Source: an uncultured Lentimicrobiaceae bacterium (GTDB taxonomy: Bacteria; Bacteroidota; Bacteroidia; Bacteroidales; WCHB1-69). Taken from it: a DNA stretch of 64,000 nt. Numbering within the stretch: position 1 is the stretch's first letter; each line of letters starts with the position of its first letter. The stretch is taken from positions 40,813 to 104,812 of the forward strand of contig CAZZHH010000001.1 in NCBI GenBank assembly GCA_964653595.1, in the 5' to 3' direction. Under the pieces are notes generated by a model. That model had not been told where the DNA came from and searched no databases. It saw nothing but the letters and a program-made list of their open reading frames with translations. Positions 1 through 64,000 of this stretch are shown here, piece by piece. Both the position numbers and the translations under genes were made by a program.

Positions 1-483
1 AACACATTCAAATTGAGATCAAAACCCATTTTCAGGAAAGGGGAACCAGCCGAAAAATATGAAGATGACAATACCTTATCTGACTCTTTGGATATCCTTT
101 ATGCCAACAATTGGATTTGGCCAGCTTCAAAAGCCATAAAAGATAGCACACAAGTAGACAGTTTGTGGTCGCTTCCAAAAGAGAATCAAATAGAAAAAGA
201 AAAATCAAAAAATATAAATTCTGAAAAACACCTTAAAAATTCTCCAAATTTTATTGGACCAAAAGAAGACACACTTTTTCAAACCACAACTCAAAATCAC
301 ATTTCACCAAAAGAATCAGCAAAGAATTCAAGCACCAAAATCCACATTGTAGAAGCTAAAGAGACCTATTATTCTATTTCAAAAAAATACAAAATCACGG
401 TTGACAAACTTCTCCAACAAAACCATTTAACCAAAGACAGTATCTTAAGTATTGGGCAAAAACTAATAATTCCAAACAAATAA
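1..483 (+). CDS. LysM domain-containing protein, C-terminal part (5' end outside window)
   Basis: The frame is open from base 1; the track's M at 13 is a TTG codon. The C-terminal ~45 aa (IHIVEAKETYYSISKKYKITVDKLLQQNHLTKDSILSIGQKLIIP) fit the LysM peptidoglycan-binding motif. Confidence 0.6.
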   Translation, partial: NTFKLRSKPIFRKGEPAEKYEDDNTLSDSLDILYANNWIWPASKAIKDSTQVDSLWSLPKENQIEKEKSKNINSEKHLKNSPNFIGPKEDTLFQTTTQNHISPKESAKNSSTKIHIVEAKETYYSISKKYKITVDKLLQQNHLTKDSILSIGQKLIIPNK

Positions 484-489
484 ACGATT

Positions 490-1134
490 ATGTGTGGCAG
501 GTTTACACTTAGCATAGATGAATTTGACTTTGCCGATCGATTTAGTCGCGATAAAAGTTATCATTACAAACCAATATATAATGTTCTACCCACCCAAGAG
601 ATGCCCATCCTGGTATCAAACCCAGAGACTATTACCCCTGCAAAATGGGGCTTACCATCGAATTTCAAAAACAAGATTCACATCAATGCAAGAGCGGAGA
701 CCATCCAATCTTTATCAAGTTTTAAATCATTGATACACAGCCACCGCTGCATTATTCCAGCAGATAGTTTTATAGAATGGGATAAATCACCATTGCACCA
801 ACCTCATAGAATCATGCTCACAAGCCACCATGCATTTTGTTTTGCGGGAGTTTACAATGAATTAAAGATCAACGACGAATCACACTGCTATTTTTCAATT
901 ATCACCACAGAATCGAATAGTCAATTAAAATGGTTGCACCACCGAATGCCACTCATATTGAATGAAGAACAGGAGAAAGAATGGCTAACACAAAGCAATG
1001 CTTGGCAAAAGATTCTAGACTTAAAATCGACTGTTTCTCTCGATATTTTTCCTATAAATGCCAGAATAACAAATTCAAAGGCCAATAGAGCCGAATTATT
1101 GTTGCCAATTCAAAAACCATTAACATTGTTTTAA
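490..1134 (+). CDS. SOS response-associated peptidase (SRAP/YedK family)
   Basis: N-terminus MCGRF with the family's catalytic Cys2. NARAETI, CIIPADSFIEW and HHRMPLIL segments occur in the usual order. Length is 214 aa. Confidence 0.85.
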   Translation: MCGRFTLSIDEFDFADRFSRDKSYHYKPIYNVLPTQEMPILVSNPETITPAKWGLPSNFKNKIHINARAETIQSLSSFKSLIHSHRCIIPADSFIEWDKSPLHQPHRIMLTSHHAFCFAGVYNELKINDESHCYFSIITTESNSQLKWLHHRMPLILNEEQEKEWLTQSNAWQKILDLKSTVSLDIFPINARITNSKANRAELLLPIQKPLTLF

Positions 1135-1260
1135 TAATATACACCTATCTTTCATCTCTTTTCACCCACTAAAAGGAGATATTCATCGAAGAAAGGCATC
1201 CTTATTGCAATGATTTGAAAAAAAATTCGTTAATTTGTAGAAAATTAATATCTAAAGTGT

Positions 1261-2931
1261 ATGGAAATTTCGCTAACAACTCTGCTCATCTATTTTATTA
1301 TTACAAAAATTGCTGTTGTCATAAGTCTTTGGAAAATATTTGAAAAAGCAGGAAAAACAAATTGGCATAGTTTAATTCCCTTTTACAATATATGGGTATG
1401 GATTAAGATTTTAGAGAAACCAATTTCTTGGTTTTTAATGTTTTTAATACCTTTTTTTGGATATTTCATCTATTTGATTTTGATTTGGGAGACTATTCGT
1501 GCTTTCAAAAAATCGGGATACAGTCGTCTTTTAGGAGGAACCATCTTTGCGTACATATATCTTCCCGCACTAGCTTTCTCAAAACAGGAACAAATAGTTG
1601 CGCTCTCTTCGTTGCCAAAAGTAAAAAAAACAAAAACCCAAGAGTGGGTAGATGCCATATTATTTGCCGTAGTGGCAGCATATATTATCCGCACTTTTCT
1701 TATTGAATTTTATGTAATTCCAACCTCCTCCATGGAAAGTACACTGATGGTAGGTGACTATTTAGCAGTTAGCAAGGTAAGCTATGGGCCTAAACTTCCT
1801 CAAACTCCAATTGCATTTCCATTTGCACATCATACGTTGCCCATGACTCAATTTACACCTTCCTATCTAGAATGGATAAAGTTTCCATATTTTAGGTTTG
1901 CTGGACTTGAAAAAGTAGAAAACAACGACGTAGTAGTTTTCAACTATCCCGATGGCGACACCGTTGCTCTCGAAATGCAAAACATGAGTTACTATCAACT
2001 TGTGAGAGAATATGACAAAATAAAAGAACAAGAGACCGGATTGAAAAACTTGGGTTGGGATTATGTTCAAAGAAACTATAAAGTGAAAGCCAGACCTGTT
2101 GACAAAAGAGAAAACTACATCAAAAGATGTGTAGCAATACCGGGAGACAAACTACAGATCAAAGACGGTCAGTTATTTATTAATGACAAACAAGCTATCA
2201 ATCCTGAGCGCATTCAATTTCAATACATTATTTACACCAACGGCATCGGAATTGATAAAAAAACCCGACAAAAATTGAATCTAAACGAAGAGGACATCAT
2301 TAATCCAGCAAATTTGATTAGACCAAATATGCAAGGCGTCACTCCATTAGAACAGCTTACAGAAGCACTTGGAAGCTCAGTTGACATCAACACCATCAAA
2401 GCGCTCAGCGACTCAATTGCAAACAATTCAGTCAATTACATATACACCTTAACTGCTGAAACATCGAAAAAAATTCGTGCTTTAGCAAATACCTTGGAAG
2501 TAATTAAAATGGTGGTTCCTGATTCTGTATATGAAGATCGAATTTTTCCACAAAATCAAAATTACAGATGGAATAGAGATAACTATGGCCCTATTGTGAT
2601 GCCTAAAGCTGGTGTTACTGTAAAAATTGACACAACCACGCTTCCTTTATATCAAAGAATTATCGAAGTATACGAAGGAAATAAACTTAAAGTGGAAGGA
2701 AATACAATTTACATCAACGACAAACCTGCAACTTCATACACTTTTAAAATGGGCTACTATTGGATGATGGGCGATAATAGACACAACTCTGCCGACAGCA
2801 GATATTGGGGATTTGTTCCGGAAGACCACATTGTAGGTAAAGCAGTTTTTGTATGGCTTTCGTTAGATAAATATAAAAATTGGACGGAAGGAAAAATTAG
2901 ATGGAGTAGAATGTTTAGAGGAGTTAAATAA
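1261..2931 (+). CDS. lepB: Signal peptidase I (S26) with an N-terminal DUF5684-like membrane module
   Basis: Catalytic-Ser box SSMESTLMVGDYL and box E GDNRHNSADSRYWGFVPEDHIVGKA. The first ~110 aa are polytopic (WKIFEKAGKTNWHSLIPFYNIW...). Confidence 0.85.
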   Translation: MEISLTTLLIYFIITKIAVVISLWKIFEKAGKTNWHSLIPFYNIWVWIKILEKPISWFLMFLIPFFGYFIYLILIWETIRAFKKSGYSRLLGGTIFAYIYLPALAFSKQEQIVALSSLPKVKKTKTQEWVDAILFAVVAAYIIRTFLIEFYVIPTSSMESTLMVGDYLAVSKVSYGPKLPQTPIAFPFAHHTLPMTQFTPSYLEWIKFPYFRFAGLEKVENNDVVVFNYPDGDTVALEMQNMSYYQLVREYDKIKEQETGLKNLGWDYVQRNYKVKARPVDKRENYIKRCVAIPGDKLQIKDGQLFINDKQAINPERIQFQYIIYTNGIGIDKKTRQKLNLNEEDIINPANLIRPNMQGVTPLEQLTEALGSSVDINTIKALSDSIANNSVNYIYTLTAETSKKIRALANTLEVIKMVVPDSVYEDRIFPQNQNYRWNRDNYGPIVMPKAGVTVKIDTTTLPLYQRIIEVYEGNKLKVEGNTIYINDKPATSYTFKMGYYWMMGDNRHNSADSRYWGFVPEDHIVGKAVFVWLSLDKYKNWTEGKIRWSRMFRGVK

Positions 2932-2956
2932 TGAGTGATGAGTGATGAGTGATGAG
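2931..2956. repeat. Heptamer tandem repeat (ATGAGTG, about 3.7 copies) starting at the last base of the lepB stop codon
   Basis: Read directly: atgagtg atgagtg atgagtg atgag. Confidence 0.9.
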
Positions 2957-3017
2957 ATTGTAAATAGAAATTAATATTAAATAAACAGAAATAATAATAA
3001 AAATCAAAAGCAATAAA

Positions 3018-3731
3018 ATGAAAAGAACATTAAAAGTATTCTTATTAGTTGCAATTATAGCAACATCTGCCACCATTGCAAATGCGCAAAAAGCAAAAAA
3101 ACCGTTTACAGGAACAATTACATTTGCTTTATCTTACGAAGGAATTGAACCAACTCAGCTTGCTCTAATGCCAACTTCTACCACTATGTTGATAAGCGAA
3201 AACAAGCAAAAGACAACTGTAGATATGGGTCAGTATGCATATGTTAGCATAGCCGATGGAGACAATGAATCGTATATGTTTTGGATTGACGTGATGGGAC
3301 AAAAAATTGGTTATTCTCAAAACAAAGAAGCCATTGCAAAAGAAAAAGCAGAAGATTCTTCTCCAAAGCCAGTGGTAACAAAGTCAGACGAAACTAAAGA
3401 AATTGCAGGAATAAAATGTAAAAAAGTTACGGTAGTAGTTACCGACGAAGAGACTGGCGATGTTACTACATCCACAATTTGGTATACAGAAGAGCTTGGC
3501 ACTAACGAAAAGTTGAATTTTATGAGTAGCGACCAAGGTATCACTGGTATCATTTTAGGCACCGAAACCGTAAGTGGCAAAACCACAAATAAATCTTTTG
3601 CTACTGTTATCAAAAAAGAAAAAATTAAAAGTACCGAATTCTTAATTCCTGCAGATGCAGAGATGTCGACAACCAAAGAAGAATTTAGTGAAAAAATAAA
3701 AGCAAAATTCGGTGGTGGCGGCGACGAATAG
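3018..3731 (+). CDS. Hypothetical secreted protein
   Basis: N-terminal signal peptide (MKRTLKVFLLVAIIATSATIANAQ). Coherent 237-aa ORF with a terminator hairpin downstream. No recognisable catalytic motif. Confidence 0.6.
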   Translation: MKRTLKVFLLVAIIATSATIANAQKAKKPFTGTITFALSYEGIEPTQLALMPTSTTMLISENKQKTTVDMGQYAYVSIADGDNESYMFWIDVMGQKIGYSQNKEAIAKEKAEDSSPKPVVTKSDETKEIAGIKCKKVTVVVTDEETGDVTTSTIWYTEELGTNEKLNFMSSDQGITGIILGTETVSGKTTNKSFATVIKKEKIKSTEFLIPADAEMSTTKEEFSEKIKAKFGGGGDE

Positions 3732-3751
3732 TTGATTGTCATTTATTCTAT

Positions 3752-3790
3752 AAAAAAGAGAATTTGCAAAATGCATCTTCTCTTTTTTTT
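3752..3790 (+). terminator. Rho-independent terminator-like hairpin
   Basis: aaaagagaa ... ttctctttt stem followed by a T-run, just after the stop at 3731. Confidence 0.5.
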
Positions 3791-3902
3791 ATCCTAATTT
3801 TTCTTAGTAAATAAAATCATAAAATAATAACAGCAAAGGGTTATAAACAATATTCTGTTCATTTTGAACCATTATTTCACAAAAAGCTATCCTAATTCGG
3901 GT

Positions 3903-3910
3903 TATTTTTG
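3903..3910 (+). promoter_or_regulatory. Bacteroidetes -7 box (TAnnTTTG) for ftsK
   Basis: tatttttg lies 38 nt upstream of the ATG at 3948 and inside the TTG-initiated extension of the ORF track. This favours 3948 as the true start. Confidence 0.4.
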
Positions 3911-3947
3911 CATATTGGTAAATTTTAATTACTGGAATCTAACGATA

Positions 3948-6635
3948 ATGGCACAAAAAAACACTATTAAAAATAAATCAAGGAACAAGGACGACGCAGA
4001 CAATGATTTAAAAATCAGTAGCTCAAAAAAAAGAAGCAATTCTAATAGCAAGTTCCAGCAGATCTCCGAATTTTTGTCAAACGACAAAGTACATCAAGTA
4101 TTTGGTGCATTTTTAATTGCATATTCTCTCTTTTCACTTACGTCCTGTATCTCCTATTTATACTATTGGAAATACGATGATAATTTGATTAACAATTCGG
4201 TTCGTGATATTATTTTCAGTAATGAGTTGGTGGTTAAAAATTGGATGTCGAAACTAGGTGCTTTAAACGCCCATCTATTTATAAAAAAATGGTTTGGAGT
4301 TGCATCTTTGATTTTTCCATTTATCTTTTTCATTTACGGCGTAAAATTGTTATTCAACATTCATTTGTTACCCATAGCACGTACTTCCAGAATTTTAACC
4401 ATTGCCATTTTGTGGATATCCTTTGTCCTTGGTTTTAGCTTATCCAATACGCCATGGGCGATTTTTGGTGGTGCTTTTGGCAACCAATTAAGTTTCTGGC
4501 TGGTTGGATTAATGGGAAAAATTGGTACTATCATCACAATCCTATTGATTTTTGTTTCCATATTAATTATTGAATTTAACGTATCCTTTCGAAACCTGAA
4601 ATTAAAACGCATCAAACAAAGAGAGAGACAAGAAAATGACTCTAGCCTAAATGCAAATGAAGAGTCTGAAGAAGAGGAAGAAGAATCCACTCCTAATTCT
4701 ACCTCTTTTTTAAACCAAATTTTCAGAAAAAACAATTACAACCATACTCCTAAACCTGATACGTTTTCGGACGAAGAAGTAGAAGAAGAAGCATTAAACT
4801 TTGAGATTAAACGCGTGGAGAAACCTTCCGATGAGAAACATAATGACACCTTTGAAATCACAAACAAGATGATGGAGGTGGACAACACTAAAAATCAACC
4901 TGAATCGAATGCTACAGAAAACAACTTTGACAACTCCGAAGAGCAAGAGTATGATTTTAATTCGATCACACTTACCACAACATCATCCAAATCTTCCGTA
5001 GATGGAACAAATAATCAAGAGCAAACCATCATCCAAAATGGGCTCGAAATCATAGTTCCTAAAGAAGAAATTGCTGCAGATGGAGAGCAAATTGAACAAT
5101 TAAACCATTATACCATCGACACCCCATTCGATCCCAGACTGGATCTTTCTAACTACAAATTTCCCTCCATCGATTTATTAGATGAGTACGAACAATCGGC
5201 TGGAAGTATGGTTCGTGAAAGTGAACTTCATGCAAATAAAGATAGGATTTTAGATACCTTAAAAAACTATAGTATTGGGATCGATAAAATTTCGGCTACC
5301 ATTGGACCAACCGTAACTTTATATGAAATAGTGCCTGCCCCTGGTGTTAGAATTTCGAAAATCAAAAACCTTGAAGACGATATTGCTCTGAGCTTATCTG
5401 CCTTAGGTATTCGTATCATTGCTCCGATTCCTGGAAGAGGCACCATTGGAATTGAAGTTCCAAATTCAAACCCTGAAGTAGTGCCCATGAAGTCGATATT
5501 GTCTTCCGAAAAGTTTGTAAGCAACAAATTTGACTTACCAATAGGATTAGGTAAAACTATTTCTAACGAGAGTTTTGTATACGATTTGGCAAAAATGCCT
5601 CACCTTTTGATGGCTGGTGCAACAGGACAAGGGAAATCGGTTGGTTTGAATGCAATCGTCTCTTCGCTGTTATACAAAAAACACCCAGCCGAATTAAAAC
5701 TTGTAATGGTAGATCCAAAAAAAGTAGAGCTTACTTTATTTTCTAAAATTGAACGGCATTATTTGGCCAAACTTCCAGATGCGGAAGAGGCCATTATTAC
5801 CGATACAAAAAAAGTTGTCCGCACCTTGAACTCCCTTTGCATCGAGATGGATACTCGTTACGATTTATTAAAGGATGCTCAATGTAGGAATATAAAAGAA
5901 TATAATGCAAAATTTATTGCACGAAAACTAAATCCAAACGATGGACACCATTACTTGCCATATATTGTGCTTATTGTAGATGAGTTTGCCGACCTAATTA
6001 TGACTGCCGGAAAAGAGGTTGAAACCCCCATTGCTCGTTTGGCACAATTGGCACGTGCAATTGGAATCCATTTGATTATTGCAACTCAACGACCATCAGT
6101 TAATATCATCACTGGAACTATCAAAGCAAATTTTCCAGCACGAATTGCGTTTAGAGTAAGTTCAAAAATCGACTCTAGAACCATTTTAGATAGCAGTGGT
6201 GCTGAACAGTTAATCGGTAGAGGTGATATGTTGTTATCCACCGGAAACGATTTAATCCGACTTCAATGTGCATTTATCGACACGCCTGAAGTTGAAAAAG
6301 TGACCGATTTCATTGGATCACAACGTGGGTATATGGATGCTTATCATCTACCCGAAGTTCCTGACGACGATGGAGAAGAATCTTCTAAAACTTTTGATCC
6401 CAACGACAGAGACCCTATGTTTATAGAAGCTGCTCGACTAATAGTTCAGAGTCAACATGGGTCTACCTCTCTCATTCAACGAAAACTAAAATTAGGATAT
6501 AACCGAGCTGGGAGAATCATCGACCAATTGGAAGGAGCTGGTATAGTGGGTCCATTTGAAGGAAGTAAAGCACGGGAAGTAAGATTTAAAGATGAATTTT
6601 CATTGGAGCAGTTTTTAAAAGACAACAACATGTAA
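3948..6635 (+). CDS. ftsK: DNA translocase FtsK/SpoIIIE
   Basis: N-terminal TM segments and an acidic linker. Walker A GATGQGKSVGLN, Walker B LIVDEFADL, and a C-terminal gamma winged helix (STSLIQRKLKLGYNRAGRIIDQLE). Start moved to the first ATG (MAQKNT). Confidence 0.9.
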   Translation: MAQKNTIKNKSRNKDDADNDLKISSSKKRSNSNSKFQQISEFLSNDKVHQVFGAFLIAYSLFSLTSCISYLYYWKYDDNLINNSVRDIIFSNELVVKNWMSKLGALNAHLFIKKWFGVASLIFPFIFFIYGVKLLFNIHLLPIARTSRILTIAILWISFVLGFSLSNTPWAIFGGAFGNQLSFWLVGLMGKIGTIITILLIFVSILIIEFNVSFRNLKLKRIKQRERQENDSSLNANEESEEEEEESTPNSTSFLNQIFRKNNYNHTPKPDTFSDEEVEEEALNFEIKRVEKPSDEKHNDTFEITNKMMEVDNTKNQPESNATENNFDNSEEQEYDFNSITLTTTSSKSSVDGTNNQEQTIIQNGLEIIVPKEEIAADGEQIEQLNHYTIDTPFDPRLDLSNYKFPSIDLLDEYEQSAGSMVRESELHANKDRILDTLKNYSIGIDKISATIGPTVTLYEIVPAPGVRISKIKNLEDDIALSLSALGIRIIAPIPGRGTIGIEVPNSNPEVVPMKSILSSEKFVSNKFDLPIGLGKTISNESFVYDLAKMPHLLMAGATGQGKSVGLNAIVSSLLYKKHPAELKLVMVDPKKVELTLFSKIERHYLAKLPDAEEAIITDTKKVVRTLNSLCIEMDTRYDLLKDAQCRNIKEYNAKFIARKLNPNDGHHYLPYIVLIVDEFADLIMTAGKEVETPIARLAQLARAIGIHLIIATQRPSVNIITGTIKANFPARIAFRVSSKIDSRTILDSSGAEQLIGRGDMLLSTGNDLIRLQCAFIDTPEVEKVTDFIGSQRGYMDAYHLPEVPDDDGEESSKTFDPNDRDPMFIEAARLIVQSQHGSTSLIQRKLKLGYNRAGRIIDQLEGAGIVGPFEGSKAREVRFKDEFSLEQFLKDNNM

Positions 6636-6731
6636 TTTTTTGGTATTAAAATTGCTTTTTTATCTACTTTTGTCAATAATTATGTAATAATCTGCGTTTG
6701 GTTTATTAAATCAAATAAATACAATTCGAAA

Positions 6732-7385
6732 ATGAAAATATTCCCTCAAATAGTAAAGTCAACCTCTATTTTAATCTCTATCTTGTGTGTTAACATGATC
6801 GTAAACGCTCAAATTGGAGACAATTCTGGTGCTATTGTAAAATCTGTTGCCAATAAAACAAAATCCTATTCCACCATTAAAATAGGTTTTACGTTTAAAA
6901 TGGAAAAAAACGGAAAAACAAAAAATGAAAATGGGTCAGTGTGGGTAAAAGGAGATAAATTTCTATTCAACTTCAACAAGCAAACCATCATGAGCAATGG
7001 TGTTACTCAATGGGCCTATTTGCAAGAAGCAAATGAAGTAACCATCACGAATGCAAATTCGGATCAAGAGACCATCAATCCGGCTTTTATTCTGAACGAT
7101 TACGACAAAAAATACAAAACCAAACTCATAAAAGAGGTAAATGAAAGAGGCAAATACCTACAAATTATCGATTTATATCCCATTAAAGCTTCGTCTTTAG
7201 CAAGTATTCGCATCACCATTCAGAAAAACAATCTACAAATTACAAAGATGATGGTTGTTGAAAAAGGAGGAGATATCTATGAATATATTGTAAATACTTT
7301 TGTTGTAAACCAACCGATAAACAATGCTGTTTTTGAATTTAATCCTCAAAAATACCCAAAAGTAGACATAAACGATATGAGATAA
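6732..7385 (+). CDS. LolA-like outer-membrane lipoprotein carrier family protein
   Basis: Signal peptide, ~215 aa, and position directly downstream of ftsK, which is a common Bacteroidetes arrangement. The family call is by size, synteny and general sequence character only. Confidence 0.55.
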   Translation: MKIFPQIVKSTSILISILCVNMIVNAQIGDNSGAIVKSVANKTKSYSTIKIGFTFKMEKNGKTKNENGSVWVKGDKFLFNFNKQTIMSNGVTQWAYLQEANEVTITNANSDQETINPAFILNDYDKKYKTKLIKEVNERGKYLQIIDLYPIKASSLASIRITIQKNNLQITKMMVVEKGGDIYEYIVNTFVVNQPINNAVFEFNPQKYPKVDINDMR

Positions 7386-7420
7386 CATCTCACTCTTTAT
7401 ACACTTTAACACAAAAATAG

Positions 7421-9784
7421 ATGAATACAAACGATAAAAATCTGAGTTTTTGCCTTCGAAAATCTCTGCAAGCAATTTCTCTGATACTCTTTTGTATTAT
7501 CATAGCCACAAGTTGCAATCCTGCACGAAGATTGCCTGACAACACCTATTTGTTAAACAAGAACAAATATAAAATACACGACAAAGAGGATGTAAACATG
7601 TATGACATTCAGTATATTAGCAGACATGTTCCAAATAAGCGAATTTTAGATATATTTCGGTTCAACCTTCGCACATACGTCCTTTTTGACACAAAAAAAG
7701 AGTATAGACTCAACAATTGGATAAAAAAACACATTGGTGAGCCACCTGTAATTTTAGACACCAATGAAGTTAATTACACTGTAAATCAGATAAAATTGTA
7801 TTTGGCAAATTATGGATACTTCAATGCTACTGTAAATAAAGAGATTATTATAAAACGTAAAAGAGCAAATGTTTACTATCATATAATAGCAAATAAGCCA
7901 TATTTAATTAACAATATCAGTTACGATATCGAGGATGAAAATATTGTAAAAATGTTACAAGAAGATTCCGTAAATTCACTCTTAAAAATTGGCAATCAAT
8001 ACAATAGCAAAATCTTAACACAAGAACGAGACAGAATTTCGGACCTATTGAATAATAAGGGATATTTCCGATTTTCTAAAGAGTTTATTACATTTACAAT
8101 CGACACCAATCTGCAATCTAATAAACTGAATATCACTACCACGATCCAAGATCCAATCGATCAAAATAAGAGTACTGCCGACTCTCTAGTCATTACAAAA
8201 CACTCGAAATATTTTATCAGAAACATTATTATAAATACGAATTTTAATCCAATCACACAAGGGGAAATTTACCAAGATACGCTATATGATCTTTCTAATG
8301 ATTCAGAATTTGGAAAAATCATGTATGTCCACAATCAAAATTTGAATTATCGCCCAAGAACTATGACAAAATATCTATCGTTTAAACCAGGCGATTTCTA
8401 CCAATTATCCAATGTAAATCGAACCTATAACAGACTCAGCGAACTAAAAAACTTTAGCTATATCAATATCTCATTTTTCGAAGTAAACGACACACTCCAC
8501 CGATCTGATTCGATGAAAATTATAGACTGCAAAATACAATTAAAACCTACCGATAAATACAGCTTCACCTCCGAAGTAAAGGGAACCAATACAGGAGGAA
8601 ACTTGGGCGTTGGTATAGAGCTAAGTACATTTAGTAGAAACATTTTTAAAGGAGGTGAAAATTTACTTTACCGTTTGGGAGCATCTTACGAAGCTCAATC
8701 CCTGTTTATCGACTCTAAAGACAACCTACTGACCTTTAACACCATAGAACTAAGTGGAAATATTAAACTAGACGTTCCTCGCTTTTATTTTCCAATAAAA
8801 AACGAACGGTTATTAAAAGTTTTTCGCCCTAGAACCATCTTTAATTTAGGAGGAAATTATCAGCAGAGACCCGACTATAACAGAGTTATTAGCTTGGCAA
8901 ACTTTGGATATGAGTGGAATTTAAAAACCACAAATAGATTCCAAATATACCTGATTGATTTTAATATTGTAAAAATCAACCCAACCGATCGATTTGCAGA
9001 ATCCCTAAAAAGATACAATAGAATCATCAGAGAACAGTATACCGACCACTTAATTGCAGCTTTCAGAATAAATTACATTTACGATAATCAAGGAACCAAA
9101 AAGGGCAAAAATTCCATTTATTTTAGATTTGGCTTTGAGTCGGTGGGAAACACCTTAAACCTGATCATGAAAGCGATAGATGAACCCAAAAATAGTAGTG
9201 GACAGTACACTATCCGAGATATTCCTTATGCCAACTATCTATTAAACGATTTTGATTTTAGATATTATCATCAATACAATCGAAAAACAAGTTTGGTATT
9301 TCGAAGTGCTTTTGGCATTGGAATCCCCTTTACCAACTCCTATTCCCTACCCTTTGAAAAAAGCTTTTACATGGGTGGTCCGAATAGCATGAGAGGGTGG
9401 AAAATGAGATCTTTGGGTCCTGGAAGCTTTTTAGGAGAGCAAAATCTAGAATTTATTGGGGATGTTAAGATTGAAAATAACATTGAATTTAGATTTCCTA
9501 TTTGGGATTATTTTAGGGGAGCAATATTTACCGATGTTGGAAATATATGGCTAGTAAGGCCCAATGCTACCCTGCCAAATGGAGAGTTTAATATCTCAAA
9601 ATTTTACAAAGAGTTTGCGCTCGATGCTGGCTTTGGACTTCGTTTGGACTTTGATTATTTCCTCATTCGATTTGATGCTGCTCTCCCCATTATTGACCCA
9701 TCGACTATCGATAGACCTGAATTAAAAAAGCCGATTTCGATAAAAAACACAATTTTAAATTTTGGAATTGGATACCCATTTTAA
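7421..9784 (+). CDS. Omp85/BamA-TamA family outer-membrane protein (surface antigen D15 barrel)
   Basis: 787 aa with an N-terminal lipoprotein-like signal. C-terminal beta-barrel with aromatic-rich alternating strands (GFGLRLDFDYFLIRFDAALPI ... NFGIGYPF terminal Phe). Confidence 0.7.
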   Translation: MNTNDKNLSFCLRKSLQAISLILFCIIIATSCNPARRLPDNTYLLNKNKYKIHDKEDVNMYDIQYISRHVPNKRILDIFRFNLRTYVLFDTKKEYRLNNWIKKHIGEPPVILDTNEVNYTVNQIKLYLANYGYFNATVNKEIIIKRKRANVYYHIIANKPYLINNISYDIEDENIVKMLQEDSVNSLLKIGNQYNSKILTQERDRISDLLNNKGYFRFSKEFITFTIDTNLQSNKLNITTTIQDPIDQNKSTADSLVITKHSKYFIRNIIINTNFNPITQGEIYQDTLYDLSNDSEFGKIMYVHNQNLNYRPRTMTKYLSFKPGDFYQLSNVNRTYNRLSELKNFSYINISFFEVNDTLHRSDSMKIIDCKIQLKPTDKYSFTSEVKGTNTGGNLGVGIELSTFSRNIFKGGENLLYRLGASYEAQSLFIDSKDNLLTFNTIELSGNIKLDVPRFYFPIKNERLLKVFRPRTIFNLGGNYQQRPDYNRVISLANFGYEWNLKTTNRFQIYLIDFNIVKINPTDRFAESLKRYNRIIREQYTDHLIAAFRINYIYDNQGTKKGKNSIYFRFGFESVGNTLNLIMKAIDEPKNSSGQYTIRDIPYANYLLNDFDFRYYHQYNRKTSLVFRSAFGIGIPFTNSYSLPFEKSFYMGGPNSMRGWKMRSLGPGSFLGEQNLEFIGDVKIENNIEFRFPIWDYFRGAIFTDVGNIWLVRPNATLPNGEFNISKFYKEFALDAGFGLRLDFDYFLIRFDAALPIIDPSTIDRPELKKPISIKNTILNFGIGYPF

Positions 9785-9785
9785 C

Positions 9786-11222
9786 ATGAATCAGAGCAAA
9801 ATAAGCCTTTCAGAGTTGATTTGCAAGCATTTCTCATTTGAACCCACAACGGATCAAATGGAGGCAATTAAATTAATGGCTAACTTTCTCCATAATTTTT
9901 TAAAAAAGGATCTTTTCATTTTAAAAGGATATGCTGGTACCGGAAAAACTTCTTTGGTAAGCACCATTGTGAATATCTTACCACACATAAACAAACGATC
10001 TGTATTGCTAGCACCTACTGGAAGAGCGGCAAAAGTGTTGTCCACTTACTCCAACAAACCAGCTTCTACCATCCATCGCAAGATATATCGAATGAACACC
10101 ATCGGTGGCGCTTCTTATTCTTCTGTTTCGCTTCAAGAGAACAAACACACCTACACCCTTTTTATTGTAGATGAAGCATCTATGATAAGTGATACAAATC
10201 AATACAACAATGGATTTGAAAGCAGAAATATTTTAGATGATTTAATAACCTATGTATATTCCGGAAATAATTGCAAATTATTATTAGTCGGCGATTCCGC
10301 TCAACTACCGCCAATAGGAACTATAATAAGCGCTGCAATTGACAAGCAACAAATGCAAAGTAAATATGGATTAGATATTTTTACGTATGAACTCAAAGAG
10401 GTATTACGCCAACAACAACACTCTGGCATATTAGCCAATGCGACCTATTTACGGAGACAAATAGAGCTTGAAAAAATTACTGGAAAGCTCTTTAAAACGA
10501 TTGGTTTTACGGATATTGTAAACATAAGTGGTGATCAACTGGAAGAGGTATTTAATCAAACCTATGGCCAATACCCTACAGAAGATATTGTATTAATAAC
10601 TAGAACAAACAAACGTGCAAACCTCTTTAATCGAGAAATCAGACAACGTATTTTATATAAAGAGCCCGAACTGTCGACTGGTGATTATATGATGGTAGTG
10701 AAGAATAACTATTATTGGTTACCCGAAGAATCTACTGCAGGATTTATTGCCAATGGAGACATCATCGAAATTCGAAAGGTAAAACGCCAACAGAGTATAT
10801 ATGATTTCGATTTTGCAGATACTACCTTTTCTCTTTGTGATTATCCATCGCATGAAGCCGTAGAAGCACGCTTATTATGTAGTACCATCGATTCTGAAGC
10901 TCCAGCTCTAACTACAGAAGAACAAAATTCACTGTACAATAGCATTAAAGAGGACTATAGCGATATAAAATCAAAAGCCAAGCTATATGCCACCCTTAAA
11001 AAAGATCCTTGGTATAATGCATTGCAAGTGAAGTACGCTTATGCATTGACTTGTCATAAAACGCAAGGCGGACAGTGGAAAGTTGTTTTTATTGACCAGG
11101 GATTTCTAACAAAAGAGATGGTTAACAGTGAATATCTAAGATGGCTGTATACCGCTATCACAAGGGCTACAGAAAAAGTTTATCTGATAAATTTTCATGA
11201 TGATTTTTTTATTGATAAGTAA
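9786..11222 (+). CDS. RecD-like SF1 DNA helicase / AAA ATPase
   Basis: Walker A GYAGTGKTS, Walker B LFIVDEASMI, and a C-terminal motif ALTCHKTQGGQW (UvrD_C_2-like). Start placed at the ATG 2 nt after the upstream stop; the track start at 9762 is TTG. Confidence 0.8.
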   Translation: MNQSKISLSELICKHFSFEPTTDQMEAIKLMANFLHNFLKKDLFILKGYAGTGKTSLVSTIVNILPHINKRSVLLAPTGRAAKVLSTYSNKPASTIHRKIYRMNTIGGASYSSVSLQENKHTYTLFIVDEASMISDTNQYNNGFESRNILDDLITYVYSGNNCKLLLVGDSAQLPPIGTIISAAIDKQQMQSKYGLDIFTYELKEVLRQQQHSGILANATYLRRQIELEKITGKLFKTIGFTDIVNISGDQLEEVFNQTYGQYPTEDIVLITRTNKRANLFNREIRQRILYKEPELSTGDYMMVVKNNYYWLPEESTAGFIANGDIIEIRKVKRQQSIYDFDFADTTFSLCDYPSHEAVEARLLCSTIDSEAPALTTEEQNSLYNSIKEDYSDIKSKAKLYATLKKDPWYNALQVKYAYALTCHKTQGGQWKVVFIDQGFLTKEMVNSEYLRWLYTAITRATEKVYLINFHDDFFIDK

Positions 11223-11270
11223 AGTGGTATTTTGAAAAACCACCCTACAAAACTCCAAAATATTAAATAA

Positions 11271-11381
11271 TTAATCCGATTCAATTTTAACCCAGAATCA
11301 GCGATACAATCGCTGAAACGATTAAATGTTTCTAAATCAATTCGTTGACACGAATTGAAACAAACATTAAATCGGGATTAA
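11271..11381 (+). other. Nested inverted repeats in the helicase-holB intergenic region
   Basis: Perfect 7-bp hairpins cagcgat/atcgctg (11299-11315) and caattcg/cgaattg (11338-11357). The second is extended by gattaaatgttt / aaacattaaatc (1 mismatch). The whole is flanked by ttaatccgat / atcgggattaa. Confidence 0.6.
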
Positions 11382-11456
11382 ACTCAAATAAATCAAGTAG
11401 TTCGATTTTTTTAAATCTCCTATTGATTAATTTGGGTTTAATCAAGCTAATTTTTG

Positions 11457-11464
11457 TAATTTTG
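11457..11464 (+). promoter_or_regulatory. Bacteroidetes -7 box (TAnnTTTG) for holB
   Basis: taattttg lies 19 nt upstream of the ATG at 11484. Confidence 0.4.
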
Positions 11465-11483
11465 ATTTTTCAAACTTTTGAAT

Positions 11484-12608
11484 ATGCAATTTAGAGATGT
11501 AATAGGACATGAAGAGTTAAAAAAAAGGCTAATCAATAGTGTTAGAAACAACCGAATTAGTCATGCTCAACTTTTTTATGGGGCTGAAGGCACTCATAAA
11601 ATGGCTTTGGCTATTGCATATTCTCAATACATCTTATGCACCCATAGAACAGAAACCGACTCTTGTGGGGTATGTCCATCATGTGTTAAAATGAGTAAAT
11701 TTCAACATCCAGATGTCCATTTCCACTACCCATATCCTGGAAAAGATTATGAAGATTGTTCCGAAAAGTGGAGACAATTGTTGACTCAAAACGATGGTCA
11801 TATTTCACTCAACGATTGGGGTATAATCTTAGATGCTAGCAATAAGCAATTCAAAATTTACACCGAACAAACCCTAAACATCATCCGACAAGTAGGGATG
11901 AAACCTTTTGAGTCGGAATTTAAGATTATCATCATTTGGCTCATTGAAAAAACCCATGCAACTGCCGTCTCTAAAATATTGAAATCTTTAGAAGAACCCA
12001 ATGATAAAACAATCTTTTTAATTATAACAGAGAATTATGAAGAGGTTATATCTACCATTATATCTAGAACACAACTGGTAAAACTCAACAGATTTTCTGA
12101 CAACGAAATTCGAAACGAATTGATAGAAAAGTATCATGCAGAAACCCGAAGAGCCTCGGAAATTGCACGTATATCGGATGGAAATTTCAACTATGCACTT
12201 TCTTTGTATAAACAAGGTGTCGACAATGCAGAACTTTCTTTATTCATTGAGTTTACAAGAAGTGCATTTACGTTCGCAAAAACATACAAGGAATTTGCAA
12301 AGATTAATTCAATAGTAGAACAGATATCTAAATTAGGAAGAGAAAAGATTAAATCCTTTTTGGAATTTTCGATTCTCATGTACCAACAAAGTTTTTATCT
12401 AAACAAACATACTACATCTATAAGTAGAATTACCTCCGATGAGAAAGATTTTTTAGACAAGTTCAACCAAGTTGTAACCGAAAACAACATCGAAAAATTA
12501 TACGAAGAGACCAATACTGCCATATTTCACATTATTCGTAATGGAAATGCAGGGATTGTATTAACAGATTATGCAATAAAAATTGGAACGGCGCTTTGTA
12601 AACGATAA
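11484..12608 (+). CDS. holB: DNA polymerase III subunit delta prime
   Basis: N-terminal clamp-loader AAA+ pattern (GHEELKKRL...RISHAQLFYG), a zinc-module CGVCPSCVKM, then HPDVHF and a SRTQ sensor segment. Start set to ATG; the track start is TTG. Confidence 0.8.
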   Translation: MQFRDVIGHEELKKRLINSVRNNRISHAQLFYGAEGTHKMALAIAYSQYILCTHRTETDSCGVCPSCVKMSKFQHPDVHFHYPYPGKDYEDCSEKWRQLLTQNDGHISLNDWGIILDASNKQFKIYTEQTLNIIRQVGMKPFESEFKIIIIWLIEKTHATAVSKILKSLEEPNDKTIFLIITENYEEVISTIISRTQLVKLNRFSDNEIRNELIEKYHAETRRASEIARISDGNFNYALSLYKQGVDNAELSLFIEFTRSAFTFAKTYKEFAKINSIVEQISKLGREKIKSFLEFSILMYQQSFYLNKHTTSISRITSDEKDFLDKFNQVVTENNIEKLYEETNTAIFHIIRNGNAGIVLTDYAIKIGTALCKR

Positions 12609-12616
12609 CTCACCAA

Positions 12617-14479
12617 TTACTCCCTAAAATACGCAATAGGCCCTTCGTTTTTTATCATTTTTTTTATCGACAGAGATGGTGAGTGAACAAATTCACCCAC
12701 CCCCAAAGATGGCCATTTTTCATCCACAATATCAATGGTTGTATCATCCATAGCAATCACATTTGGCCAATCTCGTTTAAAACCATCGGCATCTCTTTTT
12801 GCAGTAGCATCCACAATTAGGGATACCCGATGGAGATTCTCTATCAAAAAACAATCAAATTGCGGGTCTACATTTCCAGCTACTTGCCAGAGTAAAACAT
12901 CTAAATTGGAAATATCTACTGTATCATCAAAAACAATAATATATTTTGCATCGAGCCATTCGTGTTTTTGCAACAATGCACTTATTTCATCTCTTAGGAC
13001 AATTTTCTCCTCTTTGTTTACGGAAATCAACAAAATACCAAACAATGAATAAAATGAAAAGTTGATGTTCAACTTAGCATTGTCGAGATCTTGCACATTT
13101 AAATAACTATTATTTTCGGGATGAGAACTAATGCGTTTTGTGGCATCGATTCCAATTTTTCCACTCAACGCAAAATCTCTTCCAGCATGATCTAAAACAT
13201 CCGCAACACCCTTCGAAAATAGAATATCAGAGCGAAGATCTACCTGCGACAAAGCTTTTAAAACTTCCTCTTCATCAAATGGATTAGTATCTTTATCCAC
13301 CACAACCATAATTTTGTTGAACATCATTTGTCCTGCTCCCCACAGTGAGTTCATTACTGCATACGCATGACCAGGATATTTAACATCCAGTTGAACAATC
13401 GCCAAATTATGAAATCCACCTTGATAAGGTAAATTCATATCGATAATATCGGGTGCTACTGTAATTCGAATTGGTGAAAGGAAGATTCGTTCGGTGGTTT
13501 TTCCCAGCCATCTATCCTCCTGCGGAGGCACTCCCACAATGGTGGCAGGATAAACAGCCTCGGTGCGATGCGTAATACAGGTGATATGAAACTTTGGGTA
13601 AAAATCTGCTAATGAATAATACCCAGTATGATCGCCAAAAGGGCCCTCGTAAGCCAACTCTTCCTCTGGATCAATATATCCTTCTAACACAAAATCTGCA
13701 TCAGCAGCAACATACAAATCGTTTGTTTTACATTTTATCAAGCGGACCCGTTCGTTGCGCAAAAAACCAGCCAACATATACTCATCGATATTTTCGGGCA
13801 TCGGCGCCGATGCACAATATGCAAAAATTGGATCTCCTCCGATGGTGACAGAAACAGGCATTACCTTACCCATTTTCTTGTACAATTGATAATGACGAGC
13901 ACCATCTTTGTGCAAGTGCCAATGCATGGCAGTGGTACAAGAATCCAACACCTGCATTCGATACATCCCTACATTCATAACTCCAGTTTCTGGATTTTGA
14001 GTATGAACCATAGGGAGAGTTATAAACTTACCACCATCAAAGGGCCAACATTTTGGAATTGGCAGTCGATTTAAATCCGGAAAATGCATCATCTCTTGTT
14101 GACAAGCTGCTCTGCCACTACTTCTATTGGGCATCCATGTGGCTACGTCATTCAAGGTAGGCAAAAGCATCAGCTTGTCTTTAATGCTCATATTGGGTTT
14201 AGCTACTTTTTGTATCAGGGATAATATTCGCTTACCTACATCGTCCAGATTCTCTACATGTAAAATCATCTTCATGCGAATTTCACTACCATACATATTT
14301 AACAACAATGGAAACTCGGTACCATTGTTTTCAAAGAGCAAAGCCACTCCCCCGTTTTTAACCATTCGATCGTTAATTTCTGTAGCTTCCAGTTCGGGAC
14401 TTACTAATTCCGAAACTCGTTTCAACTGACCAAATGCCTCAAATGCATCTATTGCCTTATGTAAATCGTGAAAAGCCAT
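12617..14479 (-). CDS. UbiD-family (prenylated-FMN dependent) decarboxylase, menaquinone/ubiquinone-biosynthesis type
   Basis: 620 aa. Characteristic UbiD-family segments: LLFENNGTEFPLLLNMYGS, GMYRMQV, HWHLHKDGARH, GPFGDHTGYY. Confidence 0.8.
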   Translation of the reverse strand: MAFHDLHKAIDAFEAFGQLKRVSELVSPELEATEINDRMVKNGGVALLFENNGTEFPLLLNMYGSEIRMKMILHVENLDDVGKRILSLIQKVAKPNMSIKDKLMLLPTLNDVATWMPNRSSGRAACQQEMMHFPDLNRLPIPKCWPFDGGKFITLPMVHTQNPETGVMNVGMYRMQVLDSCTTAMHWHLHKDGARHYQLYKKMGKVMPVSVTIGGDPIFAYCASAPMPENIDEYMLAGFLRNERVRLIKCKTNDLYVAADADFVLEGYIDPEEELAYEGPFGDHTGYYSLADFYPKFHITCITHRTEAVYPATIVGVPPQEDRWLGKTTERIFLSPIRITVAPDIIDMNLPYQGGFHNLAIVQLDVKYPGHAYAVMNSLWGAGQMMFNKIMVVVDKDTNPFDEEEVLKALSQVDLRSDILFSKGVADVLDHAGRDFALSGKIGIDATKRISSHPENNSYLNVQDLDNAKLNINFSFYSLFGILLISVNKEEKIVLRDEISALLQKHEWLDAKYIIVFDDTVDISNLDVLLWQVAGNVDPQFDCFLIENLHRVSLIVDATAKRDADGFKRDWPNVIAMDDTTIDIVDEKWPSLGVGEFVHSPSLSIKKMIKNEGPIAYFRE

Positions 14480-14532
14480 AATGAAATAATATTAAAAACC
14501 TATCAAAAAAACCAATTTTCGTACAAACGGAT

Positions 14533-16164
<1,632 letters not shown>

Positions 16165-16379
16165 TTATTCTATTAATTTTCTTGGTTGTGTTTTACAATT
16201 ATGTTGGTATTTAATAACATTTTTTAGAGTTAAAGGTAAAATATTTGAAATTGTCATCCAGTCCAGATATATATCGGGACAGTTTGACAACCAAAATTTT
16301 AAAACCCACAATATTATAAAACAGAACCATTTTCTTTATCCAAAAACATTTACATTCAAAAATTTAAACTACGAGTGCA

Positions 16380-17675
16380 TTAAACCATTACTTCCCCTTC
16401 CAAGTCGAAATAACTTGCTGAAATAATTTTCACTTGGTAAAATGAGCCAATTTCCAAGTTTTTTTCAGATTCGATAATTACTTCATTATCTACCTCCGGG
16501 GAATCGAATTCGGTGCGCCCATAATATATTCCATCTTCGTATCGATCTAAAATCACCTCATACACATTTCCAATTTTAGATTCGTTAATAGCCAACGAAA
16601 TATCCTGTTGTAATTCCATTAACTCGCTCATTCTGCGCTCTTTGACTTCGGGTAAAACATCATCATTTAACAATGCAGCAGGAGTATTTTCTTCTACCGA
16701 ATATTGAAAAACACCCATTCGCTCAAATTGAGAGCTTGCAACAAAATCTTTTAACTCCAAAAATTGATCTTCCGTTTCACCAGGATAGCCAACAATCAAA
16801 GTGGTTCGTATGGCAATTCCAGGAATTTCTTTACGTAAGGTTTGTATCAGATCTATGGTAGTATCCTTAGTATGAGCACGTTTCATAGAATCTAGCAGAG
16901 AATCGTGGATGTGTTGAAAAGGAATATCGAGGTATTTACAAATGTTTGGGTATCGTTTCATCACTTCTATCACATCCATTGGAAAATTTGCTGGATAGGC
17001 ATAATGAAGTCTAATCCATTTTAACCCATCTACTTGAGCAAGCTCTTCTAAAAGCGCTGCCAATGCACGTTTTTGATAAATATCTACCCCATACATGGTC
17101 AGATCTTGTGCTATTAGAATCAACTCTTTCACGCCCTTTTTCACCAGCTCTTTGGTCTCTTCTACCAACGACTCTATGGTGCGTGAGACATGATTTCCCC
17201 TAATTAATGGAATAGCACAAAAGGAACAAGAGCGGTTGCACCCTTCCGAAATTTTTAAATAGGCATAATGGGATGGTGTGCTTAAGGTTCGCTCTCCAAT
17301 CAAAAAATCTTTATATTCGGATGAGATATTTTGAATAATCTTTTCATAATCATTGACACCATACCAACCATCAATACCCGAAATTTCGGCAGAAAGCTCA
17401 TCCTTATATCGTTCTACCAAACAACCCATCACATATAATTTGTCGATTTTTTTCTTTTTCTTCAGCTGTTTGTAAAGTAAAATGGTGTCAATGGACTCTT
17501 CTTTCGCATCGTTGATAAAACCGCAGGTATTAATGATGACTATATTTCCATTTTCGAATCCATGTTCGGCTAGAATATTTAAGTTATTAAATTGTCCTGC
17601 GATTACTTCTGAGTCGACACTGTTCTTGGAACATCCTAACGTGACAATATTGATGTGTGGTACTTTTGTTTTCAA
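16380..17675 (-). CDS. rimO: Ribosomal protein S12 methylthiotransferase RimO
   Basis: N-terminal TLGCSKNSVDSE, radical-SAM CNRSCSFCAIP, and a C-terminal TRAM-like domain. Length is 431 aa. Confidence 0.8.
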   Translation of the reverse strand: MKTKVPHINIVTLGCSKNSVDSEVIAGQFNNLNILAEHGFENGNIVIINTCGFINDAKEESIDTILLYKQLKKKKKIDKLYVMGCLVERYKDELSAEISGIDGWYGVNDYEKIIQNISSEYKDFLIGERTLSTPSHYAYLKISEGCNRSCSFCAIPLIRGNHVSRTIESLVEETKELVKKGVKELILIAQDLTMYGVDIYQKRALAALLEELAQVDGLKWIRLHYAYPANFPMDVIEVMKRYPNICKYLDIPFQHIHDSLLDSMKRAHTKDTTIDLIQTLRKEIPGIAIRTTLIVGYPGETEDQFLELKDFVASSQFERMGVFQYSVEENTPAALLNDDVLPEVKERRMSELMELQQDISLAINESKIGNVYEVILDRYEDGIYYGRTEFDSPEVDNEVIIESEKNLEIGSFYQVKIISASYFDLEGEVMV

Positions 17676-17820
17676 AATTATTTGATTTTATTTGCAAAAG
17701 TACTTATTTTTCACGAGATATGGAGGAAAATGGAGTACATTATTCCATAAAATAGGCTAATTCGAGTTTTGTAGATTATTTAGAGGGTACGGTTGGCATT
17801 TCGAAGTCCAGCAATTGCGA

Positions 17821-17856
17821 AATCAATTAAAAACTATTTTTAAATGAGCTGAAACA
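17821..17856. repeat. 36-nt direct repeat, copy A (downstream of rsgA)
   Basis: aatcaattaaaaactatttttaaatgagctgaaaca matches 19064-19099 with about 4 mismatches. Confidence 0.8.
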
Positions 17857-17906
17857 TATAAAAAACCTGTTAATAATAAATGTAATAATTTTTAGATTGA
17901 ATGAGC

Positions 17907-18974
17907 TTAGTATTTATTTTTCTTCATTTCCTTTTTGTAATTCTTAATCACTTTCCCAAACTCTTTATCCATTTTTCGTCTCTCTTCAACAGTTGATTCA
18001 AAATGTGTTTTTTCGCGCTCCATTTTCAAATAGTTTTCATAAGATTTTTTGTCAATTTCCCCTTTTTCAACTGCTTCAATTACCATACAACCGATTTCAT
18101 TCGTATGAGAACAATCTTTAAATTTGCAATTAAGCGAAAGGCGAATAATTCGGTCAAAAGTAGTTTCTAATCCGCTGGAAGTATCCGTAATTCCTACTTC
18201 TCTCATCCCCGGATTATCCACAAGAATACCGCCACTTTCAAGCACTATTAATTCCCTATGAGTTGTTATATGTCTTCCCTTGTTTGTACTTAGGCTAATA
18301 GAATCTGTTCTCATTAATGTTTTCCCTGACAGGTTGTTCAACAATGTTGACTTTCCCACTCCCGAAGAACCAAGCATACAATAGGTTTTGCCTTTCTCAA
18401 TAGTCATTTTAAGTGCTTCGTATCCATTTTGAGTTTCATTACTAATAGCAAAAACTTCAATGTCTGTTATTCTTTGTTTAATAGTGTCAGTAATTTCAAA
18501 AATCTTTTGCTGATCTATTAAATCCGTTTTCGTTAATACAATGATTGGTTTTACTTTAGACGAATAACAAATTGTCAGGTATCTTTCAAGTCTATTGATA
18601 TTAAAATCTCTGTCAACGGCTTGAATCAAGAATGCATAATCAATATTTGTTGCAATTATTTGTATTTCTCCAAATTGACCAACAGCTTGTCTGGTAATCA
18701 TGGATAGTCTTGGTAGGATTTTATGGATCACTGAAAAATCAGAATCGTATGTTGTCAATGCTACCCAATCGCCAACTGCAGGAAAATCTATACGACTATT
18801 TGCAGTAAACCGTAAATTGCCAGTTATTTCCGCTTCATATTCTCCGTTTTCAGTTTTTACAATATATCTTTCCTTATGTTCCGCAACGACTCTTCCAATC
18901 TGAAAGTCAGACAAGTTATTCTCCTTTCTTAATCTCTCTAGTTTATCATTATACCCTAAATCTTCTAATTTCAT
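17907..18974 (-). CDS. rsgA: Ribosome small-subunit-dependent GTPase A
   Basis: OB-fold N-terminus, circularly permuted GTPase (LTKTDL ... GSSGVGKSTLLN), and a C-terminal zinc motif CKFKDCSHTNEIGC. Confidence 0.85.
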   Translation of the reverse strand: MKLEDLGYNDKLERLRKENNLSDFQIGRVVAEHKERYIVKTENGEYEAEITGNLRFTANSRIDFPAVGDWVALTTYDSDFSVIHKILPRLSMITRQAVGQFGEIQIIATNIDYAFLIQAVDRDFNINRLERYLTICYSSKVKPIIVLTKTDLIDQQKIFEITDTIKQRITDIEVFAISNETQNGYEALKMTIEKGKTYCMLGSSGVGKSTLLNNLSGKTLMRTDSISLSTNKGRHITTHRELIVLESGGILVDNPGMREVGITDTSSGLETTFDRIIRLSLNCKFKDCSHTNEIGCMVIEAVEKGEIDKKSYENYLKMEREKTHFESTVEERRKMDKEFGKVIKNYKKEMKKNKY

Positions 18975-19063
18975 GTCAAATTTATTTAAAAATCAATTTT
19001 TCAATCAAAAGTACTACTGTTTTCAATTAGAAACATTAGATTCTCAATTTTTCCCTATTTAAA

Positions 19064-19099
19064 AATCAATTTAAAACTATTTTTAAATTAGATGAAATA
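19064..19099. repeat. 36-nt direct repeat, copy B (upstream of rsgA)
   Basis: aatcaatttaaaactatttttaaattagatgaaata; partner of 17821-17856. Confidence 0.8.
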
Positions 19100-19319
19100 C
19101 CATATTTCATTATCGCTATCGTAATGACTGCGAACTTTACGCGCTTCAAACATTTAATGTTTTCCAAAACCTTCCTTTTGTTTTAATTTTTCCCTTCTAT
19201 TATCGCTATCTCCTCGTCCGTTGGTTCATATAGCTTATTAAGGTACTCCCCATTAGTAGGACAGAATTAGGGCAAAGTTAAGATTTTTTCTTATTTTTCA
19301 GAAATAGATTATAATTAAA

Positions 19320-19327
19320 TATCTTTG
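19320..19327 (+). promoter_or_regulatory. Bacteroidetes -7 box (TAnnTTTG) for the MscS gene
   Basis: tatctttg lies 14 nt upstream of the ATG at 19342. Confidence 0.4.
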
Positions 19328-19341
19328 CAAAAAAAACAAAC

Positions 19342-20379
19342 ATGATATCATTAACACCCGAAATAAAGCAATATATTATTGCAGGATCCATTCTCATAAT
19401 TTCCCTATTTTGTGGCTTAATATTTAAAAAAATAGTAGTCAGAAAATTACGAAAGATCACCAACAAAACAAATTGGCAAGGCGATGATGTCATTTTGGAT
19501 GGGTTAAACAGAGCTGGAATCCCTATTTTTCTAGTTATTGGAATATACATTTCCGTACAGAATTTACCCTTAGAAGAGTCTGTCATAAAAATTCTAAACG
19601 TCATTTCAGTTGTTGTAATTTTGTTTACCGCAACTATTGTTTCGGGACGAATTGCTGCTGGATTTATCACCAACTACACCAATCGAAATAGCGAGCTGGT
19701 TCCCGCCACCTCTTTATTTTCAAACATCACCAAAGCCATTGTGTTTATTTTAGGCGGGTTGATTATCCTTCAATTTTTAGGAATCTCTATCACTCCTATT
19801 TTAACAGCATTAGGAGTTGGAGGGTTAGCAGTAGCATTAGCTTTACAAGATACATTATCCAACTTATTTTCGGGGTTGAACATCATTGCATCCAAACAAA
19901 TCAAACCAGGAGATTACATCAAACTCGACAATCAAGAAGAGGGTTTAGTAACCGATATTACATGGAGATACACTACTATTCAGGCCATGCCCAACAATCG
20001 CATAGTGGTGCCAAATTTCAAGTTAGCTTCAGCCATCATCACCAATTACAATCTACCCATAGAGGAGCTATCTGTAAGCATCCCTGTTAGTGTAAGCTAC
20101 GATAGCAATTTAGAAGAAATTGAAAAAATATCCCTCGAAGTAGCCAAAGAGATTCAAACATCGTATTCCGAAGCAATACCCACTCATGAACCGATAGTTC
20201 GTTTCAAGGAATTTGGACCTTCTGGAATACATTTTAATGTTATTTTAAAAGCAACCGATTTCAGCACTCAGTTTATACTAAAACATTTCTTTATCAAACG
20301 GTTGCATCAAGTTTTCCGCGAAAAAGGAATAGAAATTCCGTATCAAACCATAACGGTTTTAAATAACAGAAATACATAA
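19342..20379 (+). CDS. Mechanosensitive ion channel (MscS family)
   Basis: Several N-terminal TM helices, then the MscS pore/beta-domain pattern (GVGGLAVALALQDTLSNLFSG ... KPGDYI). Confidence 0.8.
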   Translation: MISLTPEIKQYIIAGSILIISLFCGLIFKKIVVRKLRKITNKTNWQGDDVILDGLNRAGIPIFLVIGIYISVQNLPLEESVIKILNVISVVVILFTATIVSGRIAAGFITNYTNRNSELVPATSLFSNITKAIVFILGGLIILQFLGISITPILTALGVGGLAVALALQDTLSNLFSGLNIIASKQIKPGDYIKLDNQEEGLVTDITWRYTTIQAMPNNRIVVPNFKLASAIITNYNLPIEELSVSIPVSVSYDSNLEEIEKISLEVAKEIQTSYSEAIPTHEPIVRFKEFGPSGIHFNVILKATDFSTQFILKHFFIKRLHQVFREKGIEIPYQTITVLNNRNT

Positions 20380-20553
20380 TAACCGATTCATCTATTATAT
20401 TTATCTTAACCCAATCTGCAAAACAAAGTTGTTTTTCTACTTTGTGAAACAACCCATGAATGCAAATATCTAGGTTAAATTTACAATATTTTAATTATAT
20501 TTCAATTTTTAACATATATTTCACAACAATTTATTGTTACTATAATAACATTA

Positions 20554-20571
20554 TTGTTACAATATTCACAA
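20554..20571. promoter_or_regulatory. Candidate Rex-type operator upstream of rnfB
   Basis: TTGTTACAATATTCACAA matches the Rex consensus TTGTGAA-N4-TTCACAA at 12 of 14 specified positions. A second TTATTGTTAC word lies at 20531-20540. Confidence 0.3.
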
Positions 20572-20746
20572 TGAAAATCAATTTAGAAATATTCTAACTA
20601 ATGTGTATTTTACTGTAATTCATAGAATTAAAAAAAGACGAAATTAATTATAGTAAAAATGAGTTTTCAGAATACTCGAAAAGAAAAAAAGTTAAATGAA
20701 TCTTTATAAATTTGCTTTAAAAATAAACTAAAAAAGGAGATTAAAA

Positions 20747-21604
20747 GTGGTTCAAATAATTCTTTATGCAGTATTAGCTTTAGGGTTAATAGGGATAGTT
20801 GCCGCCATCATTCTCTATTTCGTATCACAAAAGTTTAAAGTGATTGAAGATCCGAGGATTGATGAAGTGGCTGATCAATTACCAGGTGCAAACTGCGGTG
20901 GCTGTGGTTTTGCTGGCTGTAGAAATTTTGCTGAAGCGATTGTAAAAGCAGGGAATATGGACAATTTAAGTTGTCCAGTTGGAGGAAATGCGCTTGTAGC
21001 AGTCATTGCACCTATTATGGGAATAGAAGCTATAGAAAAAGCTCCCACTGTAGCTGTGGTAAGATGTAATGGGTCAAAGACTAATGCACCAGTAAAAACT
21101 ACATACGATGGAGCTCAGACATGCTCTTTTGCAAATGCTTTGTTTGCAGGAGAGAGTGGTTGTCCGTACGGATGTTTAGGTTGTGGGGATTGTGTTACAT
21201 CCTGTAAGTTTGATGCCATATACATGGACAAAGAGACTGGATTACCTGTAGTAATCGAAGACAAATGTGTTTCGTGTGGAGCATGTGTTAAGGCATGTCC
21301 AAGAAACATTATTGAAATACGATTACAAGGCAAGAAGAGCAGACGTATTTATGTAAATTGTATCAACAAAGAAAAAGGTGCAATTTCAAAGAAAAACTGT
21401 AGTGTAGCTTGTATTGGGTGTGGAAAATGTGTAAAACAATGTATGTTTGAAGCAATCACGTTGACAAACAATCTTGCGTATATCGATTCTGAAAAGTGCA
21501 AACTTTGTCGGAAATGTGCAAGTGAATGTCCTACAGGAGCAATTCTTGAATTAAATTTTCCACCACGCAAAGTGAGTGAAGTTGATTCAAATGTAGAAAA
21601 TTAA
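20747..21604 (+). CDS. rnfB: Rnf electron-transport complex subunit B
   Basis: N-terminal TM helix, CGGCGFAGC cluster motif, and several CxxCxxCxxxCP ferredoxin motifs. GTG start preceded by aaggag. Confidence 0.9.
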   Translation: MVQIILYAVLALGLIGIVAAIILYFVSQKFKVIEDPRIDEVADQLPGANCGGCGFAGCRNFAEAIVKAGNMDNLSCPVGGNALVAVIAPIMGIEAIEKAPTVAVVRCNGSKTNAPVKTTYDGAQTCSFANALFAGESGCPYGCLGCGDCVTSCKFDAIYMDKETGLPVVIEDKCVSCGACVKACPRNIIEIRLQGKKSRRIYVNCINKEKGAISKKNCSVACIGCGKCVKQCMFEAITLTNNLAYIDSEKCKLCRKCASECPTGAILELNFPPRKVSEVDSNVEN

Positions 21605-21639
21605 AAAATTTATAATCATTCAAACAAAGGAGGATTACC

Positions 21640-22974
21640 TTGAGAACATTCAAGATTGGCGGAGTTCATCCGGAAGAGAACAAGTTATCGGCTAACAAAC
21701 CGATAGAGATACTTCCTATTCCGCAAAAGGTATTTATTCCAGTTACACAGCATTTGGGAGCCCCTTCTACCCTTGTAGTTGAAAAGGGGAGCACTGTTAA
21801 AGTAGGAACATTATTAGCGAAAGCAGATGCGTTTATCAGTGCAAATGTTCACTCCTCAGTGTCTGGAACTGTTGAAAAGATTGAAGATGCTATCGACACA
21901 AGTGGCTACCGTAGAAGCACCATTGTTATCAATGTAGAGGGTGACGAATGGGAACCAAGTATTGATAGATCTAATGATGTCGTTCACCAAATCACAATGT
22001 CTGATAAAGAGATTGTGGAAAGAATCAAAAGCACGGGAGTTGTTGGACTGGGAGGAGCTACATTTCCTTCACACATCAAATACATGGTACCCGATGGCAA
22101 GAAAGCAAAATATTTGATCATCAACGCAGTAGAGTGTGAACCCTATTTAACTGCCGATCATGTGGTAATGCTTGAAAGAGCGGAGGAAGTTATGATTGGA
22201 GTTTCTATTATGATGAAAGCTCTTTCTGCTGAAAAAGCGTTCATAGGAATTGAAAACAACAAACCAGATGCAATTGCTCACATGACTAAAGTGGCTGGTA
22301 ATTTCACCAACATTGAGGTACATGCATTAAAAGTGAAGTATCCTCAAGGTGCTGAGAAGCAGCTAATAAAAGCATTAACAGGCAGAGAAGTACCTTCGGG
22401 CAAACTCCCTATCGAAGTAGGTTGTGTTGTAAACAATGTTGGCACTGCTTTAGCGATATATGAAGCTGTTCAAAAGAATAAACCTCTTATCGAGAGAGTA
22501 GTAACCGTTACCGGAAAATCAGTAAAGAACCCTTGCAATTTAATGGTTCGAATTGGAACTCCAAGCATTGAGCTAATTGAAAAAGCAGGTGGATTACCAG
22601 AAGATACAGGCAAAGTGATTTCTGGTGGGCCAATGATGGGGAAATCGCTGAACTCATTGGAAGTTCCAGTTTCAAAGGGGACATCGGGAATATTGATTAT
22701 GAATCACAAGGAAGCAAAACGGAGCGAATCTCAAAACTGCATCCGTTGTGGAAGGTGTATCACCGTATGTCCTATGGGTTTAGAACCCTATATTTTACAA
22801 CAATTCATCGAAAATTCAAAATTTGAGGAGGCCGAACATTATCGGATTATGGATTGTATCGAATGTGGCTCTTGTCAATACACTTGTCCTGCCAACAGAG
22901 CACTCCTAGACTATGTAAGAGTAGGCAAAAGTAAAGTTGGGGCAATCATTCGATCAAGAGCTTCAAAACAATAA
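21640..22974 (+). CDS. rnfC: Rnf complex subunit C
   Basis: GLGGATFPSHIK, NAVECEPYLTADH, and two C-terminal 4Fe-4S motifs (CIRCGRCITVCP, CIECGSCQYTCP). TTG start preceded by aaggagg. Confidence 0.9.
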   Translation: MRTFKIGGVHPEENKLSANKPIEILPIPQKVFIPVTQHLGAPSTLVVEKGSTVKVGTLLAKADAFISANVHSSVSGTVEKIEDAIDTSGYRRSTIVINVEGDEWEPSIDRSNDVVHQITMSDKEIVERIKSTGVVGLGGATFPSHIKYMVPDGKKAKYLIINAVECEPYLTADHVVMLERAEEVMIGVSIMMKALSAEKAFIGIENNKPDAIAHMTKVAGNFTNIEVHALKVKYPQGAEKQLIKALTGREVPSGKLPIEVGCVVNNVGTALAIYEAVQKNKPLIERVVTVTGKSVKNPCNLMVRIGTPSIELIEKAGGLPEDTGKVISGGPMMGKSLNSLEVPVSKGTSGILIMNHKEAKRSESQNCIRCGRCITVCPMGLEPYILQQFIENSKFEEAEHYRIMDCIECGSCQYTCPANRALLDYVRVGKSKVGAIIRSRASKQ

Positions 22975-23005
22975 TCAATAACGTCAACGCAAAAAAAGTA
23001 CATAT

Positions 23006-24013
23006 ATGAGTTTATTGACAATATCAGGTTCACCACATGTTCATTCTGGAGAATCTACAAAAAAAATAATGTATGGCGTAGTCATTGCCATGTTGCCGGC
23101 AATGGGGGTATCGTTTTATTATTTTGGGTTAAGTGCAATCATTCTAACTTTAGTATCTATTGCATCTTGTCTACTTTTTGAATGGCTTATTCAAAAATAT
23201 CTTATCAAAGGCAAAACTACTATTACCGATGGTTCGGCAATCATTACAGGGATGTTGTTGGCATTTAATGTTCCAACAAGTCTGCCTATTTGGATATTGG
23301 TGGTTGGAGCTTTAATATCCATAGCAGTTGCTAAAATGTCCTATGGTGGATTAGGCAAAAATCCATTTAATCCTGCTTTGGTGGGTCGTGTTTTTCTGTT
23401 AATTTCATTTCCAGTGGATATGACAACCTGGCCTAAACCAAGTTTACCATTTTCAACCTCCAATTTTGTTGTAGATGGATTAACTGGTCCTACCCCACTC
23501 GGAGTTGTAAAAGAAGGATTAATGCAAGGGAAGACCATAGATCAGCTACAATCGCAATTACCATCGTATGTTGATATGTTGATGGGACAAATGGGAGGTT
23601 CACTGGGTGAAGTTTCTGCAATTGCTTTAATAATTGGAGGATTGTTTATGTTGCTTCGCAAAATCATTACATGGCATATCCCAGTAGCATTTATTGGTAC
23701 AAGTTTTATCTTTGCAGCCATTTTAAATCTAATCAACCCAGCAATGTATATTGATCCAAGTTTTCATTTACTTTCCGGAGGATTAATGTTAGGAGCTATC
23801 TTTATGGCTACAGACATGGTTACTTCCCCCATGAGCAAATCGGGGCAACTTATTTTTGGGATTGGCTGTGGATTGTTGACGATATTAATTCGTGTATGGG
23901 GAGCATATCCCGAGGGAGTATCGTTTGCTATTCTTCTGATGAATGCAGCTACCCCATTGATTAACAAAGGATTTAAACCTAAAAAATTTGGGGAGGTTAT
24001 CAACAATGGCTAA
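23006..24013 (+). CDS. rnfD: Rnf complex subunit D
   Basis: Polytopic membrane protein with the NqrB/RnfD pattern (FNPALVGRVFLL, the flavinylation-region MATDMVTSP). Confidence 0.9.
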   Translation: MSLLTISGSPHVHSGESTKKIMYGVVIAMLPAMGVSFYYFGLSAIILTLVSIASCLLFEWLIQKYLIKGKTTITDGSAIITGMLLAFNVPTSLPIWILVVGALISIAVAKMSYGGLGKNPFNPALVGRVFLLISFPVDMTTWPKPSLPFSTSNFVVDGLTGPTPLGVVKEGLMQGKTIDQLQSQLPSYVDMLMGQMGGSLGEVSAIALIIGGLFMLLRKIITWHIPVAFIGTSFIFAAILNLINPAMYIDPSFHLLSGGLMLGAIFMATDMVTSPMSKSGQLIFGIGCGLLTILIRVWGAYPEGVSFAILLMNAATPLINKGFKPKKFGEVINNG

Positions 24014-24644
24014 AAAATTAGAATCTACATTAAAGAACATGATATTATCGTTGTTTCTAATATCAATGGTAATGTCTGCTGCCCTTGGGTACATATATTT
24101 GATTACCAAAGGCCCCATTGAAATGAGTGCAGCAAAAGCGGAGAACGATGCTATCAAAAAAGTGGCGCCAGAATTTGACAAGATTGATACCACCTATAAA
24201 GTTCTGTCACCTGATTTTGATTTATCAAAGGGGAAACCTACAGAAATAGACACGTTGGTTTATTATGTCTTATCCAAAGGTGGTCAGCTTGCTGGTTATG
24301 CTGTTAAAACATACACAAAAAAAGCGTTTTCAGGAGAATTCAAACTCATGGTTGGGTTGAAACCAGATGGAACGATCAATCAGATTGAAGTATTGGAACA
24401 AAAAGAGACTCCTGGGTTAGGCACAAATATGAAAGGTGATAAGTTTAAAAATCAATTTATCGGCAAAGATCCTTCCGTTTGGAAGATGACGGTTAAAAAA
24501 GATGGTGGCGAAGTGGATGCAATCAGCGCTTCTACCATTACATCACGTGCATATTGCGATGCAGTTCAACGTGGGCACGATGGTTATAAAAAGAACTTTA
24601 GTCTTAAACCTGTCGATAGCGACTCAACAACAAAAGGAGAATAA
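24006..24644 (+). CDS. rnfG: Rnf complex subunit G
   Basis: Single N-terminal TM helix and FMN-binding domain motif (VDAISASTITSRA). Start set to the ATG preceded by ggagg; it overlaps the rnfD stop by 8 nt. Confidence 0.85.
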   Translation: MAKKLESTLKNMILSLFLISMVMSAALGYIYLITKGPIEMSAAKAENDAIKKVAPEFDKIDTTYKVLSPDFDLSKGKPTEIDTLVYYVLSKGGQLAGYAVKTYTKKAFSGEFKLMVGLKPDGTINQIEVLEQKETPGLGTNMKGDKFKNQFIGKDPSVWKMTVKKDGGEVDAISASTITSRAYCDAVQRGHDGYKKNFSLKPVDSDSTTKGE

Positions 24645-24646
24645 TT

Positions 24647-25243
24647 ATGGGAAATCTTAAGCATTTAACGAATGGTATTTTCAAAGAAAATCCATCTTTT
24701 GTTTTAGTCTTGGGCACATGCCCTGCATTGGCAGTTACCACTTCTGCAATGAATGGAATTGGAATGGGGGCGGCTACAACATTTGTGCTTCTTTGCTCAA
24801 ACCTTCTTATATCATTACTAAAAAACTTTATCCCCGACAAAGTCCGTATTGCAGCATTCATTGTCATTATCGCTTCCTTTGTGACTATTGTGGATATGGT
24901 AATGAAAGCATTTACTCCAGACTTATACAATTCATTAGGAGTATTTATTCCTCTGATTGTGGTTAACTGTATCATTTTAGGACGGGCTGAAGCATTTGCA
25001 CAGAAGAACACTCCATTTGCATCCATTTTAGATGGAATAGGAATGGGACTTGGATTTACATTAGCACTTTTCATTATGGCTAGCATAAGAGAGATTCTTG
25101 GAAATGGATCCATTTTTGACATAAAATTATTGAGTGAAAATTCTAAAACTATGTTGATTTTCATTCTGCCTCCTGGTGCATTTTTAACTTATGGATATTT
25201 AATCGCTATCATGAACTCGATGAAACGAAAACTTAAATTGTAA
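24647..25243 (+). CDS. rnfE: Rnf complex subunit E
   Basis: NqrD/RnfE-type polytopic protein (NPSFVLVLGTCPALAVT ... IPLIVVNCIILGRAEAFA). Confidence 0.9.
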   Translation: MGNLKHLTNGIFKENPSFVLVLGTCPALAVTTSAMNGIGMGAATTFVLLCSNLLISLLKNFIPDKVRIAAFIVIIASFVTIVDMVMKAFTPDLYNSLGVFIPLIVVNCIILGRAEAFAQKNTPFASILDGIGMGLGFTLALFIMASIREILGNGSIFDIKLLSENSKTMLIFILPPGAFLTYGYLIAIMNSMKRKLKL

Positions 25244-25248
25244 TAATC

Positions 25249-25821
25249 ATGGAATATATCAGTATAATAATACTTGCGTTATTTGTCAACAATGTTGTTT
25301 TGGCGCAATTTCTTGGGATATGTCCTTTCCTTGGAGTCTCTAGTAAAGTAAACACATCATTAGGGATGGGAGCTGCTGTTATTTTTGTAATGGCACTAGC
25401 AAACCTTGTCACTTACCTTATCTTCCAATACATCTTGGTTCCGCTTGATGTTCAATTTATGAAAACGATTACATTCATATTTGTAATTGCAACTTTAGTT
25501 CAAATCGTTGAAATAATCCTAAAAAAGGCCGCTCCTCCACTCTATCAAGCTTTGGGAATTTATCTTCCATTAATTACTACCAACTGTGCGGTATTGGGTA
25601 TCGCCCTTCTGGCTATCACAAAAGAATACAATCTATTACAAAGTGTAACCTATGCAATTGCAACAGCAGTTGGGTTTACCTTAGCATTAGTTTTACTTGC
25701 TGGATTACGCGAACAAATGGAAATAACTGGCTATCCAAAGGGAATGAAAGGGTTTCCAATCACATTGATAACTGCGAGCTTATTAGCAATGGCATTTATG
25801 GGATTTTCAGGGATGGTATAA
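25249..25821 (+). CDS. rnfA: Rnf complex subunit A
   Basis: NqrE/RnfA-type polytopic protein (NNVVLAQFLGICPFLGVS ... LPLITTNCAVLG). Confidence 0.9.
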   Translation: MEYISIIILALFVNNVVLAQFLGICPFLGVSSKVNTSLGMGAAVIFVMALANLVTYLIFQYILVPLDVQFMKTITFIFVIATLVQIVEIILKKAAPPLYQALGIYLPLITTNCAVLGIALLAITKEYNLLQSVTYAIATAVGFTLALVLLAGLREQMEITGYPKGMKGFPITLITASLLAMAFMGFSGMV

Positions 25822-25833
25822 TGATGACGAATC

Positions 25834-25861
25834 AAAATGTGCTTCAACTCAGGCACATTTT
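25834..25861. terminator. Bidirectional terminator-like hairpin between rnfA and umuC
   Basis: aaaatgtgc / gcacatttt 9-bp stem with a 10-nt loop, flanked by A and T residues. Confidence 0.5.
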
Positions 25862-25865
25862 GGTT

Positions 25866-27137
25866 CTATTCTTCTAAATTTATCTCTAAAATATCAGGCC
25901 ACTTTGTTGTATAGGATGGAGATAGAGACTCCTGACGGAGTTTCCACTCTTTTTTATCAGTTCCTTGAGCAGAAATTCGAACTAAATCCCGACCCATCTT
26001 TGAATTTAAGATATCCACTGCTGCCATTAACTTTGAGTGTTTAACTCTATCCACATCATCAAATAAATTTTGTTGCACTTGATTCTCTGGAACAATTTCG
26101 GAGACAATAACCCCTGCTTTTTTGTATGAATATCCTTCCCTAAAAATGGATTGTAAACCCAGCAATGCATAGTGTATAATTTCGGGTGTAGAGGATGAAG
26201 CTACTGGAAGCGGAATAATAACATGCCTATAATACTGTTTAAGATCTGTTCGAAAAGGATTCGTATTTACAAAAACCAAAACCATATTGGTGCAAGATTT
26301 CTGTTTGCGAAGTTTTTCTGCACATCGCGCTGCATAATTTGACACAGCTTCTGCCAACACTTCGTACTCTTTTACCATTTTCCCAAAGGAACGAGAAGTA
26401 CAAATATTTTTCTTGGGAGGTATTAACTGGTTCAAAGGAATACAGGAAGTGCCTTTTAACTCTTTTACCATTCTTAAGCCAGTAACGGTAAAATTCTTAC
26501 GTATCCATGCTTCATTCATTCTAGAAAAATCATAGGCATTATGGATCCCAAAATTCAATAAATGTTTAGCCGTTCTTCTTCCCACGCCCCATACATCTTC
26601 AATAGGGAACTGCTTTAAAGCATCCTCAATTTCATCCATATTATTTAATACACATACTCCTTGATATTGTTTCTGCTTCTTGGCCATATGATTTGCAATC
26701 TTTGCCAACGTTTTTGTAGGCGCAATACCCACAGAAACGGGAATGCCAATCCATTGAAACACCCGATTTTTTATTTCACGTCCTAGTACGTGTAAATCGT
26801 GGTGCACAAAACCTGTAAGATCGGCAAAAGCTTCGTCTATGGAATAAACTTCTACTTCATCGACCAAAGTTTGAATGGTTTGCATTACTCGAGAAGAAAT
26901 ATCTCCGTATAACGAATAATTTGAAGAAAAAACAGCAATATTCTCACGCTCTACCAACTCTTTGATTTCAAAAATTGGTTGTCCCATTTTCACGCCCAAG
27001 GCTTTCGCTTCATTTGAGCGTGCTATCACACAACCATCGTTATTTGACAACACAACCACTGCCCTATTTGCCATCTTTGGATTGAACAAACGTTCGCAGG
27101 AAGCATAAAAATTATTACAATCGATAAGTGCGTACAT
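25866..27137 (-). CDS. umuC: Y-family translesion DNA polymerase (UmuC-like)
   Basis: MYALIDCNNFYASCE, VVLSNNDGCVIARS and SIDEAFADLTG motifs. Start set to the internal ATG, because the upstream 16 codons are translated from a purine repeat. Confidence 0.85.
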   Translation of the reverse strand: MYALIDCNNFYASCERLFNPKMANRAVVVLSNNDGCVIARSNEAKALGVKMGQPIFEIKELVERENIAVFSSNYSLYGDISSRVMQTIQTLVDEVEVYSIDEAFADLTGFVHHDLHVLGREIKNRVFQWIGIPVSVGIAPTKTLAKIANHMAKKQKQYQGVCVLNNMDEIEDALKQFPIEDVWGVGRRTAKHLLNFGIHNAYDFSRMNEAWIRKNFTVTGLRMVKELKGTSCIPLNQLIPPKKNICTSRSFGKMVKEYEVLAEAVSNYAARCAEKLRKQKSCTNMVLVFVNTNPFRTDLKQYYRHVIIPLPVASSSTPEIIHYALLGLQSIFREGYSYKKAGVIVSEIVPENQVQQNLFDDVDRVKHSKLMAAVDILNSKMGRDLVRISAQGTDKKEWKLRQESLSPSYTTKWPDILEINLEE

Positions 27138-27163
27138 ATTTTTGAGAAGTGAAATGTGAAAAG

Positions 27164-27218
27164 AGAATACAGAAGTAAGAAGCAAGAATACAGAAGTAAG
27201 AAGTAAGAAGCAAGAATA
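27164..27218. repeat. Purine-rich direct repeat (caagaatacagaagtaagaag units)
   Basis: agaatacagaagtaagaag occurs twice within ~40 nt, followed by taagaagcaagaat. Confidence 0.8.
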
Positions 27219-27385
27219 TTTGTATTTTTAGTATTTCTTAGTGAGATGAGTGTCTGAGTGATAAAAATGAATTATAAGTTATAAACTATGAATTATGAGT
27301 TGCGCGACGCGAGTCTTAAGAAAAATTTAGAAGTATGAAGTAAGAACGTGAGAAGAGTTATGAATTAGCGCGTCCCTATTTTTAA

Positions 27386-27456
27386 ATCCGCCAGTGGTCG
27401 GATTGTGAAAATTCGAGGATCCTCGAAAAACAATGATCCGCCAGCAGGCGGACTGG
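27386..27456. repeat. REP-like hairpin modules (tccgcc-N4-ggcgga, ttcgagg-atcc-tcgaa)
   Basis: atccgccagtggtcggat (27386-27403), perfect 16-bp palindrome ttcgaggatcctcgaa (27412-27427), and atccgccagcaggcggactgg (27436-27456). A third copy of the last module is at 40908-40928. Confidence 0.8.
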
Positions 27457-27671
27457 TTTTTCGGGAAAGCGGGACAGGATTCAGCGATAATGGGATTATT
27501 CGTTTTTTTTAATATTCTTAGTTTGTGTCAACTCATCATTTTTAACTTATAATTCATCACTTTTTTTTCGACTTTATAGACTTTTGATCCCGAAAAATAA
27601 AAAATCTCCGATTTTTGTTATTTTTCGAGGATGCTCGAATTGTTGCAAAATCGAAGATTTTGATAATTCGG

Positions 27672-27719
27672 CACTTTATAGACTTTTGACTTTATAGACT
27701 TTTGACTTTACGGACTTTT
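27672..27719. repeat. 16-mer tandem repeat x3 (gactttatagactttt) abutting the umuD stop; a solitary copy is at 27570-27585
   Basis: cactttatagactttt gactttatagactttt gactttacggactttt, read directly. Confidence 0.9.
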
Positions 27720-27720
27720 T

Positions 27721-28173
27721 TTATACTTTATGAATTACAAAAGTAACAACTCCCCAAATACTAAAGTCCATGTCGGTTGTAACTTTTATGGGTTTAAAAT
27801 CTGGATTTTCGGGCATTAGACTTAGTCCATTTTTTGTTTTTTGAATTCGTTTTACGGTAAATTCGCTATTGATGACACAAACAGCGATACATTGATTATA
27901 AGGAATTTTGGAACGATCTACCACCAGCATATCTCCATCTAAAATACCCGCATTTTGCATAGACATCCCTTTCACTTTAACATAAAACGTAGCCGATGGA
28001 TTCTGAATCAATGCTTTGTTTAAATCGAGTTTAACATCAGAATAATCCTCTGCTGGAGAAGGGAACCCAGCAGACACTCTAGCTTCGAAATAGGGAATTT
28101 CCATCCCTTCTAGGGTATCCACCGAAAAGAATTCAAGTTTTTCAGAATTTCCTATTTTTTTCAATTTAACCAT
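27721..28173 (-). CDS. umuD: LexA-like S24 peptidase (UmuD-like)
   Basis: 150 aa. S24 self-cleaving fold with GMSMQNAGILDGDMLVVDRS (catalytic Ser) and a downstream FTVKRIQK (Lys). Located upstream of umuC. Confidence 0.8.
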   Translation of the reverse strand: MVKLKKIGNSEKLEFFSVDTLEGMEIPYFEARVSAGFPSPAEDYSDVKLDLNKALIQNPSATFYVKVKGMSMQNAGILDGDMLVVDRSKIPYNQCIAVCVINSEFTVKRIQKTKNGLSLMPENPDFKPIKVTTDMDFSIWGVVTFVIHKV

Positions 28174-28206
28174 TTTTCAAACCTGTATCATTTTATTATA
28201 ATTGGG

Positions 28207-28214
28207 CAAAGATA
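28207..28214 (-). promoter_or_regulatory. Bacteroidetes -7 box (TAnnTTTG) for umuD
   Basis: The reverse complement reads tatctttg, about 34 nt upstream of the umuD ATG. Confidence 0.35.
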
Positions 28215-28217
28215 CAA

Positions 28218-30323
28218 CTATTTTATCAGTACCACTGTCCCAATATACTCATGTGGGTAATCGCACAAATCAAGGACAATAATTTTGTAGATATAAGAAC
28301 CAATTGGACATTCCCTATTTGCGAGAGTTTGTCCGTTCCACAATTTAGAAATATCATGGGTATAAAAAACCAAATCGCCCCAGCGGGAATATATCTCAAA
28401 AATATAATCTTTGGCATTAGCACCTCTCATTATAGGTCCGAAAAAATCGTTTTGACCATCTGTATTTGGAGAAAAGGCATTTGGGATAAATAGCGAAAAA
28501 TCTTCAACTACATCGATGAATTTTGTCAGAGTATCGAAACATACGTTTTCACTTTGAACAACAAGTGTAATAGGGAAATGTCCTAAAAAGCTATATCTAT
28601 GATTGGGAGAGTGATCTGAGGAATAAAAACCGTCCCCAAAATCCCAATAAGAGGAAGTAGAATTAGTACTATTGTTTGTAAAAGTAAAAAGAGCATTATC
28701 TAAAAAAGATCTTTGGGGTGCAACCGAAAAGTCGGCAATTGGATAAGGTTGACCATCCACATTCGCAGTCAATGATTGAGCACAACCAACAGAGTCGTAT
28801 GCAGTAACAACATATGAGCCTGCATGAAGTTGGGTTAACTGAGACGAATTTTCTTGTGAAAAACCAGTCCACTCAAACCTATATGGCGGGATTCCACCAA
28901 ATGCATGAACATAAATAGCACCATTAGCATAACTACAAATTTCATTGTGAATGCTATCTAAAACTAAATTATATGGCGGGTTTTGAAAAATCTCAATAGA
29001 ATCAACTTTCATACAGCCATACACATCGGATACAGTAACAATATAAGTACCTGGCGATAAGTTATGAATGGTTGAATCGCTCATGCCATTCGACCATTGA
29101 AAGAATAAGGGAGGAGTGCCACTATTCATTTTCACTTTAGCCCAACCATTATTTTGTCCATAACATTTTACATCGGATTTTTCAAGAGTTGCATCCATAT
29201 TTCCACTTCCAGATTGAACAACCACAAAAGTAGAATCTATGCATCCTCTAGCATCTGTCACCTTCACATAATAGGTACTCGGAAGAAGTCCAGTGGCAGT
29301 AATTGCAGTTTGTCCATTAGACCATTGATAGGAATAAGGAGCCAATCCATCCAATGGAGTACAAGTAGCTGTTCCATTCGGATTACAGGTAGCAGGTGTG
29401 TATGAAGTTTGAAAATTAAGTCCATCGATATAAAACGAGATGGTGTCAGAAGTAGCAGTATTTCCACACAAATCGTTTACGGGACCTTGCAGGATTAATT
29501 TATAATTTCCTTTTTGAAGTCTTTGGTTTGTTTTAATTTTAAAAAATCGATCTTGGGGTGCATTCTGAGCGCATGAAGGGCCAATTGCAGAGACAAGAGG
29601 ATAGTCTCCATTAGGGCCAATTATTCTAAAGTCGCTCAATTGAACAGAATTACACATTACCATTTCAGAAAACTGCAACATCACGGATGAGTCGCCACAA
29701 TTAGAGGTAACATTCATAAAAGCGGGTGGAATGTTATCAAAGATGGTAGCAGTAGATCCATTGAAATTGATGGAATAACCAGAAGTAGAACGCGACCAAT
29801 TGCAGATAAGCATCGTATAAGTAGATCCGGCAGTAACAGGGATATCTGCATTCCAAGGAGGGCCGTTTGTATTGCCTGGTCCATTTGAATTACCAACACC
29901 ACCATTGGCAGAATTTGCGCCAGTGCTCCCATTTGCGCCATTATAGTCTCCATAGGAGTTGCAACTTACCATCAAAGAAGCATTGGTTGCGATGTGGGCA
30001 CAGCTAGCATTTGTTAGATTAAAAACAGCCCAATCGTAGTCATCTGAATAGGTATTTGGAGTAATTTCAAAACGAAACAAGCCCGTTGTTTGGGCCGTAA
30101 AAGTATACCAAACAGAATAATACTCCTCGTCGAGGCATGAAATTGCTGGATTTATTTCGGACACGTAACTTCCCGCTCCATAATATGCATTTAGTTGAGA
30201 GTAATGATTCTGACAAATGGGAATTGCGCCCATGCAATCTTGAATTGTAGGAGTTTGCGAATGACTATTATAACCTATTGTTAATAAGCAAGTAAAAATA
30301 AATATAAAAGCATAATCCTTCAT
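28218..30323 (-). CDS. Secreted multi-domain protein with SprB-type repeats, a PKD domain and a T9SS type-B (CHU_C) sorting domain
   Basis: Signal peptide. Repeated CxxxxNGxA...PPYxFxWSNG units. PKD-like ADFSV...WDFGDG. C-terminal FIPNAFSPNTDGQNDFF ... WNGQ ... GTVVLIK. Confidence 0.8.
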   Translation of the reverse strand: MKDYAFIFIFTCLLTIGYNSHSQTPTIQDCMGAIPICQNHYSQLNAYYGAGSYVSEINPAISCLDEEYYSVWYTFTAQTTGLFRFEITPNTYSDDYDWAVFNLTNASCAHIATNASLMVSCNSYGDYNGANGSTGANSANGGVGNSNGPGNTNGPPWNADIPVTAGSTYTMLICNWSRSTSGYSINFNGSTATIFDNIPPAFMNVTSNCGDSSVMLQFSEMVMCNSVQLSDFRIIGPNGDYPLVSAIGPSCAQNAPQDRFFKIKTNQRLQKGNYKLILQGPVNDLCGNTATSDTISFYIDGLNFQTSYTPATCNPNGTATCTPLDGLAPYSYQWSNGQTAITATGLLPSTYYVKVTDARGCIDSTFVVVQSGSGNMDATLEKSDVKCYGQNNGWAKVKMNSGTPPLFFQWSNGMSDSTIHNLSPGTYIVTVSDVYGCMKVDSIEIFQNPPYNLVLDSIHNEICSYANGAIYVHAFGGIPPYRFEWTGFSQENSSQLTQLHAGSYVVTAYDSVGCAQSLTANVDGQPYPIADFSVAPQRSFLDNALFTFTNNSTNSTSSYWDFGDGFYSSDHSPNHRYSFLGHFPITLVVQSENVCFDTLTKFIDVVEDFSLFIPNAFSPNTDGQNDFFGPIMRGANAKDYIFEIYSRWGDLVFYTHDISKLWNGQTLANRECPIGSYIYKIIVLDLCDYPHEYIGTVVLIK

Positions 30324-30353
30324 AGGAATATTTAAAAATAAAAAAAGAAGGTA

Positions 30354-31046
30354 TTATTCGCTGATAACTTTTACTTCGGTTCTTCTATTCTTTTGTCGAC
30401 CTTCGTCGTTTGAGTTATCAGCAATGGGAATAGTAGCTGCATATCCTTTCGTTTGAATTCGATTAGGAGCAATACCTCTGTTTACCAGATACTGTTTAAT
30501 CCTTTCGGCTCTTGCAAGCGATAATGTCATATTAGATTCATGCGTTCCGATATTGTCGGTATGGCCACCAATTTCAATTATCAATTGAGGCTTAAGGGAC
30601 ATCACATCGTACAACTCACTTAGCGTTTTGAATGATATTGGCTTGATGGTAGCTTCATTAAAATCGAATTCAACATTTTCTAAAACGATTACACGAGCTG
30701 GTTTAAACTCAATATTAACATCCCAAGTGTACAAAGCAGGCTCTTTCGGAATGGTAATTTCTTCGTGTCTTTCCTTGCTTAACATATTATCGTACTCCAC
30801 AATGTAGGTATACCCTATTGGAAGATGAATTGAAAATTTTCCATTTTCCGATGTAACTCCATAAAATTGATCGAATTTAGATCTAGAAGTAAAGGTTACT
30901 TTTTCTCTATCGATAGGTTTGCCAGAATCGTCTATCACAGAAACACGAATCAATGCCATCGATTTTGTGGGCTTTAGAGTATCCGATTGACTAAATACCA
31001 CAACCGATAAAAGGGTGCTTAATAGAAGTAAAAATATTTTTTTCAT
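30354..31046 (-). CDS. OmpA-family peptidoglycan-associated protein
   Basis: Signal peptide, and a C-terminal OmpA_C domain (FDFNEATI ... GHTDNIGTHESNMTLSLARAERIKQYL ... NRRTEVKV). Confidence 0.85.
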   Translation of the reverse strand: MKKIFLLLLSTLLSVVVFSQSDTLKPTKSMALIRVSVIDDSGKPIDREKVTFTSRSKFDQFYGVTSENGKFSIHLPIGYTYIVEYDNMLSKERHEEITIPKEPALYTWDVNIEFKPARVIVLENVEFDFNEATIKPISFKTLSELYDVMSLKPQLIIEIGGHTDNIGTHESNMTLSLARAERIKQYLVNRGIAPNRIQTKGYAATIPIADNSNDEGRQKNRRTEVKVISE

Positions 31047-31296
31047 AGTTTTAAAAGTATTGAATATGATTAATATTGTGTTTTTAAAGAATAAAATAAC
31101 GATTGGTTTTTTACAAAAAACTTACACAAATGCAAATATAATAAAAAAAAATTAAAAGTTGACATTCAACAAATGATTTGTCCATAACATAATAAAATTG
31201 TAGGAGAATATTTATCAAAAAATATTTGGTTTAAAAACATAAAATATCTAATTTCGCAAAAGAAATATTTTTAAAAATAACCATAGAACAATCAAA

Positions 31297-32499
31297 ATGA
31301 AAATTTTAGTTTTAAACTGCGGTAGCTCATCCATCAAATATCAGTTGATGACCATGGGCAGCGAAACAACTGTGCTTGCTAAAGGCCTTGTTGAACGTGT
31401 TGGATTAGAAATGGGAGAATTTACCCACAAACCAGAAGGACGTGATAAATATTACATTCAAACTCCAATTCCTACGCATAAAGAGGGTATTAACCTAGTT
31501 CTAGAAGCATTGACAAACCCCACACACGGTGTTATTTCAAATGTAAACGAAATAGCTGCTTGCGGTCATAGAGTAGCACATGGTGGTGAATTTTTTCAAA
31601 AAAGTGCACTTATAAATAGCGATACGAAGAAAAAAATTCTCGATTTATGCGAACTTGCACCATTACACAATCCAGCAAACCTTCAAGGGATTAATGTAAT
31701 GGAAGAGTTGCTTCCAAACTTACCTCAGGTTGCAGTTTTTGACACTTCATTTCATCAAACGATGCCATCGGAAGCATATTTATATGGTGTACCTTACGAA
31801 TATTATCAAAACTACAAAGTGCGTCGTTATGGATTTCATGGTACTAGCCATAAATTTGTTGCTCCAAAAGCTGCCAATTTGGTGGGCAAAAACTGGAACG
31901 ATTTAAAAATCATCTCTTGTCACTTAGGCAATGGCGCATCTATTTGCGCTGTAAACAAAGGAAAATCTGTAGATACTTCTATGGGATTCACTCCAGTAGA
32001 AGGTTTGATGATGGGTACTCGTACAGGTGATTTAGATTTAGGAGCATTGTTGTTTATCGCCGAAAAAGAGAATTTAGACTACAAAGGCATTAACAATTTG
32101 ATAAACAAAAAATCTGGTGTTGCAGGTGTTTCGGGCATTAGCTCCGACATGAGAGATATTGAAAATGCATTTTTTGATGGAAATCTTCGTGCCATTGACA
32201 CGTTAAAAATGTACGCATATCGTGTAAAAAAATACATCGGAGCATATGCTGCAGCAATGAACGGAGTAGATATCATTTTATTTACGGGTGGTATTGGCGA
32301 AAACGATTCTCATTTAAGAAATATGATTTGTGAAGATCTATCCTTCTTTGGTGTAGATTTCGACTCAGAAAAAAATGAAGGAGTCAGAGGAAAGGATGTC
32401 GTAATAACCAAGCCAAACTCAAAAACTACCGTTATGGTTGTTACTACCGATGAAGAGTTTGTAATTGCTCACGACACTTATGACATTGTGTTAAAATAA
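31297..32499 (+). CDS. ackA: Acetate kinase
   Basis: MKILVLNCGSSSIKYQL, HRVAHGG, FDTSFHQTMP, YGFHGTSH and GGIGEN motifs. Length is 400 aa. Confidence 0.95.
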   Translation: MKILVLNCGSSSIKYQLMTMGSETTVLAKGLVERVGLEMGEFTHKPEGRDKYYIQTPIPTHKEGINLVLEALTNPTHGVISNVNEIAACGHRVAHGGEFFQKSALINSDTKKKILDLCELAPLHNPANLQGINVMEELLPNLPQVAVFDTSFHQTMPSEAYLYGVPYEYYQNYKVRRYGFHGTSHKFVAPKAANLVGKNWNDLKIISCHLGNGASICAVNKGKSVDTSMGFTPVEGLMMGTRTGDLDLGALLFIAEKENLDYKGINNLINKKSGVAGVSGISSDMRDIENAFFDGNLRAIDTLKMYAYRVKKYIGAYAAAMNGVDIILFTGGIGENDSHLRNMICEDLSFFGVDFDSEKNEGVRGKDVVITKPNSKTTVMVVTTDEEFVIAHDTYDIVLK

Positions 32500-32521
32500 A
32501 ACATTTATAATTTTAAAAAAA

Positions 32522-32547
32522 AGCTGTCCTCTGGACAGCTTTTTTTA
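32522..32547 (+). terminator. Rho-independent terminator of ackA
   Basis: Perfect 8-bp stem agctgtcc/ggacagct with a 3-nt loop, followed by a T-run (tttttt). Confidence 0.8.
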
Positions 32548-32661
32548 TGTCCCTAACATTTTTAATACTTTTTTGAGACAAGAGTAATTTTCTTAAAGAT
32601 TAACAAATTTAAAAAGCAGTTTTTTTTATACATTTGCAAAAACAAAATTAAATTTACAAAC

Positions 32662-34071
32662 GTGAAATCAAATTATTGGAAATTTATTTCTACAATTCTA
32701 CTCCTATCCACCACCATTTTTAATGTATTAGCACAGAACACTCATTTGGAATATATTGGATTAGGGTACAATATTTCGTATGCTCCTCTAAGAAGAGTGA
32801 ATGAGTTTATAGACTTATATAATGCTAGTAAAACAAAAATCAATGGAAGTATTATTGAGCAAGAGATGAATCACATACACAATTTAAAGGGAATAAATTT
32901 CACAGCAGGAGTTAAAACGGGGGATGTAACTTTTGATATATCATGGACTAAACGTGCCAACGAAGTTTTTGCAAATTACGAAACTCCATCTCACGAAGAA
33001 CGTCATGTTAAATATAGAACAAGCACCTTTGGCTTAGGAATTATGGCGCCTTTTATCAAAAACGAAAAATTTTCGGCCAATGCGGGGATGAGTTTAGATA
33101 TTATGTCTGGCAAACTCCAAACCTACTTATTCAACGAATCGCCAAGTGGCGAGTTTGCAGATTTAAATAGCTTTGTAAATCTAGGATTTGAACCTGCAAT
33201 TCAATTGCGATATCATCCGATAGAAGGAATCCCTTTGGATCTAGGATGTAGATTATATTGGCAAGCAAATCTAATGAAAAACGACATGTCCGGATTAGAA
33301 AAAGAGATGTATAACCATTGGAAAAGTGACATCTCTGAACTTAAATCAGGGGGAAGTAATGTTGGAATAATTTTTCAAGCACTGATAATTATTCCAAACT
33401 TTAAAATTAAGCCAATTCAGAAAAAAGAAAAGGTAATGGAAGAGCAAAAGTATCCCTCTAAGATTAAGTTTACAGCTTTTGCAATCGATAGTCTTACTCA
33501 AAAGCCAATCCACGCAGTAGTTACAATCACCAATAAAAGTGGCGTAAAAACTAGCGCTTCCATCATTAATGGGGAAGGCATGAGTACAAATTTATTCAAC
33601 AACGATGAATATCAAATATTGGTTGAAGCCTTTGGATATGAATCAAAAACAGATTTGATTGCATTAAACAGTTTCCCTTACAGCCAAATAAATAAACAAT
33701 ATGCATTAAGTATGATAAAAGTGGGAGCGACTGTTACTCTCAACAATATCTATTTTGAAAAAGCATCAGCAACCCTGCTCTCTGAATCGGCACCAGAGCT
33801 AGATAAAATTTTAGATTTTATGACTAAAAACCCATTAGTAAACATTGAGCTTTCGGGCCACACAAGTAGCGAAGGTAGAGACGATTACAATCTTCAACTT
33901 TCTACCGAAAGAGCTTTGGCAATCAAGCAATGGCTTGTGAGCAAAGGAATAGATTCAAAAAGAATAACTTCTATTGGATATGGCAAAACCAAGCCAATAG
34001 CCGACAATAACAACGAAGAGGGCAGAAAAATGAATCGTAGAGTTGAGCTAAAAATCATCAAAATTGAGTAA
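32662..34071 (+). CDS. OmpA-family outer-membrane protein (N-terminal barrel-like region, Ig-like middle, OmpA_C)
   Basis: Signal peptide. C-terminal FEKASATL ... GHTSSEGRDDYNLQLSTERALAIKQWL ... NRRVELKI. GTG start. Confidence 0.8.
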   Translation: MKSNYWKFISTILLLSTTIFNVLAQNTHLEYIGLGYNISYAPLRRVNEFIDLYNASKTKINGSIIEQEMNHIHNLKGINFTAGVKTGDVTFDISWTKRANEVFANYETPSHEERHVKYRTSTFGLGIMAPFIKNEKFSANAGMSLDIMSGKLQTYLFNESPSGEFADLNSFVNLGFEPAIQLRYHPIEGIPLDLGCRLYWQANLMKNDMSGLEKEMYNHWKSDISELKSGGSNVGIIFQALIIIPNFKIKPIQKKEKVMEEQKYPSKIKFTAFAIDSLTQKPIHAVVTITNKSGVKTSASIINGEGMSTNLFNNDEYQILVEAFGYESKTDLIALNSFPYSQINKQYALSMIKVGATVTLNNIYFEKASATLLSESAPELDKILDFMTKNPLVNIELSGHTSSEGRDDYNLQLSTERALAIKQWLVSKGIDSKRITSIGYGKTKPIADNNNEEGRKMNRRVELKIIKIE

Positions 34072-34145
34072 CATTTCAACATTATTGACAAGAATATAAA
34101 CCATACAAATTATTGAATTATAAAATTTGCTTTGAATATTTTAAA

Positions 34146-34736
34146 ATGATAGATAAAAAATTCGATATCACTAAACTAGAAAAACTCAATCATCCTGGAC
34201 GAATTGTGGATATTGATCCTACTTTTATCTGGAATAAAATTGGGTTACCAAATGCTGCTATAATAGCAGATATTGGTGCAGGCACAGGTATTTTCTCTAA
34301 AGAATTTTCTAAATTATGGCCAAAAAGCAAAATTCTAGCACTCGACATCTCTCCTATTATGATTAGCTGGATGAATGAAAACATTTGCCCCAATTTTCCC
34401 GCTATTAGCACCATGTTCATGAAGGAGTCAGAAACGCCATTGGACGACAACAGTATAGATGTGGTAATTATGATCAATCTTCACCACGAATTACACGACG
34501 AAGTAGCTATGATAAAAGAGTGTCGTCGGGTTTTGAAAAAAGGAGGAAAAATTGCCATTAGCGATTGGAAGAAACAAGAAACTCCAAAAGGACCACCATT
34601 AGATATTCGATTTGATAGCTCGGAGGTAGCCGAACAATTAGCAAATTGTAATTTTGAGAAAATTAAAACATTTAACAGTCAGATTAACAACTGGTTGGTT
34701 GTTGGAACGAAAACAGTTGACAGTGAAACAGTGTGA
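34146..34736 (+). CDS. Class I SAM-dependent methyltransferase
   Basis: Motif I IADIGAGTGIFS, then ALDISP, and motif III region VVIMINLHHE. Start set to ATG; the track start is TTG. The last ~9 codons are supplied by the heptamer repeat. Confidence 0.75.
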   Translation: MIDKKFDITKLEKLNHPGRIVDIDPTFIWNKIGLPNAAIIADIGAGTGIFSKEFSKLWPKSKILALDISPIMISWMNENICPNFPAISTMFMKESETPLDDNSIDVVIMINLHHELHDEVAMIKECRRVLKKGGKIAISDWKKQETPKGPPLDIRFDSSEVAEQLANCNFEKIKTFNSQINNWLVVGTKTVDSETV

Positions 34737-34891
34737 CAGGAAACAGTGAAACAGGGTGACAGTTAACAGTGTGACAGTTAACAGTGTGACAGTGTGACAG
34801 TTAACAGTGTGACAGTGTGACAGGGAACAGTGAAACAGGGTGACAGTTAACAGTGTGACAGTGTGACAGGGGAACAGTGTGACAGTTGACA
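34709..34891. repeat. Array of about 24 heptamer/octamer units ending in ACAG (gtgacag / ttaacag / gaaacag), with an ~84-bp higher-order duplication
   Basis: Read directly. ggtgacagttaacagtgtgacag recurs at about 34755 and 34838. The array begins inside the 3' end of the methyltransferase ORF. Confidence 0.9.
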
Positions 34892-35025
34892 GGGAAATAG
34901 TACTAAGCAAGTCTCAAGGGAGAAAACTATGAAATTTTGATTCTGCTTAAGCGTGGCTTATAGACAATGCTCCGTTCAAATTTCTAACATTTTGTATGAT
35001 TAAATGGATGAGTATGTTTTTTTTG

Positions 35026-35033
35026 TATTTTTG
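35026..35033 (+). promoter_or_regulatory. Bacteroidetes -7 box (TAnnTTTG) for the porin-like gene
   Basis: tatttttg lies 22 nt upstream of the ATG at 35056 and inside the track's N-terminal extension. Confidence 0.4.
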
Positions 35034-35055
35034 CAAAAACAAGAATTTGAAGCGA

Positions 35056-36933
35056 ATGCATTACAAATCACAACCATTATTAATTCTTATACTCATTATC
35101 ATTTCCACTTTATCGTTGTATTCGCAAAGTGAAGAACTAATAAAGAAAGATAGCAATACCTACCATGATGTTTATAGATATATTGGGTATAGCAGATTAC
35201 AATGTGATTCAAATGGAGTAGTTGAAGACACTCTAGATTTAACCCTCCATCAATATGATCCGTTGTTTATGTCTAATTATTTATATGCAACCATGGGGAA
35301 TATTGGCCGTCCTCACCGACCATTATTTTTAAGTACGCCTAACATAGACTTCACCTATCGGGTATTTCCGATTGAAGCATATGAGTATAATTTTTCGAAA
35401 CTAAACCTCTACAATGTAAAATCGCCCTTTACAAAGTTATTTTACGCTACAGGGACAGGAAAAGAGAACTTTTTATCGGGAGTACATGCCCAAAAAACCA
35501 ACAACATATCTTTTGGAATTGATTTTAGGATTATTAGCTCATTAGGACTATACCGACATGCCAAATCGAGCAACACAGGAGGGAGTATTTATGCAGGCTA
35601 CGATCATCCCAATAAACGATATGGCATTCTTGGATCATTTACATTCAACAGATTAAAGCCACAAGAAAATGGAGGAATAGTTCACGATTCAATTTTTGAG
35701 CAAAACATCGAACCCACAAGAGCTGGTGTAAACACTCGATTAAGTGAAGCTGAGAATAAAATAAAGACCAACACGCTCCATTTTTCGCAATATTTCAACC
35801 CGTTTTTCAACGCAAATGACACTACAAAAAAGATCAATTTTGGCACCCTCGTACAAATATTTTCGTACGAACGTAGTGATCATGTATTTTCGGAACTAGA
35901 ACCCGACTCCGCCAATTACTCCTTTTTTCTGAAAGACACTTTAAATTCATACGATTCAACTTCCTATTTAAAAGCCAGCAATGGAATTTATTGGATGAAC
36001 TACTCCCTCCATAATCAACCTAAAAAGTCATCCTACTGGTTTCTCAAACTTGGCGTAATGCACGAATATGCAGAAGTTTCGGACTACCTTAAGACCAACT
36101 TTATAAGCCAGCTAATTCCCGAAGCCGAAATTAAATACAAACTAAAAAAAGAAAACGAATTTGGAATTAAAGGAAGATATATCTCATCAGGATATTCACA
36201 AAATGGGTTTCAAGGGACTCTCTGGACTAGGATAAAGCCTTTTAAAAACCTAAACCATATACTTCAATTTTCCACATCGATTACTTCAAAAATGCCCGAT
36301 TATTTTTACAGTTATTACCATGGAAACAACTATCAATGGGATAATACAAATCTGGTAAAAATTCTTCAAACCCAAACATCCATTGTTTACTTTAGTAAAA
36401 ACTTAGAAATTGGAACATCTAACTTTACCATCAACAATCAGATTTTTATCGATAGTAGATATCAGCCACTACAATATAATCAAACCCTCCATTATTTTCA
36501 AGCCTATGCAAATGTAAAACTAAATTATCGTTCCTTTCATGTGATTACAAACATTACAACCACTCAAGGCAACAACGATACGTTAATGGCTTTTCCAAAT
36601 CTCACAGCTCGTCAGAGTATATTTTTCCGATTTCCTCTCTTTAAAAAACGGATGCAATTTCAAACTGGTGTAGATTATACCTTTTTAACCAAATATTATG
36701 CACCTAATTATGTACCTGCCATTGGTGAATTTGTCATTCAAAGCAACAAACAATATGGCGATTTCATTTACCTCAACTTTTTTATTGGGTTTAAAGTGAA
36801 ACAATTTAATGCAATGGTAAAAGTACAAAATGTTACCAAAGGACTTTTGGGTTATAATTACATGATGATGCCACAATACCCTATGTCTGATCGATTATTT
36901 AAATTAATCGTTTCCTGGCGTTTTTATGATTAG
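35056..36933 (+). CDS. Putative outer-membrane beta-barrel (porin-like) protein
   Basis: Signal peptide after MHYKSQ. The sequence is aromatic- and Gly-rich with alternating strands throughout, and has a C-terminal aromatic (RFYD). The family call is tentative. Confidence 0.5.
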   Translation: MHYKSQPLLILILIIISTLSLYSQSEELIKKDSNTYHDVYRYIGYSRLQCDSNGVVEDTLDLTLHQYDPLFMSNYLYATMGNIGRPHRPLFLSTPNIDFTYRVFPIEAYEYNFSKLNLYNVKSPFTKLFYATGTGKENFLSGVHAQKTNNISFGIDFRIISSLGLYRHAKSSNTGGSIYAGYDHPNKRYGILGSFTFNRLKPQENGGIVHDSIFEQNIEPTRAGVNTRLSEAENKIKTNTLHFSQYFNPFFNANDTTKKINFGTLVQIFSYERSDHVFSELEPDSANYSFFLKDTLNSYDSTSYLKASNGIYWMNYSLHNQPKKSSYWFLKLGVMHEYAEVSDYLKTNFISQLIPEAEIKYKLKKENEFGIKGRYISSGYSQNGFQGTLWTRIKPFKNLNHILQFSTSITSKMPDYFYSYYHGNNYQWDNTNLVKILQTQTSIVYFSKNLEIGTSNFTINNQIFIDSRYQPLQYNQTLHYFQAYANVKLNYRSFHVITNITTTQGNNDTLMAFPNLTARQSIFFRFPLFKKRMQFQTGVDYTFLTKYYAPNYVPAIGEFVIQSNKQYGDFIYLNFFIGFKVKQFNAMVKVQNVTKGLLGYNYMMMPQYPMSDRLFKLIVSWRFYD

Positions 36934-36945
36934 AAAATCAAATCA

Positions 36946-37629
36946 ATGAAAATGACAACACAAAGTCCTTTTAAGCAGTTAGTACATGCTTCATTTATCC
37001 CATTATTGATTGTGGGAGTCATATGGATGGTAAAGATTTGTGAAACCATATTTGAACTTAATTTTGCGGAATTTGGTGTCTATCCGCAATCCTTTATAGG
37101 GTTAAGAGGAATTATCTTCTCTCCATTTTTGCACAGCGATTGGGCACATTTAACTTCTAATACAGTTCCAATATTCTTATTAGGACTAGGTTTATTCAAT
37201 TTTTATCCCACCAAGGCCATTTGGGTTCTGTTGTTTATCTACCTTGTATCAGGAATTTTCACGTGGTTATTGGGCCGAGAATCGTACCATATTGGGGCCA
37301 GTGGTATTGTATATGGATTAGCTTTTTTTCTTCTCTTAAGTTCGATTATTCGCAGAGAACAGGCAATGATGGCATTCTCCATGTTGATAATTTTTCTTTA
37401 TGGAAGTATCATTTGGGGATTTTTCCCTCAATTCTATCCGAACCAAAATATATCTTGGGAAGGTCACTTAGCTGGTGCAATTGCTGGAATAATTATCGCA
37501 ATTTATTATCGAGAAGAAGGGCCGAAAAAGAAAGTCTATTTCGAAGATGAACAAGAGGAGGTCGTGGAAGATGAATATTGGAATCAAGAAATTGACTCTA
37601 ACGACAATTCACCTCTCATCAAACCGTAA
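36946..37629 (+). CDS. Rhomboid-family intramembrane serine protease
   Basis: Six TM helices, HSDWAHL, catalytic GASGIVYGL, and HLAGAIAG (His). Confidence 0.85.
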   Translation: MKMTTQSPFKQLVHASFIPLLIVGVIWMVKICETIFELNFAEFGVYPQSFIGLRGIIFSPFLHSDWAHLTSNTVPIFLLGLGLFNFYPTKAIWVLLFIYLVSGIFTWLLGRESYHIGASGIVYGLAFFLLLSSIIRREQAMMAFSMLIIFLYGSIIWGFFPQFYPNQNISWEGHLAGAIAGIIIAIYYREEGPKKKVYFEDEQEEVVEDEYWNQEIDSNDNSPLIKP

Positions 37630-37875
37630 TTAACCTCTAAATATGTAAGAATTGGCTATTTACAGAATTCAACCCAAAGTAAAGTAATTTTTAAACTAGC
37701 ATCTATTGAACACTTTCTGACAAGCGAGACATAAATTTGATTTGTAGGTATCATTTTATTTATTTAAATTTGCACCAACGTTATGACTAAGATTATCATT
37801 AGTTGGAAAACAATTACTAAATCGGGGTTCATAAAAAAATGCAATATACGACCGTAAAATGCAATAACAAATAAA

Positions 37876-37965
37876 GGAGAGGTGCCGGAGTGGTCGAACG
37901 GGGCAGTCTCGAAAACTGTTGATCTCGCAAGGGGTCCTAGGGTTCGAATCCCTATCTCTCCGCCA
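37876..37965 (+). tRNA. tRNA-Ser (anticodon CGA), encoded CCA end
   Basis: Folded by hand. Acceptor stem GGAGAGG/TCTCTCC (one G-U pair). Anticodon stem-loop gcagt-CTCGAAA-actgt, giving anticodon CGA. Long variable arm, and T-arm tagggTTCGAATcccta. Confidence 0.9.
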
Positions 37966-37985
37966 AAATAACAAGCTATAAGATG

Positions 37986-38023
37986 AAAACCGCTGAAAAT
38001 CAACAATTATCAGCGGTTTTTTT
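37986..38023 (+). terminator. Rho-independent terminator after tRNA-Ser
   Basis: aaaaccgctga ... tcagcggtttt stem followed by a T-run. Confidence 0.7.
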
Positions 38024-38171
38024 ATTCCCAAAAGAGCGAATATAACTGCAATATGTATTAAAACGGTGTGCAATTCGGTTGCATAAATCAGGTGGCAAAA
38101 AATGCAACCTACTTTGTAACTAAAGCACTGTAAAGCAGTATTTTGCAACGAACTTGTTTTACTTAAAAAAG

Positions 38172-38179
38172 TAATTTTG
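38172..38179 (+). promoter_or_regulatory. Bacteroidetes -7 box (TAnnTTTG) for the integrase
   Basis: taattttg lies 17 nt upstream of the ATG at 38197. Confidence 0.4.
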
Positions 38180-38196
38180 TAACCAAAAAAACAAGT

Positions 38197-39417
38197 ATGA
38201 AAAGGACATCATTTAGCGTTATTTATTTTGTAAAACGCACAAGGAGTTTAAGAACTGGCGAATTGCCAATTTACGCACGTATTACAATTAATGGCGAACG
38301 TGCTGAGTTTACGACACAATCATGTGTTAAAGAGGAACAATGGGATAACGTAAGAAACCGAATGAGAGGTACCTCAAAAGAAGCTAAAGACTTGAATTTA
38401 CATCTTGATGGGATTAAATCAAAGCTAATTGAAATTAAGATGGATATGGAGAATCATAAAGAGGATCTAACTGCTTTAGCATTAAGAGACAGATTTATGG
38501 GTATTGAGACTAAAAACAAAACATTACTCACTATATTTCAAGAACACAATGACAAATGCAAAGGTTTGATAAACAAAGATTTTGCACCTGGAACCGTGGA
38601 ACGATATGAAACATGTTATCGATTGCTTGAGTTTTTCATTAAAGATAAGTATAAAAAGAATGATGTTCATTTGCATGAAATCAACCCGATGTTTATCAAT
38701 AATTTCGAGTATTACCTAAAAACCAAAAGGAATTGCTGCAACAATACAACAGTTAAGTACATCAAGAATTTCAGAAAAATTATCCGCATAGCACTAGCTA
38801 ATGGATGGATGAAATCTGACCCATTCTCAAATCTAAAATACCACATTGATGATGTAGATATGGCATATTTAACGGAGAATGAATTAAATATTATGATAAA
38901 TAAGAGATTCACGAATGAACGATTGGCACAAGTAAAAGACATATATCTGTTTTCATGTTTTACAGGACTGGCGTTTATTGACACAAAACAATTGACCTAT
39001 GATGAAATCGAAAATAAAGATGGTAGCCTCTGGATCAAGAAGAAAAGACAAAAAACCAAAAATTGGTGCAATATCCCTTTGTTACAACCTGCAATTGAAA
39101 TCATGAATAAATACAAAAATCATCCAACATGTATAAAAAATGGCGTAGTTTTACCAGTGTTGTCAAATCAGAAGATGAATTCATATTTAAAGGAAATTGC
39201 AGATATGTGCGGGATAGAAAAAAAATTAAGCACTCATACCGCCCGACACACTTTTGCTACTACCGTAACATTAGCTAATAAGGTATCGATGGAGGTGGTT
39301 TCAAAGATGCTAGGTCATTCAAATATGATTATGACAAAAAAATATGCAAGAGTTGTTGATGATCTAATTAATAAAGACATGCAACAAGTGATGACGAAAT
39401 ATCAAACTGCAATCTAA
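38197..39417 (+). CDS. Tyrosine-type site-specific integrase (Bacteroidetes type with N-terminal arm-binding domain)
   Basis: The N-terminus FSVIYFVKRTRSLRTGELPIYARITINGERAEF is typical of the Arm-DNA-binding domain. C-terminal catalytic residues are in HTARHTFATT ... LGHSNMIMTKKYARV. Confidence 0.9.
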   Translation: MKRTSFSVIYFVKRTRSLRTGELPIYARITINGERAEFTTQSCVKEEQWDNVRNRMRGTSKEAKDLNLHLDGIKSKLIEIKMDMENHKEDLTALALRDRFMGIETKNKTLLTIFQEHNDKCKGLINKDFAPGTVERYETCYRLLEFFIKDKYKKNDVHLHEINPMFINNFEYYLKTKRNCCNNTTVKYIKNFRKIIRIALANGWMKSDPFSNLKYHIDDVDMAYLTENELNIMINKRFTNERLAQVKDIYLFSCFTGLAFIDTKQLTYDEIENKDGSLWIKKKRQKTKNWCNIPLLQPAIEIMNKYKNHPTCIKNGVVLPVLSNQKMNSYLKEIADMCGIEKKLSTHTARHTFATTVTLANKVSMEVVSKMLGHSNMIMTKKYARVVDDLINKDMQQVMTKYQTAI

Positions 39418-39436
39418 CTTATTAAATAAAGCACAA

Positions 39437-39473
39437 TAAAAAAGCCCAAGGTGAAACCCTGGGCTTTTTTTTT
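39437..39473. terminator. Bidirectional rho-independent terminator
   Basis: gcccaagg-tgaaa-ccctgggc hairpin flanked by an A-run and a T9 run, between convergent genes. Confidence 0.75.
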
Positions 39474-39491
39474 ACAACCTAAACGAAAAGG

Positions 39492-40142
39492 CTATTTGAC
39501 GTGACCTGACAACTCGTTGCCTGGAGCAAATTTAACTACTTTTTTAGGTCTGTTCAAATTGCTGAAATCCGTTGTAACAACATGTAGTGCTGAATCACAA
39601 TCCGCCCAGCTACGAGGTGCTGTGATTTCTGCTACCCCTACTACACGTGCTACAACATCCCTGAAAATCATTGCTTCATTAGTAACGCAATTAATTAAAA
39701 CAAAGGACAAAGTTGATTCAAGCTCTTCTTGAATTTGAGAGTTTGGATCCCAAGTGATTTTCATAAGTTGATCTGGGAGCCCCGTGTTAACTACGTTAAG
39801 AACAGAACTACCTTCAATATCAGCCAATTTTACCAATGTTTGGTCGAGAACTGGAGGTTCACCAACAAAAGCATTTTTGACGATTAGACTTGTTACCTTG
39901 TTGAAAGGTGACATTTTGGTTAAACGACCCGCATAAACCTCATTGATAAGAGGTAATACTTGTCGAACAAATGCAACAGTAGTTGAAAATTTACTACGTT
40001 GTGTTACTTGCCCAATTGTTCTTGGGTTTTTCACTTCAATCGGTTTGGTTCTCATTGTGTTGTTACCAAACTGTTTTGAAAACACGGCTGTACCAAATGC
40101 TTTTTTGGTTCTGCCTGTAATCGGATTCTGTACAATTGCCAT
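39492..40142 (-). CDS. Hypothetical protein (resembles the Bacteroidetes DUF6266-type family from memory)
   Basis: Coherent 216-aa ORF. The N-terminal pattern NPITGRTKKAFGTAVF...MRTKP..VKNPRTIGQVTQRSKF recalls that family. The assignment is unverified. Confidence 0.5.
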   Translation of the reverse strand: MAIVQNPITGRTKKAFGTAVFSKQFGNNTMRTKPIEVKNPRTIGQVTQRSKFSTTVAFVRQVLPLINEVYAGRLTKMSPFNKVTSLIVKNAFVGEPPVLDQTLVKLADIEGSSVLNVVNTGLPDQLMKITWDPNSQIQEELESTLSFVLINCVTNEAMIFRDVVARVVGVAEITAPRSWADCDSALHVVTTDFSNLNRPKKVVKFAPGNELSGHVK

Positions 40143-40334
40143 AATTTAATGATGTTAAATTTATAATTATTCGAACTTGATTAGGACTTGATACGGATTT
40201 TATTCCTTGTCCTGCGTGTCCTCTACAAAGATAAGTAGTAATTTAGATAAAACCATCTTAAAGGCTGATACATAGAATACTATGCACAGAAATGCATCTA
40301 TTTGCCATGAAAAGAACAAATTTCACAAATCTGT

Positions 40335-40760
40335 TTAAGGCTTCGAGAGGTATCGATTGAAAACTGCTCTTTTGGCTTGATCAATTAAGAGGATGTTCTT
40401 TTTGTATGTGGCTTCCAGATTTTCGAGATTGCGAAGTGTGGTGACAGACTTTTGAAAATCATCAGGATTGGAGGCAACAATCGATTTGGCAATGGTTATA
40501 CACGATTTTAAGTCGCTTTTAACGATGAACGGTATGACTGAACCCCGAAGATGCTGATAAAAAGAATTCGACCGCCATAAGCCATATAAAAGCCAATATA
40601 TCTGCTCCCGCTCTTCGGTGGAATCCACGAGGCAGACGAAACAATTTGGACAGGCTTGGTTTAGCGGTTTTCCACTGTTATTTCCTTTGTTAAGGATGAA
40701 AAGGTGTGGCTGAGTGTATTCGGTGCCGACACGGTGTGATTTGATGGTTAACGCTTGCAT
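40335..40760 (-). CDS. Hypothetical protein, 141 aa
   Basis: ORF with normal composition and no motif I can name. The C-terminal third is predicted helical (NLENLEATYKKNILLIDQAKRAVFNRYL). Confidence 0.5.
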   Translation of the reverse strand: MQALTIKSHRVGTEYTQPHLFILNKGNNSGKPLNQACPNCFVCLVDSTEEREQIYWLLYGLWRSNSFYQHLRGSVIPFIVKSDLKSCITIAKSIVASNPDDFQKSVTTLRNLENLEATYKKNILLIDQAKRAVFNRYLSKP

Positions 40761-40881
40761 AACACGGGCTTTAAAAAGATAGCTACGCTTCGCTCCGCAT
40801 TAAAAACTTGACAAAGAAAAATGAAAAAAAACCTAAAAAAAAAGAAAAAGAAAGCCATCTAAAAGGGTGGCGTAAGGGGCT

Positions 40882-40966
40882 GTCAAGGCTTTTGCGATAT
40901 AAATACTATCCGCCAGTGGGCGGACTGGAGATTTATATTGCAAAACCCGAAGGGCTTGGCCTTGAC
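40882..40966. repeat. 85-nt extended hairpin element with a REP-like apex
   Basis: Outer stem gtcaaggc/gccttgac (8 bp). Middle stem ttttgcgatataaat/atttatattgcaaaa (15 bp, 1 mismatch). Apical stem tccgcc-agtg-ggcgga (6 bp). Confidence 0.8.
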
Positions 40967-41068
40967 TGACCACGTGAATGAGCATCAGGACATAAATGGG
41001 GTAAGCCAACCTAACTTTGCTTCCTTTTTGTTTTTTTTATTCCATCAAGGAAATCATGAGGGGTGTAA

Positions 41069-41099
41069 TAAAAAAGACCTGCTCTTGCGAACAGGTCTA
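41069..41099 (-). terminator. Rho-independent terminator (minus strand)
   Basis: The reverse complement reads agacctgttcgcaagagcaggtct followed by tttttt. Confidence 0.6.
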
Positions 41100-41249
41100 C
41101 CCCACCATGAAAAAACTATGTATGTGTACATAGCTTGTCTTAAATATCTTTGAATTGTGAATGAACTAATTGTATGACAAATGTACGATATTAAAATACA
41201 ATGACAAAGAAATTTCGTTGTACTTAATAAAATCAATTACGGAGCGGAT

Positions 41250-41444
41250 TTACTCGTCAACTTTTTTCTTGCCTAAAAGCATATCGGTTTGAGCTTTCAT
41301 TTGTTCGAATGAGTATGGTTGTTTTAACTGTTCTTCGGCCTGCTTTAAGGCTTTTAAGTTTTGTAGTCTGTGGTATTCGTTTAAGATGCCATCTTCTTTT
41401 GAAGTTGACTGTTGTTTTTCTGTAATACTCCTGCTATTCTTCAT
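41250..41444 (-). CDS. Possible small protein, 64 aa (doubtful)
   Basis: ATG-initiated, Lys/Gln/Glu-rich helical-looking sequence. The terminator lies ~150 nt downstream. There is no homology evidence. Confidence 0.25.
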   Translation of the reverse strand: MKNSRSITEKQQSTSKEDGILNEYHRLQNLKALKQAEEQLKQPYSFEQMKAQTDMLLGKKKVDE

Positions 41445-42174
41445 ATATTCTGTATTAAAGGATTTGTATTGTAAAGTTAGGGAAAATAATCATGCAAGTC
41501 ATAATTTTTAAAACGTAATTGAATGTATTAACTAAAACAACTGCGGGTTGTAAAAAGACAAAGCATAGTGAGACAGCCTTGAGCCAGCGTGGGGTGAGGG
41601 TGCAATGAACGTAGTGGTTTGCGACCGAACGAAGGGGCGAGCCACCTGCGAGTGGAGCATAGGGTGCGGAGCAGAGGAAGCACGGAGTGAAGCGTAGCGG
41701 AATGAGTGCGCTGCGACCTATGTAGTCTTCTACACAAGGGGTGGCGGACTTTTTGCTTTTTTATGGGGATTGACCTTGTGAGGGTATTTGCAAAAAGTGT
41801 GACACCACGCAGCCCTTTGCGACCCGCAGGCGAGCACAAAAAATAAACAGCCGTGACCTGAAAGCTGCTGTAGAGAATGTAGGCGGAATGAAATGAAATG
41901 TCTGAGCTTGCGAAGGTTTGAATGTAATGGAGCCGTAATGAACGAAGCTGCTTGCAGGGCAAAAGAGGCTGTGGGTGAGGAAGAAGGAGGAGCTGCAATA
42001 AACATGACAGCCTTGCCGATAGGCAACCGAAGGCGTTGAAGCGCTTGTTTTCTACCTTAGAATAAATAGCACAAAAACAAGGGCTGAAACGGGCTGGCGT
42101 GATTATTTGCCGACGACTGATGACGAACACCGCTTCACCTGCTTTGGCTTTGTGGGTGGATTGCTAAAATTTTA

Positions 42175-42846
42175 CTAATTCATCTTAATTTTATTTTTTT
42201 CTGTCTCAACATCATACCCAATTTGCCAATAATACATGTCAATAATTTTCATTATTGGATAATAATAATTTAAGTTTTTACGGATTAAATCTTGACAAGC
42301 TATGATTTGGTTTAAGTCTAAATTATTGAAAATTGATTCTAAACATTTTTTCCCGAACTTTATATCTTTTAGCTTTAATGTATCTTTAATTCCTGTGATA
42401 AAATATCTGTCAAAAGCTGGAACACACCCCAAAGTGCCAAGCATTATTTTACTAATAAGAGTATCTGTAGGAGTAATATATTTTGGATTTTTTTCTTCCT
42501 TAATGTATGTTATACTATTATAATAATTGGCTAATTCATCTTTTAATTCTAATATCAAATCAATGTCTTTGATAATTATATCGGTTTCCCAATTACACCT
42601 TAGCTTATGGAATTTTTCTTTGAATAGAATATCAACAGCTTTTTGATGAATGAAATGATTTTTTTGTAGCAAACCACATGATCCTCTATACATACCCCAA
42701 CTTGCTAAATAAAATGCTAAATGTAAAGCATGGGATTCGTCAGGAACAGCTGATAAAAATGCTTTATGGCAATTATCCCACGATGAATATCTATGATAGG
42801 GATCTTTTTTTATGTTTAAAATAAATTTTTCAATTGTACTTTTCAT
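42175..42846 (-). CDS. Hypothetical protein, 223 aa, directly downstream of brxL
   Basis: Coherent ORF on the same strand as BREX, 116 nt after the brxL stop. Conserved-looking N-terminal block YHRYSSWDNCHKAF ... LHLAFYLASWGMYRGS. Function unknown. Confidence 0.6.
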   Translation of the reverse strand: MKSTIEKFILNIKKDPYHRYSSWDNCHKAFLSAVPDESHALHLAFYLASWGMYRGSCGLLQKNHFIHQKAVDILFKEKFHKLRCNWETDIIIKDIDLILELKDELANYYNSITYIKEEKNPKYITPTDTLISKIMLGTLGCVPAFDRYFITGIKDTLKLKDIKFGKKCLESIFNNLDLNQIIACQDLIRKNLNYYYPIMKIIDMYYWQIGYDVETEKNKIKMN

Positions 42847-42962
42847 GCAAAATTTTTAGGTTAAATATATGATTATCTTACAATAGAATTAAGAACAGAT
42901 TGACAGCATTTGCTTATATTCAGTACTTTAAATTAGTTATAATTCAATTAAAAATCGTTAGT

Positions 42963-45011
42963 TTAGTCGATTAATACTGATTTTTGAAGTAGTAATATGC
43001 TATTGTTATAAAATGGGACATCGGTTTTCCCTAAAATTGTGGTTGGCAGAGTTGCGATTTCTGAGACATTATCCATTGGGACAAGTATTGTCTTAGCTCC
43101 ATTTTCGGAAAGAAGGGTTACTTTATCTGCAAAGTTTAATGCTCTTTCTATAGCCCCACCTATTGATAAATTACCCAAAACGGCCAGTCCTCCTTTGAGG
43201 TTTTTCTTATATAAAGCGGAAATAATTGCAACATAAACAGCACTTCCAATACCCCCACTTATGGATGCTCCCATAAGATTGCTAACTTGAATGTTTAAAT
43301 CGTAACCAGATAAGGAGTGTTGATCATTTAGAATGCTTTTTTCGTTAGCTCTAAGGTAGTTGTATGTATTTTTAATGTTCTCCTTTACAAGTTGAGAGTT
43401 CGTTCCTGTAATGTTGGTTTTACCACTTCCTTTGAGTGCAACAACTTCGATTTTTACTAATGAGTTGTTTTCGCCATCGCTGGTAGCCGTATAACATACG
43501 CCTGGAGCAAGTGGATTTGATTCAATCAATGATGAACCTCTCTCTTCGGGTAATCCTACAAATATTTCCTCTTGCGTTTCTTTGTCGATATATGAAAAGT
43601 TGGTGTCCCAAAACTCCATACCTCCAATTCTTTTAAGTTGTTCTTTCACTCTACGGCGCATTTCCATTGCTATTACCAGATATTCTTTAATATCCTCTTT
43701 GTTGAATTCGCCATTTGGGTGCATAAGTTTAATTAAACCAGAAACAATTTTACGTACTGATTTGGAATCTCTTTGTTTAATATGCGACCCTAACGTGAAG
43801 TATTGATCAATGGCATCGTAGTATGTTGTTTTTCGTTGTGATTTTAGCACTTCGGAAAAGAAATCGGTACTAAATCCAAAGTGGTTTGTGAAATTTTGAG
43901 GACTAAATTTGGTTATTTCCCAACCCGGAAGGAATAAATTAATACGATCTAAAAAAGCCGTATCATAATTTACTTCATCAGACAACGGACTAAATAGATG
44001 TGATGTTTGCAAAACAGTTTCAACGGGTTGATTTATGTTACCGTTTAAAATTATGGAAGCTGAACCTGTTATTTCACCACCCTTTGCCCTAGAAAACGAA
44101 CCCGATTCCATGTAATCTTTCATTAAGGGTATAGCATCTCTATCTTTAAATAATTTATCGGTACTTTCATCAAAGCAAATGGTGTCCCATAATCCAACGG
44201 CACCAACTCTGCCTGTTGTGTTATTTACAAATAATTGGGCTACAGAGCCTTGACCGCCAGAGATTAATATTGCATAAGGTGTAATTTCTTTGTAGATGTA
44301 TGATTTCCCTGAAGAACGAGGGCCTAATTCTACCATATTGAAATTAGCTTCAACCAATGGAATTAAACGACAGAGTAACAAGTTTAATTTTCGAGCATCA
44401 AAACCTTCACTATTAGGCTCATAACCAGCACTTCGGAGTAATAATGTTTTCCACTCCTCTTTGCTAAACTCGTTTCTTTTATTCGCTATTTTTGAATTAT
44501 CAAAACTAGACAATTGTATTGGTTTTATATCACGAACCACAAATGGATACACAACTGAGCCTACTGTTATCATCGGATCGTATTCCATTTCGATTATAGC
44601 CCAAATTCCACCTAATAACAGCTTTTCGTGCGATGTTACTAGATCATCGTTTATATTCGCTTTTTTGATATTACTATTGCTGATGTTTGCCCAATATCTA
44701 TCGCGCTGAGGGTCTAAATCGACTGATATTTTGTCGATAATTTTAAATCGCCCTTTTTCTCTAAGTTTAGATTGTATCAGCGTGCTTTCTTCTGGATTGA
44801 CATAATGATTGCGCAGAACGGATTTAACATTCTCCATACCTTCTTTCAACTTTTCTTCGTCTTCGGTACTGCACGTATTGGCGAGTAAATATTCCAATAC
44901 AAATGCAGGAACATTTGCACCACCCTTTATAATACCTACTAAGTCTTTTTTTACCACATAGCCTCTAAAATGATCTAAGGCTTTTTTATCTAATTCATCT
45001 AGTATTATCAT
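42963..45011 (-). CDS. brxL: BREX system Lon-like protein BrxL
   Basis: 682 aa. N-terminus LDHFRGYVVKKDLVGIIKGGANVPAFVLEYLLA is typical of BrxL. P-loop GPRSSGKSY, and a Lon-protease-like C-terminal domain. Terminal position in the BREX-1 order. Confidence 0.85.
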   Translation of the reverse strand: MIILDELDKKALDHFRGYVVKKDLVGIIKGGANVPAFVLEYLLANTCSTEDEEKLKEGMENVKSVLRNHYVNPEESTLIQSKLREKGRFKIIDKISVDLDPQRDRYWANISNSNIKKANINDDLVTSHEKLLLGGIWAIIEMEYDPMITVGSVVYPFVVRDIKPIQLSSFDNSKIANKRNEFSKEEWKTLLLRSAGYEPNSEGFDARKLNLLLCRLIPLVEANFNMVELGPRSSGKSYIYKEITPYAILISGGQGSVAQLFVNNTTGRVGAVGLWDTICFDESTDKLFKDRDAIPLMKDYMESGSFSRAKGGEITGSASIILNGNINQPVETVLQTSHLFSPLSDEVNYDTAFLDRINLFLPGWEITKFSPQNFTNHFGFSTDFFSEVLKSQRKTTYYDAIDQYFTLGSHIKQRDSKSVRKIVSGLIKLMHPNGEFNKEDIKEYLVIAMEMRRRVKEQLKRIGGMEFWDTNFSYIDKETQEEIFVGLPEERGSSLIESNPLAPGVCYTATSDGENNSLVKIEVVALKGSGKTNITGTNSQLVKENIKNTYNYLRANEKSILNDQHSLSGYDLNIQVSNLMGASISGGIGSAVYVAIISALYKKNLKGGLAVLGNLSIGGAIERALNFADKVTLLSENGAKTILVPMDNVSEIATLPTTILGKTDVPFYNNSILLLQKSVLID

Positions 45012-45022
45012 AATTTATACGT

Positions 45023-47260
45023 TTATAAAAGGCCACCTAAATCTCTGGCAACATTTTGTTTTACAACACCTTTATCTAATTGTTCTTTGGTTAATGCATC
45101 GAGCACTTTAATTTCAATTTCTGAATATGAATCAAATCTGAACTCTTTTTTTATCTCGCTACCTTTAGCAATGGTAATTATATCACTTTCGTTTATTTTT
45201 TGATTGTTGGCAAAAAAGAGAATGATTATTTTACGTTCTGTGGTAAAAAGATCCGATGCATTTGAAGTTGCTTTTATTTTTATCGAGAACAAATCTCCAG
45301 TTATATCTTTCAATTCTTCTTTGTTGGCTATTTCAATTTGTAGTTGATTTTGAGTATTGGTTTTATTTGACCATTTCAAACATGGAATAATTGTTTCTTG
45401 TGGCGATAACCCCCCATGACTGTAGCCATAAACTCCTGTAGATTTGAAAGGGCCTAGTCTTTTTGCAAAATAACAGTAATTGAAATCGCCATACTTTAGC
45501 TCCTGTTCAATCAATAAATCGGAATCTATTTTTTGACTGATTTCGGTTCTGATGTATCGTTCGCTTTTGTTTGTTTTACCATTAAAATCAACCTCTATCT
45601 TATCCGAATCAACAAGAATTCCGGTTAATACAAAGCCATGGTCGGTAAGTAAAAATACATTTTCGTAGCCGTTTTTAAGCAGTTGTTCAATTTTGGAGGC
45701 ATACGTTTCGGACACTTTTTCAAAATGTTTAAGTGCCTTTTGCTGATAGGTCTCTCCCAATTTATCAGGGTCTTTATAACTACAAATTAGATAGTTATAC
45801 TTATCCGTCAACTCGTTTACACTTTCCAAATCAATGAATCCAATTTCTTTGTCTGGATTTTGTTTCAAAATAAAATTTTCTCGGTCTTGCTTTTTTGCCA
45901 TCACTTCACCCGTTTCAACATACAACTGACTCATATTATGTTCGGTTTCGGAGGGGAGGTCTGCAAACAAATATTGATTGTCTTTATCTAAAGGGTACTC
46001 TCTGGAAACTTTTGCAATGATATCTTGAGCAAACTCAAAAGAGACCCCATCACCGACAATAATAGCCGTTTTGGTGATGTTATTATTTAAAATTTCTTGG
46101 ATCTTGCCTGTTTGATTTGATTTGTAGGTATCGATATAACGGAACCATTTTTCGAAGAAAATAATGACGATGTTTTTGTAATAATCCTGTAATGGTTCAA
46201 TTAAGTATTGTTTTTCTAAAAACTCGGTGTAAAGTCCTCTGATAGCCCTATCTAGTTTATAAAAGTGGTTTACATAAAACGAAGCACATTCAGATAACGA
46301 GGCTAACTGATTAATATTTTTGACATCAAATTCTAAAAGTGTTTTTACATGCGACCAAAAAGCAATGTTTAAGTGCTTTATGACCCTGTTGCTAATGCGT
46401 TGGTTTATTTTAGGAATAAAATTGCTAATATATCCTTTATTGGACATGTTTTTACCAAGTTCTTCTAACCATTGTTCATCGATACTTCGGAATGGATGTG
46501 AAGGATGAATGGCGAAAATATCCGACTTTGGTGATAATTTGTATTTCTTGAGATAGGAATCTAAAGAGTTGATATATGTTTTACTGTCTAACCAATTGTT
46601 ATAGACTTCTAACAACACTTTGTTTGGGTTGTTGTTTGCTAACCCATCAAACAGGTAGTTTACCACTTCTGTTGCCAGAGTTGTGGCAGGTTTTGCCACA
46701 TAAGTTTGCCCTATTAATTCATTTATTTTTTTAAAAAAGAGCACTTGTACCATTGCATCGTAGTTTTGGAGATACGATTGGGGACTATCTAAAAATGGCA
46801 ACAACTCTTTTTCAAGGTTAAATATTTCAGACGAACCAGTGATACCCAAATTCATCCAATATGTTTTATCCTTACCAATACTTACTTTTGCAGCTGAAAT
46901 CAATTCGTCTTTCTCTAAATGCAGATTGATGTTGCAATTGCTTAGTGCTTTATCTTTTATGTAATTCTGTAAATACTTGATTTCGAGGCATCCATTAGTT
47001 TCGCAATACTCACGAATAAATTTCAACTGTACTTTTGGGTTGGTGGTGTATATTACCACTTTAGCCCCTATGTTGTAGATTTTTTCAACTTCAAATTTTA
47101 CTCGCAATTCTTCGATTTCGGTAGAAGCAGTATATAACTGGTAATCATCTTTGATTAAATCCAAAAGAAATGCAGCCTCTTTGGATTCATCGATGAATAC
47201 CGCAATTTGCTTTGTTTTTAATATTGCTTCTATGTCTTTTTTAAACCAAGTATCTATCAT
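45023..47260 (-). CDS. pglZ: BREX system alkaline-phosphatase-superfamily protein PglZ
   Basis: 745 aa. PglZ-domain core (IVGDGVSFEF ... VFLLTDHGFVLTG) and a position between pglX and brxL. Confidence 0.85.
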   Translation of the reverse strand: MIDTWFKKDIEAILKTKQIAVFIDESKEAAFLLDLIKDDYQLYTASTEIEELRVKFEVEKIYNIGAKVVIYTTNPKVQLKFIREYCETNGCLEIKYLQNYIKDKALSNCNINLHLEKDELISAAKVSIGKDKTYWMNLGITGSSEIFNLEKELLPFLDSPQSYLQNYDAMVQVLFFKKINELIGQTYVAKPATTLATEVVNYLFDGLANNNPNKVLLEVYNNWLDSKTYINSLDSYLKKYKLSPKSDIFAIHPSHPFRSIDEQWLEELGKNMSNKGYISNFIPKINQRISNRVIKHLNIAFWSHVKTLLEFDVKNINQLASLSECASFYVNHFYKLDRAIRGLYTEFLEKQYLIEPLQDYYKNIVIIFFEKWFRYIDTYKSNQTGKIQEILNNNITKTAIIVGDGVSFEFAQDIIAKVSREYPLDKDNQYLFADLPSETEHNMSQLYVETGEVMAKKQDRENFILKQNPDKEIGFIDLESVNELTDKYNYLICSYKDPDKLGETYQQKALKHFEKVSETYASKIEQLLKNGYENVFLLTDHGFVLTGILVDSDKIEVDFNGKTNKSERYIRTEISQKIDSDLLIEQELKYGDFNYCYFAKRLGPFKSTGVYGYSHGGLSPQETIIPCLKWSNKTNTQNQLQIEIANKEELKDITGDLFSIKIKATSNASDLFTTERKIIILFFANNQKINESDIITIAKGSEIKKEFRFDSYSEIEIKVLDALTKEQLDKGVVKQNVARDLGGLL

Positions 47261-47262
47261 AA

Positions 47263-48303
47263 TTATGGGTGATTAATTGTTGGTAATGGAAATTGCGTTT
47301 CAAATGTCCACTTGAGATCGTTGATGGTATTTTTGAATTCAGTCAGTGTGTCAATAATTTCGTCAAAGGAGGGTGAATCGCCATATATCATTTGTTGTTG
47401 CATTATTTTGTAATCAGCTCTCCATGCTTCTATAAAATCAGCATTAGGAATGGGATTAATTGATTGTGGTTGATGCAAATTGTAATCAACACCACCTACT
47501 TTAGTAAAATGATATCGGTGATTTACTATGGTTTCGTATAGTACTTTATCATTAATGGCATCTAAAGCAAATTGGTTTTTCGACAATTGATAGACGTCGT
47601 ATAAATGTCGGCTTAACCTATTCACTCTTGCTTTTTCAGCAGGTCGGTGAAACTCCTCGTGCAATAGGAATATTTTCTCTAAAAATGTCCTTTCTGGATT
47701 TACCACGGGTATATTTATTGATGCTTGTGCAAAAGCCGCTTGAGGATAATTTTCATCTACCAAAGATAACACGTTTTTGTTTGTAAACGGCTCTCTTAAA
47801 GAACGACAACCAATTTCTACCTGAACCTTTGGCTGGATATACCCTGGTGTTGGAATTACATTTGGATAGTATATTTCAATTACGCTTGGATCTTGATCGC
47901 TGTCGGGTGTTTCTATTAATTTTAAGATTACATCGGAGAATCCTTTTTCGGAAAATTTATGTTGAAGGTCTATTATGAAAATAGTTGAAATATAGGTATA
48001 TGCTGACTTCCGTAATGCTGTGCGTTTGCTTTTTGATAGATTGCCTTCAACCCCAAGGAACTTTCTATCTAGTGCCAAGTCTATGTCTTCCGAAAAACGG
48101 TCGATTAATCCCCACGCTTTGCTTAGCGAAGTGCCACCTTTAAATACTAAGTGGTTTCCAATTTCCATTTCGAAAATCAGCGCCAAGGTTTGCACTACCC
48201 ACCAGTCTTTTTCAACGGCGTAAGCTGCCATACCAGTATCTTCGGCAATTTGAGTATATGCTCTGATTTTGGTTTCTGCGGGCGTGTTATACCATCTATT
48301 CAT
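47263..48303 (-). CDS. abiEii: AbiEii/AbiGii-family nucleotidyltransferase toxin (DUF1814)
   Basis: FKGGTSLSKAWGLIDRFSEDIDL nucleotidyltransferase motif. 346 aa. The start overlaps the upstream antitoxin gene by 8 nt. Confidence 0.8.
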   Translation of the reverse strand: MNRWYNTPAETKIRAYTQIAEDTGMAAYAVEKDWWVVQTLALIFEMEIGNHLVFKGGTSLSKAWGLIDRFSEDIDLALDRKFLGVEGNLSKSKRTALRKSAYTYISTIFIIDLQHKFSEKGFSDVILKLIETPDSDQDPSVIEIYYPNVIPTPGYIQPKVQVEIGCRSLREPFTNKNVLSLVDENYPQAAFAQASINIPVVNPERTFLEKIFLLHEEFHRPAEKARVNRLSRHLYDVYQLSKNQFALDAINDKVLYETIVNHRYHFTKVGGVDYNLHQPQSINPIPNADFIEAWRADYKIMQQQMIYGDSPSFDEIIDTLTEFKNTINDLKWTFETQFPLPTINHP

Positions 48304-48907
48304 GGATGTTGTTTTTAAGTGCTTTGCGCATAATTACTCTAATCCATTCGGGGGCCAGACGAATGTCGTGTTCTAATCTCGATTGTTCTTCTTTTTGAAG
48401 TTGTTTTAGAATTATATTAATTTCTTGTTCAGTTACATTCTCTTTGCCAATTACTTTGAGGGCTTGTATCACCAAACTACTTATTTTGCCTATGGATGAT
48501 AAATTTTTAGGGGCAGATTTTTTGAAAAGAATTTTGCGTTTACCTAAATCTATTTTTCGTGCAGCACCATCGGTAAGATAAACGGCATTCATAGGTACTT
48601 GGGTTGATAAACCAAGTGCATTAAGTGCCATAACTCCTGTGGGAACTATCCGCGCTTTGTCTCTTTTGCCAATGGCTTCGGCAATGGCTTCGGTGCTAGG
48701 TTTTATTAAACCCAAAACAGGGTCGTTTTCTAAACGTGCATAAATACCACGAGCCACCCGAAAAACCTCTCCTTTTTCCACCATTCTCTCTAATGCTTTT
48801 GCTATGGCTTTAGCTGAGCCAAAAGAGAGAAAATCTTCCACAAAAAAGAGCGAACCCCTCTTGGCTTTTTTAATTTTAATAATTACTTTATCATCAATAC
48901 TTTGCAT
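48296..48907 (-). CDS. abiEi: AbiEi-type antitoxin / transcriptional autoregulator (DUF6088-like)
   Basis: 203 aa. N-terminal winged-helix-like segment (SAKAIAKALERMVEKGEVFRVARGIYA). Coupled to the AbiEii gene, with two inverted-repeat operators upstream. Confidence 0.7.
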   Translation of the reverse strand: MQSIDDKVIIKIKKAKRGSLFFVEDFLSFGSAKAIAKALERMVEKGEVFRVARGIYARLENDPVLGLIKPSTEAIAEAIGKRDKARIVPTGVMALNALGLSTQVPMNAVYLTDGAARKIDLGKRKILFKKSAPKNLSSIGKISSLVIQALKVIGKENVTEQEINIILKQLQKEEQSRLEHDIRLAPEWIRVIMRKALKNNIHE

Positions 48908-48926
48908 CTGATATTAGATTAATTTG

Positions 48927-48955
48927 TGTCGCAAATATAGTATAAATTTGCGACA
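48927..48955 (-). promoter_or_regulatory. Candidate AbiEi operator IR1 (10-9-10 inverted repeat)
   Basis: tgtcgcaaat-N9-atttgcgaca with perfect arms, 20 nt upstream of the abiEi start. Confidence 0.6.
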
Positions 48956-48972
48956 TAAATAGGTTTTTATTC

Positions 48973-49001
48973 TGTCACAAATTTAGATAAGATTTGTGAC
49001 A
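48973..49001 (-). promoter_or_regulatory. Candidate AbiEi operator IR2 (10-9-10 inverted repeat)
   Basis: tgtcacaaat-N9-atttgtgaca with perfect arms and the same architecture as IR1. The centres are 46 bp apart. It lies about 10 nt below the pglX stop. Confidence 0.6.
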
Positions 49002-49010
49002 AAACTAGGT

Positions 49011-52000
49011 TTACCAATCGGCATTCAAATATTTCTTCAACTGTCCGGCATTTAATACTTCGTAAGCCAACATGCCTTTGTTTTGCAATGGGGCTATGTT
49101 TTTGCCTACGCCATCGTCGAGTATGGGGTTGTAGCCTTCGGTTAACAGCTCATCTATTTTTGCTTTGAAACGTTCTATCTCTTTGAGTTGCTTGTAGATT
49201 ATGTCTTTTTCGTTTTGTGCTTTGGCAGAAGTGTCGTTGGCTAAATCGGATTGACGATTAACCAATGCCCGTTCGCGCTGTTCGATGTGAACGGAGCGTA
49301 GGCTGAGCAGTTTATCGCGATTCCATTTGTAGATAATGATGTAACAATCGAACCCATGCTCCGCACCACTGGTTAAATGCCATATAAACGGCGTTTTGGG
49401 TAAATACATAAACAAGTTGAGATGATCGGAAAGTGCCTTGAAAAAGTCGTGGTTGATGTATTCGTTAAGTTCTTTGCCCAATAGACTATCAAACGAAGAG
49501 TATTGCGCCATGCTAAACCCTTTTTGGATAAACTTTTCTTCTATTCGTTCTAACAATATTTTTTCGCCAGCATTGGGCACTAATGGAATGATGCCATCTT
49601 CGTCTTCCATTAATATTTCGCGAATCATATCGGCTAAAAACTCCATGGCCAAATCGTTCATGCGTTGTTTTGGTATGATGTTGCTCTCTTTAAACCAATA
49701 CCAAACATTGATCGGATTTACTTTGTGGCGAATGCAAAACTCTTCCAAATCGTTGTTGCTTTGGTATAGCGCAGGAAACTCTTGCACAATGGTTTCGCGC
49801 TCTTGTGCTGTAAATTGGTGTTCGGGTAAGTTTTGGATGTAATCTTTGATATTATCTAACGGAAACTCTGCCACTTCGTTTTGCAAATAGGCTTCTTTTG
49901 CCTCTTTTGCAACGGGCAACCCACCTATGCTTTCGCCTTCTTTGGCTAATACCATGGCTTTGTCGGCAGCAGTTAACTCATATACTTCAAATATTTTTTC
50001 GTTTATGATGGCTTCGTTTAGGAGGACTTGGGTTATTAGATGATTTTCATAGTTAAAATAAAAAATCAGATTACTTTTCCAATCCAAAACAGCTTGATTG
50101 TCAAACATAGTTGAAGTAAAATCTCTCTCATAAATATGATAACTATTAATTTGTTTAGTTATAGCAACATTTCTCGAGGATAAAAGAGTAATGCATTTTT
50201 CTAATTTTTCTTTTGGAATAACAAATGGAACTCTTTGCATATCCCCAACTTGTGCATTTACTGTAGGATTGAGACAATCGATAATATACTGTGTAAACGG
50301 GGAATTGAAAAATGCTAAATTATAAAAATTGTTTTTGAATTTTTTTATTGAAAAAATAGAACTACCGCCAACATCAAAAATACAATCACTTGGTAGAAAT
50401 CTATATGAAGGACCTTTAGAACCTGAGGCAGAATAAGTCACACCCTCTTTAAAATACACATCTTCATTTTGAGGTCTTGATCTCTGCTTTCCATTTTCAT
50501 CATTAAAATTTCTGATTAAATCACCATTATTTTTCCAATTTACTTTTAACCATAAATTACCTTCCCACTTTTTATATGGGCCGCCCTTAGCATATGTTAC
50601 CCATTCATTTTTGGCAATATTCTCATCCTTTGGTTTTAATTCCCACCAAAATCGAAGAAATCTATTATTATCCGCTGTGGCAAGTCCTTGACAATTTCTT
50701 AAAATATCTTTGACCGAATCTCCTTCAAACTTTTCCCTAAACTCATCGCTTATCCAATAAATAAATGGGTATGATTTTATGATTTTAAGTTTGGATTGCG
50801 GTAAAGAATAGTTATTAGAATGATTTACTCCCGTAATTAATTTATCATACGCTTCTACAAAGGCATCATATCTTTTACCTTCGTAAATATGATTGAGTTT
50901 AATGAAAGGGGTTTCCTTTTCTTTTTGAGTTTCCTTTTCTAACACATACATAGCTGCATCAACCCTTGCAGATGGATGGAACATGCCTAAATATCCCCAC
51001 TCTACAAATAAATCAATGTGCGTTTTTTCCAAAATAAATTTTCTAACATCTTCAAATGTTTTGATGTACATAAAAGTTGGTGGATGAACCATTGCCACTT
51101 TACCTTTTTCATTAGTTAGCTCAAAGCATCGTTTTATAAATGTAGCGTATAGGTTGGTGTTAAACTTATATGGTTTTGCATAATTGGTATCGATATATTT
51201 TTTAAGTTCGGCACCAAAATCGGCGCTATCGGTATAAGGCGGGTTGGCACAGGCTATATCGTATTTTTGGGTAATTAGTTTTAAAAAAGTAATGGCATCT
51301 TTGGTTTTGTCGGTTAAAAAAGAGACGCCTTGTTTTTGTGCATATTGGGCTACCGCTGTTTCGAGGTTTATGAAGAAATCCTTTTCAAACTCTTCGTATT
51401 GGGCTATTTCTGCACTCAAAAACAGATCTAGCTCGCCACGTTTTTGCTTGGTATAAAGCTCTTCTACTTGGTGTTTGATTTTTTCTTCAATTTTCACCAA
51501 AGAGCCAAATTTGTGGGCTTGTTGCAGGTCAGTCCAAATTTCCGCTACAATTTTTCGTTGGTTATCGTCAGTTATTCCGGTTTCAAAAATTGGCAACACC
51601 TCCTGATAATCGGGCAAATAGAAATCGGAAGAGACCACATTAAAATGCAAAGCGGTTGTGTTTCTGTTTTTTTGTTTTGCTTTAATCCACAATCCCAACT
51701 GTGCCAATTGAGCGGCACGGTCGTCTAAATCAATACCATGGAGGTTGTTTTCGATAATCAGTTTCGGAATATCATCAATTTCGTAATCGGCATCGTAGTT
51801 TTCTATTTGATCGAGGTAAAGGGCATAAAAGAATGCAAAAGCGTAAAGGAGGAAATTACCCGAACCCGAAGCCGGGTCGATTAGTTTAAGCAAGTGCAAG
51901 GGCTTTGGTTCTCTTACTTTTGTTTTTGGTGCATTCCCTTCGACTGCGCTCAGGGCGGGTGCTATTTTATACAAGCTTTTTATTTCGCTATCGGGGTACA

Positions 52001-52730
52001 TTTCCAAATAGAGTTTTCCCAATGAGTTATGCACCAGAAACTCAACCACCCAACGTGGAGTATATACTTGCGATTGAAGGCTTACTTTGTTGTATTCTGT
52101 TTTGTCGCCACTATCTTTGTGTGCCTGTTTTTTTACATTGTTGTAGCTTTCGTATAGCCAACCCAAAATATCATCGCTCTGCCATATTTTAGACTCAATT
52201 TGGTCGTCTTGTTCTATTTTGTTAAAGGCATCAATAATTTCGTTAAACTCGATAACATAGGGGATGAAGGCATAGGGGTAATTTTTATGAAACAACGGAA
52301 TATCGTCGCCTAACCTATTAAACTCATGCTTAAAATATTCTCTTATCCCTTCCATTTCTTCGTTGCGCATGGCTGGGTTTTGCTCCAACCAAACTTTATG
52401 ACCAAACGATCGTCCACCATGTTCGGCTTGTTTGGTAATAATGGGCGGAAACAGTTGCAGGGCTTCCATTACTTTAATGGCTGCCAAGCGGTTGAAAAGG
52501 GTGAACGTTAATTCATCCAATGCTTTTTCGCGGGCATCGGTATAATTTCCTGTTTCTCCTTCGTGGTTTTTAATCAGTAACGCAATTTTGTTCCGTTTGG
52601 CGTGAAGTTCTATGGGAATTTTATCTGCTTCAGCCATTTTGGTAGCTCCAAAGCCCAATCGAGCAAACTGATTGTTGAAAGCCTTGTATATTAAGATTCG
52701 AATATTATCTACATGTTCGGGTAATTTCAT
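49011..52730 (-). CDS. pglX: BREX-1 N6-adenine DNA methyltransferase PglX
   Basis: 1239 aa. SAM motif I LIDPASGSGNFLLYAF, catalytic motif IV DIACANPPYTDS, and a position after brxC. Confidence 0.9.
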   Translation of the reverse strand: MKLPEHVDNIRILIYKAFNNQFARLGFGATKMAEADKIPIELHAKRNKIALLIKNHEGETGNYTDAREKALDELTFTLFNRLAAIKVMEALQLFPPIITKQAEHGGRSFGHKVWLEQNPAMRNEEMEGIREYFKHEFNRLGDDIPLFHKNYPYAFIPYVIEFNEIIDAFNKIEQDDQIESKIWQSDDILGWLYESYNNVKKQAHKDSGDKTEYNKVSLQSQVYTPRWVVEFLVHNSLGKLYLEMYPDSEIKSLYKIAPALSAVEGNAPKTKVREPKPLHLLKLIDPASGSGNFLLYAFAFFYALYLDQIENYDADYEIDDIPKLIIENNLHGIDLDDRAAQLAQLGLWIKAKQKNRNTTALHFNVVSSDFYLPDYQEVLPIFETGITDDNQRKIVAEIWTDLQQAHKFGSLVKIEEKIKHQVEELYTKQKRGELDLFLSAEIAQYEEFEKDFFINLETAVAQYAQKQGVSFLTDKTKDAITFLKLITQKYDIACANPPYTDSADFGAELKKYIDTNYAKPYKFNTNLYATFIKRCFELTNEKGKVAMVHPPTFMYIKTFEDVRKFILEKTHIDLFVEWGYLGMFHPSARVDAAMYVLEKETQKEKETPFIKLNHIYEGKRYDAFVEAYDKLITGVNHSNNYSLPQSKLKIIKSYPFIYWISDEFREKFEGDSVKDILRNCQGLATADNNRFLRFWWELKPKDENIAKNEWVTYAKGGPYKKWEGNLWLKVNWKNNGDLIRNFNDENGKQRSRPQNEDVYFKEGVTYSASGSKGPSYRFLPSDCIFDVGGSSIFSIKKFKNNFYNLAFFNSPFTQYIIDCLNPTVNAQVGDMQRVPFVIPKEKLEKCITLLSSRNVAITKQINSYHIYERDFTSTMFDNQAVLDWKSNLIFYFNYENHLITQVLLNEAIINEKIFEVYELTAADKAMVLAKEGESIGGLPVAKEAKEAYLQNEVAEFPLDNIKDYIQNLPEHQFTAQERETIVQEFPALYQSNNDLEEFCIRHKVNPINVWYWFKESNIIPKQRMNDLAMEFLADMIREILMEDEDGIIPLVPNAGEKILLERIEEKFIQKGFSMAQYSSFDSLLGKELNEYINHDFFKALSDHLNLFMYLPKTPFIWHLTSGAEHGFDCYIIIYKWNRDKLLSLRSVHIEQRERALVNRQSDLANDTSAKAQNEKDIIYKQLKEIERFKAKIDELLTEGYNPILDDGVGKNIAPLQNKGMLAYEVLNAGQLKKYLNADW

Positions 52731-52741
52731 CTGCTTATTTA

Positions 52742-55700
52742 TTAATTGTTGATAGTCAATTCAATTTCGTCGTCGTTGCTCATTCCAGCAATTCCCTGAA
52801 TTTGAGCAGCTAATAACGCTCTATATTCGGAGGCTTTCATCACTTTTTTAGCAACTGTAAATTGAATTTTCTTAGCCTGTTTAGGTTCTCCTGGAGTTGC
52901 AAGTTTTGGCACCTCTTTAATGAAGTTGCTTTTCAGTATTTGCAATTCCGCATCTTTGTTAGGAGCTAAATCAATATAATTCAAAATATCGGTTAACGAG
53001 TAGTTGCAATCCTGACACGAAACCTGATACTCTAAACGCACATCGTTTATGATTCTTCCAGTACAAATCTCCATTAACGATTTAAGACTTGATGTGTTTT
53101 GGGTATTGAGTTCGGCAGGATAATTTTCAGCCAAATCGGCTTGAGCTGCAACAATATTTGTTTTAATTGTGGTGTAAAGATCAGCCATTTTTTTAGCATT
53201 GGCCTTCATTAAAAGATAATATTCATCTTTTATGGCTTGAGCTGCTTTCTGTATATCGGTATAGTTGTCAATTACATCTTTTGCCATTGCTTTATCGAAG
53301 TTTTCGGCATTAGAAGCAACTATGGCATTGGTGATATTTGCTTTACTTAATTCGCTTTTAACGGCTGTAACAAAGCGATTATAGCCTTTAATTTTATCGA
53401 GGTTCTTTTTGATAAATGCTTCCGCTTTTACAATGGATCTTATAGCCTCTGAATATTCATCTTTACCGGATAAGAAATCTTCGGCTTTTTCGATGTAATT
53501 GGCTTCGGTAGTCTTAGAAATGTATTTTTGCAATATCTCTTTCTGCATCAACACTTTGTTGAATTGTTTATCGAAATCGGGTACCGTATTTTTTAATGCA
53601 ATAACGGTAGTAATAAAGTTGTCGGCAAAATAGGTAATGGCATCGGCTAGTTCGAAATCGGTACTTTCGTATTTGATTTTTAGCTTGGTGTATTTTTCAA
53701 TTTCCAAATCTAAAAGTGTTTTTACAATTTCGCTTTTTTGCGATGCACTCAAGGTTTTTGTTATGGATTTGAAACGGGCAGTTTTATATTTAGCCCCCGA
53801 ATTAAATACTTCTTGCACTGCTTTGTCGCTATACGAGAAGTATTCGGTATCGTTGAATTTAACCACCAATCGGCCAGCACGTAACAAAACGGCTAAAGAT
53901 GTAGATAACGTGCCATAGGAATAGCCCCAAGGCGCCATCGACAATTCATCTTCGAGGCTCTTGCCATCAATATATCGATTGTTTATTTTAGCCGTAATTT
54001 CTTCAATTACCTTTAAACTATCGCCCACAAAATTACCATTGGCATCAAAAAACTTAAACTCATCTCCCGAAAAGTACTTATTGAGTTTATCGGCACTAGT
54101 TTCTTTTAACACTTTATCGCCTATAGACTCTGGCAACTGACTGGTAAGCCGTTTGGTGTAAATATTCTTTATCAGTTTTTTTTGCGTTTCATTGATTGTT
54201 GTTTTGAAATTATCTTTATTTAAAAGATTTTCATCGAACAAATAGATGAGCGAACCATTCTCGTAAGCGGTTTCAATTAGATTGACCAGATCTTTTTCTT
54301 TCTCGTTTTTAATGATCGAAAACTCTCTGATAATTGGCTTCACTTTTTCGTCGTCGGTACTGCTATACTTATCTTCCATATAGCCATAACGTTTCACCTC
54401 TTCGATAAGCTTGTCAATTTCTGCAAATCGTTTGTTATCCGGCACTAATGTTATTTTATCTTTTGCGTATTGCGTGTCTAATTTCAAACTTTCCACAAAG
54501 TCTTGTCTGTCATCGTTCAAGTTAAAAAGACTGTAAACGGTAAGCTTCAGATTTTTGTTATTTGAACTAATAATCTCGTCATCAAGGTCGGTTAACACAT
54601 TGAAATTGTATGAAGCAGTGTTCTCATTGATAACTGAAACCAACCGGAATAAACTGATTTTTTTGAAATAGTTGACCAACTCTCTTTTCTTAACGAACAG
54701 TTCCACCTCAAAATCTTTCATCTCCTCCAATAATTTACCTTCGAGGTTGGATGTTATTTTGTAGTTGTTATTCGAAAACAAAAGGATCTTAGATTCCACC
54801 AATAGCGTTAATGCTTTTTCCACCAATGGTTTGGCATCATAGTAGGTAGCAATATCCGCAATATATGTTTTGGTAATGTTTTCAACCGTTGGCGATGCGA
54901 TTAATTCGGCTTCGTTAATGAAATGTATGGTTTTTAAAAGCATTTCGCCATCCAATGATATATTGTTGTTGGTTAATATACTCTTAGCCGTACTGTATTT
55001 ATTTGCCAAATCGGCTGGTGGCGAAGATTGGGCTTGTGTGCATAAATCGTGGGCGGTAGCAAATTTATGTAATTCATTTTCGATCAATGATTTTTTCAAC
55101 ACATCAAATGTTGTAATTATCATCCCACGAGCTGCAATTTGAGTTGACACTAAAGCATTGGAACTAAACAAAAACTTTTGAAGCAGATCGAATTGGTATT
55201 TGTGAAACGGATAATAGGTTGCAAATTGTTCTGCGGATACTGTTTTGGTGGGAAAGCTAGATTTTAAATTAGTGGCATCGCTTATCAACCCTTCATTTGC
55301 TTTGTAATAGGTGAGTAATTCATTTTGTGCATCTTCGGTTTTCAGCAACAGTCTGTTTTTAATAATCACATCAACCTCTGTAGATTCGATGTGCATTTTT
55401 GTTTTAAAACGGTCGGTTACTTTATTGAGTTGGCTCTTATTAATGTTTGCATTAATGATTACATCGTCTAATTTTTGTTGAGCGATGGCAATGGTCCATA
55501 CTTTTTTGCTAATACTCGAAAGGCTTTCGCTAATAGCCTGCAAATCTGTAAGTTTAAACTTGCCTTGACTTATTGCCTCACTGGCTTCGTCGAAAATAAA
55601 AACTAAGGTTTCATCGGTGTTTTTTGCTAAATATTTTTCAAGTTCATCTTTAAATTTGTTAGCATCGAAGTTTTTAATTGCAAACTCATAAACCTTTTCC

Positions 55701-56350
55701 GTGTCTGCGTATTCAATTTCGGTGTAATCCATTGCCATGTATGCCCTTCTCATGGCTTTAGCAACATCTCTATTTCCCTTTTTTATGTCGTTCCAATCTT
55801 TGCCAAATAATTCCTGCGATTTTTCTTGTAAAAAGGAGTACTTTCCATCAAGAAAAAGATCATATTCCATAAACCCATACTTATCGTTGCGGAATCCTAA
55901 TTTTTTTAGAAAGTTGGCAAAAAGGGTGAAAGCCAAGCCATTATCGGTATTTTGCTTTGCAATATCGAGGAAAATAACTTTGCTTTTTATAGCATCCAAT
56001 TTATTAATGTCGTTCTTAATAAGGCTTTCGTTGTTTACACCGCTGAGACGAGGCATAAATCGGGTTCTTGCCGGAGTGCCATTGATTGTTGGATTTGCGA
56101 TAAGGTATCCCAGTATTTTCCCAAAGTATGATTTTCCTGAGCCATAAAAGCCAGAAAGCCAGACCCCTGTTTCTTTGATGTTGCTAGTGTATTGATTTGC
56201 AAAATTAGAAATATGGTTTCCTAATCCATCGGTAACAATATACGTTTCTAATTCCGATTGTATTTCATTTTCAGATTGATCCTCTAGGTCAATGACATTT
56301 TTAATATCTTCGGAGAGATCAAGTTTTAATATGTCTTTTATTGTATTCAT
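52742..56350 (-). CDS. brxC: BREX system P-loop ATPase BrxC/PglY
   Basis: 1202 aa. Walker A GFYGSGKSYFGKILGYL near the N-terminus, Walker B-like VFIFDEASEA, and a position between brxB and pglX. Confidence 0.85.
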   Translation of the reverse strand: MNTIKDILKLDLSEDIKNVIDLEDQSENEIQSELETYIVTDGLGNHISNFANQYTSNIKETGVWLSGFYGSGKSYFGKILGYLIANPTINGTPARTRFMPRLSGVNNESLIKNDINKLDAIKSKVIFLDIAKQNTDNGLAFTLFANFLKKLGFRNDKYGFMEYDLFLDGKYSFLQEKSQELFGKDWNDIKKGNRDVAKAMRRAYMAMDYTEIEYADTEKVYEFAIKNFDANKFKDELEKYLAKNTDETLVFIFDEASEAISQGKFKLTDLQAISESLSSISKKVWTIAIAQQKLDDVIINANINKSQLNKVTDRFKTKMHIESTEVDVIIKNRLLLKTEDAQNELLTYYKANEGLISDATNLKSSFPTKTVSAEQFATYYPFHKYQFDLLQKFLFSSNALVSTQIAARGMIITTFDVLKKSLIENELHKFATAHDLCTQAQSSPPADLANKYSTAKSILTNNNISLDGEMLLKTIHFINEAELIASPTVENITKTYIADIATYYDAKPLVEKALTLLVESKILLFSNNNYKITSNLEGKLLEEMKDFEVELFVKKRELVNYFKKISLFRLVSVINENTASYNFNVLTDLDDEIISSNNKNLKLTVYSLFNLNDDRQDFVESLKLDTQYAKDKITLVPDNKRFAEIDKLIEEVKRYGYMEDKYSSTDDEKVKPIIREFSIIKNEKEKDLVNLIETAYENGSLIYLFDENLLNKDNFKTTINETQKKLIKNIYTKRLTSQLPESIGDKVLKETSADKLNKYFSGDEFKFFDANGNFVGDSLKVIEEITAKINNRYIDGKSLEDELSMAPWGYSYGTLSTSLAVLLRAGRLVVKFNDTEYFSYSDKAVQEVFNSGAKYKTARFKSITKTLSASQKSEIVKTLLDLEIEKYTKLKIKYESTDFELADAITYFADNFITTVIALKNTVPDFDKQFNKVLMQKEILQKYISKTTEANYIEKAEDFLSGKDEYSEAIRSIVKAEAFIKKNLDKIKGYNRFVTAVKSELSKANITNAIVASNAENFDKAMAKDVIDNYTDIQKAAQAIKDEYYLLMKANAKKMADLYTTIKTNIVAAQADLAENYPAELNTQNTSSLKSLMEICTGRIINDVRLEYQVSCQDCNYSLTDILNYIDLAPNKDAELQILKSNFIKEVPKLATPGEPKQAKKIQFTVAKKVMKASEYRALLAAQIQGIAGMSNDDEIELTINN

Positions 56351-56357
56351 AGTGTTT

Positions 56358-56918
56358 TTATTCTATTACAGTACATCTATATTTAGAAGATTGTTTAGCA
56401 TTGAGAAAATGGTGATGATTGCCACTAATTTCACCTGGATAAAATATCACCAATGGATGATTTAATTCCATAATTACTTTATTTTGGGTGATATTGATAT
56501 TTTCAATCCCTGTGGCATAAAAAATACCGGTTCTAATTAAAACAGGGATTAAACCATTTTTCGAGGTTTCAACAATTCCATTTATCACCTTATCGAAAAG
56601 GTCAATATGAGGGTCTTCATTATCAAAAAAAGCTTTATATGAATTAGGGCTCAAGCTTTGGTAGAACTCGAGAAACTCATCAATGCCATCTTCTGAAACA
56701 TATTCCACAAAAAGCTTACCCACATCAATAAAACTAAACAATGCAGGATCTAATTCACTAGAGGCTTTTTCTAAGTACAAATTTTCCTCATTTGGTGGAT
56801 AAGTGAACAAAATAGTATTACCGCCATTGGCATCACGTCTTAATTGTGTTCGATTTGCAATATCTAATGCCGTCTTTAGGTTATCGAATTTTGCTTTATG
56901 CTCGTCTATATATGCCAT
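56358..56918 (-). CDS. brxB: BREX protein BrxB (DUF1788)
   Basis: 186 aa. ILFTYPPNEE and C-terminal VIFYPGE segments. Second gene of the operon. Confidence 0.7.
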   Translation of the reverse strand: MAYIDEHKAKFDNLKTALDIANRTQLRRDANGGNTILFTYPPNEENLYLEKASSELDPALFSFIDVGKLFVEYVSEDGIDEFLEFYQSLSPNSYKAFFDNEDPHIDLFDKVINGIVETSKNGLIPVLIRTGIFYATGIENINITQNKVIMELNHPLVIFYPGEISGNHHHFLNAKQSSKYRCTVIE

Positions 56919-57675
56919 TGATTATGTTGTTTGTGTTAAATGAAGCCTCTACCTTGAGATCTGTACCGGTATAACTCATTTTAATCCAGTCCTTTTTCCC
57001 AATACTTTTTAACCTATCCAAAATATTCTCCTTAGTAATAAATGAGAAAGCAATCAGTTCATCCTCTAACAAGTTCGGTTTCTTGTTATCCAATAAGTTT
57101 ATCAGGTGAATAAATATTGCTAACAGCTCGTCCGTAATTTTAAGATGACAGAACCTCTTTTTTAAATTTCCTTCAAGCAAATGTAGCTTTTTAAGGGTTG
57201 TTAGATATTTTGAAGCAATGGTGTCAATTGTAATTTCAGACCATTTTCCCTTTAATTCTGGGTTTCTATCAATTAAATCTTTGATGTAGGCAATCACGAC
57301 CTCTTTGGGTAGTTCTGCCCTGCCTTGAAAATAGTATTTTAAAAAAAGGTCACGATTGAGTTCGAAAAAAAGTTTATTATTGAAACTAAATAGCCAAAAC
57401 AGAAGAATTGCTTGCGCTGATTCATCGTCACTATACTGTTTTATCACCAGAGAAGCCAGTTCGTTGACATGATTTTCCTTATTGATAAAAGCAGAATTTA
57501 ATGCAGTCAGAAACCGTTTGCGGGATTTTTCTGTTCTAAAATCAAATTGATTATTCGTAACTAAAATTGATTGCAACTCAACCTGATCGGTCAATAATAA
57601 TGGCAATGCCAGATAAATTAAATGATAATCAGGAATACTGCCAATTATATTTATATCGGTATTGTAATTTGTCAT
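56896..57675 (-). CDS. brxA: BREX protein BrxA (DUF1819)
   Basis: 259 aa and the first gene of the operon; it overlaps brxB by 23 nt. The assignment rests mainly on position and size. Confidence 0.65.
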   Translation of the reverse strand: MTNYNTDINIIGSIPDYHLIYLALPLLLTDQVELQSILVTNNQFDFRTEKSRKRFLTALNSAFINKENHVNELASLVIKQYSDDESAQAILLFWLFSFNNKLFFELNRDLFLKYYFQGRAELPKEVVIAYIKDLIDRNPELKGKWSEITIDTIASKYLTTLKKLHLLEGNLKKRFCHLKITDELLAIFIHLINLLDNKKPNLLEDELIAFSFITKENILDRLKSIGKKDWIKMSYTGTDLKVEASFNTNNIINGIYRRA

Positions 57676-57702
57676 TTTTTATTGGTTGATTTTGTAATAG
57701 GG

Positions 57703-57710
57703 CAAATTTA
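57703..57710 (-). promoter_or_regulatory. Bacteroidetes -7 box (TAnnTTTG) for the BREX operon
   Basis: The reverse complement reads taaatttg, about 28 nt upstream of the brxA ATG. Confidence 0.4.
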
Positions 57711-57752
57711 CGTAAAAAAACGAATTGTAAGTTCTAATAAAAATTATTATTA

Positions 57753-57771
57753 TTTTGCAAAGTTTGCAAAA
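57753..57771. promoter_or_regulatory. 19-bp perfect palindrome upstream of the BREX promoter
   Basis: ttttgcaaa-g-tttgcaaaa, which is two TTTGCAAA palindromic octamers at 9-bp spacing. Confidence 0.45.
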
Positions 57772-57777
57772 TACAGA

Positions 57778-60048
57778 TTAACCCATTTTTTCATAATAAC
57801 CTGTTTTGGGCTGGGATAGTAAATTCCCATTCAATTTTTTCAGTAGTTCATCAACTGTGCGAGTTGGAATATTGTATTTGACTCCTAATTTAACAGCATC
57901 AGCACGTTTAAATGTTTGCGGAAGTTCATTTAATAACATTTGGTTATTGTTGCCAATTTTAAAAGAGTTGAGTTTAGTTTGGCTAGGTAGATTGTGATAC
58001 ATTAATAGACTGTGTTCTAAATAGGAACTAATTAATTGCAAGGCTATCTCGAAGTCTTTGTCTGTACAAGTTACGATTCTTGTATTGTTTTGGTTTTCAA
58101 CTTTGCGAAGTGCCGTAAAGACCATGGCAATTCGGAAAGTAATCATCCCTAATCTTTTAATGATACTGCCCGTGTCATCGCCATTTATTGTGGTAATAAT
58201 GGTTAACTGTTTCTGGAAAGTAGTGTTGAGTAATTGCCATTGGTCTAAAGTGAGTTCCACAATTGTTTCGAAATGAGCCAAATATTCAACCATGGAGAAG
58301 ACACGGAAAGATAGGGAATTGAAATATTCGGTTAGATTGACACTTGATGACTTTGGTGAAACATCTTGCCATACCTGTTCTACACTGAAAACGTAAAACA
58401 TGAATCGGCTAAAAAGACCATCTTCTGAAGATGATATCAGACCAGCAACTTGCGAAGGGGTTCCCGATAAAGCAACGGATATTCTAGGTAGTTCAACTTC
58501 GATAAATTCATTGTTTGTTTTTTTTGAGCTTGAAACTTTTTCGTGATGAAACCCTTTTCGAAGCATTTCGGAATAACCACCCCACTCTTGTTTGACGGCA
58601 TTCACCATTGTATCCGCTTCGGTTTCACACATAATGCCAGCACCTTCATTGTGGTTGAGATGTTGAATAAGTTTTGCATAACTTGTATTTGCAGGAACAA
58701 ATACTACTTTGAACGGAGGTTCGGGAGGAGCATCATCTGCTTTTTCCCCTTTTTTGAGACAACGCAAATGCATTTTGTGTTCGTTAAGTTGGTTTTCGTA
58801 AATAGCTCTTTTTTCTCTGCTCTCGCCAATGACTTTATTGTGATAGTGATTTGCAAGAGCTTTGGCGTGCTTTAACGCCCCCTTGCCACTAGCAGCAGGA
58901 GCAATGATGAAACAATAAAGATTAGGATAAACTTCCTCTTGTGAATATATACCTTTAACATTTGGCAAACAACCGCTTAAAATAGCTAAAGCACTTGTTA
59001 GGAAAACATCTCGCTGACGTTTATCTTTAAAAACGTCTGATCCTAATTTTAATATATCGGGTAAATGGTCGAAGATTTCATCGGGGAGGAATGGAGTGTT
59101 TTTAAGGTGGTCGACTGTTTCCTCCTCTGTACCTGAAGATTCATTAGTAGATTTTGCAGTTTCTGCAAACTTTGCAAACTTTGCAAATTCATCCGTATGG
59201 TTATGGTAAGCACTTTTTGCGGTTGAATTGATTTCAGAAGTGGGAAGATCGAAATTGTCATTTATTAATTGAAGTGCTTCGCTTTCGGGTATTCCAACTC
59301 GATTACAATTGGATGCTAAAAGAAAAATGAAGTTGTTGCGGTTTCCTTCGATGTAACTTTCTTTTATCTGAGTAAATTGAATAGATTCTTCGAAAAGTGC
59401 TTGGTAGTCATTATTGGTACTGGATGTGTTCAATAAATAAACTTGAGGTTTTGAATCTGTTGATTTGACAAAAGCAGATGTTGTGTCAACATTGAATGTT
59501 TGACAATCGGAATTAATGTAGGTTTCGGGATCATAAGACATGAAACAAACACGGATTACGTCTTTACATTTTGTATCGGCTAGAATTCCTAGTTTATCAT
59601 CATAATGTTTTTTTACTTGCATGAGTGCAATGTCGTGTGAATCTATATCCGTGTTCACCGGAATAAATACCTTTAGACCATTGCCACTAGGACTGATAAA
59701 AAGGGCGTAGGTTGTCTTGATTTTTTTAAACAAATTGATTGCTCTAACAAGCTCAGTTGGAAAGAGTTTGTCGTAATCTAAATGAACCATGCCATTGTAT
59801 TGATTGATGAGGTTTGTATTACGGCTTAACTTTTTGTTTTTACCAACATTGAAGGTGCATGAAGGTGTGAAGGTGAAAAGTTTGTTCTTTTGGATGTCGG
59901 CTTCTTCTTTGTTGCCAGAAGCAAGGAGAAAACGGATGTGTTCAATTTCTCCTCTGTATTTGCCTACTTTGATGTCTTGAAGAATTGAGGATAGTTCAAT
60001 ATTCTCAATGTGTTCAGTGAAATTTTTAAATATTGTAACTGTTGCCAT
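57778..60048 (-). CDS. Primase-like (VirE/BT4734-type N-terminal domain) plus DUF3987 P-loop protein
   Basis: 756 aa. The N-terminal third is typical of Bacteroidetes mobile-element VirE-like proteins. The central P-loop is IIAPAASGKGALKHA. Paired with an HTH gene upstream. Confidence 0.65.
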   Translation of the reverse strand: MATVTIFKNFTEHIENIELSSILQDIKVGKYRGEIEHIRFLLASGNKEEADIQKNKLFTFTPSCTFNVGKNKKLSRNTNLINQYNGMVHLDYDKLFPTELVRAINLFKKIKTTYALFISPSGNGLKVFIPVNTDIDSHDIALMQVKKHYDDKLGILADTKCKDVIRVCFMSYDPETYINSDCQTFNVDTTSAFVKSTDSKPQVYLLNTSSTNNDYQALFEESIQFTQIKESYIEGNRNNFIFLLASNCNRVGIPESEALQLINDNFDLPTSEINSTAKSAYHNHTDEFAKFAKFAETAKSTNESSGTEEETVDHLKNTPFLPDEIFDHLPDILKLGSDVFKDKRQRDVFLTSALAILSGCLPNVKGIYSQEEVYPNLYCFIIAPAASGKGALKHAKALANHYHNKVIGESREKRAIYENQLNEHKMHLRCLKKGEKADDAPPEPPFKVVFVPANTSYAKLIQHLNHNEGAGIMCETEADTMVNAVKQEWGGYSEMLRKGFHHEKVSSSKKTNNEFIEVELPRISVALSGTPSQVAGLISSSEDGLFSRFMFYVFSVEQVWQDVSPKSSSVNLTEYFNSLSFRVFSMVEYLAHFETIVELTLDQWQLLNTTFQKQLTIITTINGDDTGSIIKRLGMITFRIAMVFTALRKVENQNNTRIVTCTDKDFEIALQLISSYLEHSLLMYHNLPSQTKLNSFKIGNNNQMLLNELPQTFKRADAVKLGVKYNIPTRTVDELLKKLNGNLLSQPKTGYYEKMG
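59152..59187. repeat. In-frame 9-nt tandem repeat x4 (ctttgcaaa) inside the primase-like gene
   Basis: ttttgcagt ttctgcaaa ctttgcaaa ctttgcaaa, encoding FAKFAKFAETAK on the minus strand. Confidence 0.85.
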
Positions 60049-60128
60049 TATGGATGGTTTAAATTTATACTTTTAAATCACTCCTGCAACCTAGCGAAGC
60101 CAGGATGCAGGAGAATTTAATCGAATGA

Positions 60129-60413
60129 TTATCGTGTACGTGCTTTTACATAATGGCTAGTCAAATGCTCTTCAATGTCTGAGGCCTTGAAGTAGATTTT
60201 GCCACTTATTTGACTGAATGGTAATACACGATTGTCGCGATAGGCTTGCAACGTACGCTTGGATATCTTGAGTAGTAAGCAGACATCCTGAATATCTAAC
60301 CAGATATCGGTTAGCGGTTGGGTACGTTTTTTAGTAACGATGATTTCTTTTAATTCGTTGTAACTGTTTTCAATTTTCTCGAATTGCTCTGATGATAAAA
60401 TTATTGCGTTCAT
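60129..60413 (-). CDS. Helix-turn-helix (excisionase/MerR-like HTH_17) DNA-binding protein
   Basis: 94 aa. WLDIQDVCLLLKISKRTLQAYRDNRVLPFSQISGKIYFKASDIEEHL is typical of small HTH proteins on Bacteroidetes mobile elements. Confidence 0.75.
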   Translation of the reverse strand: MNAIILSSEQFEKIENSYNELKEIIVTKKRTQPLTDIWLDIQDVCLLLKISKRTLQAYRDNRVLPFSQISGKIYFKASDIEEHLTSHYVKARTR

Positions 60414-60527
60414 TTGGAATTTTCTCCTTTTGTTTAAGTAACTTTAATAATTGATTTAATTGTTGTTACGTCGACTTAACGGAGGTAAAATTACACTCTA
60501 ATCAAATGAAAATACTCTACGATTAGA

Positions 60528-60641
60528 AATCGTTGAGTGAATCGTCGAGTGAAATAAAATGAGAAAATTTGATTGAATAAGAGGTGGGGTGGAATTCAGT
60601 ATTTGAAAATTGTATTGAAGAAAAATGGAATCGTTGAGTGA
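60528..60641. repeat. Three copies of a 12-13-nt direct repeat (ATCGTYGAGTGA) upstream of the HTH gene
   Basis: aatcgttgagtga (60528-60540) and atcgtcgagtga (60541-60552) are adjacent. aatcgttgagtga recurs at 60629-60641. Confidence 0.85.
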
Positions 60642-60717
60642 CAAATAAAGAAACAAAGAGTAACCCTATGAATAAATTATAAAGATTAACGACATATTAG
60701 AGAAAAAAGCACAAATA

Positions 60718-61368
60718 TCAACTCTCCAATAACCAATTTTGGTATGCTGTTTTGATTTCATGCCAATATATTTTATCATTAATAGCAACATAAGAAGGAT
60801 GAAAAGCGTGAATACAAAGCCTTACTTTAGATATCGAGTAATAAGTTGTAGTCTTACCTGCTTTTGAAGGATCAACATGTTTTTTAGGAACAGATGAAAT
60901 ATCATAACCAATGCTTTTCAAATCTAAAGCATCAAAATACTGTAAAGTATTACCAAATATCAATACATTAGGACTACAATCACTAATCTGATTTAATAGT
61001 TCATATTTATTTTGGTCATATGCAGATTTTATTGATTTGTTTTCAGAAAATGAACCACCTGGGTATTTATTTATATTTATGTACGCTATTTGCTTAATAA
61101 CATCATATGCTTCTGCATTAGCATAAGGAACATCTGCCCATTCGACATCTGGATACAAAATGCCATATGTAGCGTAAATCATTTTTCTAAAAGTAGGAAT
61201 TGCTAAAGCATTTGGTTTGTGCCAATCAGAGCTTAATTCAGCACATAAATCTCTATCTTTATCATAATCATCAGGAGAAACATTTCCTTCTTTTAGTATC
61301 CACATAATCTTAATTGGAGAACTATAGTATCTATTGATATCAACAATGCCATCTTTTATTTTCTTCAT
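60718..61368 (-). CDS. Hypothetical protein with uracil-DNA-glycosylase-superfamily-like motif order
   Basis: 216 aa. IMWILKEGN (compare family-4 strand-1 plus GEGPG), AYININKYPGGS (compare TNxVKCRPP), NVLIFGNT (compare the third strand, xxxLG), and IHAFHPSYV (compare motif B, HPS/HPA), in the canonical order. The catalytic residues are divergent. Confidence 0.45.
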   Translation of the reverse strand: MKKIKDGIVDINRYYSSPIKIMWILKEGNVSPDDYDKDRDLCAELSSDWHKPNALAIPTFRKMIYATYGILYPDVEWADVPYANAEAYDVIKQIAYININKYPGGSFSENKSIKSAYDQNKYELLNQISDCSPNVLIFGNTLQYFDALDLKSIGYDISSVPKKHVDPSKAGKTTTYYSISKVRLCIHAFHPSYVAINDKIYWHEIKTAYQNWLLES

Positions 61369-61436
61369 ACTTAAATTGATAAATTATCTATTGCTAAACA
61401 CTTTCAATTGCGAATAAGGCTATTTGAATAGTGGGG

Positions 61437-64000
61437 TTATTTATTTGAACGATTAATTCTATTTGGATACAATATTTCTTTATCTATAAAATCAATAGCA
61501 TTATTGATCAATGTGGTTGTATTTTGATTTGAAGGAACTTGTTGAGATTTAATAGTTGTGAATTTATTGCCATTTTCGTCAACAAATAATTCTAGTGAAA
61601 CTTTCCATATATTTTTTGGAATTTGTTTTATTAGTTTTCTTTCTAAATGTATTTGTTTTATGAAATAACAAAGAGATTCTATACCACCAATCCATACAAT
61701 AGGAGTGCTAGGCTTTTGATTGTAGAAAATAGATTCAAAATCATCGAATATTGTATCTGCATGGATTAACTTATCTAAAAGCGCTTTGTAGGTTTTATTG
61801 AGGGTTGATGGGGAGAAATCATCAGATTGTGTATATGCTATAGGTAGAACTTTGTTTTTTCTTGAAATAACTGGGTTTTTTGATTCAGGATGCTTATCGG
61901 CTGAGGTTTTTAAATTAGGAATCGGAATGATGCTAGAATGGATGGAATAGTCAAATGTACTTAAAATGCTTTTACAATTTACCAGAACTAATAAATTGAA
62001 TATATCTGATTTGCGTTGGATGTAATATGGAGTATTAAATTTTGAATGATTAAGAGGGGCGTTTAAAAAGGTGTGTTCCTCTATTTTGAGATCGGGGTCA
62101 GTTGCTTCATAATGTGATTTTAAATTGCTTAAATCAAAGTCTTTGTAATCCTCAAAGTGTTCACTTATTGTTAGGTTCTGATGAAATGGGTTCAGCTCTA
62201 ATTCAATCCTTTTTGAATATATGAGTTTGTTTTCCGTGCTTAATTGAATAAGATTGTCAAGGATTTCTCTTTTTAGGGCTTCTGCTGAATTTGTAATATC
62301 CTCGTTGTATTGAAAGAAGTTACCGGTATATGATTTGAATGATTTTAGAAGATTGGTCAAATTTGAAAGGGTGCTGTAGACTACGGGAGATTCTTTTTTT
62401 GATGTGCTTTCCAATCTTTGGTTAGTGTAGTCTGATAGTTTTTGAATGTAATTTAATTTGACTTTAAGGATTGGGAGTTTTATTTTTTTAATATCAGAAA
62501 CATTAGGCGTAGTGACAAGCTGCTTGTTTAGCTCGTTTTGTTCAATTATGAGGTCAGATTTTAATGATTCCAACTCTTTTGCTATGTTTAATTTTGTTGA
62601 CTCCTTACAGTCTAAAAACAGAGGTCTAAAGGTGTTCTTAATGTAGTCATCGATTTTAAGTTCAAGTTCGGAATCAAATTCATCAATATCATAATAAAAA
62701 CGATTGTTTTTCTTGTCGAAGATAAAGAATTTATCCTCATCATCATAAAGATTTCCTTCTTCAATTTCCTCTTCAGTATTATAAATATTTCCATATTTGT
62801 AACTATGCCAAATTTCAAAAGTATTTTTATCTTCAAAATATTCTATGTTTTCAAACTCTTTGAAAAGATTATTGATGATGTTTGAAGGAGTATTATCAAC
62901 AGTTGGGTCAACGGAAGTTATATTACGATTTAATAAGGATGAAATTGAGTCGAAAAGTTGTTGAGAAATTTCCAGTTTTATCTCAGCAATTGGAATCATC
63001 ATATTTTCAAGACTCCTTTTTTCGGTACGAGAAATGGATGGTTTATCTAAACCGACAATAAATTTTTGTTTTTTAGATTCAATAAAATCAATGGCTAAAG
63101 ATAACATTTTACTGATAGCCTCTAGCTGAGTATAATTGCCTACAAAAAGAACCTTTTGAATAATTTCTTTGTTGAACGTTTCTGCTTTATCATTGAAACT
63201 TTTGTATAAATCCCATGTGTCTTCATATAAACGATCATACTTGTAATCATTTATAAAAAAGCTAAATTCATAATCTTCTTCATCAGCAGTATGCTTTTTA
63301 AAGTAGGATACAGTGTCTGCATAGTAATCAAAATTCTTCAGATCATCTATAAAAAGTTGTGTAGACTTTAAAATTTTAGTTTGAGTATCATCTGAATTTT
63401 TATTAAATGATTCATCTTTGTTTAATTGTAAATACTCATTTAAAAATTTATCATACATCAAAATTGCTTCTGCCTCTGAAAAACAGAAATTAGAATTAAT
63501 GTCATTGCATATTAACTTTGGGAAATTATTTGAAAGCAAATTTTGAATATGTGAAATAATTTCAACAGGATTGTCTAATCTTTTAAAGTTATTTTGAATT
63601 TCGTATTCTATCTCTGGTGTTAACTGATTATTTATAAGAAATTTCAGCAACTTTGAGTGTTTAATGGCAGCAACATCTTGATAATCATTTGAGTGAAAAG
63701 TATTTTTATAGCTTTGAATGAATATATTTTTAGTATGCAATTTATATAAGATTGATTGGTGGGTGAAAATATTCTCCTTCTGAAAATTGAAGATTTCAAG
63801 AAAATCAATAGAACCTAAAACATCTACATTCTTATGATCTAACCAATCCTCGAGTGAAACAGTACAATCAATCCAATTATTGAAATACTGATTTAAGGAG
63901 TCAAAATAATCATTAAAAATGTCCAAATTATCAGGGTGTAATTGATAAAGTATTGCTTCAGTATTATTGGGCTCAATAATGTCGTCTGAAATTATATATT
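61437..64000 (-). CDS. Large hypothetical protein (more than 853 aa; N-terminus outside the window)
   Basis: The frame stays open from the TTG at 63926 to base 63998, so the track start is probably artificial. Very AT-rich and Asn/Lys/Asp/Phe/Tyr-rich. I could find no Walker A or nuclease motif. Confidence 0.6.
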   Translation of the reverse strand, partial: YIISDDIIEPNNTEAILYQLHPDNLDIFNDYFDSLNQYFNNWIDCTVSLEDWLDHKNVDVLGSIDFLEIFNFQKENIFTHQSILYKLHTKNIFIQSYKNTFHSNDYQDVAAIKHSKLLKFLINNQLTPEIEYEIQNNFKRLDNPVEIISHIQNLLSNNFPKLICNDINSNFCFSEAEAILMYDKFLNEYLQLNKDESFNKNSDDTQTKILKSTQLFIDDLKNFDYYADTVSYFKKHTADEEDYEFSFFINDYKYDRLYEDTWDLYKSFNDKAETFNKEIIQKVLFVGNYTQLEAISKMLSLAIDFIESKKQKFIVGLDKPSISRTEKRSLENMMIPIAEIKLEISQQLFDSISSLLNRNITSVDPTVDNTPSNIINNLFKEFENIEYFEDKNTFEIWHSYKYGNIYNTEEEIEEGNLYDDEDKFFIFDKKNNRFYYDIDEFDSELELKIDDYIKNTFRPLFLDCKESTKLNIAKELESLKSDLIIEQNELNKQLVTTPNVSDIKKIKLPILKVKLNYIQKLSDYTNQRLESTSKKESPVVYSTLSNLTNLLKSFKSYTGNFFQYNEDITNSAEALKREILDNLIQLSTENKLIYSKRIELELNPFHQNLTISEHFEDYKDFDLSNLKSHYEATDPDLKIEEHTFLNAPLNHSKFNTPYYIQRKSDIFNLLVLVNCKSILSTFDYSIHSSIIPIPNLKTSADKHPESKNPVISRKNKVLPIAYTQSDDFSPSTLNKTYKALLDKLIHADTIFDDFESIFYNQKPSTPIVWIGGIESLCYFIKQIHLERKLIKQIPKNIWKVSLELFVDENGNKFTTIKSQQVPSNQNTTTLINNAIDFIDKEILYPNRINRSNK

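Follow-up and report, generated by a model that had tools for sequence, protein, structure and literature searches.

The window, by which we mean the whole 64,000-nucleotide stretch of DNA analysed, carries a large non-coding block between two minus-strand genes of the DUF6943 and DUF6266 families and the genes of a BREX defence system. Two promoter-like boxes, a companion element of about 100 nt (nc2) and a terminator-like hairpin on the minus strand at 41069-41099, which was present in the sequence as first annotated, occupy the space between DUF6943 and the block (Table 1). When GC content was computed in 600-nt windows, the five richest of the 64 kb all overlapped 41528-42170, the extent originally claimed for the block; this interval has a GC content of 0.502 and a purine content of 0.602, compared with a GC content of 0.350 for the whole window and 600-nt baselines of 0.351 (sd 0.035) for GC and 0.498 (sd 0.046) for purine. 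The description of the block as GC-rich, purine-skewed and non-coding in the first-pass annotation was therefore borne out by the window statistics and ORF searches, but its borders were not, as a profile built from 18 homologues (A8) recognized a slightly larger element at 41533-42191, on the plus strand and as its sole match in the window. This element, single-copy in the window, is also its GC-richest 600-nt stretch (GC of 0.51, compared with 0.35), purine-skewed and non-coding.

Table 1. Coordinates of the structured element, its predicted helices and conserved motifs, and the features on its DUF6943 side.
Feature	Position	Strand	Evidence or remark
DUF6266 gene	39492-40142	-	Pfam PF19781
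DUF6943 gene	40335-40760	-	Pfam PF22105, E 1.7e-46; divergent from block
nc2, companion structured element, ~100 nt	40876-40972	+	Profile match; between DUF6943 and -7 box
Conserved Bacteroidetes sigma-A -7 box TAACTTTG	41012-41019	+	TAnnTTTG; faces block
Second -7 box-like motif TATCTTTG	41145-41152	+	Downstream of hairpin 41069-41099
Whole structured non-coding element	41533-42191	+	A8 profile match, E 5.9e-125; composition outlier
H1 5' arm, CAAAGCA-ta-GTGAG, long-range closing helix	41559-41571	+	Pairs with 42135-42146
H3 5' arm, within conserved motif GCGAGCCACCTGCGAGTGGAGCA	41641-41658	+	Predicted partner 41819-41835
Mini-hairpin GC-GTA-GC	41692-41698	+	By eye; in 15-mer 41684-41698, within H4
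H6 5' arm (GGTGGCGGACTTT...)	41738-41750	+	Pairs with 41796-41808
H6 3' arm (AAAGTGTGACACC)	41796-41808	+	Pairs with 41738-41750
Core GCGACCCGCAGGCGAGCA	41819-41836	+	Exact-match conservation
Sub-domain closed by H7 (41845-41851/41967-41973), with H8 (41862-41869/41946-41953)	41845-41973	+	Covariation
3' sub-domain, H9 + H10 + H11	41995-42110	+	Covariation
H9	41995-42012/42092-42110	+	8 of 15 pairs covary
H10, triloop hairpin CC-GAA-GG	42026-42033	+	
H11	42034-42052/42073-42091	+	14 of 18 pairs covary
Conserved motif TGACGAACACCGCTTCACCTGC	42121-42142	+	Near-identical in three subfamilies; runs into H1 3' arm
H1 3' arm, CTTCAC-c-TGCTTTG	42135-42146	+	Pairs with 41559-41571

The only long ORFs in the block were, as originally described, two overlapping minus-strand frames, of 200 and 98 amino acids. 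Neither had a match in Pfam or PADLOC, and an ORF search in 5.8 billion proteins returned only four matches, all of them near-identical spurious ORFs on near-identical copies of the DNA. The minus-strand frame was not kept in relatives, where versions of 158 and 124 amino acids occur, and indels among homologues measured 1, 8, 13 and 44-55 nt and so were not multiples of three. By these sequence measures the block has no coding signal and the 200-amino-acid ORF is spurious. Tandem Repeats Finder reported no array inside the block, with A-rich low-complexity arrays found outside it only. At one related locus (L004) the block, the adjoining non-coding stretch and a 64-amino-acid ORF (together 42170-40761) were approximately 95% identical to the window, and identity over the whole colinear stretch with DUF6943 and DUF6266 was lower, at 87%.

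Conserved structure was assessed in an alignment of the window-type element, the 18 homologues of which are 50-59% identical to the window. In this set 118 base pairs were supported and 61 of them showed changes on both sides; shuffled controls gave 36.8±3.0 two-sided pairs (0 of 500 reached 61) and slid controls 23-31. In a second subfamily, with an element of 0.94 kb, 34 of 251 pairs were compensatory, compared with 17.5±2.6 in shuffles and 7-12 in slid controls. Compensatory changes exceeded the controls in both sets, the mark of conserved structure in large structured ncRNAs generally, and covariation was strong in 11 helices. G·U outnumbered A·C by 135 to 12 in the covarying helices, with a weak asymmetry (57 to 38) in the window-type set. 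The minimum free energy of the plus strand was -216.8 kcal/mol (z -2.9), against -163.9 (z -1.3) for the minus strand, and alignment-fold energies also favoured the plus strand. The G·U and A·C counts, the fold energies and the direction of the -7 box all point to the plus, purine-rich strand as the one that folds.

The element is closed by a long-range helix, H1, in which 6 of 12 pairs covary in A8. Its equivalents in two other subfamilies are exact helices of 12 and 14 bp with arms 717-867 nt apart, such that a closing helix recurs across three subfamilies with different sequences. Within the enclosed domain, 11 of 12 pairs of H6 covary, and compensatory changes are seen even among close relatives; H4 (41680-41683/41706-41709) covaries at 3 of 4 pairs, and H7 and H8 at 5 of 7 each, with exchanges such as ACAGCC/GGCTGT, GGCAGCC/GGCTGCC and GGTAGT/ACTACC. 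The pairing of H3 is unproven, because no double changes occur in this helix, half of its pairs being invariant and the rest showing one-sided variation or unpaired cells. Its 5' arm could alternatively form a local CCAC/GTGG hairpin, and the local hairpin at this position runs from CCGC/GCGG through CCGC/GTGG to CCAC/GTGG across subfamilies. A 17-mer of the core, GCGACCCGCAGGCGAGC, is identical in all loci of the window type and of the 0.94-kb subfamily (A3-type), and the third subfamily retains only CCGCAGGCGAGCA of it. By eye, several conserved hairpins have C-GNA-G triloop caps (CCC-GTA-GGG, GC-GTA-GC and CC-GAA-GG), and the 0.94-kb subfamily has, in its 3' repeat module, a GC-GNA-GC mini-hairpin that covaries from CG to UA. 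No GNRA or UNCG tetraloops were noticed among the loops inspected by eye. At the 3' end of the element no conserved intrinsic terminator was seen.

Several repeated and complementary words had been picked out in the block from its sequence. The repeats tttgcgacc (41618 and 41816) and gacagcctt (41572 and 42006) were found as described. The words cacaagg/ccttgtg (41733/41774) and ctgcgggt/acccgcag (41541/41822) are likewise present, but the pairings proposed for them are not kept in homologues; among the hairpins that are kept, with compensatory changes, is 41740-41756/41790-41806. An inverted 15-mer, GGAGYGAAGCGTAGC, does occur at 40782-40796 (minus) and 41684-41698 (plus); 0.04 matches would be expected by chance, and two or more copies arose in 0 of 100 shuffles. 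AAGCG.AGC, an exact motif that the block has in common with the DUF6943 leader, is kept by the leader at 29 of 80 loci and is rare in blocks, and the idea of a shared protein-binding motif is therefore weak.

In 64 of 67 distinct loci a box of the form TAnnTTTG occupies the corresponding position; its orientation is the same throughout, and none is reversed. At three loci (L045, L074 and L086) no other box of this form separates DUF6943 from the block. The -7 box spans -12 to -5 relative to the transcription start (PMC9723704), which would place a start at approximately 41024. The conserved box is separated from the block by cargo genes or a hairpin in the window and at several other loci. Nearly all DUF6943 loci have the companion nc2, at 70-79% identity, and its fold, on the plus strand, has 28 pairs, of which 9 covary in a trimmed alignment. 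As nc2 lies upstream of the -7 box, a transcript from this promoter cannot include it.

The family is widespread in Bacteroidota: its profile matched most of 80 genome loci that were fetched using DUF6943 as the anchor, and of 120 metagenome stretches retrieved with the 18-mer core about 68 are members. Its members are 0.6-0.95 kb long (approximately 0.66 kb in the window) and are carried by cultured strains, including Cyclobacterium lianum CGMCC 1.6102 (L070), Algoriphagus formosus XAY3209 (L084), Algoriphagus sp. CAU 1675, Marivirga atlantica SM1354 (L081), Fontibacter flavus CCM 7650 and Gynurincola endophyticus HBUM179779. Wherever the gene was detected (88 of 88 loci, 80 genomic and 8 metagenomic), the element lay upstream of DUF6943 on the opposite strand. 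The neighbours seen most often in an unbiased metagenome sample were DUF6266 and an integrase; among the 68 motif-retrieved metagenome loci, DUF6266 was the commonest protein neighbour (14 loci, on the 5' side and the opposite strand), and at 12 metagenome loci an integrase followed about 0.7 kb past the 3' end of the element. DUF6943 was present in the fetched stretch of only 8 of the 68 members, and of 3 of the 21 for which 4 kb or more was available on that side, so that any partnership with this protein is loose. Rfam 15 at gathering thresholds matched only tRNA in the window, a search of 40300-42900 at E values up to 10 gave only chance-level matches, outside or below threshold, and neither eight relatives' loci at gathering thresholds nor three at E values up to 1 gave anything; the GOLLD, ROOL and HEARO models proposed for checking, as well as those for OLE, group I/II introns, RNase P and tmRNA, thus had no match in the window or in these 11 loci. 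Blastn against PLSDB plasmids, with the block of the window and with its 0.94-kb counterpart as queries, found nothing. A scan of IMG/VR with the 17-mer gave six stretches, which we take as chance matches because the family profile recognized none of them. Our literature searches found no paper on DUF6943 or DUF6266, and no description of the block family among work on large RNAs in Bacteroidetes.

The block had been suggested to belong to, or to be co-transcribed with, the BREX system, which our results do not support. At L004 the block, the 64-amino-acid ORF, DUF6943 and DUF6266 are colinear with the window and the cargo is a DUF4145 gene; the homology of this locus and two others (L005 and L006) to the window begins at 42170-42185, and with relatives it breaks off sharply at about 42176-42185, at the cargo edge. 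Elsewhere the neighbours include DUF4145, metal-resistance, STAND NTPase and FRG genes: in Marivirga the block is flanked by metal-resistance genes, and in a Bacteroidales bin (L074) it adjoins a STAND NTPase. Both the fold and the conserved promoter-like box would be read from the strand opposite to that of the BREX genes. The block is independent of BREX, which is interchangeable cargo abutting it. To delimit the island we looked for direct repeats of the 3' end of tRNA-Ser, and the window contains none.

The explanation that we favour is the large structured ncRNA that was among the options first listed, in view of the covariation in 11 helices, the conserved closing helix and the lack of coding signal. 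On balance the block is probably a new ncRNA of this kind that belongs to a mobile element, in the backbone of integrative islands of Bacteroidota, and is not part of BREX. The backbone would consist of the block, DUF6943, DUF6266, nc2 and a tyrosine integrase, with BREX as swappable cargo. We infer that the folded molecule is RNA. It would be read from the purine-rich plus strand, diverging from DUF6943 and antisense to BREX, starting at the conserved -7 box and perhaps at the second box as well. In the resulting domain, closed by H1, there would be ten or more further helices and several purine-rich stretches that are unpaired and near-invariant. Weighing against this reading are the position of nc2 upstream of the box, the cargo genes or hairpin that separate box and block, the C-GNA-G caps, the weak strand asymmetry of the window-type set, the lack of a conserved intrinsic terminator and the loose partnership with DUF6943. 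The element may act in trans in the life cycle of the island itself and, by analogy with large RNAs of other mobile elements, could serve as a scaffold or decoy for element-encoded proteins bound through the repeated C-GNA-G mini-hairpins and GA-rich loops. More tentatively, the family could constitute a new class of 'ornate' RNA of Bacteroidota islands, a closed multi-helix domain of 0.6-0.95 kb, in some members with tandem sub-modules, that is accompanied by the 100-nt companion, is transcribed from a promoter divergent from DUF6943 and DUF6266 and works with both proteins in excision, replication or cargo exchange; in this full form the proposal is possible but doubtful.

An alternative that we consider unlikely is that the conserved fold is one of single-stranded DNA. 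The structure would be orientation-specific and would form on the strand left single-stranded during excision and replication or transfer of the island, either as an sso/ssi-like site (for single-strand initiation or primase recognition) or as another structure read by an island primase or recombinase. Folding is strand-specific (135:12 and 57:38) and located on a mobile element with an integrase and a primase-like gene (DUF3987/PriCT_1, 57778-60048), as would be expected of an sso/ssi site; at seven metagenome loci a recurrent large neighbour protein is, from its sequence motif, a putative zinc-finger primase. C-GNA-G triloop mini-hairpins, which are unusually stable in DNA, recur; nc2 folds on the same strand even though it sits upstream of the promoter box, and each strand carries the 15-mer hairpin motif, in inverted orientation. 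However, sso/ssi sites are compact, roughly 100-300 nt, and far smaller and simpler than members of this family, which at 660-950 nt have at least 11 helices and a closing helix spanning 560-870 nt. The conserved double-strand promoter box directed into the element also speaks against a DNA structure, and no relaxase or oriT was identified nearby. Another possibility, rather improbable as an account of the block, is that it serves for recombination or as a cargo junction: cargo would be swapped at the edge of a conserved DNA module, as at integron attC/attI or a hotspot anchor, and the module would be conserved for recombinase recognition or for anchoring homologous recombination. Homology breaks sharply at the 3' edge of the block in four window-type loci with differing cargo, the 0.94-kb form is a discrete module with sharp borders, the DUF6943-DUF6266 module terminates exactly at TTGTATCGGGAAGTAA in 15 loci, and the integrase beyond the 3' end and the tandem sub-modules of some members would fit such a site. 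Yet recombination sites have no need of some 120 covarying pairs, of a closing helix whose arms lie hundreds of nucleotides apart or of interior 18-22-mers that never vary; the tandem units at L074 contain no ORFs, and flanking direct or inverted repeats were not found at the borders. The junction and RNA readings are compatible, and both could hold.

It is very improbable that the minus strand is the functional one, as a C-rich, G-poor Rho-utilization or insulator region, or as a 3' UTR of the cargo operon, that stops BREX read-through into the backbone. This strand is indeed C-rich, G-poor and weakly structured, and follows immediately on the BREX-side genes, ahead of the minus-strand terminator; but covariation and the G·U and A·C counts favour the opposite strand, a rut site needs neither conserved helices nor invariant cores, and the block is present regardless of the orientation or presence of upstream cargo. 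A decayed foreign gene and a pile-up of GC-rich dispersed (REP-type) repeats, the remaining options first listed, were both rejected and retain almost no credibility. The stop-free 200-amino-acid frame and the internal word repeats might suggest them, but the frame has no family match, its only relatives are the near-identical DNA copies, it shrinks to 158 and 124 amino acids in other loci, and the indels ignore the reading frame. A repeat pile-up is contradicted by the single copy in the 64-kb window and by one orientation relative to DUF6943 at all 80 genome and all 8 metagenome loci, and the higher identity of the block side than of the stretch with the flanking genes at L004 argues against either origin.

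The RNA that we favour would add to the few bacterial ncRNA classes above 500 nt, each of which is informative on RNA architecture, with a family that is abundant in environmental Bacteroidota and strongly covarying. As it is present in cultured strains, its expression, structure and genetics are directly testable. The block marks the backbone-cargo junction of islands with defence (BREX, AbiE and STAND NTPases) and metal-resistance genes, so that islands of this kind, and what they carry, could be found by using it as a sequence tag. It offers a first functional handle on Pfam DUF6943 and DUF6266, and removes a supposed BREX accessory and the spurious 200-amino-acid ORF from the annotation of the window. 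If the proposal of a new 'ornate' class is true, this would be an RNA (or RNA/single-stranded DNA) part of mobile-element biology without a described counterpart.

Several known systems share features with the block. The sso/ssi sites of rolling-circle plasmids and ICEs are, like the block, non-coding, orientation-specific and hairpin-rich and are carried by elements with a single-stranded stage, but the block is three to five times larger and has a closing helix spanning hundreds of nucleotides and a conserved promoter box upstream. Integron attC/attI sites share the sharp boundary between backbone and cargo, the strand-specific fold and a nearby tyrosine recombinase. An attC site is an imperfect palindrome of 60-140 nt, present once per cassette, whereas the block is a single multi-helix domain of 0.6-0.95 kb and the tandem units at L074 are gene-free. 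HEARO/omega RNAs and the bridge and seek RNAs of insertion sequences are also structured and encoded beside recombinase or nuclease genes of mobile elements; however, the block has no Rfam HEARO match and no adjacent IscB, TnpB or IS110-type gene, and the recombinase that neighbours it is a tyrosine integrase, a type of enzyme for which RNA guidance is not known. GOLLD, ROOL and OLE are like the block in their size class of approximately 0.6-0.9 kb, in the large number of covarying helices, in unpaired stretches that hardly vary, and as GC-rich intergenic blocks that stand out in AT-rich genomes. GOLLD and ROOL are carried by mobile DNA, for example prophages. For these large RNA classes, recent cryo-EM work (PMC12286853) showed multimers made of RNA only. 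The block differs from these RNAs in matching no Rfam 15 model, and in its Bacteroidota hosts and integrative islands, and its family is set apart by a sub-module that is partly duplicated in tandem, by GNA triloops that recur and by a 100-nt companion.

The structured element that lies at 41528-42170 in the window is, at the level of a conserved secondary structure, near certain. An alignment of the window with 17 homologues, 15 of them metagenomic and 50-59% identical to it, gave a consensus of 118 pairs in 18 helices. Changes on both sides were found in 61 of the 118 pairs; column shuffling gave 36.8±3.0 (none of 500 shuffles reached 61), and sliding partners by 1-3 columns gave 23-31. Standard pairs filled 88% of cells in the consensus structure and 32-45% in the slid controls. 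The 0.94-kb subfamily of relatives behaved likewise when analysed independently: pairs changed on both sides numbered 34, compared with 17.5±2.6 after shuffling and 7-12 after sliding. The pairing of helix H3 is unproven because it has no compensatory change. The most telling structural feature is a long-range closing helix that recurs in three subfamilies with differing sequences, with further variants in metagenome members (ACACAGG/CCTGTGT, GGTTATA/TATAACC).

Features of the element and of the surrounding island (window positions; helices as 5′ arm / 3′ arm)
Feature	Position	Strand	Remark
tRNA-Ser(CGA)	37876-37965	+	own terminator; immediately upstream of integrase
Tyrosine integrase	38197-39417	+	
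DUF6266 gene	39492-40142	-	
DUF6943 gene	40335-40760	-	141 aa
-7 box TAACTTTG	41012-41019	+	conserved TAnnTTTG
Terminator hairpin	41069-41099	-	followed by conserved non-coding stretch before DUF6943
Second -7 box-like motif	41145-41152	+	
64-aa ORF	41250-41444	-	no family match; conserved in L004
H1	41559-41571 / 42135-42146		6/12 pairs covary
H2	41574-41578 / 41587-41591		2/5 pairs covary
H3, predicted	41641-41658 / 41819-41835		no compensatory change
H4	41680-41683 / 41706-41709		3/4 pairs covary
H5	41721-41725 / 41730-41734		1/5 pairs covary
H6	41738-41750 / 41796-41808		11/12 pairs covary
H7	41845-41851 / 41967-41973		5/7 pairs covary
H8	41862-41869 / 41946-41953		5/7 pairs covary
H9	41995-42012 / 42092-42110		8/15 pairs covary
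H10, triloop hairpin	42026-42028 / 42031-42033		1/3 pairs covary
H11	42034-42052 / 42073-42091		14/18 pairs covary
Closing helix, window (H1)			CAAAGCA-ta-GTGAG/CTTCAC-c-TGCTTTG; arms 563 nt apart
Closing helix, one subfamily			AACGCAGGTAAA/TTTACCTGCGTT; 12 bp, arms 717-774 nt apart
Closing helix, another subfamily			GGTTTAAACCGAAT/ATTCGGTTTAAACC; 14 bp, arms 813-867 nt apart
223-aa orphan ORF	42175-42846	-	directly downstream of brxL; no Pfam or PADLOC match
BrxL	42963-45011	-	
PglZ	45023-47260	-	
AbiEi/AbiEii toxin-antitoxin pair	47263-48907	-	inside BREX operon, upstream of PglZ, downstream of 1239-aa ORF
Large ORF, 1239 aa, PglX position	49011-52730	-	assigned by position alone
Large ORF, BrxC position	52742-56350	-	assigned by position alone
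BrxA, BrxB		-	BREX genes
756-aa primase/helicase-like protein	57778-60048	-	BT4734-like N-terminal, PriCT_1 and DUF3987 domains; beyond BREX

The block is as GC-rich and purine-skewed as had been described (GC 0.502 and purine 0.602, against GC 0.350 for the full window), and the top five 600-nt windows by GC in the 64 kb all overlap it (mean 0.351, sd 0.035). The repeated and complementary words reported within it are present at the positions given, and the inverted 15-mer GGAGYGAAGCGTAGC has one copy per strand (40782-40796, minus; 41684-41698, plus; chance expectation 0.04 matches). Three readings had been offered for these features: a large structured ncRNA, a decayed foreign gene or a pile-up of REP-type elements. 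Covariation in the structure supports the ncRNA. The decayed gene is not supported, as indels among homologues measure 1, 8, 13 and 44-55 nt, the minus-strand ORF is not kept in relatives and the two overlapping minus-strand frames, the sole long ORFs of the block, have no Pfam or PADLOC match. The REP pile-up is not supported either, because homologues hold a fixed position and orientation relative to DUF6943: all profile matches in 80 DUF6943-encoding loci are upstream of this gene and on the opposite strand.

These 80 loci were fetched from Bacteroidota genomes and MAGs, except one binned Turneriella and one Limnohabitans. A 0.94-kb GC-rich, purine-rich non-coding block is found in 20 loci of Cytophagia- and Flavobacteriia-type genomes (GC about 0.5 against 0.25-0.4 in the flanks), with exact cores in common with the window (GCGACCCGCAGGCGAGC, TGACGAACACCGCTT.ACCTGC and GCGAGCC.CCTGCGAG.GGAGCA), and its profile finds relatives in most remaining DUF6943 loci, including a third subfamily, ~0.8 kb long, that sits immediately upstream of DUF6943. 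The 3′ sub-module is present in 2-4 copies in loci from Paludibacter and Bacteroidales (L074, L037, L018, L040, L041, L036, L035); L074:4205-5800 consists of three tandem non-coding units of ~520-530 nt each with no ORFs between them. In all subfamilies the 3′ end of the element is a tail rich in G tracts (relatives, GGGTG.GGGTGGGG; GGCTTTGTGGGTGG, 42146-42165, in the window), directly after which divergence from relatives starts, and this tail could be a G-quadruplex or processing signal. A metagenome scan with an 18-mer core, in a sample not selected for DUF6943, gave at least 120 stretches. Among the matches listed, ~68 are true family members, every one from a contig whose GC is moderate (0.33-0.53); the remainder were rejected as chance matches, nearly all in contigs with GC >0.6. 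DUF6266 adjoins the element in 14 of the listed metagenome loci, always 5′ of it and encoded on the other strand. In 12 a tyrosine integrase is present, mostly ~0.7 kb past the 3′ end, and DUF6943 is near in 5-8; other recurrent neighbours among these matches read from sequence as XRE/ImmA-like regulators, zinc-finger primases, UmuDC-like proteins and heavy-metal ATPases. PLSDB plasmids gave no match to the window block or to the 0.94-kb form, and six IMG/VR stretches with a 17-mer core were rejected as members.

Several properties distinguish the two strands. In covariation-supported helices read on the purine-rich (window plus) strand, G·U pairs are in excess of A·C pairs, the counterparts of G·U in the complementary strand: the 0.94-kb set has 135 against 12 and the window-type set 57 against 38. 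Folding is more stable for the plus strand (minimum free energy -216.8 kcal/mol, z -2.9) than for the minus strand (-163.9 kcal/mol, z -1.3), and alignment folds likewise favour the plus strand. In 64 of 67 distinct loci the Bacteroidetes sigma-A -7 box, TAnnTTTG, holds a single conserved position and invariably faces the block, with DUF6943 behind it. A search of the 290 nt preceding DUF6943 found no box in the reverse orientation in any locus, and so no canonical box for DUF6943 itself. In the relatives' loci L045, L074 and L086 it is the sole -7 box between DUF6943 and the element. As this box spans -12 to -5 relative to the start (PMC9723704), transcription in the window is predicted to start near 41024. 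Between DUF6943 and the box lies a second structured element of ~100 nt, nc2 (40876-40972, plus), which is 70-79% identical in nearly all of the 80 loci, has no Rfam entry and covaries in 9 of 28 predicted pairs; its G·U pairs point to the strand that does not encode DUF6943. It has motifs like those of the block (GGCTGTCAAGG...CCTTGAC, U-run/A-run stems and CCC-GNA-GGG). The minus-strand copy of the 15-mer sits in the DUF6943 leader, where a related motif is kept in 29 of 80 loci.

From these sequence features the element is most likely an RNA, and the G·U counts, folding and conserved box together make plus-strand synthesis somewhat probable; such a transcript would diverge from DUF6943 and run antisense to the direction of BREX. 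Another possibility, which we consider unlikely, is that the element folds as single-stranded DNA. No conserved terminator was seen at its 3′ end, the -7 box and the element are sometimes separated by cargo or a hairpin, and the capping loops noted by eye are often C-GNA-G triloops and not GNRA or UNCG tetraloops; nc2 moreover folds on the same strand as the element yet sits upstream of the box. These points lend the DNA reading some weight.

A link of the block to BREX, including the suggestion that the two are transcribed together, is not supported. The spurious 200-aa ORF, used as a route to DNA homologues, matched four near-identical ORFs among 5.8 billion proteins, and in their contigs homology with the window begins abruptly at 42170-42185, which coincides with the block's edge on the cargo side. 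One of these contigs, L004, is colinear with the window from the block through the 64-aa ORF, DUF6943 and DUF6266, with ~95% identity over 42170-40761 (block, adjacent non-coding stretch and 64-aa ORF) and 87% over the full colinear stretch, the DUF6943 and DUF6266 genes included. Cargo-side DNA is unlike in each contig: L004 carries a DUF4145 gene there, and two others (L005, L006) carry unrelated sequence; the 223-aa ORF is absent from block-sharing relatives and therefore belongs to the cargo side. Cargo adjacent to the element includes BREX/AbiE, DUF4145, ArsR/MerT/cation-efflux, STAND NTPase, FRG and HATPase_c_4 proteins. The element is often at a backbone-cargo junction, and both it and the DUF6943-DUF6266 module have sharp borders; the module stops exactly at TTGTATCGGGAAGTAA in 15 loci (L076:7440-7460 and 14 other A3-type loci, those of the 0.94-kb subfamily), beyond which each locus differs, and this end looks like a site-specific junction or element end. 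Given recurrent backbone neighbours and changing cargo, the element belongs to the backbone shared by a family of mosaic integrative islands.

On the minus strand of the window the order is BREX genes, 223-aa ORF, block, 64-aa ORF, hairpin, non-coding stretch, DUF6943 and DUF6266. This order, with the integrase, tRNA-Ser and primase-like protein, identifies the whole region as an integrated mobile island, and the DUF3987/PriCT_1 protein marks an integrative element that is replicative or mobilisable. A direct repeat of the tRNA-Ser 3′ end was sought and not found in the rest of the 64-kb window; the island's far end therefore lies outside view. The 64-aa ORF has a near-consensus -7 box of its own (TAACTTTA, minus strand, ~41471-41478) and would be antisense to any plus-strand transcript entering the block.

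Any specific role is speculative, be it scaffolding or decoying island proteins or taking part in excision, replication or cargo exchange. The DUF6943 structure model is confident (pLDDT 92) and has a weak likeness to the target-recognition domain plus helix of type I restriction-modification specificity (HsdS) proteins (best Foldseek E 3.7e-3), which hints at a role in DNA recognition; the DUF6266 model has a C-terminal FN3-like sandwich. The Rfam search suggested earlier, run on the block and on 11 relatives' loci, matched them to no known RNA family (Rfam 15, E up to 1), and a search of a literature library found no description of the family. The description that fits the element best is a new family of large structured non-coding elements carried by integrative islands of Bacteroidota.

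Follow-up and report, generated by a model that had tools for sequence, protein, structure and literature searches.

The interval 42963-57675 of the window (the whole stretch of 64,000 nt that was analysed) holds eight ORFs rather than six, judging by the ORF coordinates. All are co-oriented on the minus strand, in the order brxA-brxB-brxC-pglX-[abiEi-abiEii]-pglZ-brxL. A preliminary description had listed the six canonical BREX-1 genes in order, and all six do lie there on that strand, but the abiEi and abiEii genes among them had been overlooked.

The BREX operon and its tRNA-Ser element

The first two genes, brxA (56896-57675; 259 aa) and brxB (56358-56918; 186 aa), match the PADLOC BrxA (5.7e-53) and BrxB (3.8e-40, full length) models. 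On the Pfam models BrxA, with 33.5 bits, passes the cut-off of 23, and BrxB, with 21.2 bits, stays under that of 26.8. The brxC gene (52742-56350) encodes a P-loop ATPase of 1202 aa (PADLOC BrxC E=0, 1397 bits; NCBIfam BREX_BrxC 513 bits, cut-off 400) with Walker A GFYGSGKS at residue 67 and Walker B IFDE at 252. The product of pglX (49011-52730; 1239 aa) is a predicted N6-adenine DNA methyltransferase with the motifs DPASGSGNF at residue 285 and NPPY at 496. It matches PADLOC PglX at E=0 and NCBIfam BREX_1_MTaseX at 574 bits (cut-off 500), and falls far under the cut-offs of the NCBIfam BREX-2, BREX-5 and BREX-6 models. Its most variable stretch in a sliding identity profile, residues ~600-900, is probably the target-recognition region. 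PglZ (45023-47260; 745 aa) belongs to the alkaline-phosphatase superfamily, with GDGVS at residue 403, DHGF at 540 and HGG at 615, and matches PADLOC PglZ over its full length (3.3e-228). A profile of 12 homologues found the solved PglZ structures 9zn5 (4.6e-9) and 9nv3. The NCBIfam BREX-1 PglZ equivalog was missed (48.8 against a cut-off of 400), the lineage lying outside those models. The last gene, brxL (42963-45011), encodes a Lon-like ATPase of 682 aa with a P-loop, GPRSSGKS, at residue 230 (PADLOC BrxL 1.7e-279; NCBIfam TIGR02653 770 bits, cut-off 628; Pfam BrxL_N, BrxL_ATPase and Lon_C, the last at E 6.5e-15). This Lon-like protein is the feature that separates BREX type 1 from types 2-6.

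Much of the preliminary description is borne out by these searches. All six genes are matched at full length by BREX-family HMMs in PADLOC, and BrxC, BREX-1 PglX and BrxL exceed NCBIfam equivalog cut-offs as well. The ORFs, which had been called intact, encode proteins that align nearly end to end with those of 57 related loci (tblastn), more than 40 of which share the order brxA-brxB-brxC-pglX-pglZ-brxL. The motifs quoted for PglX, BrxC, PglZ and the BrxL P-loop were all found, and the reported Lon-like C-terminus corresponds to the Lon_C match.

The genes are tightly packed. brxA and brxB overlap by 23 nt, and the gaps between brxB and brxC, brxC and pglX, and pglZ and brxL are 7, 11 and 11 nt; the sole sizeable spacer within the operon is the 103 bp ahead of abiEi. 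The regions upstream of brxA showed no conservation among relatives and yielded neither a promoter nor a regulator common to these BREX loci. A scan of the operon for sigma-70 promoters and intrinsic terminators, which is unsuited to Bacteroidota promoters, gave no enrichment. As to signs of phase variation, neither simple-sequence repeats nor a second pglX copy were found.

In BREX-1, PglX acts with BrxB, BrxC and PglZ to methylate an adenine within a non-palindromic host motif of 6 bp, and the full complex, including BrxA and BrxL, stops the replication of unmethylated incoming phage DNA. By analogy, PglX here would methylate host adenines with the same three partners, and replication of unmethylated phage DNA would be blocked by the full complex with BrxA and BrxL. 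Compared with the known type 1 systems of Bacillus cereus H3081.97, E. coli HS, Acinetobacter NEB394 and Salmonella StySA, the operon agrees in all six genes, their order and their orientation, and shares the methyltransferase motifs, the P-loops of BrxC and BrxL and the DHGF/HGG core of PglZ. It differs in its Bacteroidota lineage, in a PglZ (745 aa) and a BrxA (259 aa) that lie outside the NCBIfam equivalog models, in having a primase-helicase gene upstream in place of a BrxR/WYL regulator, and in the AbiE cassette that separates pglX from pglZ. Both BREX-1 itself and the embedding of defence genes in BREX are already published. The earlier judgement that the system is known and its presence not novel was correct, and to the BREX field the operon adds little beyond one more intact type 1 system from an under-studied phylum, Bacteroidota.

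The operon lies in an element integrated at a tRNA-Ser gene with anticodon CGA (37876-37965, plus strand; ARAGORN; Rfam tRNA 50.6 bits). Adjoining this gene is that of a Bacteroidota-type tyrosine integrase (38197-39417, plus strand; Pfam Arm-DNA-bind_5, Phage_int_SAM_5 and Phage_integrase). A metagenomic contig with an empty site (L058) is 99.3 % identical up to 37963, at the tRNA-Ser 3′ end, where homology stops; past the break it carries a gene for an alpha-2-macroglobulin, which the window lacks. Island-specific sequence runs from 37964. The tRNA-Ser island proposed earlier is upheld by the integrase beside the tRNA gene, the empty site and the homology break; its treatment as a delimited unit is not. 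No copy of the tRNA 3′ end (attR) was found in the window with up to 3 mismatches allowed, and the island, of at least 26 kb, runs past the window end, where its right end must lie. The missing attR is a data limit and not evidence against the island. Directly upstream of brxA is the primase-helicase gene (57778-60048, minus strand; BT4734-like N-terminal domain, PriCT_1 and DUF3987 in Pfam; primase/helicase PHROGs), whose homologues hold the same position in four related loci (L020, L030, L036 and L037). Farther upstream of brxA is a gene for an excisionase-like DNA-binding protein (60129-60413, minus strand; Pfam HTH_17 1.9e-12; PHROG excisionase families). Across the window Rfam matched nothing but the tRNA, and the 40.7-42.2 kb stretch gave no hit at E<=1; this stretch also had no plasmid match and unremarkable folding z-scores (-2.25 and -2.66 for the two strands).

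The embedded AbiE pair

The abiEi-like gene (48296-48907, minus strand) encodes a predicted antitoxin/repressor of 203 aa (PADLOC AbiEi 7.7e-71; Pfam DUF6088 2.4e-70). It scores 25.2 bits on the AbiEi_4 wHTH model, at the cut-off of 25, and 19 bits on NCBIfam TAA_AbiEi, whose cut-off is 150; it is a DUF6088-type partner and not a canonical AbiEi. The abiEii gene (47263-48303, minus strand) encodes a nucleotidyltransferase of 346 aa and predicted toxin (PADLOC AbiEii 1.8e-103; Pfam AbiEii 4.7e-40, 138 bits against a cut-off of 22.5), whose motifs GGTSL (residue 56) and DIDL (73) are invariant in 8 homologues. A profile search with AbiEii gave weak, marginal matches to 6y56 and to AbiGII 9hlo, and single-sequence PDB searches with AbiEii and AbiEi gave none. 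The two genes overlap by 8 nt, and 2 nt separate the abiEii stop codon from the start of pglZ. In 79 of the 80 closest metagenomic relatives, abiEii has an AbiEi homologue ahead of it.

Published work on AbiE and MenT describes AbiEii as a GTP-binding nucleotidyltransferase toxin and AbiEi as a wHTH antitoxin and repressor of its own promoter. AbiE was first defined as an abortive-infection system, a role that does not preclude addiction. By analogy, infection or loss of the locus would release the AbiEii toxin and arrest growth. Like the AbiEi-AbiEii systems of Lactococcus and Streptococcus agalactiae and the mycobacterial MenA-MenT, the pair has overlapping genes in a predicted bicistron, with a putative HTH protein upstream, and a DUF1814 nucleotidyltransferase with GG[ST] and DxD motifs as its predicted toxin; the predicted antitoxin is of DUF6088 type (203 aa) where theirs is a COG5340-type AbiEi. 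A 2025 survey (PMC12654330) calls the DUF6088/AbiEii pairing a 'novel combination', and our literature search found no experimental study of it.

A repeat search of the 103-bp pglX-abiEi spacer found two tandem inverted repeats on the minus strand (48922-49004). The distal one (48970-49004) reads TGTCACAAAT-N9-ATTTGTGACA and the proximal one (48922-48960) TGTCGCAAAT-N9-ATTTGCGACA, with its right arm overlapping a Bacteroidota-type -7 box, TAnnTTTG. All 10 genome loci with abiEi have this inverted repeat ahead of the gene, and so do 55 of 65 metagenome loci; a coding-region control gave 1 of 65. In most of these 55 it begins 46-50 nt before the abiEi start codon, and an exact TAnnTTTG begins 29-33 nt upstream of abiEi in 42 of the 65. 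The repeat keeps its position, and its arms co-vary, in the 10 genome loci as well as in the 55 metagenome loci; among the latter the central dinucleotides change symmetrically in both arms (CG/CG, AA/TT, CA/TG, CC/GG). From these loci we derive the operator consensus TGTnnCAAA(T)-N9-(A)TTTGnnACA, and we infer that the repeats are putative AbiEi operators accompanying an abiE promoter, with negative autoregulation predicted. The AbiEi of S. agalactiae reportedly has similar paired inverted repeats in its promoter. The consensus and the placement of the promoter are offered for the uncharacterised DUF6088-type AbiEi partners at large.

We are confident that the interval encodes a complete type 1 BREX system, carried as cargo by the tRNA-Ser(CGA) element, with a second, independent module for defence or addiction, the type IV AbiE pair, nested inside it.

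The pglX/pglZ junction in related loci

Among 42 related BREX loci, pglX and pglZ overlap as TAATG in 14, and 24 have cargo of 0.5-8.4 kb at this junction, made up of AbiE, GmrSD/BrxU-like, Gabija and Schlafen-like systems and ABC ATPases. In the uninterrupted relatives the overlap translationally couples the two genes, and the abiE cassette occupies the exact point at which they are otherwise fused. It would have arrived with its own promoter and operators. Judged from these gene orders, accessory defence genes dock repeatedly at the junction in this lineage of BREX, and the locus offers a clean natural example of second-line defence genes docked at the pglX/pglZ boundary.

There are published parallels. 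Salmonella StySA has a two-gene insert (an ATPase and a DUF4435 protein) at the same pglX-pglZ junction (PMC9009780), and in the BREX defence island of pEFER, BrxU acts as a second, independent defence (PMC8565348). Most genes found embedded within BREX loci serve defence and share the orientation of their hosts (bioRxiv 10.1101/2024.01.29.577857). Here, as in StySA and pEFER, the BREX genes are accompanied by defence genes in the same orientation; the cargo differs in being a type IV toxin-antitoxin with its own putative operator and promoter, not a nuclease or ATPase system. The main text of two surveys does not name AbiE as BREX cargo, and the figures or supplements of the embedding survey may hold it; our literature search found no main-text report naming AbiE as embedded in BREX.

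The cassette is promiscuous and not specific to BREX. Of its 80 closest relatives in metagenomes, about 5 have any BREX gene nearby; PglZ comes after the cassette in 2 of 57 informative loci and PglX before it in 3 of 44. The cassette is mostly outside BREX, and no functional coupling with BREX is implied. One may go further and take abiE for an addiction module that is purely selfish, keeping the island or the BREX locus stable, with no part in phage defence and no regulatory tie to BREX. The neighbours of abiE elsewhere include housekeeping genes (MutS, a ComM-like Mg-chelatase, transporters); in one locus (L048) it persists beside a 3′ fragment of pglX, with no other BREX gene detected. The neighbours are, however, also enriched for type I RM, AEP-TOTE, McrB-like AAA_5 and PLD/SNF2 proteins, bona fide defence systems hold the same junction in the sister loci, and the abortive infection by which AbiE was first defined is compatible with addiction. 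We regard the purely selfish reading as possible but on the doubtful side.

Another concern is that the insertion compromised the BREX operon, breaking the translational coupling of pglX and pglZ and so uncoupling the expression of its two halves. These genes, overlapping in 14 relatives, are here 1.75 kb apart with predicted repressor-binding repeats between them. Yet every ORF is full length with its catalytic motifs intact, and the abiE-interrupted architecture recurs in at least seven other genomes whose PglZ lineages diverge (37-70 % identity), a point in favour of its viability; BREX loci that function with an insert at the junction have also been published (PMC9009780; PMC8565348). A compromised operon is in our view improbable.

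It is barely credible that PglX works alone as a type IIG restriction-modification enzyme beside unrelated neighbours, for its matches to PADLOC REase_MTase_IIG (3.7e-129) and to Pfam Eco57I and MmeI_Mtase are outdone by PglX as the best model, full length at E=0, with BREX_1_MTaseX above its cut-off, and its five partner genes are all there, co-oriented and syntenic in the more than 40 loci.

Expression of pglZ-brxL and the 223-aa orphan

The functional unit might be larger than BREX, either by sharing an accessory protein of 223 aa or by placing pglZ-brxL under the abiE promoter and operators; we put this forward tentatively and think it the less probable outcome. Because abiEii ends 2 nt before pglZ, transcription of pglZ-brxL most probably starts at the abiE promoter, reads through from brxA, or does both. 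The embedded promoter and operators, and not the brxA promoter, may control this effector half of the system; if they do, BREX output would be tied to the state of a toxin-antitoxin switch.

The surrounding orphan ORFs had been taken for defence-island neighbours. Those at 60718-61368 and 61437-63926 had no Pfam, PADLOC or PHROG match, and the second had no plasmid match by tblastn; for neither was support gained. The idea holds better for the 223-aa ORF (42175-42846, minus strand), which follows brxL in the same orientation after a gap of 116 bp, and it does so through the neighbourhoods of homologues. This ORF had no Pfam, PADLOC, NCBIfam or PHROG match, and its AF2 model, all-alpha with a pLDDT of 91, had no fold match in PDB or BFVD. 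It is a candidate accessory gene of an uncharacterised family with 5,643 homologues, flagged as a candidate in defence by its tail position in defence operons, and the family may be an accessory component common to methylation-based defence systems, BREX included. In the homologue neighbourhoods it is repeatedly the final gene of a methyltransferase-based defence operon, its settings elsewhere being operons of a PLD-SNF2 helicase, a type IIG-like methyltransferase and an SMC-ATPase, type III RM systems, and Mrr.

A BREX-1 operon of eight genes

The tight minus-strand array at 57675–42963 holds eight ORFs, not six: brxA (56896–57675, 259 aa), brxB (56358–56918, 186 aa), brxC (52742–56350, 1202 aa), pglX (49011–52730, 1239 aa), an abiEi-like gene (48296–48907, 203 aa), abiEii (47263–48303, 346 aa), pglZ (45023–47260, 745 aa) and brxL (42963–45011, 682 aa). 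The preliminary description had placed six BREX-1 genes on the minus strand within 42963–57675. The outer ORF coordinates agree exactly with those limits and all six genes were found, but the abiEi/abiEii pair inside the same interval had been overlooked. Overlaps of 23 nt (brxA/brxB) and 8 nt (abiEi/abiEii) and gaps of 7 nt (brxB/brxC) and 11 nt (brxC/pglX and pglZ/brxL) join the genes, and the abiEii stop and pglZ start are 2 nt apart. Only pglX and abiEi have a real spacer between them, of 103 bp (48908–49010). Overall this is an unremarkable, intact BREX-1 locus carried by a tRNA-Ser island, and an AbiE cassette is nested in it at a known-variable junction. It had been called a known system and not novel, rightly so; BREX-1 is published, and so is the embedding of defence genes in BREX.

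Assignment of the six genes to BREX families by HMM had been proposed as a test. PADLOC models match all six proteins at full length (BrxA 5.7e-53, BrxB 3.8e-40, PglZ 3.3e-228, BrxL 1.7e-279, and BrxC and PglX at E = 0). Curated NCBIfam cut-offs were exceeded by BrxC, BrxL and, with a BREX-1-specific model, PglX; no NCBIfam model matched BrxA or BrxB, and PglZ reached 48.8 bits, below the cut-off of 400. With Pfam, BrxA was over the cut-off and BrxB under it. A PglZ profile made from 12 homologues was compared with solved structures and matched two of PglZ, 9zn5 (E 4.6e-9) and 9nv3, over the catalytic domain, aligning the D-G, PSxT, DHGF and HGG positions. On the PADLOC and NCBIfam matches and this profile comparison, the gene set is type 1 BREX. 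PglZ, BrxA and BrxB are of lineages that NCBIfam and Pfam models cover poorly.

Motifs quoted earlier from the translations are present verbatim: DPASGSGNF at residue 285 and NPPY at 496 of PglX, the BrxC Walker A GFYGSGKS at 67, the PglZ core DHGF at 540, and the BrxL P-loop GPRSSGKS at 230; the Lon-like BrxL C-terminus matches Pfam Lon_C. PglX is least conserved at residues ~600–900, where identity is 25–60% even with the closest relatives, while flanking segments are at 80–90%. Such a pattern would suit a variable target-recognition region and a distinct, strain-specific BREX motif.

The analysis directly supports the gene content, the integrity of the motifs, the synteny, the conservation of the candidate operators and the junction of the island. 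By analogy with the family literature, PglX with BrxB, BrxC and PglZ would methylate a 6-bp motif of the host, the full BREX set would block replication of unmethylated phage DNA, and AbiEii, once freed from AbiEi control, would arrest growth. Judging from the operon anatomy, pglZ and brxL would owe their transcription to an abiE promoter, to read-through from brxA, or to the two together.

The AbiE pair and its candidate operators

The two extra ORFs, by their profile matches, appear to encode a type IV AbiE-like toxin–antitoxin pair. The 346-aa protein matches AbiEii (Pfam 4.7e-40, PADLOC 1.8e-103), and the 203-aa protein matches Pfam DUF6088 (2.4e-70) and PADLOC AbiEi (7.7e-71), with an AbiEi_4 wHTH domain scoring right at the cut-off. 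All eight homologues compared keep the nucleotidyltransferase motifs of AbiEii, GGTSL (56) and DIDL (73), unchanged. Matches of AbiEii to solved structures were marginal, with 6y56 and AbiGII 9hlo aligning over the motif region only. A 2025 survey (PMC12654330) records the AbiEii/DUF6088 pairing as a 'novel combination', and our literature search found no experimental study of it.

Of the 80 metagenomic AbiEii sequences closest to this one (45–63% identity), 79 are encoded after an AbiEi homologue. BREX genes seldom flank the pair: PglZ comes after it in 2 of 57 informative loci, PglX before it in 3 of 44. Genes directly alongside code for, among others, type I RM subunits, AEP-TOTE, McrB-like AAA_5 and SNF2/PLD proteins, and some are housekeeping genes. 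The abiE cassette is not BREX-specific. At one related locus (L048, 9995–12690) a pglX 3′ fragment (residues 944–1239, 90% identical to the window PglX) is followed by abiEi-abiEii, and no other BREX gene was detected in the rest of the locus; BREX seems to have decayed there, leaving the toxin–antitoxin pair.

Two tandem inverted repeats occupy the 103-bp spacer, a distal CA-type (TGTCACAAAT-N9-ATTTGTGACA) and a proximal CG-type (TGTCGCAAAT-N9-ATTTGCGACA). The same repeat stands 5′ of abiEi in each of the 10 related genome loci with that gene and in 55 of 65 metagenomic relatives (coding-region control, 1/65), beginning 46–50 nt before the abiEi start codon in most of the latter that bear it. 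Across loci the central dinucleotide varies symmetrically in both arms (CG/CG, AA/TT, CA/TG, CC/GG), changes that would fit a dimeric DNA-binding protein. The Bacteroidota −7 promoter element is TAnnTTTG; in 42 of the 65 loci an exact copy begins 29–33 nt ahead of the start codon, overlapping the right arm, and the candidate −7 box in the window is TATATTTG. The repeats are probably operators for AbiEi, placed over the abiE promoter, an arrangement from which negative autoregulation of abiE would follow; AbiEi of Streptococcus agalactiae is reportedly negatively autoregulated.

Three related loci (L026, L037, L048) have three or four tandem 29-bp inverted repeats stacked 5′ of abiEi, with differing central dinucleotides (CA, CG, AA, CG); the window has two, CA then CG. 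Such stacks could be scars left as one cassette replaced another, or several operators.

The pglX–pglZ junction in related loci

A PglX-based scan, taking one genome per species from a collection without the source genome, yielded 57 loci; the top PglX matches, 69–77% identical, were from Flavobacterium and other Bacteroidota. Both sides of the junction were available in 42 loci. In 14 of these pglX and pglZ overlap as TAATG, in a further 4 the gap is at most 107 bp, 5 have a single small uncharacterised ORF (~0.5 kb), and 19 have 1.1–8.4 kb of cargo. The pglX–pglZ junction is a hot spot. AbiEi and AbiEii are encoded directly upstream of pglZ in seven loci (L001, L002, L003, L018, L026, L037, L038), and abiEii is truncated in L016. 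Other junction cargo includes GmrSD/BrxU-like genes (L001, L002, L017, L019), Gabija (L009, L046), a Schlafen AlbA_2 plus Fic-like_C protein (7 loci) and AriA/OLD-like ABC ATPases (L007, L010). AbiEii and PglZ similarities to the window are incongruent (54% and 68%, respectively, in L038; 63% and 37% in L018), so the abiE cassette has been exchanged among BREX loci.

This finding agrees with published observations. Salmonella StySA has a two-gene insert between pglX and pglZ (PMC9009780), and BrxU of the pEFER BREX defence island is a second, independent defence (PMC8565348). Of the genes found inside BREX, DISARM, type I RM and Hma systems, most serve defence and 96.7% are co-oriented with the flanking system (bioRxiv 10.1101/2024.01.29.577857), and auxiliary effectors of BREX loci have been catalogued (PMC12839542). 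The main text of neither survey (bioRxiv 10.1101/2024.01.29.577857; PMC12839542) names AbiE.

The small ORFs that fill the junction in five loci (L014:6943–7413, L021, L034, L035, L047) form a family of 155–195 aa, another uncharacterised BREX-embedded gene; the L014 member, the sole representative checked, had no Pfam or PADLOC match. Separately, the window BrxL is 88–90% identical to BrxL of loci whose PglZ is only 37–40% identical, and only 69–72% identical to BrxL of loci whose PglZ is 58–65% identical. This BrxL/PglZ mosaicism among the 57 loci points to recombination at the pglZ/brxL boundary.

The tRNA-Ser island and its other genes

After the tRNA-Ser(CGA) gene (37876–37965) come a tyrosine integrase of Bacteroidota type and genes for DUF6266 and DUF6943 proteins; on the upstream side of brxA are genes for a primase-helicase and an excisionase-like HTH_17 protein. 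A metagenomic contig with an empty site (L058) encodes a rhomboid protease identical to the one upstream of the window tRNA-Ser, and is 99.3% identical to the window over 34797–37963 and 98.8% over 31968–34807. Past 37963 homology ends, and the contig runs into an alpha-2-macroglobulin gene missing from the window. This puts the start of the island at 37964, at the 3′ end of the tRNA. The window was found to contain no attR repeat; the island is accordingly 26 kb or longer, with its right end beyond the window; the proposed tRNA-Ser island thus has its left junction set by the empty site, but not its right. Homologous primase-helicases adjoin BREX in four related loci (L020, L030, L036, L037) and integrases adjoin others; this element type recurrently carries BREX.

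Between primase-helicase and brxA there is a perfect palindrome with 11-nt arms (57751–57773, TATTTTGCAAA-C-TTTGCAAAATA), beginning 5 nt past the primase-helicase stop codon and ~75 nt upstream of brxA, and a −7-like box, TAAATTTG, at 57703–57710. This upstream region is not conserved in relatives. Two minus-strand island ORFs (60718–61368, 216 aa; 61437–63926, 829 aa), in a region of low G+C (~29–30%), had no match in Pfam, PADLOC or PHROGs, nor had the larger a plasmid match by tblastn.

Downstream of brxL by 116 bp is orf223 (42175–42846, minus strand, 223 aa), with no match in Pfam, PADLOC, NCBIfam or PHROGs, and with 5,643 homologues, none of which has a protein name. Its AlphaFold2 model (40 sequences) is confident (pLDDT 91, pTM 0.89), is all-alpha and had no significant fold match in PDB or BFVD. 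We sampled the neighbourhoods of eight homologues. Four are the last gene of a packed operon of a type IIG-like methyltransferase and then an SMC/ABC ATPase, with a PLD-SNF2 helicase 5′ of the methyltransferase in the two operons whose flank was long enough; two of the four have a short pAgo pair inserted ahead of the homologue. One homologue follows type III RM, one Mrr, one is in a mobile island and one is without obvious defence context; thus 6 of 8 have a methyltransferase- or restriction-type defence operon directly 5′. No orf223 homologue occurs in any of the 57 PglX-related loci. The suggestion that BREX marks the surrounding orphans as defence neighbours gains support for orf223 only, through these sampled neighbourhoods, and none for the other orphans. 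In the pAgo-bearing operons (L144:3185–5997, L151:4185–6997) the short pAgo and its Aga-REase-APAZ partner separate the orf223 homologue from the SMC-like ATPase; in L148 and L150 the operon is the same but lacks the insert.

Beyond orf223, the 1.4 kb at 40761–42174 had no convincing ORF, a GTG ORF at 41528–42130 (200 aa) giving a low-complexity translation, and no Rfam or plasmid match. Both strands have modest folding z-scores (about −2.3 to −2.7); the stretch has G+C-rich patches at 41.5–42.1 kb and a strong terminator-like hairpin on the minus strand at 41075–41098.

Follow-up and report, generated by a model that had tools for sequence, protein, structure and literature searches.

The type 1 BREX operon in this 64-kb stretch of DNA (hereafter the window, meaning the whole stretch that we analysed) very probably carries an intact, self-contained AbiE toxin-antitoxin/abortive-infection cassette inserted in the spacer between pglX and pglZ. 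The cassette would repress its own promoter, and pglZ and brxL would be read from mRNA that crosses abiE. The first-pass annotation had described an AbiE pair nested between pglX and pglZ, and the Pfam and PADLOC identities bear this out. The BREX set is complete, with brxA, brxB, brxC, pglX, pglZ and brxL following one another in order on one strand from 57675 to 42963, and all cassette and BREX features that we checked lie on the minus strand. The features are as follows.

56896-57675, minus strand: brxA (PF08849, 4.3e-08; PADLOC BrxA, 5.7e-53)
56358-56918, minus strand: brxB (PADLOC BrxB, 3.8e-40)
52742-56350, minus strand: brxC (PADLOC BrxC, 1397 bits over the full length)
49011-52730, minus strand: pglX methyltransferase (Eco57I, 4e-25; MmeI_Mtase, 7e-11)
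48973-49001, no strand assigned: IR-A, the distal accessory palindrome, TGTCACAAAT-CTTATCTAA-ATTTGTGACA
48927-48955, no strand assigned: IR-B, the proximal conserved operator candidate, TGTCGCAAAT-TTATACTAT-ATTTGCGACA
48932-48939, minus strand: predicted sigma-A -7 box of the abiE promoter, TATATTTG, consensus TAnnTTTG (from a TAnnTTTG scan)
48296-48907, minus strand: abiEi, antitoxin and predicted autorepressor, 203 aa (DUF6088; PADLOC AbiEi)
47263-48303, minus strand: abiEii, DUF1814 nucleotidyltransferase toxin, 346 aa (PF08843; PADLOC AbiEii)
45023-47260, minus strand: pglZ (PADLOC PglZ, 3.3e-228)
42963-45011, minus strand: brxL, Lon-like protease (BrxL_ATPase, 2.2e-127; BrxL_N, 1.7e-48; Lon_C, 6.5e-15)

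Both abiE reading frames are intact and form a bicistron led by the antitoxin gene. Their 8-nt overlap (ATGAATAG) is shared with loci L001 and L049 and with the metagenome loci, and the abiEii stop codon (47265-47263) is followed by TT and then by the pglZ ATG at 47260; the 8-nt overlap and the 2-nt distance had both been read correctly at first pass. On the other side, the pglX stop codon TAA occupies 49013-49011, leaving an intergenic gap of 103 bp (49010-48908) between pglX and abiEi. No att repeat of an integrative element was found in 37800-64000, so the island probably reaches beyond the window.

AbiEii, previously proposed to be a nucleotidyltransferase, matches PF08843 (4.7e-40) and PADLOC AbiEii (1.8e-103), and carries all the motifs expected of a DUF1814/PF08843/COG2253 DNA polymerase beta-type nucleotidyltransferase: motif I (hG[GS]), motif II (DxD) and the motif IV Asp. 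The catalytic residues are present, with G56-G57, R69, D73/D75 and D236 aligning to G49-G50, R63, D67/D69 and D192 of S. agalactiae AbiEii (9hlo_B), and S71 aligns with the phospho-acceptor T65 of the same protein; our interpretation of the motifs follows PMC3985639 and bioRxiv 10.64898/2026.01.19.700257. A 2026 preprint reclassifies AbiE, formerly type IV, as type VII.

The upstream gene, earlier called AbiEi-like, encodes a DUF6088 protein (2.4e-70) that PADLOC assigns to AbiEi (7.7e-71) and that scores 25.2 bits against Pfam AbiEi_4, just above the cutoff of 25. The identical protein is present on four independent metagenome contigs. Sequence and profile searches of the PDB with AbiEi gave no significant match, so the protein is linked to S. 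agalactiae AbiEi (6Y8Q) only by fold comparison. An AF2 model based on 37 close homologues (77-96% identity) had a pLDDT of 52 and was unusable; with the 140-sequence alignment obtained after a profile search, used in its place, the model reached a pLDDT of 89.4 and a pTM of 0.78. [quoted passage not shown] The top Foldseek match in the PDB is 6Y8Q (E 3.5e-4), a moderate one with a TM of 0.50 and 12-13% identity in the structural alignment, and Rv2827c (1ZEL) ranks fourth. To our knowledge, no DUF6088 protein has been characterised.

Two perfect 10-9-10 inverted repeats with centres 46 bp apart had been reported in the 103-bp gap, in agreement with the sequence. IR-A is centred on 48987 and starts 9 nt past the pglX stop codon, while IR-B is centred on 48941 and starts 48 nt upstream of the abiEi ATG; they differ at one position per arm (A/T in IR-A in place of G/C). 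Chance does not account for these repeats: when a degenerate 29-nt pattern was searched with up to three mismatches, IR-A and IR-B were its sole matches in the window, against 0.03 matches expected from shuffled sequence and two or more matches in 0 of 100 shuffles. The half-site TGTCRCAAA occurs four times in the window, each time inside the gap. IR-A is identical in three of four same-lineage metagenome contigs, with one arm mismatch in the fourth (L083). Its conservation does not extend to the closest species-level relatives (L001 and L049), which makes IR-A an accessory site; given this absence, and its absence from most homologues, its contribution may be little.

When 47000-49400 was scanned for sigma-70 promoters and terminators, the gap gave no match, as is expected for a Bacteroidota genome, for which such a scan is uninformative. 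A TAnnTTTG scan for -7 boxes was used in its place, with the sigma-A box placed at -12 to -5 according to the F. psychrophilum TSS map (PMC9723704). The motif occurs 14 times in 19 kb, and three of these 14 occurrences fall within the 103-bp gap. One of the three, TATATTTG, is covered by IR-B and lies 32 nt before the abiEi ATG, a geometry like that of the brxA box (TAAATTTG, 57710-57703), which lies 35 nt upstream of its ATG. Judged from the motif position, abiE transcription would start near 48927 with a 5' UTR of about 20 nt, and IR-B would span about -29 to +1 of the predicted promoter. This promoter lacks a correctly spaced canonical -33 TTTG, and in homologues with arms TTTC or TTTA only 7/8 of the -7 box is retained. 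IR-A contains a -7-like box of its own (TAAATTTG, 48985-48978), and its left arm overlaps the first -7 box of the gap (TAGTTTTG, 49007-49000), for which a candidate -33 TTTG lies inside the pglX 3' end (TTTG-N18-TAGTTTTG).

Comparison with homologous promoters strongly supports IR-B as the putative family-wide operator, IR-A being a variable accessory site. A TGTC-NN-AAA-N11-TTT-NN-GACA palindrome is present at -48 to -53 in 72 of the 79 upstream regions of Bacteroidota homologues. A strict scan gave 4.4 sites per kb upstream of abiEi as compared to 0.006 per kb elsewhere in the loci, a roughly 700-fold difference, and most of these 'background' matches are themselves other abiE operators. Second or third palindromes resembling IR-A were seen in 12-16 of about 80 homologous promoters (~15-20%). 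Within the palindrome, a change of the central bases on one arm is matched on the other (GC, AC/GT, AG/CT, CG, CC/GG, GT/AC), and the AbiEi residues that best track the operator class, uncorrected for kinship, are 36, 32, 33 and 43, all of which lie within the predicted helix 32-44. The first-pass annotation had called the paired repeats strong operator candidates; this holds up, the strong comparative support being for IR-B, which is conserved, covarying and located over the -7 box, with IR-A as an accessory site.

Autorepression of AbiEi through inverted repeats is the paradigm for this family (PMC3985639, PMC7319586). By analogy, AbiEi monomers would bind the IR-B half-sites TGTCGCAAA and TTTGCGACA, which are about 20 bp apart centre to centre, via the N-terminal winged helix. 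Since IR-B covers both the -7 box and the predicted start, bound AbiEi would occlude RNA polymerase and thereby repress abiE. IR-A may be an accessory, probably lower-affinity, site or a duplicated promoter-operator, and the two palindromes together may form a promoter with four half-sites, as in M. tuberculosis Rv2827c. As for the proteins, AbiEii would block translation by tRNA modification, as its homologues, S. agalactiae AbiEii and the MenT toxins, suggest, and AbiEi would hold it inactive, probably via antitoxin-induced phosphorylation of S71.

The cassette resembles S. agalactiae AbiEi-AbiEii (Dy et al. 2014, PMC3985639; Hampton et al. 2018; 6Y8Q) in its antitoxin-first bicistronic organisation (with a 4-nt overlap there), its DUF1814/PF08843 nucleotidyltransferase toxin with equal motif I/II/IV residues, its two-domain wHTH+CTD antitoxin, for which the streptococcal protein is the best fold match, and its palindromic operator, a candidate here, over a promoter near the start codon (the start site was mapped 26 nt upstream there and is predicted about 20 nt upstream here). 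Unlike the streptococcal system, it has a DUF6088 antitoxin with no significant sequence match to 6Y8Q, two palindromes rather than one, half-sites of 9-10 bp placed 9-11 bp apart rather than 23-bp repeats 3 bp apart, a Bacteroidetes-type promoter, and a location inside BREX. One palindrome corresponds to an 'IR1-IR2 pair' bound by two AbiEi monomers (PMC7319586), so the two palindromes in the window resemble the four-site Rv2827c promoter and not that of S. agalactiae. As in M. tuberculosis Rv2827c-Rv2826c/MenAT (Beck et al. 2020, PMC7319586), there are two sets of inverted repeats comprising four half-sites of slightly different sequence, from which graded affinities are predicted; both systems also pair an AbiEi-like antitoxin with a DUF1814 nucleotidyltransferase that has a Ser/Thr phospho-acceptor equivalent (S71 here). 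The geometry is different, at 23-13-23 with a 4-bp gap there versus 10-9-10 with a 17-bp gap here, and Rv2827c has a larger CTD. As to the cooperative binding to paired repeats that had been invoked at first pass, the four-site Rv2827c promoter, which the layout in the window resembles, binds with negative cooperativity (PMC7319586).

Published work describes the pglX-pglZ slot as a hotspot of accessory defence genes, with AbiE already among those tabulated there (Went et al. 2024, PMC11341690, Supplementary Fig. 1). How often AbiE occupies this position had been left to a survey: it makes up 0.32% of the 1902 defence genes in the slot in that study (PMC11341690), and it is present in 4 of 14 informative PglZ relatives in our comparison. 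The slot is empty in five of the related loci (L105, L107, L113, L115 and L119), and holds GmrSD in four (L106, L117, L001 and L049), a Fic-like gene in L110, OLD-like and Schlafen genes in L112, and AbiE in L109, L114, L116 and L118 as well as in the window; GmrSD/BrxU is sometimes found there together with AbiE. In the empty-slot relatives pglX and pglZ are 4-18 nt apart, and comparison of the junctions indicates that the ancestral spacer CCATAATT is kept just upstream of pglZ in the window. The abiEi-abiEii-pglZ-brxL block recurs in this Flavobacterium BREX lineage, with the cassette ending 2-37 nt before pglZ and a variable gene between pglX and abiEi, and pglZ-brxL synteny recurs across AbiEi proteins 53-88% identical to that of the window. 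For the AbiEi proteins sampled at 85-86% identity (P0041, P0023), AbiE is in the BREX slot in every context shown. Neighbour-joining (NJ) trees intersperse BREX-embedded and free-standing AbiE, which argues against an obligate functional tie to BREX. An obligate BREX association of the AbiE clade was rejected on this interleaving and on the free-standing relatives at 78-80% identity.

What, then, transcribes pglZ and brxL? No internal promoter for pglZ was found in the 3' end of abiEii, the nearest TAnnTTTG being 508 nt upstream of pglZ. Since neither a promoter nor a terminator is detectable between abiEii and pglZ, pglZ-brxL would be transcribed with whatever mRNA crosses abiE, as the distal part of both brxA read-through and transcripts from the AbiEi-controlled promoter. 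No terminator was detected between pglX and abiEi, which makes read-through of transcripts begun at the brxA promoter just as likely. A role for the inverted repeats as an intrinsic terminator was rejected, as they are without a U-tract. Most likely, pglZ-brxL transcripts come from both read-through and the autorepressed abiE promoter, which would couple the two BREX genes to AbiEi.

It is quite conceivable, if slightly short of probable, that AbiE is instead a passive hitchhiker: an independent functional cassette with a negligible promoter contribution, pglZ-brxL being served by brxA read-through and BREX being untied from toxin-antitoxin autoregulation. The tight pglX-pglZ spacing of empty-slot relatives, indicative of one operon, is consistent with this, as are the single mRNA of Acinetobacter BREX, the terminator-free pglX-abiEi junction with its hairpins devoid of a U-tract, the mixed contexts in the trees, and the restriction of the abiE operator to its own promoter, with no further copy in the window, such as one at brxA. 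However, abiEi-abiEii-pglZ-brxL stays together despite the changing gene ahead of the abiE promoter, AbiEi on two palindromes could roadblock read-through, and B. cereus BREX, with its separate pglZ-brxL operon, provides a precedent for an internal promoter at this junction.

A hairpin, in RNA or DNA, could likewise explain the covariation between the palindrome arms. A 141-nt RNA folds into two 10-14-bp hairpins (-33.2 kcal/mol, z = -4.3), the arm changes keep pairing, and IR-A sits exactly at the pglX/cassette junction, all as expected if the palindromes acted mainly as nucleic acid structures, either in mRNA stability, processing or attenuation or as DNA cruciforms or recombination sites at the cassette boundary. 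We consider this improbable. The outer TGT/ACA and inner AAA/TTT do not vary in sequence, which is more than pairing demands, and change is limited to two or three central positions; imperfect sites would form U-G wobbles on different strands in different clades, with no consistent RNA strand; a promoter-like TA is retained in the spacer; and the distance to the abiEi ATG is fixed also in non-BREX contexts. Moreover, the predicted start at the 3' edge of IR-B would place IR-B outside the cassette's own mRNA, and there is no Rfam match in 46800-49300.

We also regard it as unlikely that AbiE is an integrated BREX accessory, in which AbiEi is the dedicated regulator of pglZ-brxL, or cross-talk (AbiEi degraded by BrxL, or phosphorylated AbiEii reactivated by PglZ) makes AbiE fire upon BREX inhibition: the recurrent pglZ-brxL synteny, the embedded back-up precedent of PARIS in Salmonella BREX, the removal of the inhibitory phosphate from AbiEii by a Ser/Thr phosphatase in vitro, and the proposed triggering of the related SanaTA system by Lon are set against proteins without a direct link, close AbiE relatives that work outside BREX, a slot that takes many unrelated systems (PMC11341690) and an embedded PARIS so far without demonstrated synergy. 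Similarly doubtful is the co-option of AbiE as a control module of the BREX effector half. Under co-option, pglZ-brxL would be expressed mainly from the AbiEi-repressed promoter or promoters, AbiEi on the two palindromes IR-A and IR-B would in addition stop read-through, and once phage attack had depleted the labile antitoxin, pglZ-brxL would be de-repressed and AbiEii set free at the same time; possibly, the Lon-like BrxL would degrade AbiEi or the phosphatase-fold PglZ would act on phospho-AbiEii. The abiEi-abiEii-pglZ-brxL block with its variable upstream gene is compatible with co-option but is no proof of it.

As a self-contained, autorepressed cassette, which remains our preferred reading, the locus is another documented case of nested defence in the BREX hotspot and introduces no new principle. 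It provides the DUF6088 branch of AbiEi with a concrete, testable candidate operator, the conserved palindrome over a Bacteroidetes -7 box, and the covariation of its central bases with recognition-helix residues offers a ready system for studying repressor-operator specificity. It also places a predicted autoregulated toxin-antitoxin promoter directly upstream of pglZ-brxL in one BREX lineage. The dosage of pglZ-brxL relative to pglX has been reported to matter for toxicity, and a substantial contribution by the abiE promoter would link BREX effector expression to toxin-antitoxin status.

Within BREX loci, the arrangement is similar to that of BrxR and the WYL family (PMC9122601; bioRxiv 10.1101/2021.12.19.473356), where a wHTH repressor acts on a pseudo-palindrome over a promoter, binding being predicted in the case of AbiEi. 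Unlike AbiEi, BrxR is encoded ahead of brxA and governs the operon as a whole, whereas AbiEi is an antitoxin with an operator at its own promoter and none at brxA. The same slot holds BrxU in E. fergusonii pEFER and PARIS in Salmonella D23580 (Went et al. 2024, PMC11341690); in contrast to these other inserts, AbiE would bring an autoregulated promoter to the start of pglZ-brxL. Finally, while AbiE is rare in the survey of Went et al. 2024, it is frequent in the Flavobacterium lineage.

A complete type 1 BREX system surrounds the abiE pair (brxA-brxB-brxC-pglX ... pglZ-brxL), and all features of the abiE/pglX/pglZ/brxL region lie on the minus strand:

ending at 49011, minus strand: pglX, followed by a 103-bp gap
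49001-48973, minus strand: IR-A, the ATG-distal perfect 10-9-10 palindrome, TGTCACAAAT-N9-ATTTGTGACA
48955-48927, minus strand: IR-B, the ATG-proximal perfect 10-9-10 palindrome, TGTCGCAAAT-N9-ATTTGCGACA
48907-48296, minus strand: abiEi, 203 aa
48303-47263, minus strand: abiEii, 346 aa
ATG at 47260, minus strand: pglZ, 2 nt past the abiEii stop
45011-42963, minus strand: brxL, after pglZ

These coordinates agree with the 8-nt abiEi/abiEii overlap reported in the first-pass annotation, and bear out both its 2-nt distance from the abiEii stop to the pglZ start and its two perfect repeats in the 103-bp gap, centres 46 bp apart. No further match to the palindrome pattern, allowing up to three mismatches, was found elsewhere in the 64 kb; shuffled sequence gave an expectation of 0.03 matches, with two or more in 0/100 shuffles.

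The AbiEi-like and AbiEii nucleotidyltransferase identities assigned in that annotation hold. AbiEii matches PF08843 (4.7e-40) and the PADLOC AbiEii model (1.8e-103), and alignment to the S. agalactiae AbiEii chain 9hlo_B shows that G56-G57 (motif I), R69, D73/D75 (motif II) and D236 (motif IV) are kept, residues whose roles have been described (PMC3985639; bioRxiv 10.64898/2026.01.19.700257). A recent preprint moves AbiE to type VII, in which the antitoxin induces autophosphorylation of the toxin (bioRxiv 2026); Ser71, which aligns with the phospho-acceptor T65 of 9hlo_B, would fit this mechanism. AbiEi matches DUF6088 (2.4e-70) and PADLOC AbiEi (7.7e-71) and is borderline for AbiEi_4 (25.2 bits, cutoff 25); neither sequence nor profile searches brought up a significant PDB match. 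AlphaFold reached a pLDDT of 52 with a shallow alignment and of 89.4 (pTM 0.78) with 140 sequences. [quoted passage not shown] Taken together, the Pfam and PADLOC matches, the motif alignment and the fold match indicate that the pair is a genuine AbiE system with an antitoxin of a sequence-divergent, uncharacterised subfamily; in the literature, DUF6088 was named in two hits, both in passing.

The window AbiEi is 84-88% identical to the L001/L085/L093 clade and AbiEii just 67-69% (window 47263-48907), with AbiEii clustering in an NJ tree with the free-standing L005/L006; either faster toxin evolution or recombination within the cassette would account for this gap. In the free-standing relatives L102-L104, AbiEii is cut to 82 aa (L102 gene 8001-8853) and AbiEi and a perfect operator are intact, and the antitoxin/repressor thus seems to persist after loss of its toxin.

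The locus belongs to two kinds already known: AbiE systems, and defence genes inserted in the BREX hotspot. Among genomes with co-localised pglZ and pglX, ~7,000 of ~9,000 carry one or more genes in between, and AbiE makes up 0.32% of 1,902 defence genes in this slot (Went et al. 2024, PMC11341690); AbiE nesting is therefore already on record. Of 15 metagenomic PglZ relatives (49-75% identity), 14 were informative: the slot is empty in five, holds AbiE directly upstream of pglZ in four (L109, L114, L116, L118) and holds GmrSD, a Fic-like gene, OLD-like and Schlafen genes or DUF3307 in the other five. At empty-slot junctions the pglZ ATG lies 4-18 nt past the pglX stop, and the ancestral CCATAATT, which contains the abiEii stop, is retained immediately before the window pglZ. 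The sequence points to an ancestral single operon into whose spacer the cassette was inserted. Two AbiEi relatives 85-86% identical to that of the window, P0041 and P0023, occur in 154 and 105 index blocks, respectively, and almost all of the contexts shown read pglX-(variable gene)-abiEi-abiEii-pglZ-brxL (the L096 contig ends short of pglX). Neither the window nor L118 has the variable gene; in L001 and L049 it is GmrSD/BrxU, and in other loci it encodes an unknown 369-aa or 176-aa protein. AbiE relatives at 78-80% identity are free-standing, and NJ trees (no bootstraps) interleave BREX-embedded with free-standing AbiE, which argues that the cassette is mobile and not an obligate BREX part. 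What is added is a lineage-specific, recurrent abiE-pglZ-brxL block. A mechanism that integrates BREX with AbiE is conceivable but unlikely.

In Flavobacterium caseinilyticum (L001 5879-7966) and F. fructosi (L049 5879-7966), a GmrSD (BrxU-like) type IV restriction gene between pglX and abiEi means that the slot holds two accessory systems; its stop codon sits within the abiE operator spacer. Upstream of GmrSD in F. fructosi (L049 86-5673) are an OLD/SMC-like ATPase with a PHP domain, an HD-CE fragment and an IS21-type istA/istB pair, and since pglX was not detectable within 8 kb, an IS insertion may have broken up this BREX copy. The 369-aa (L085 6648-7757) and 176-aa (L097 7265-7795) proteins lack a Pfam match, are conserved between pglX and the abiE promoter in many metagenome contigs, and are candidate uncharacterised defence or accessory genes.

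Across 80 genomic loci with AbiEi homologues (38-88% identity, almost all Bacteroidota), a TGTC-NN-AAA-N11-TTT-NN-GACA palindrome was present in 72 of 79 usable upstream regions, its start nearly always 48-53 nt upstream of the ATG. Hardly any change is seen in the outer TGT/ACA and inner AAA/TTT, and the central bases vary by clade in both arms jointly (GC/GC, AC/GT, AG/CT, CG/CG, CC/GG, GT/AC, GCC/GGC). In relatives of at least 74% identity the arms TGTCGCAAA/TTTGCGACA are identical or one base off, and spacers and flanks drift. A stricter scan found 4.4 sites/kb in the 200 nt upstream versus 0.006/kb in 1.1 Mb of flanking DNA, where the seven matches were mostly further abiE operators, including that of a second abiE copy in L034. 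This conservation, the joint arm changes and the upstream enrichment argue for IR-B as a predicted family-wide operator of DUF6088 AbiEi, a definition that the analysis adds, and strengthen, for IR-B, the initial proposal of the repeats as operator candidates. The AbiEi columns that track operator class best are residues 36, 32, 33 and 43 (plus 15), the first four in or adjoining the predicted recognition helix 32-44, and the pairings (for instance R36-GT, H36-CT, K36-GG, T36+D32-CG/CA, N36+Q32-AC) are suggestive, since phylogeny was uncontrolled. The palindromes might instead act as hairpins or terminators, as their strong predicted fold (z = -4.3) would allow, but this is disfavoured by sequence-specific conservation, the missing U-tract, an inconsistent wobble strand, a distance to the ATG that is fixed even in unrelated contexts and the lack of an Rfam match.

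Two abiE systems lie within ~3 kb in L034 (2167-6128), each with its own palindrome pair (AC-type versus CG-type central dinucleotide), consistent with insulated operator specificities.

IR-A is better described as a candidate accessory site. A second or third palindrome occurs in just 12-16 of ~80 promoters, at spacings of 33-103 bp (mostly 39-60) and often with slightly different central bases. Both IR-A and IR-B are unchanged in three of four contigs with identical AbiEi, L083 having one IR-A arm mismatch. L085-type loci carry TGTAACAAA-N11-TTTGTTACA at -92, L096 and L097 have three sites (-136, -92 and -48), L004 has sites at -137 and -48 plus a shorter TAACAAA-N11-TTTGTTA repeat at -91, and L001, L049, L114 and L116 have a single site only.

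S. agalactiae AbiEi targets two 23-bp inverted repeats 3 bp apart, which form one palindrome; its binding is positively cooperative and represses a promoter with the TSS 26 nt ahead of the ATG. For Rv2827c there are two repeat pairs of this kind, with unequal affinity and negative cooperativity (PMC3985639, PMC7319586). One window palindrome equates to one IR1-IR2 pair, and the window resembles the Rv2827c arrangement in that one compensated transition per arm distinguishes IR-A from IR-B.

A sigma-70 scan of the pglX-abiEi gap was blank, as is to be expected in a member of the Bacteroidota. The F. psychrophilum TSS map places a sigma-A -7 box, TAnnTTTG, at -12 to -5 (PMC9723704); a 19-kb stretch has 14 copies of this motif on its minus strand, of which three fall inside the 103-bp gap:

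48939-48932, minus strand: -7-like box TATATTTG, made of the IR-B spacer and right arm
48985-48978, minus strand: -7-like box TAAATTTG, within IR-A
49007-49000, minus strand: -7-like box TAGTTTTG, overlapping the IR-A left arm, with TTTG 18 nt upstream

The IR-B box starts 32 nt ahead of the abiEi ATG, much as a TAAATTTG box lies 35 nt ahead of brxA. From the motif we infer an abiE transcription start near 48927, the last base of IR-B, which would place IR-B at about -29 to +1, where a bound repressor would occlude the promoter. The spacer 'TA' is kept in relatives (tata, taca, tatt), and the -7 box falls to 7/8 in clades that have TTTC or TTTA in the arms.

The abiEii-pglZ spacer is 2 nt in the window and 24-37 nt in relatives, no -7 box was found within 500 nt upstream of pglZ, and terminator prediction gave nothing downstream of abiEii or in the pglX-abiEi gap. 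Given this tight spacer and the missing box and terminator, pglZ-brxL would have to be co-transcribed with abiE. Their transcript could originate at the brxA promoter, by read-through, at the promoter under AbiEi control, or at both; type 1 BREX offers precedents in the two operons of B. cereus and the single mRNA of Acinetobacter. A substantial abiE-promoter share has roughly even odds, and the earlier suggestion that pglZ-brxL expression is coupled to TA autoregulation is reasonable but unproven.

The whole BREX+AbiE island resembles an integrative element with tRNA-Ser (CGA, 37876-37965) as its insertion site. A tyrosine integrase follows directly (38197-39417; Arm-DNA-bind_5, Phage_int_SAM_5, Phage_integrase), then DUF6266 and DUF6943 genes, the BREX locus and a DUF3987/BT4734-N/PriCT primase-like gene (57778-60048). 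A search of 37800-64000 gave no att direct repeat, and the other end is therefore probably outside the window, past 64000. Just downstream of brxL (41528-42846), two ORFs of 223 and 200 aa without a Pfam match have counterparts at the equivalent place in metagenome contig L081 and may be additional cargo of the island.
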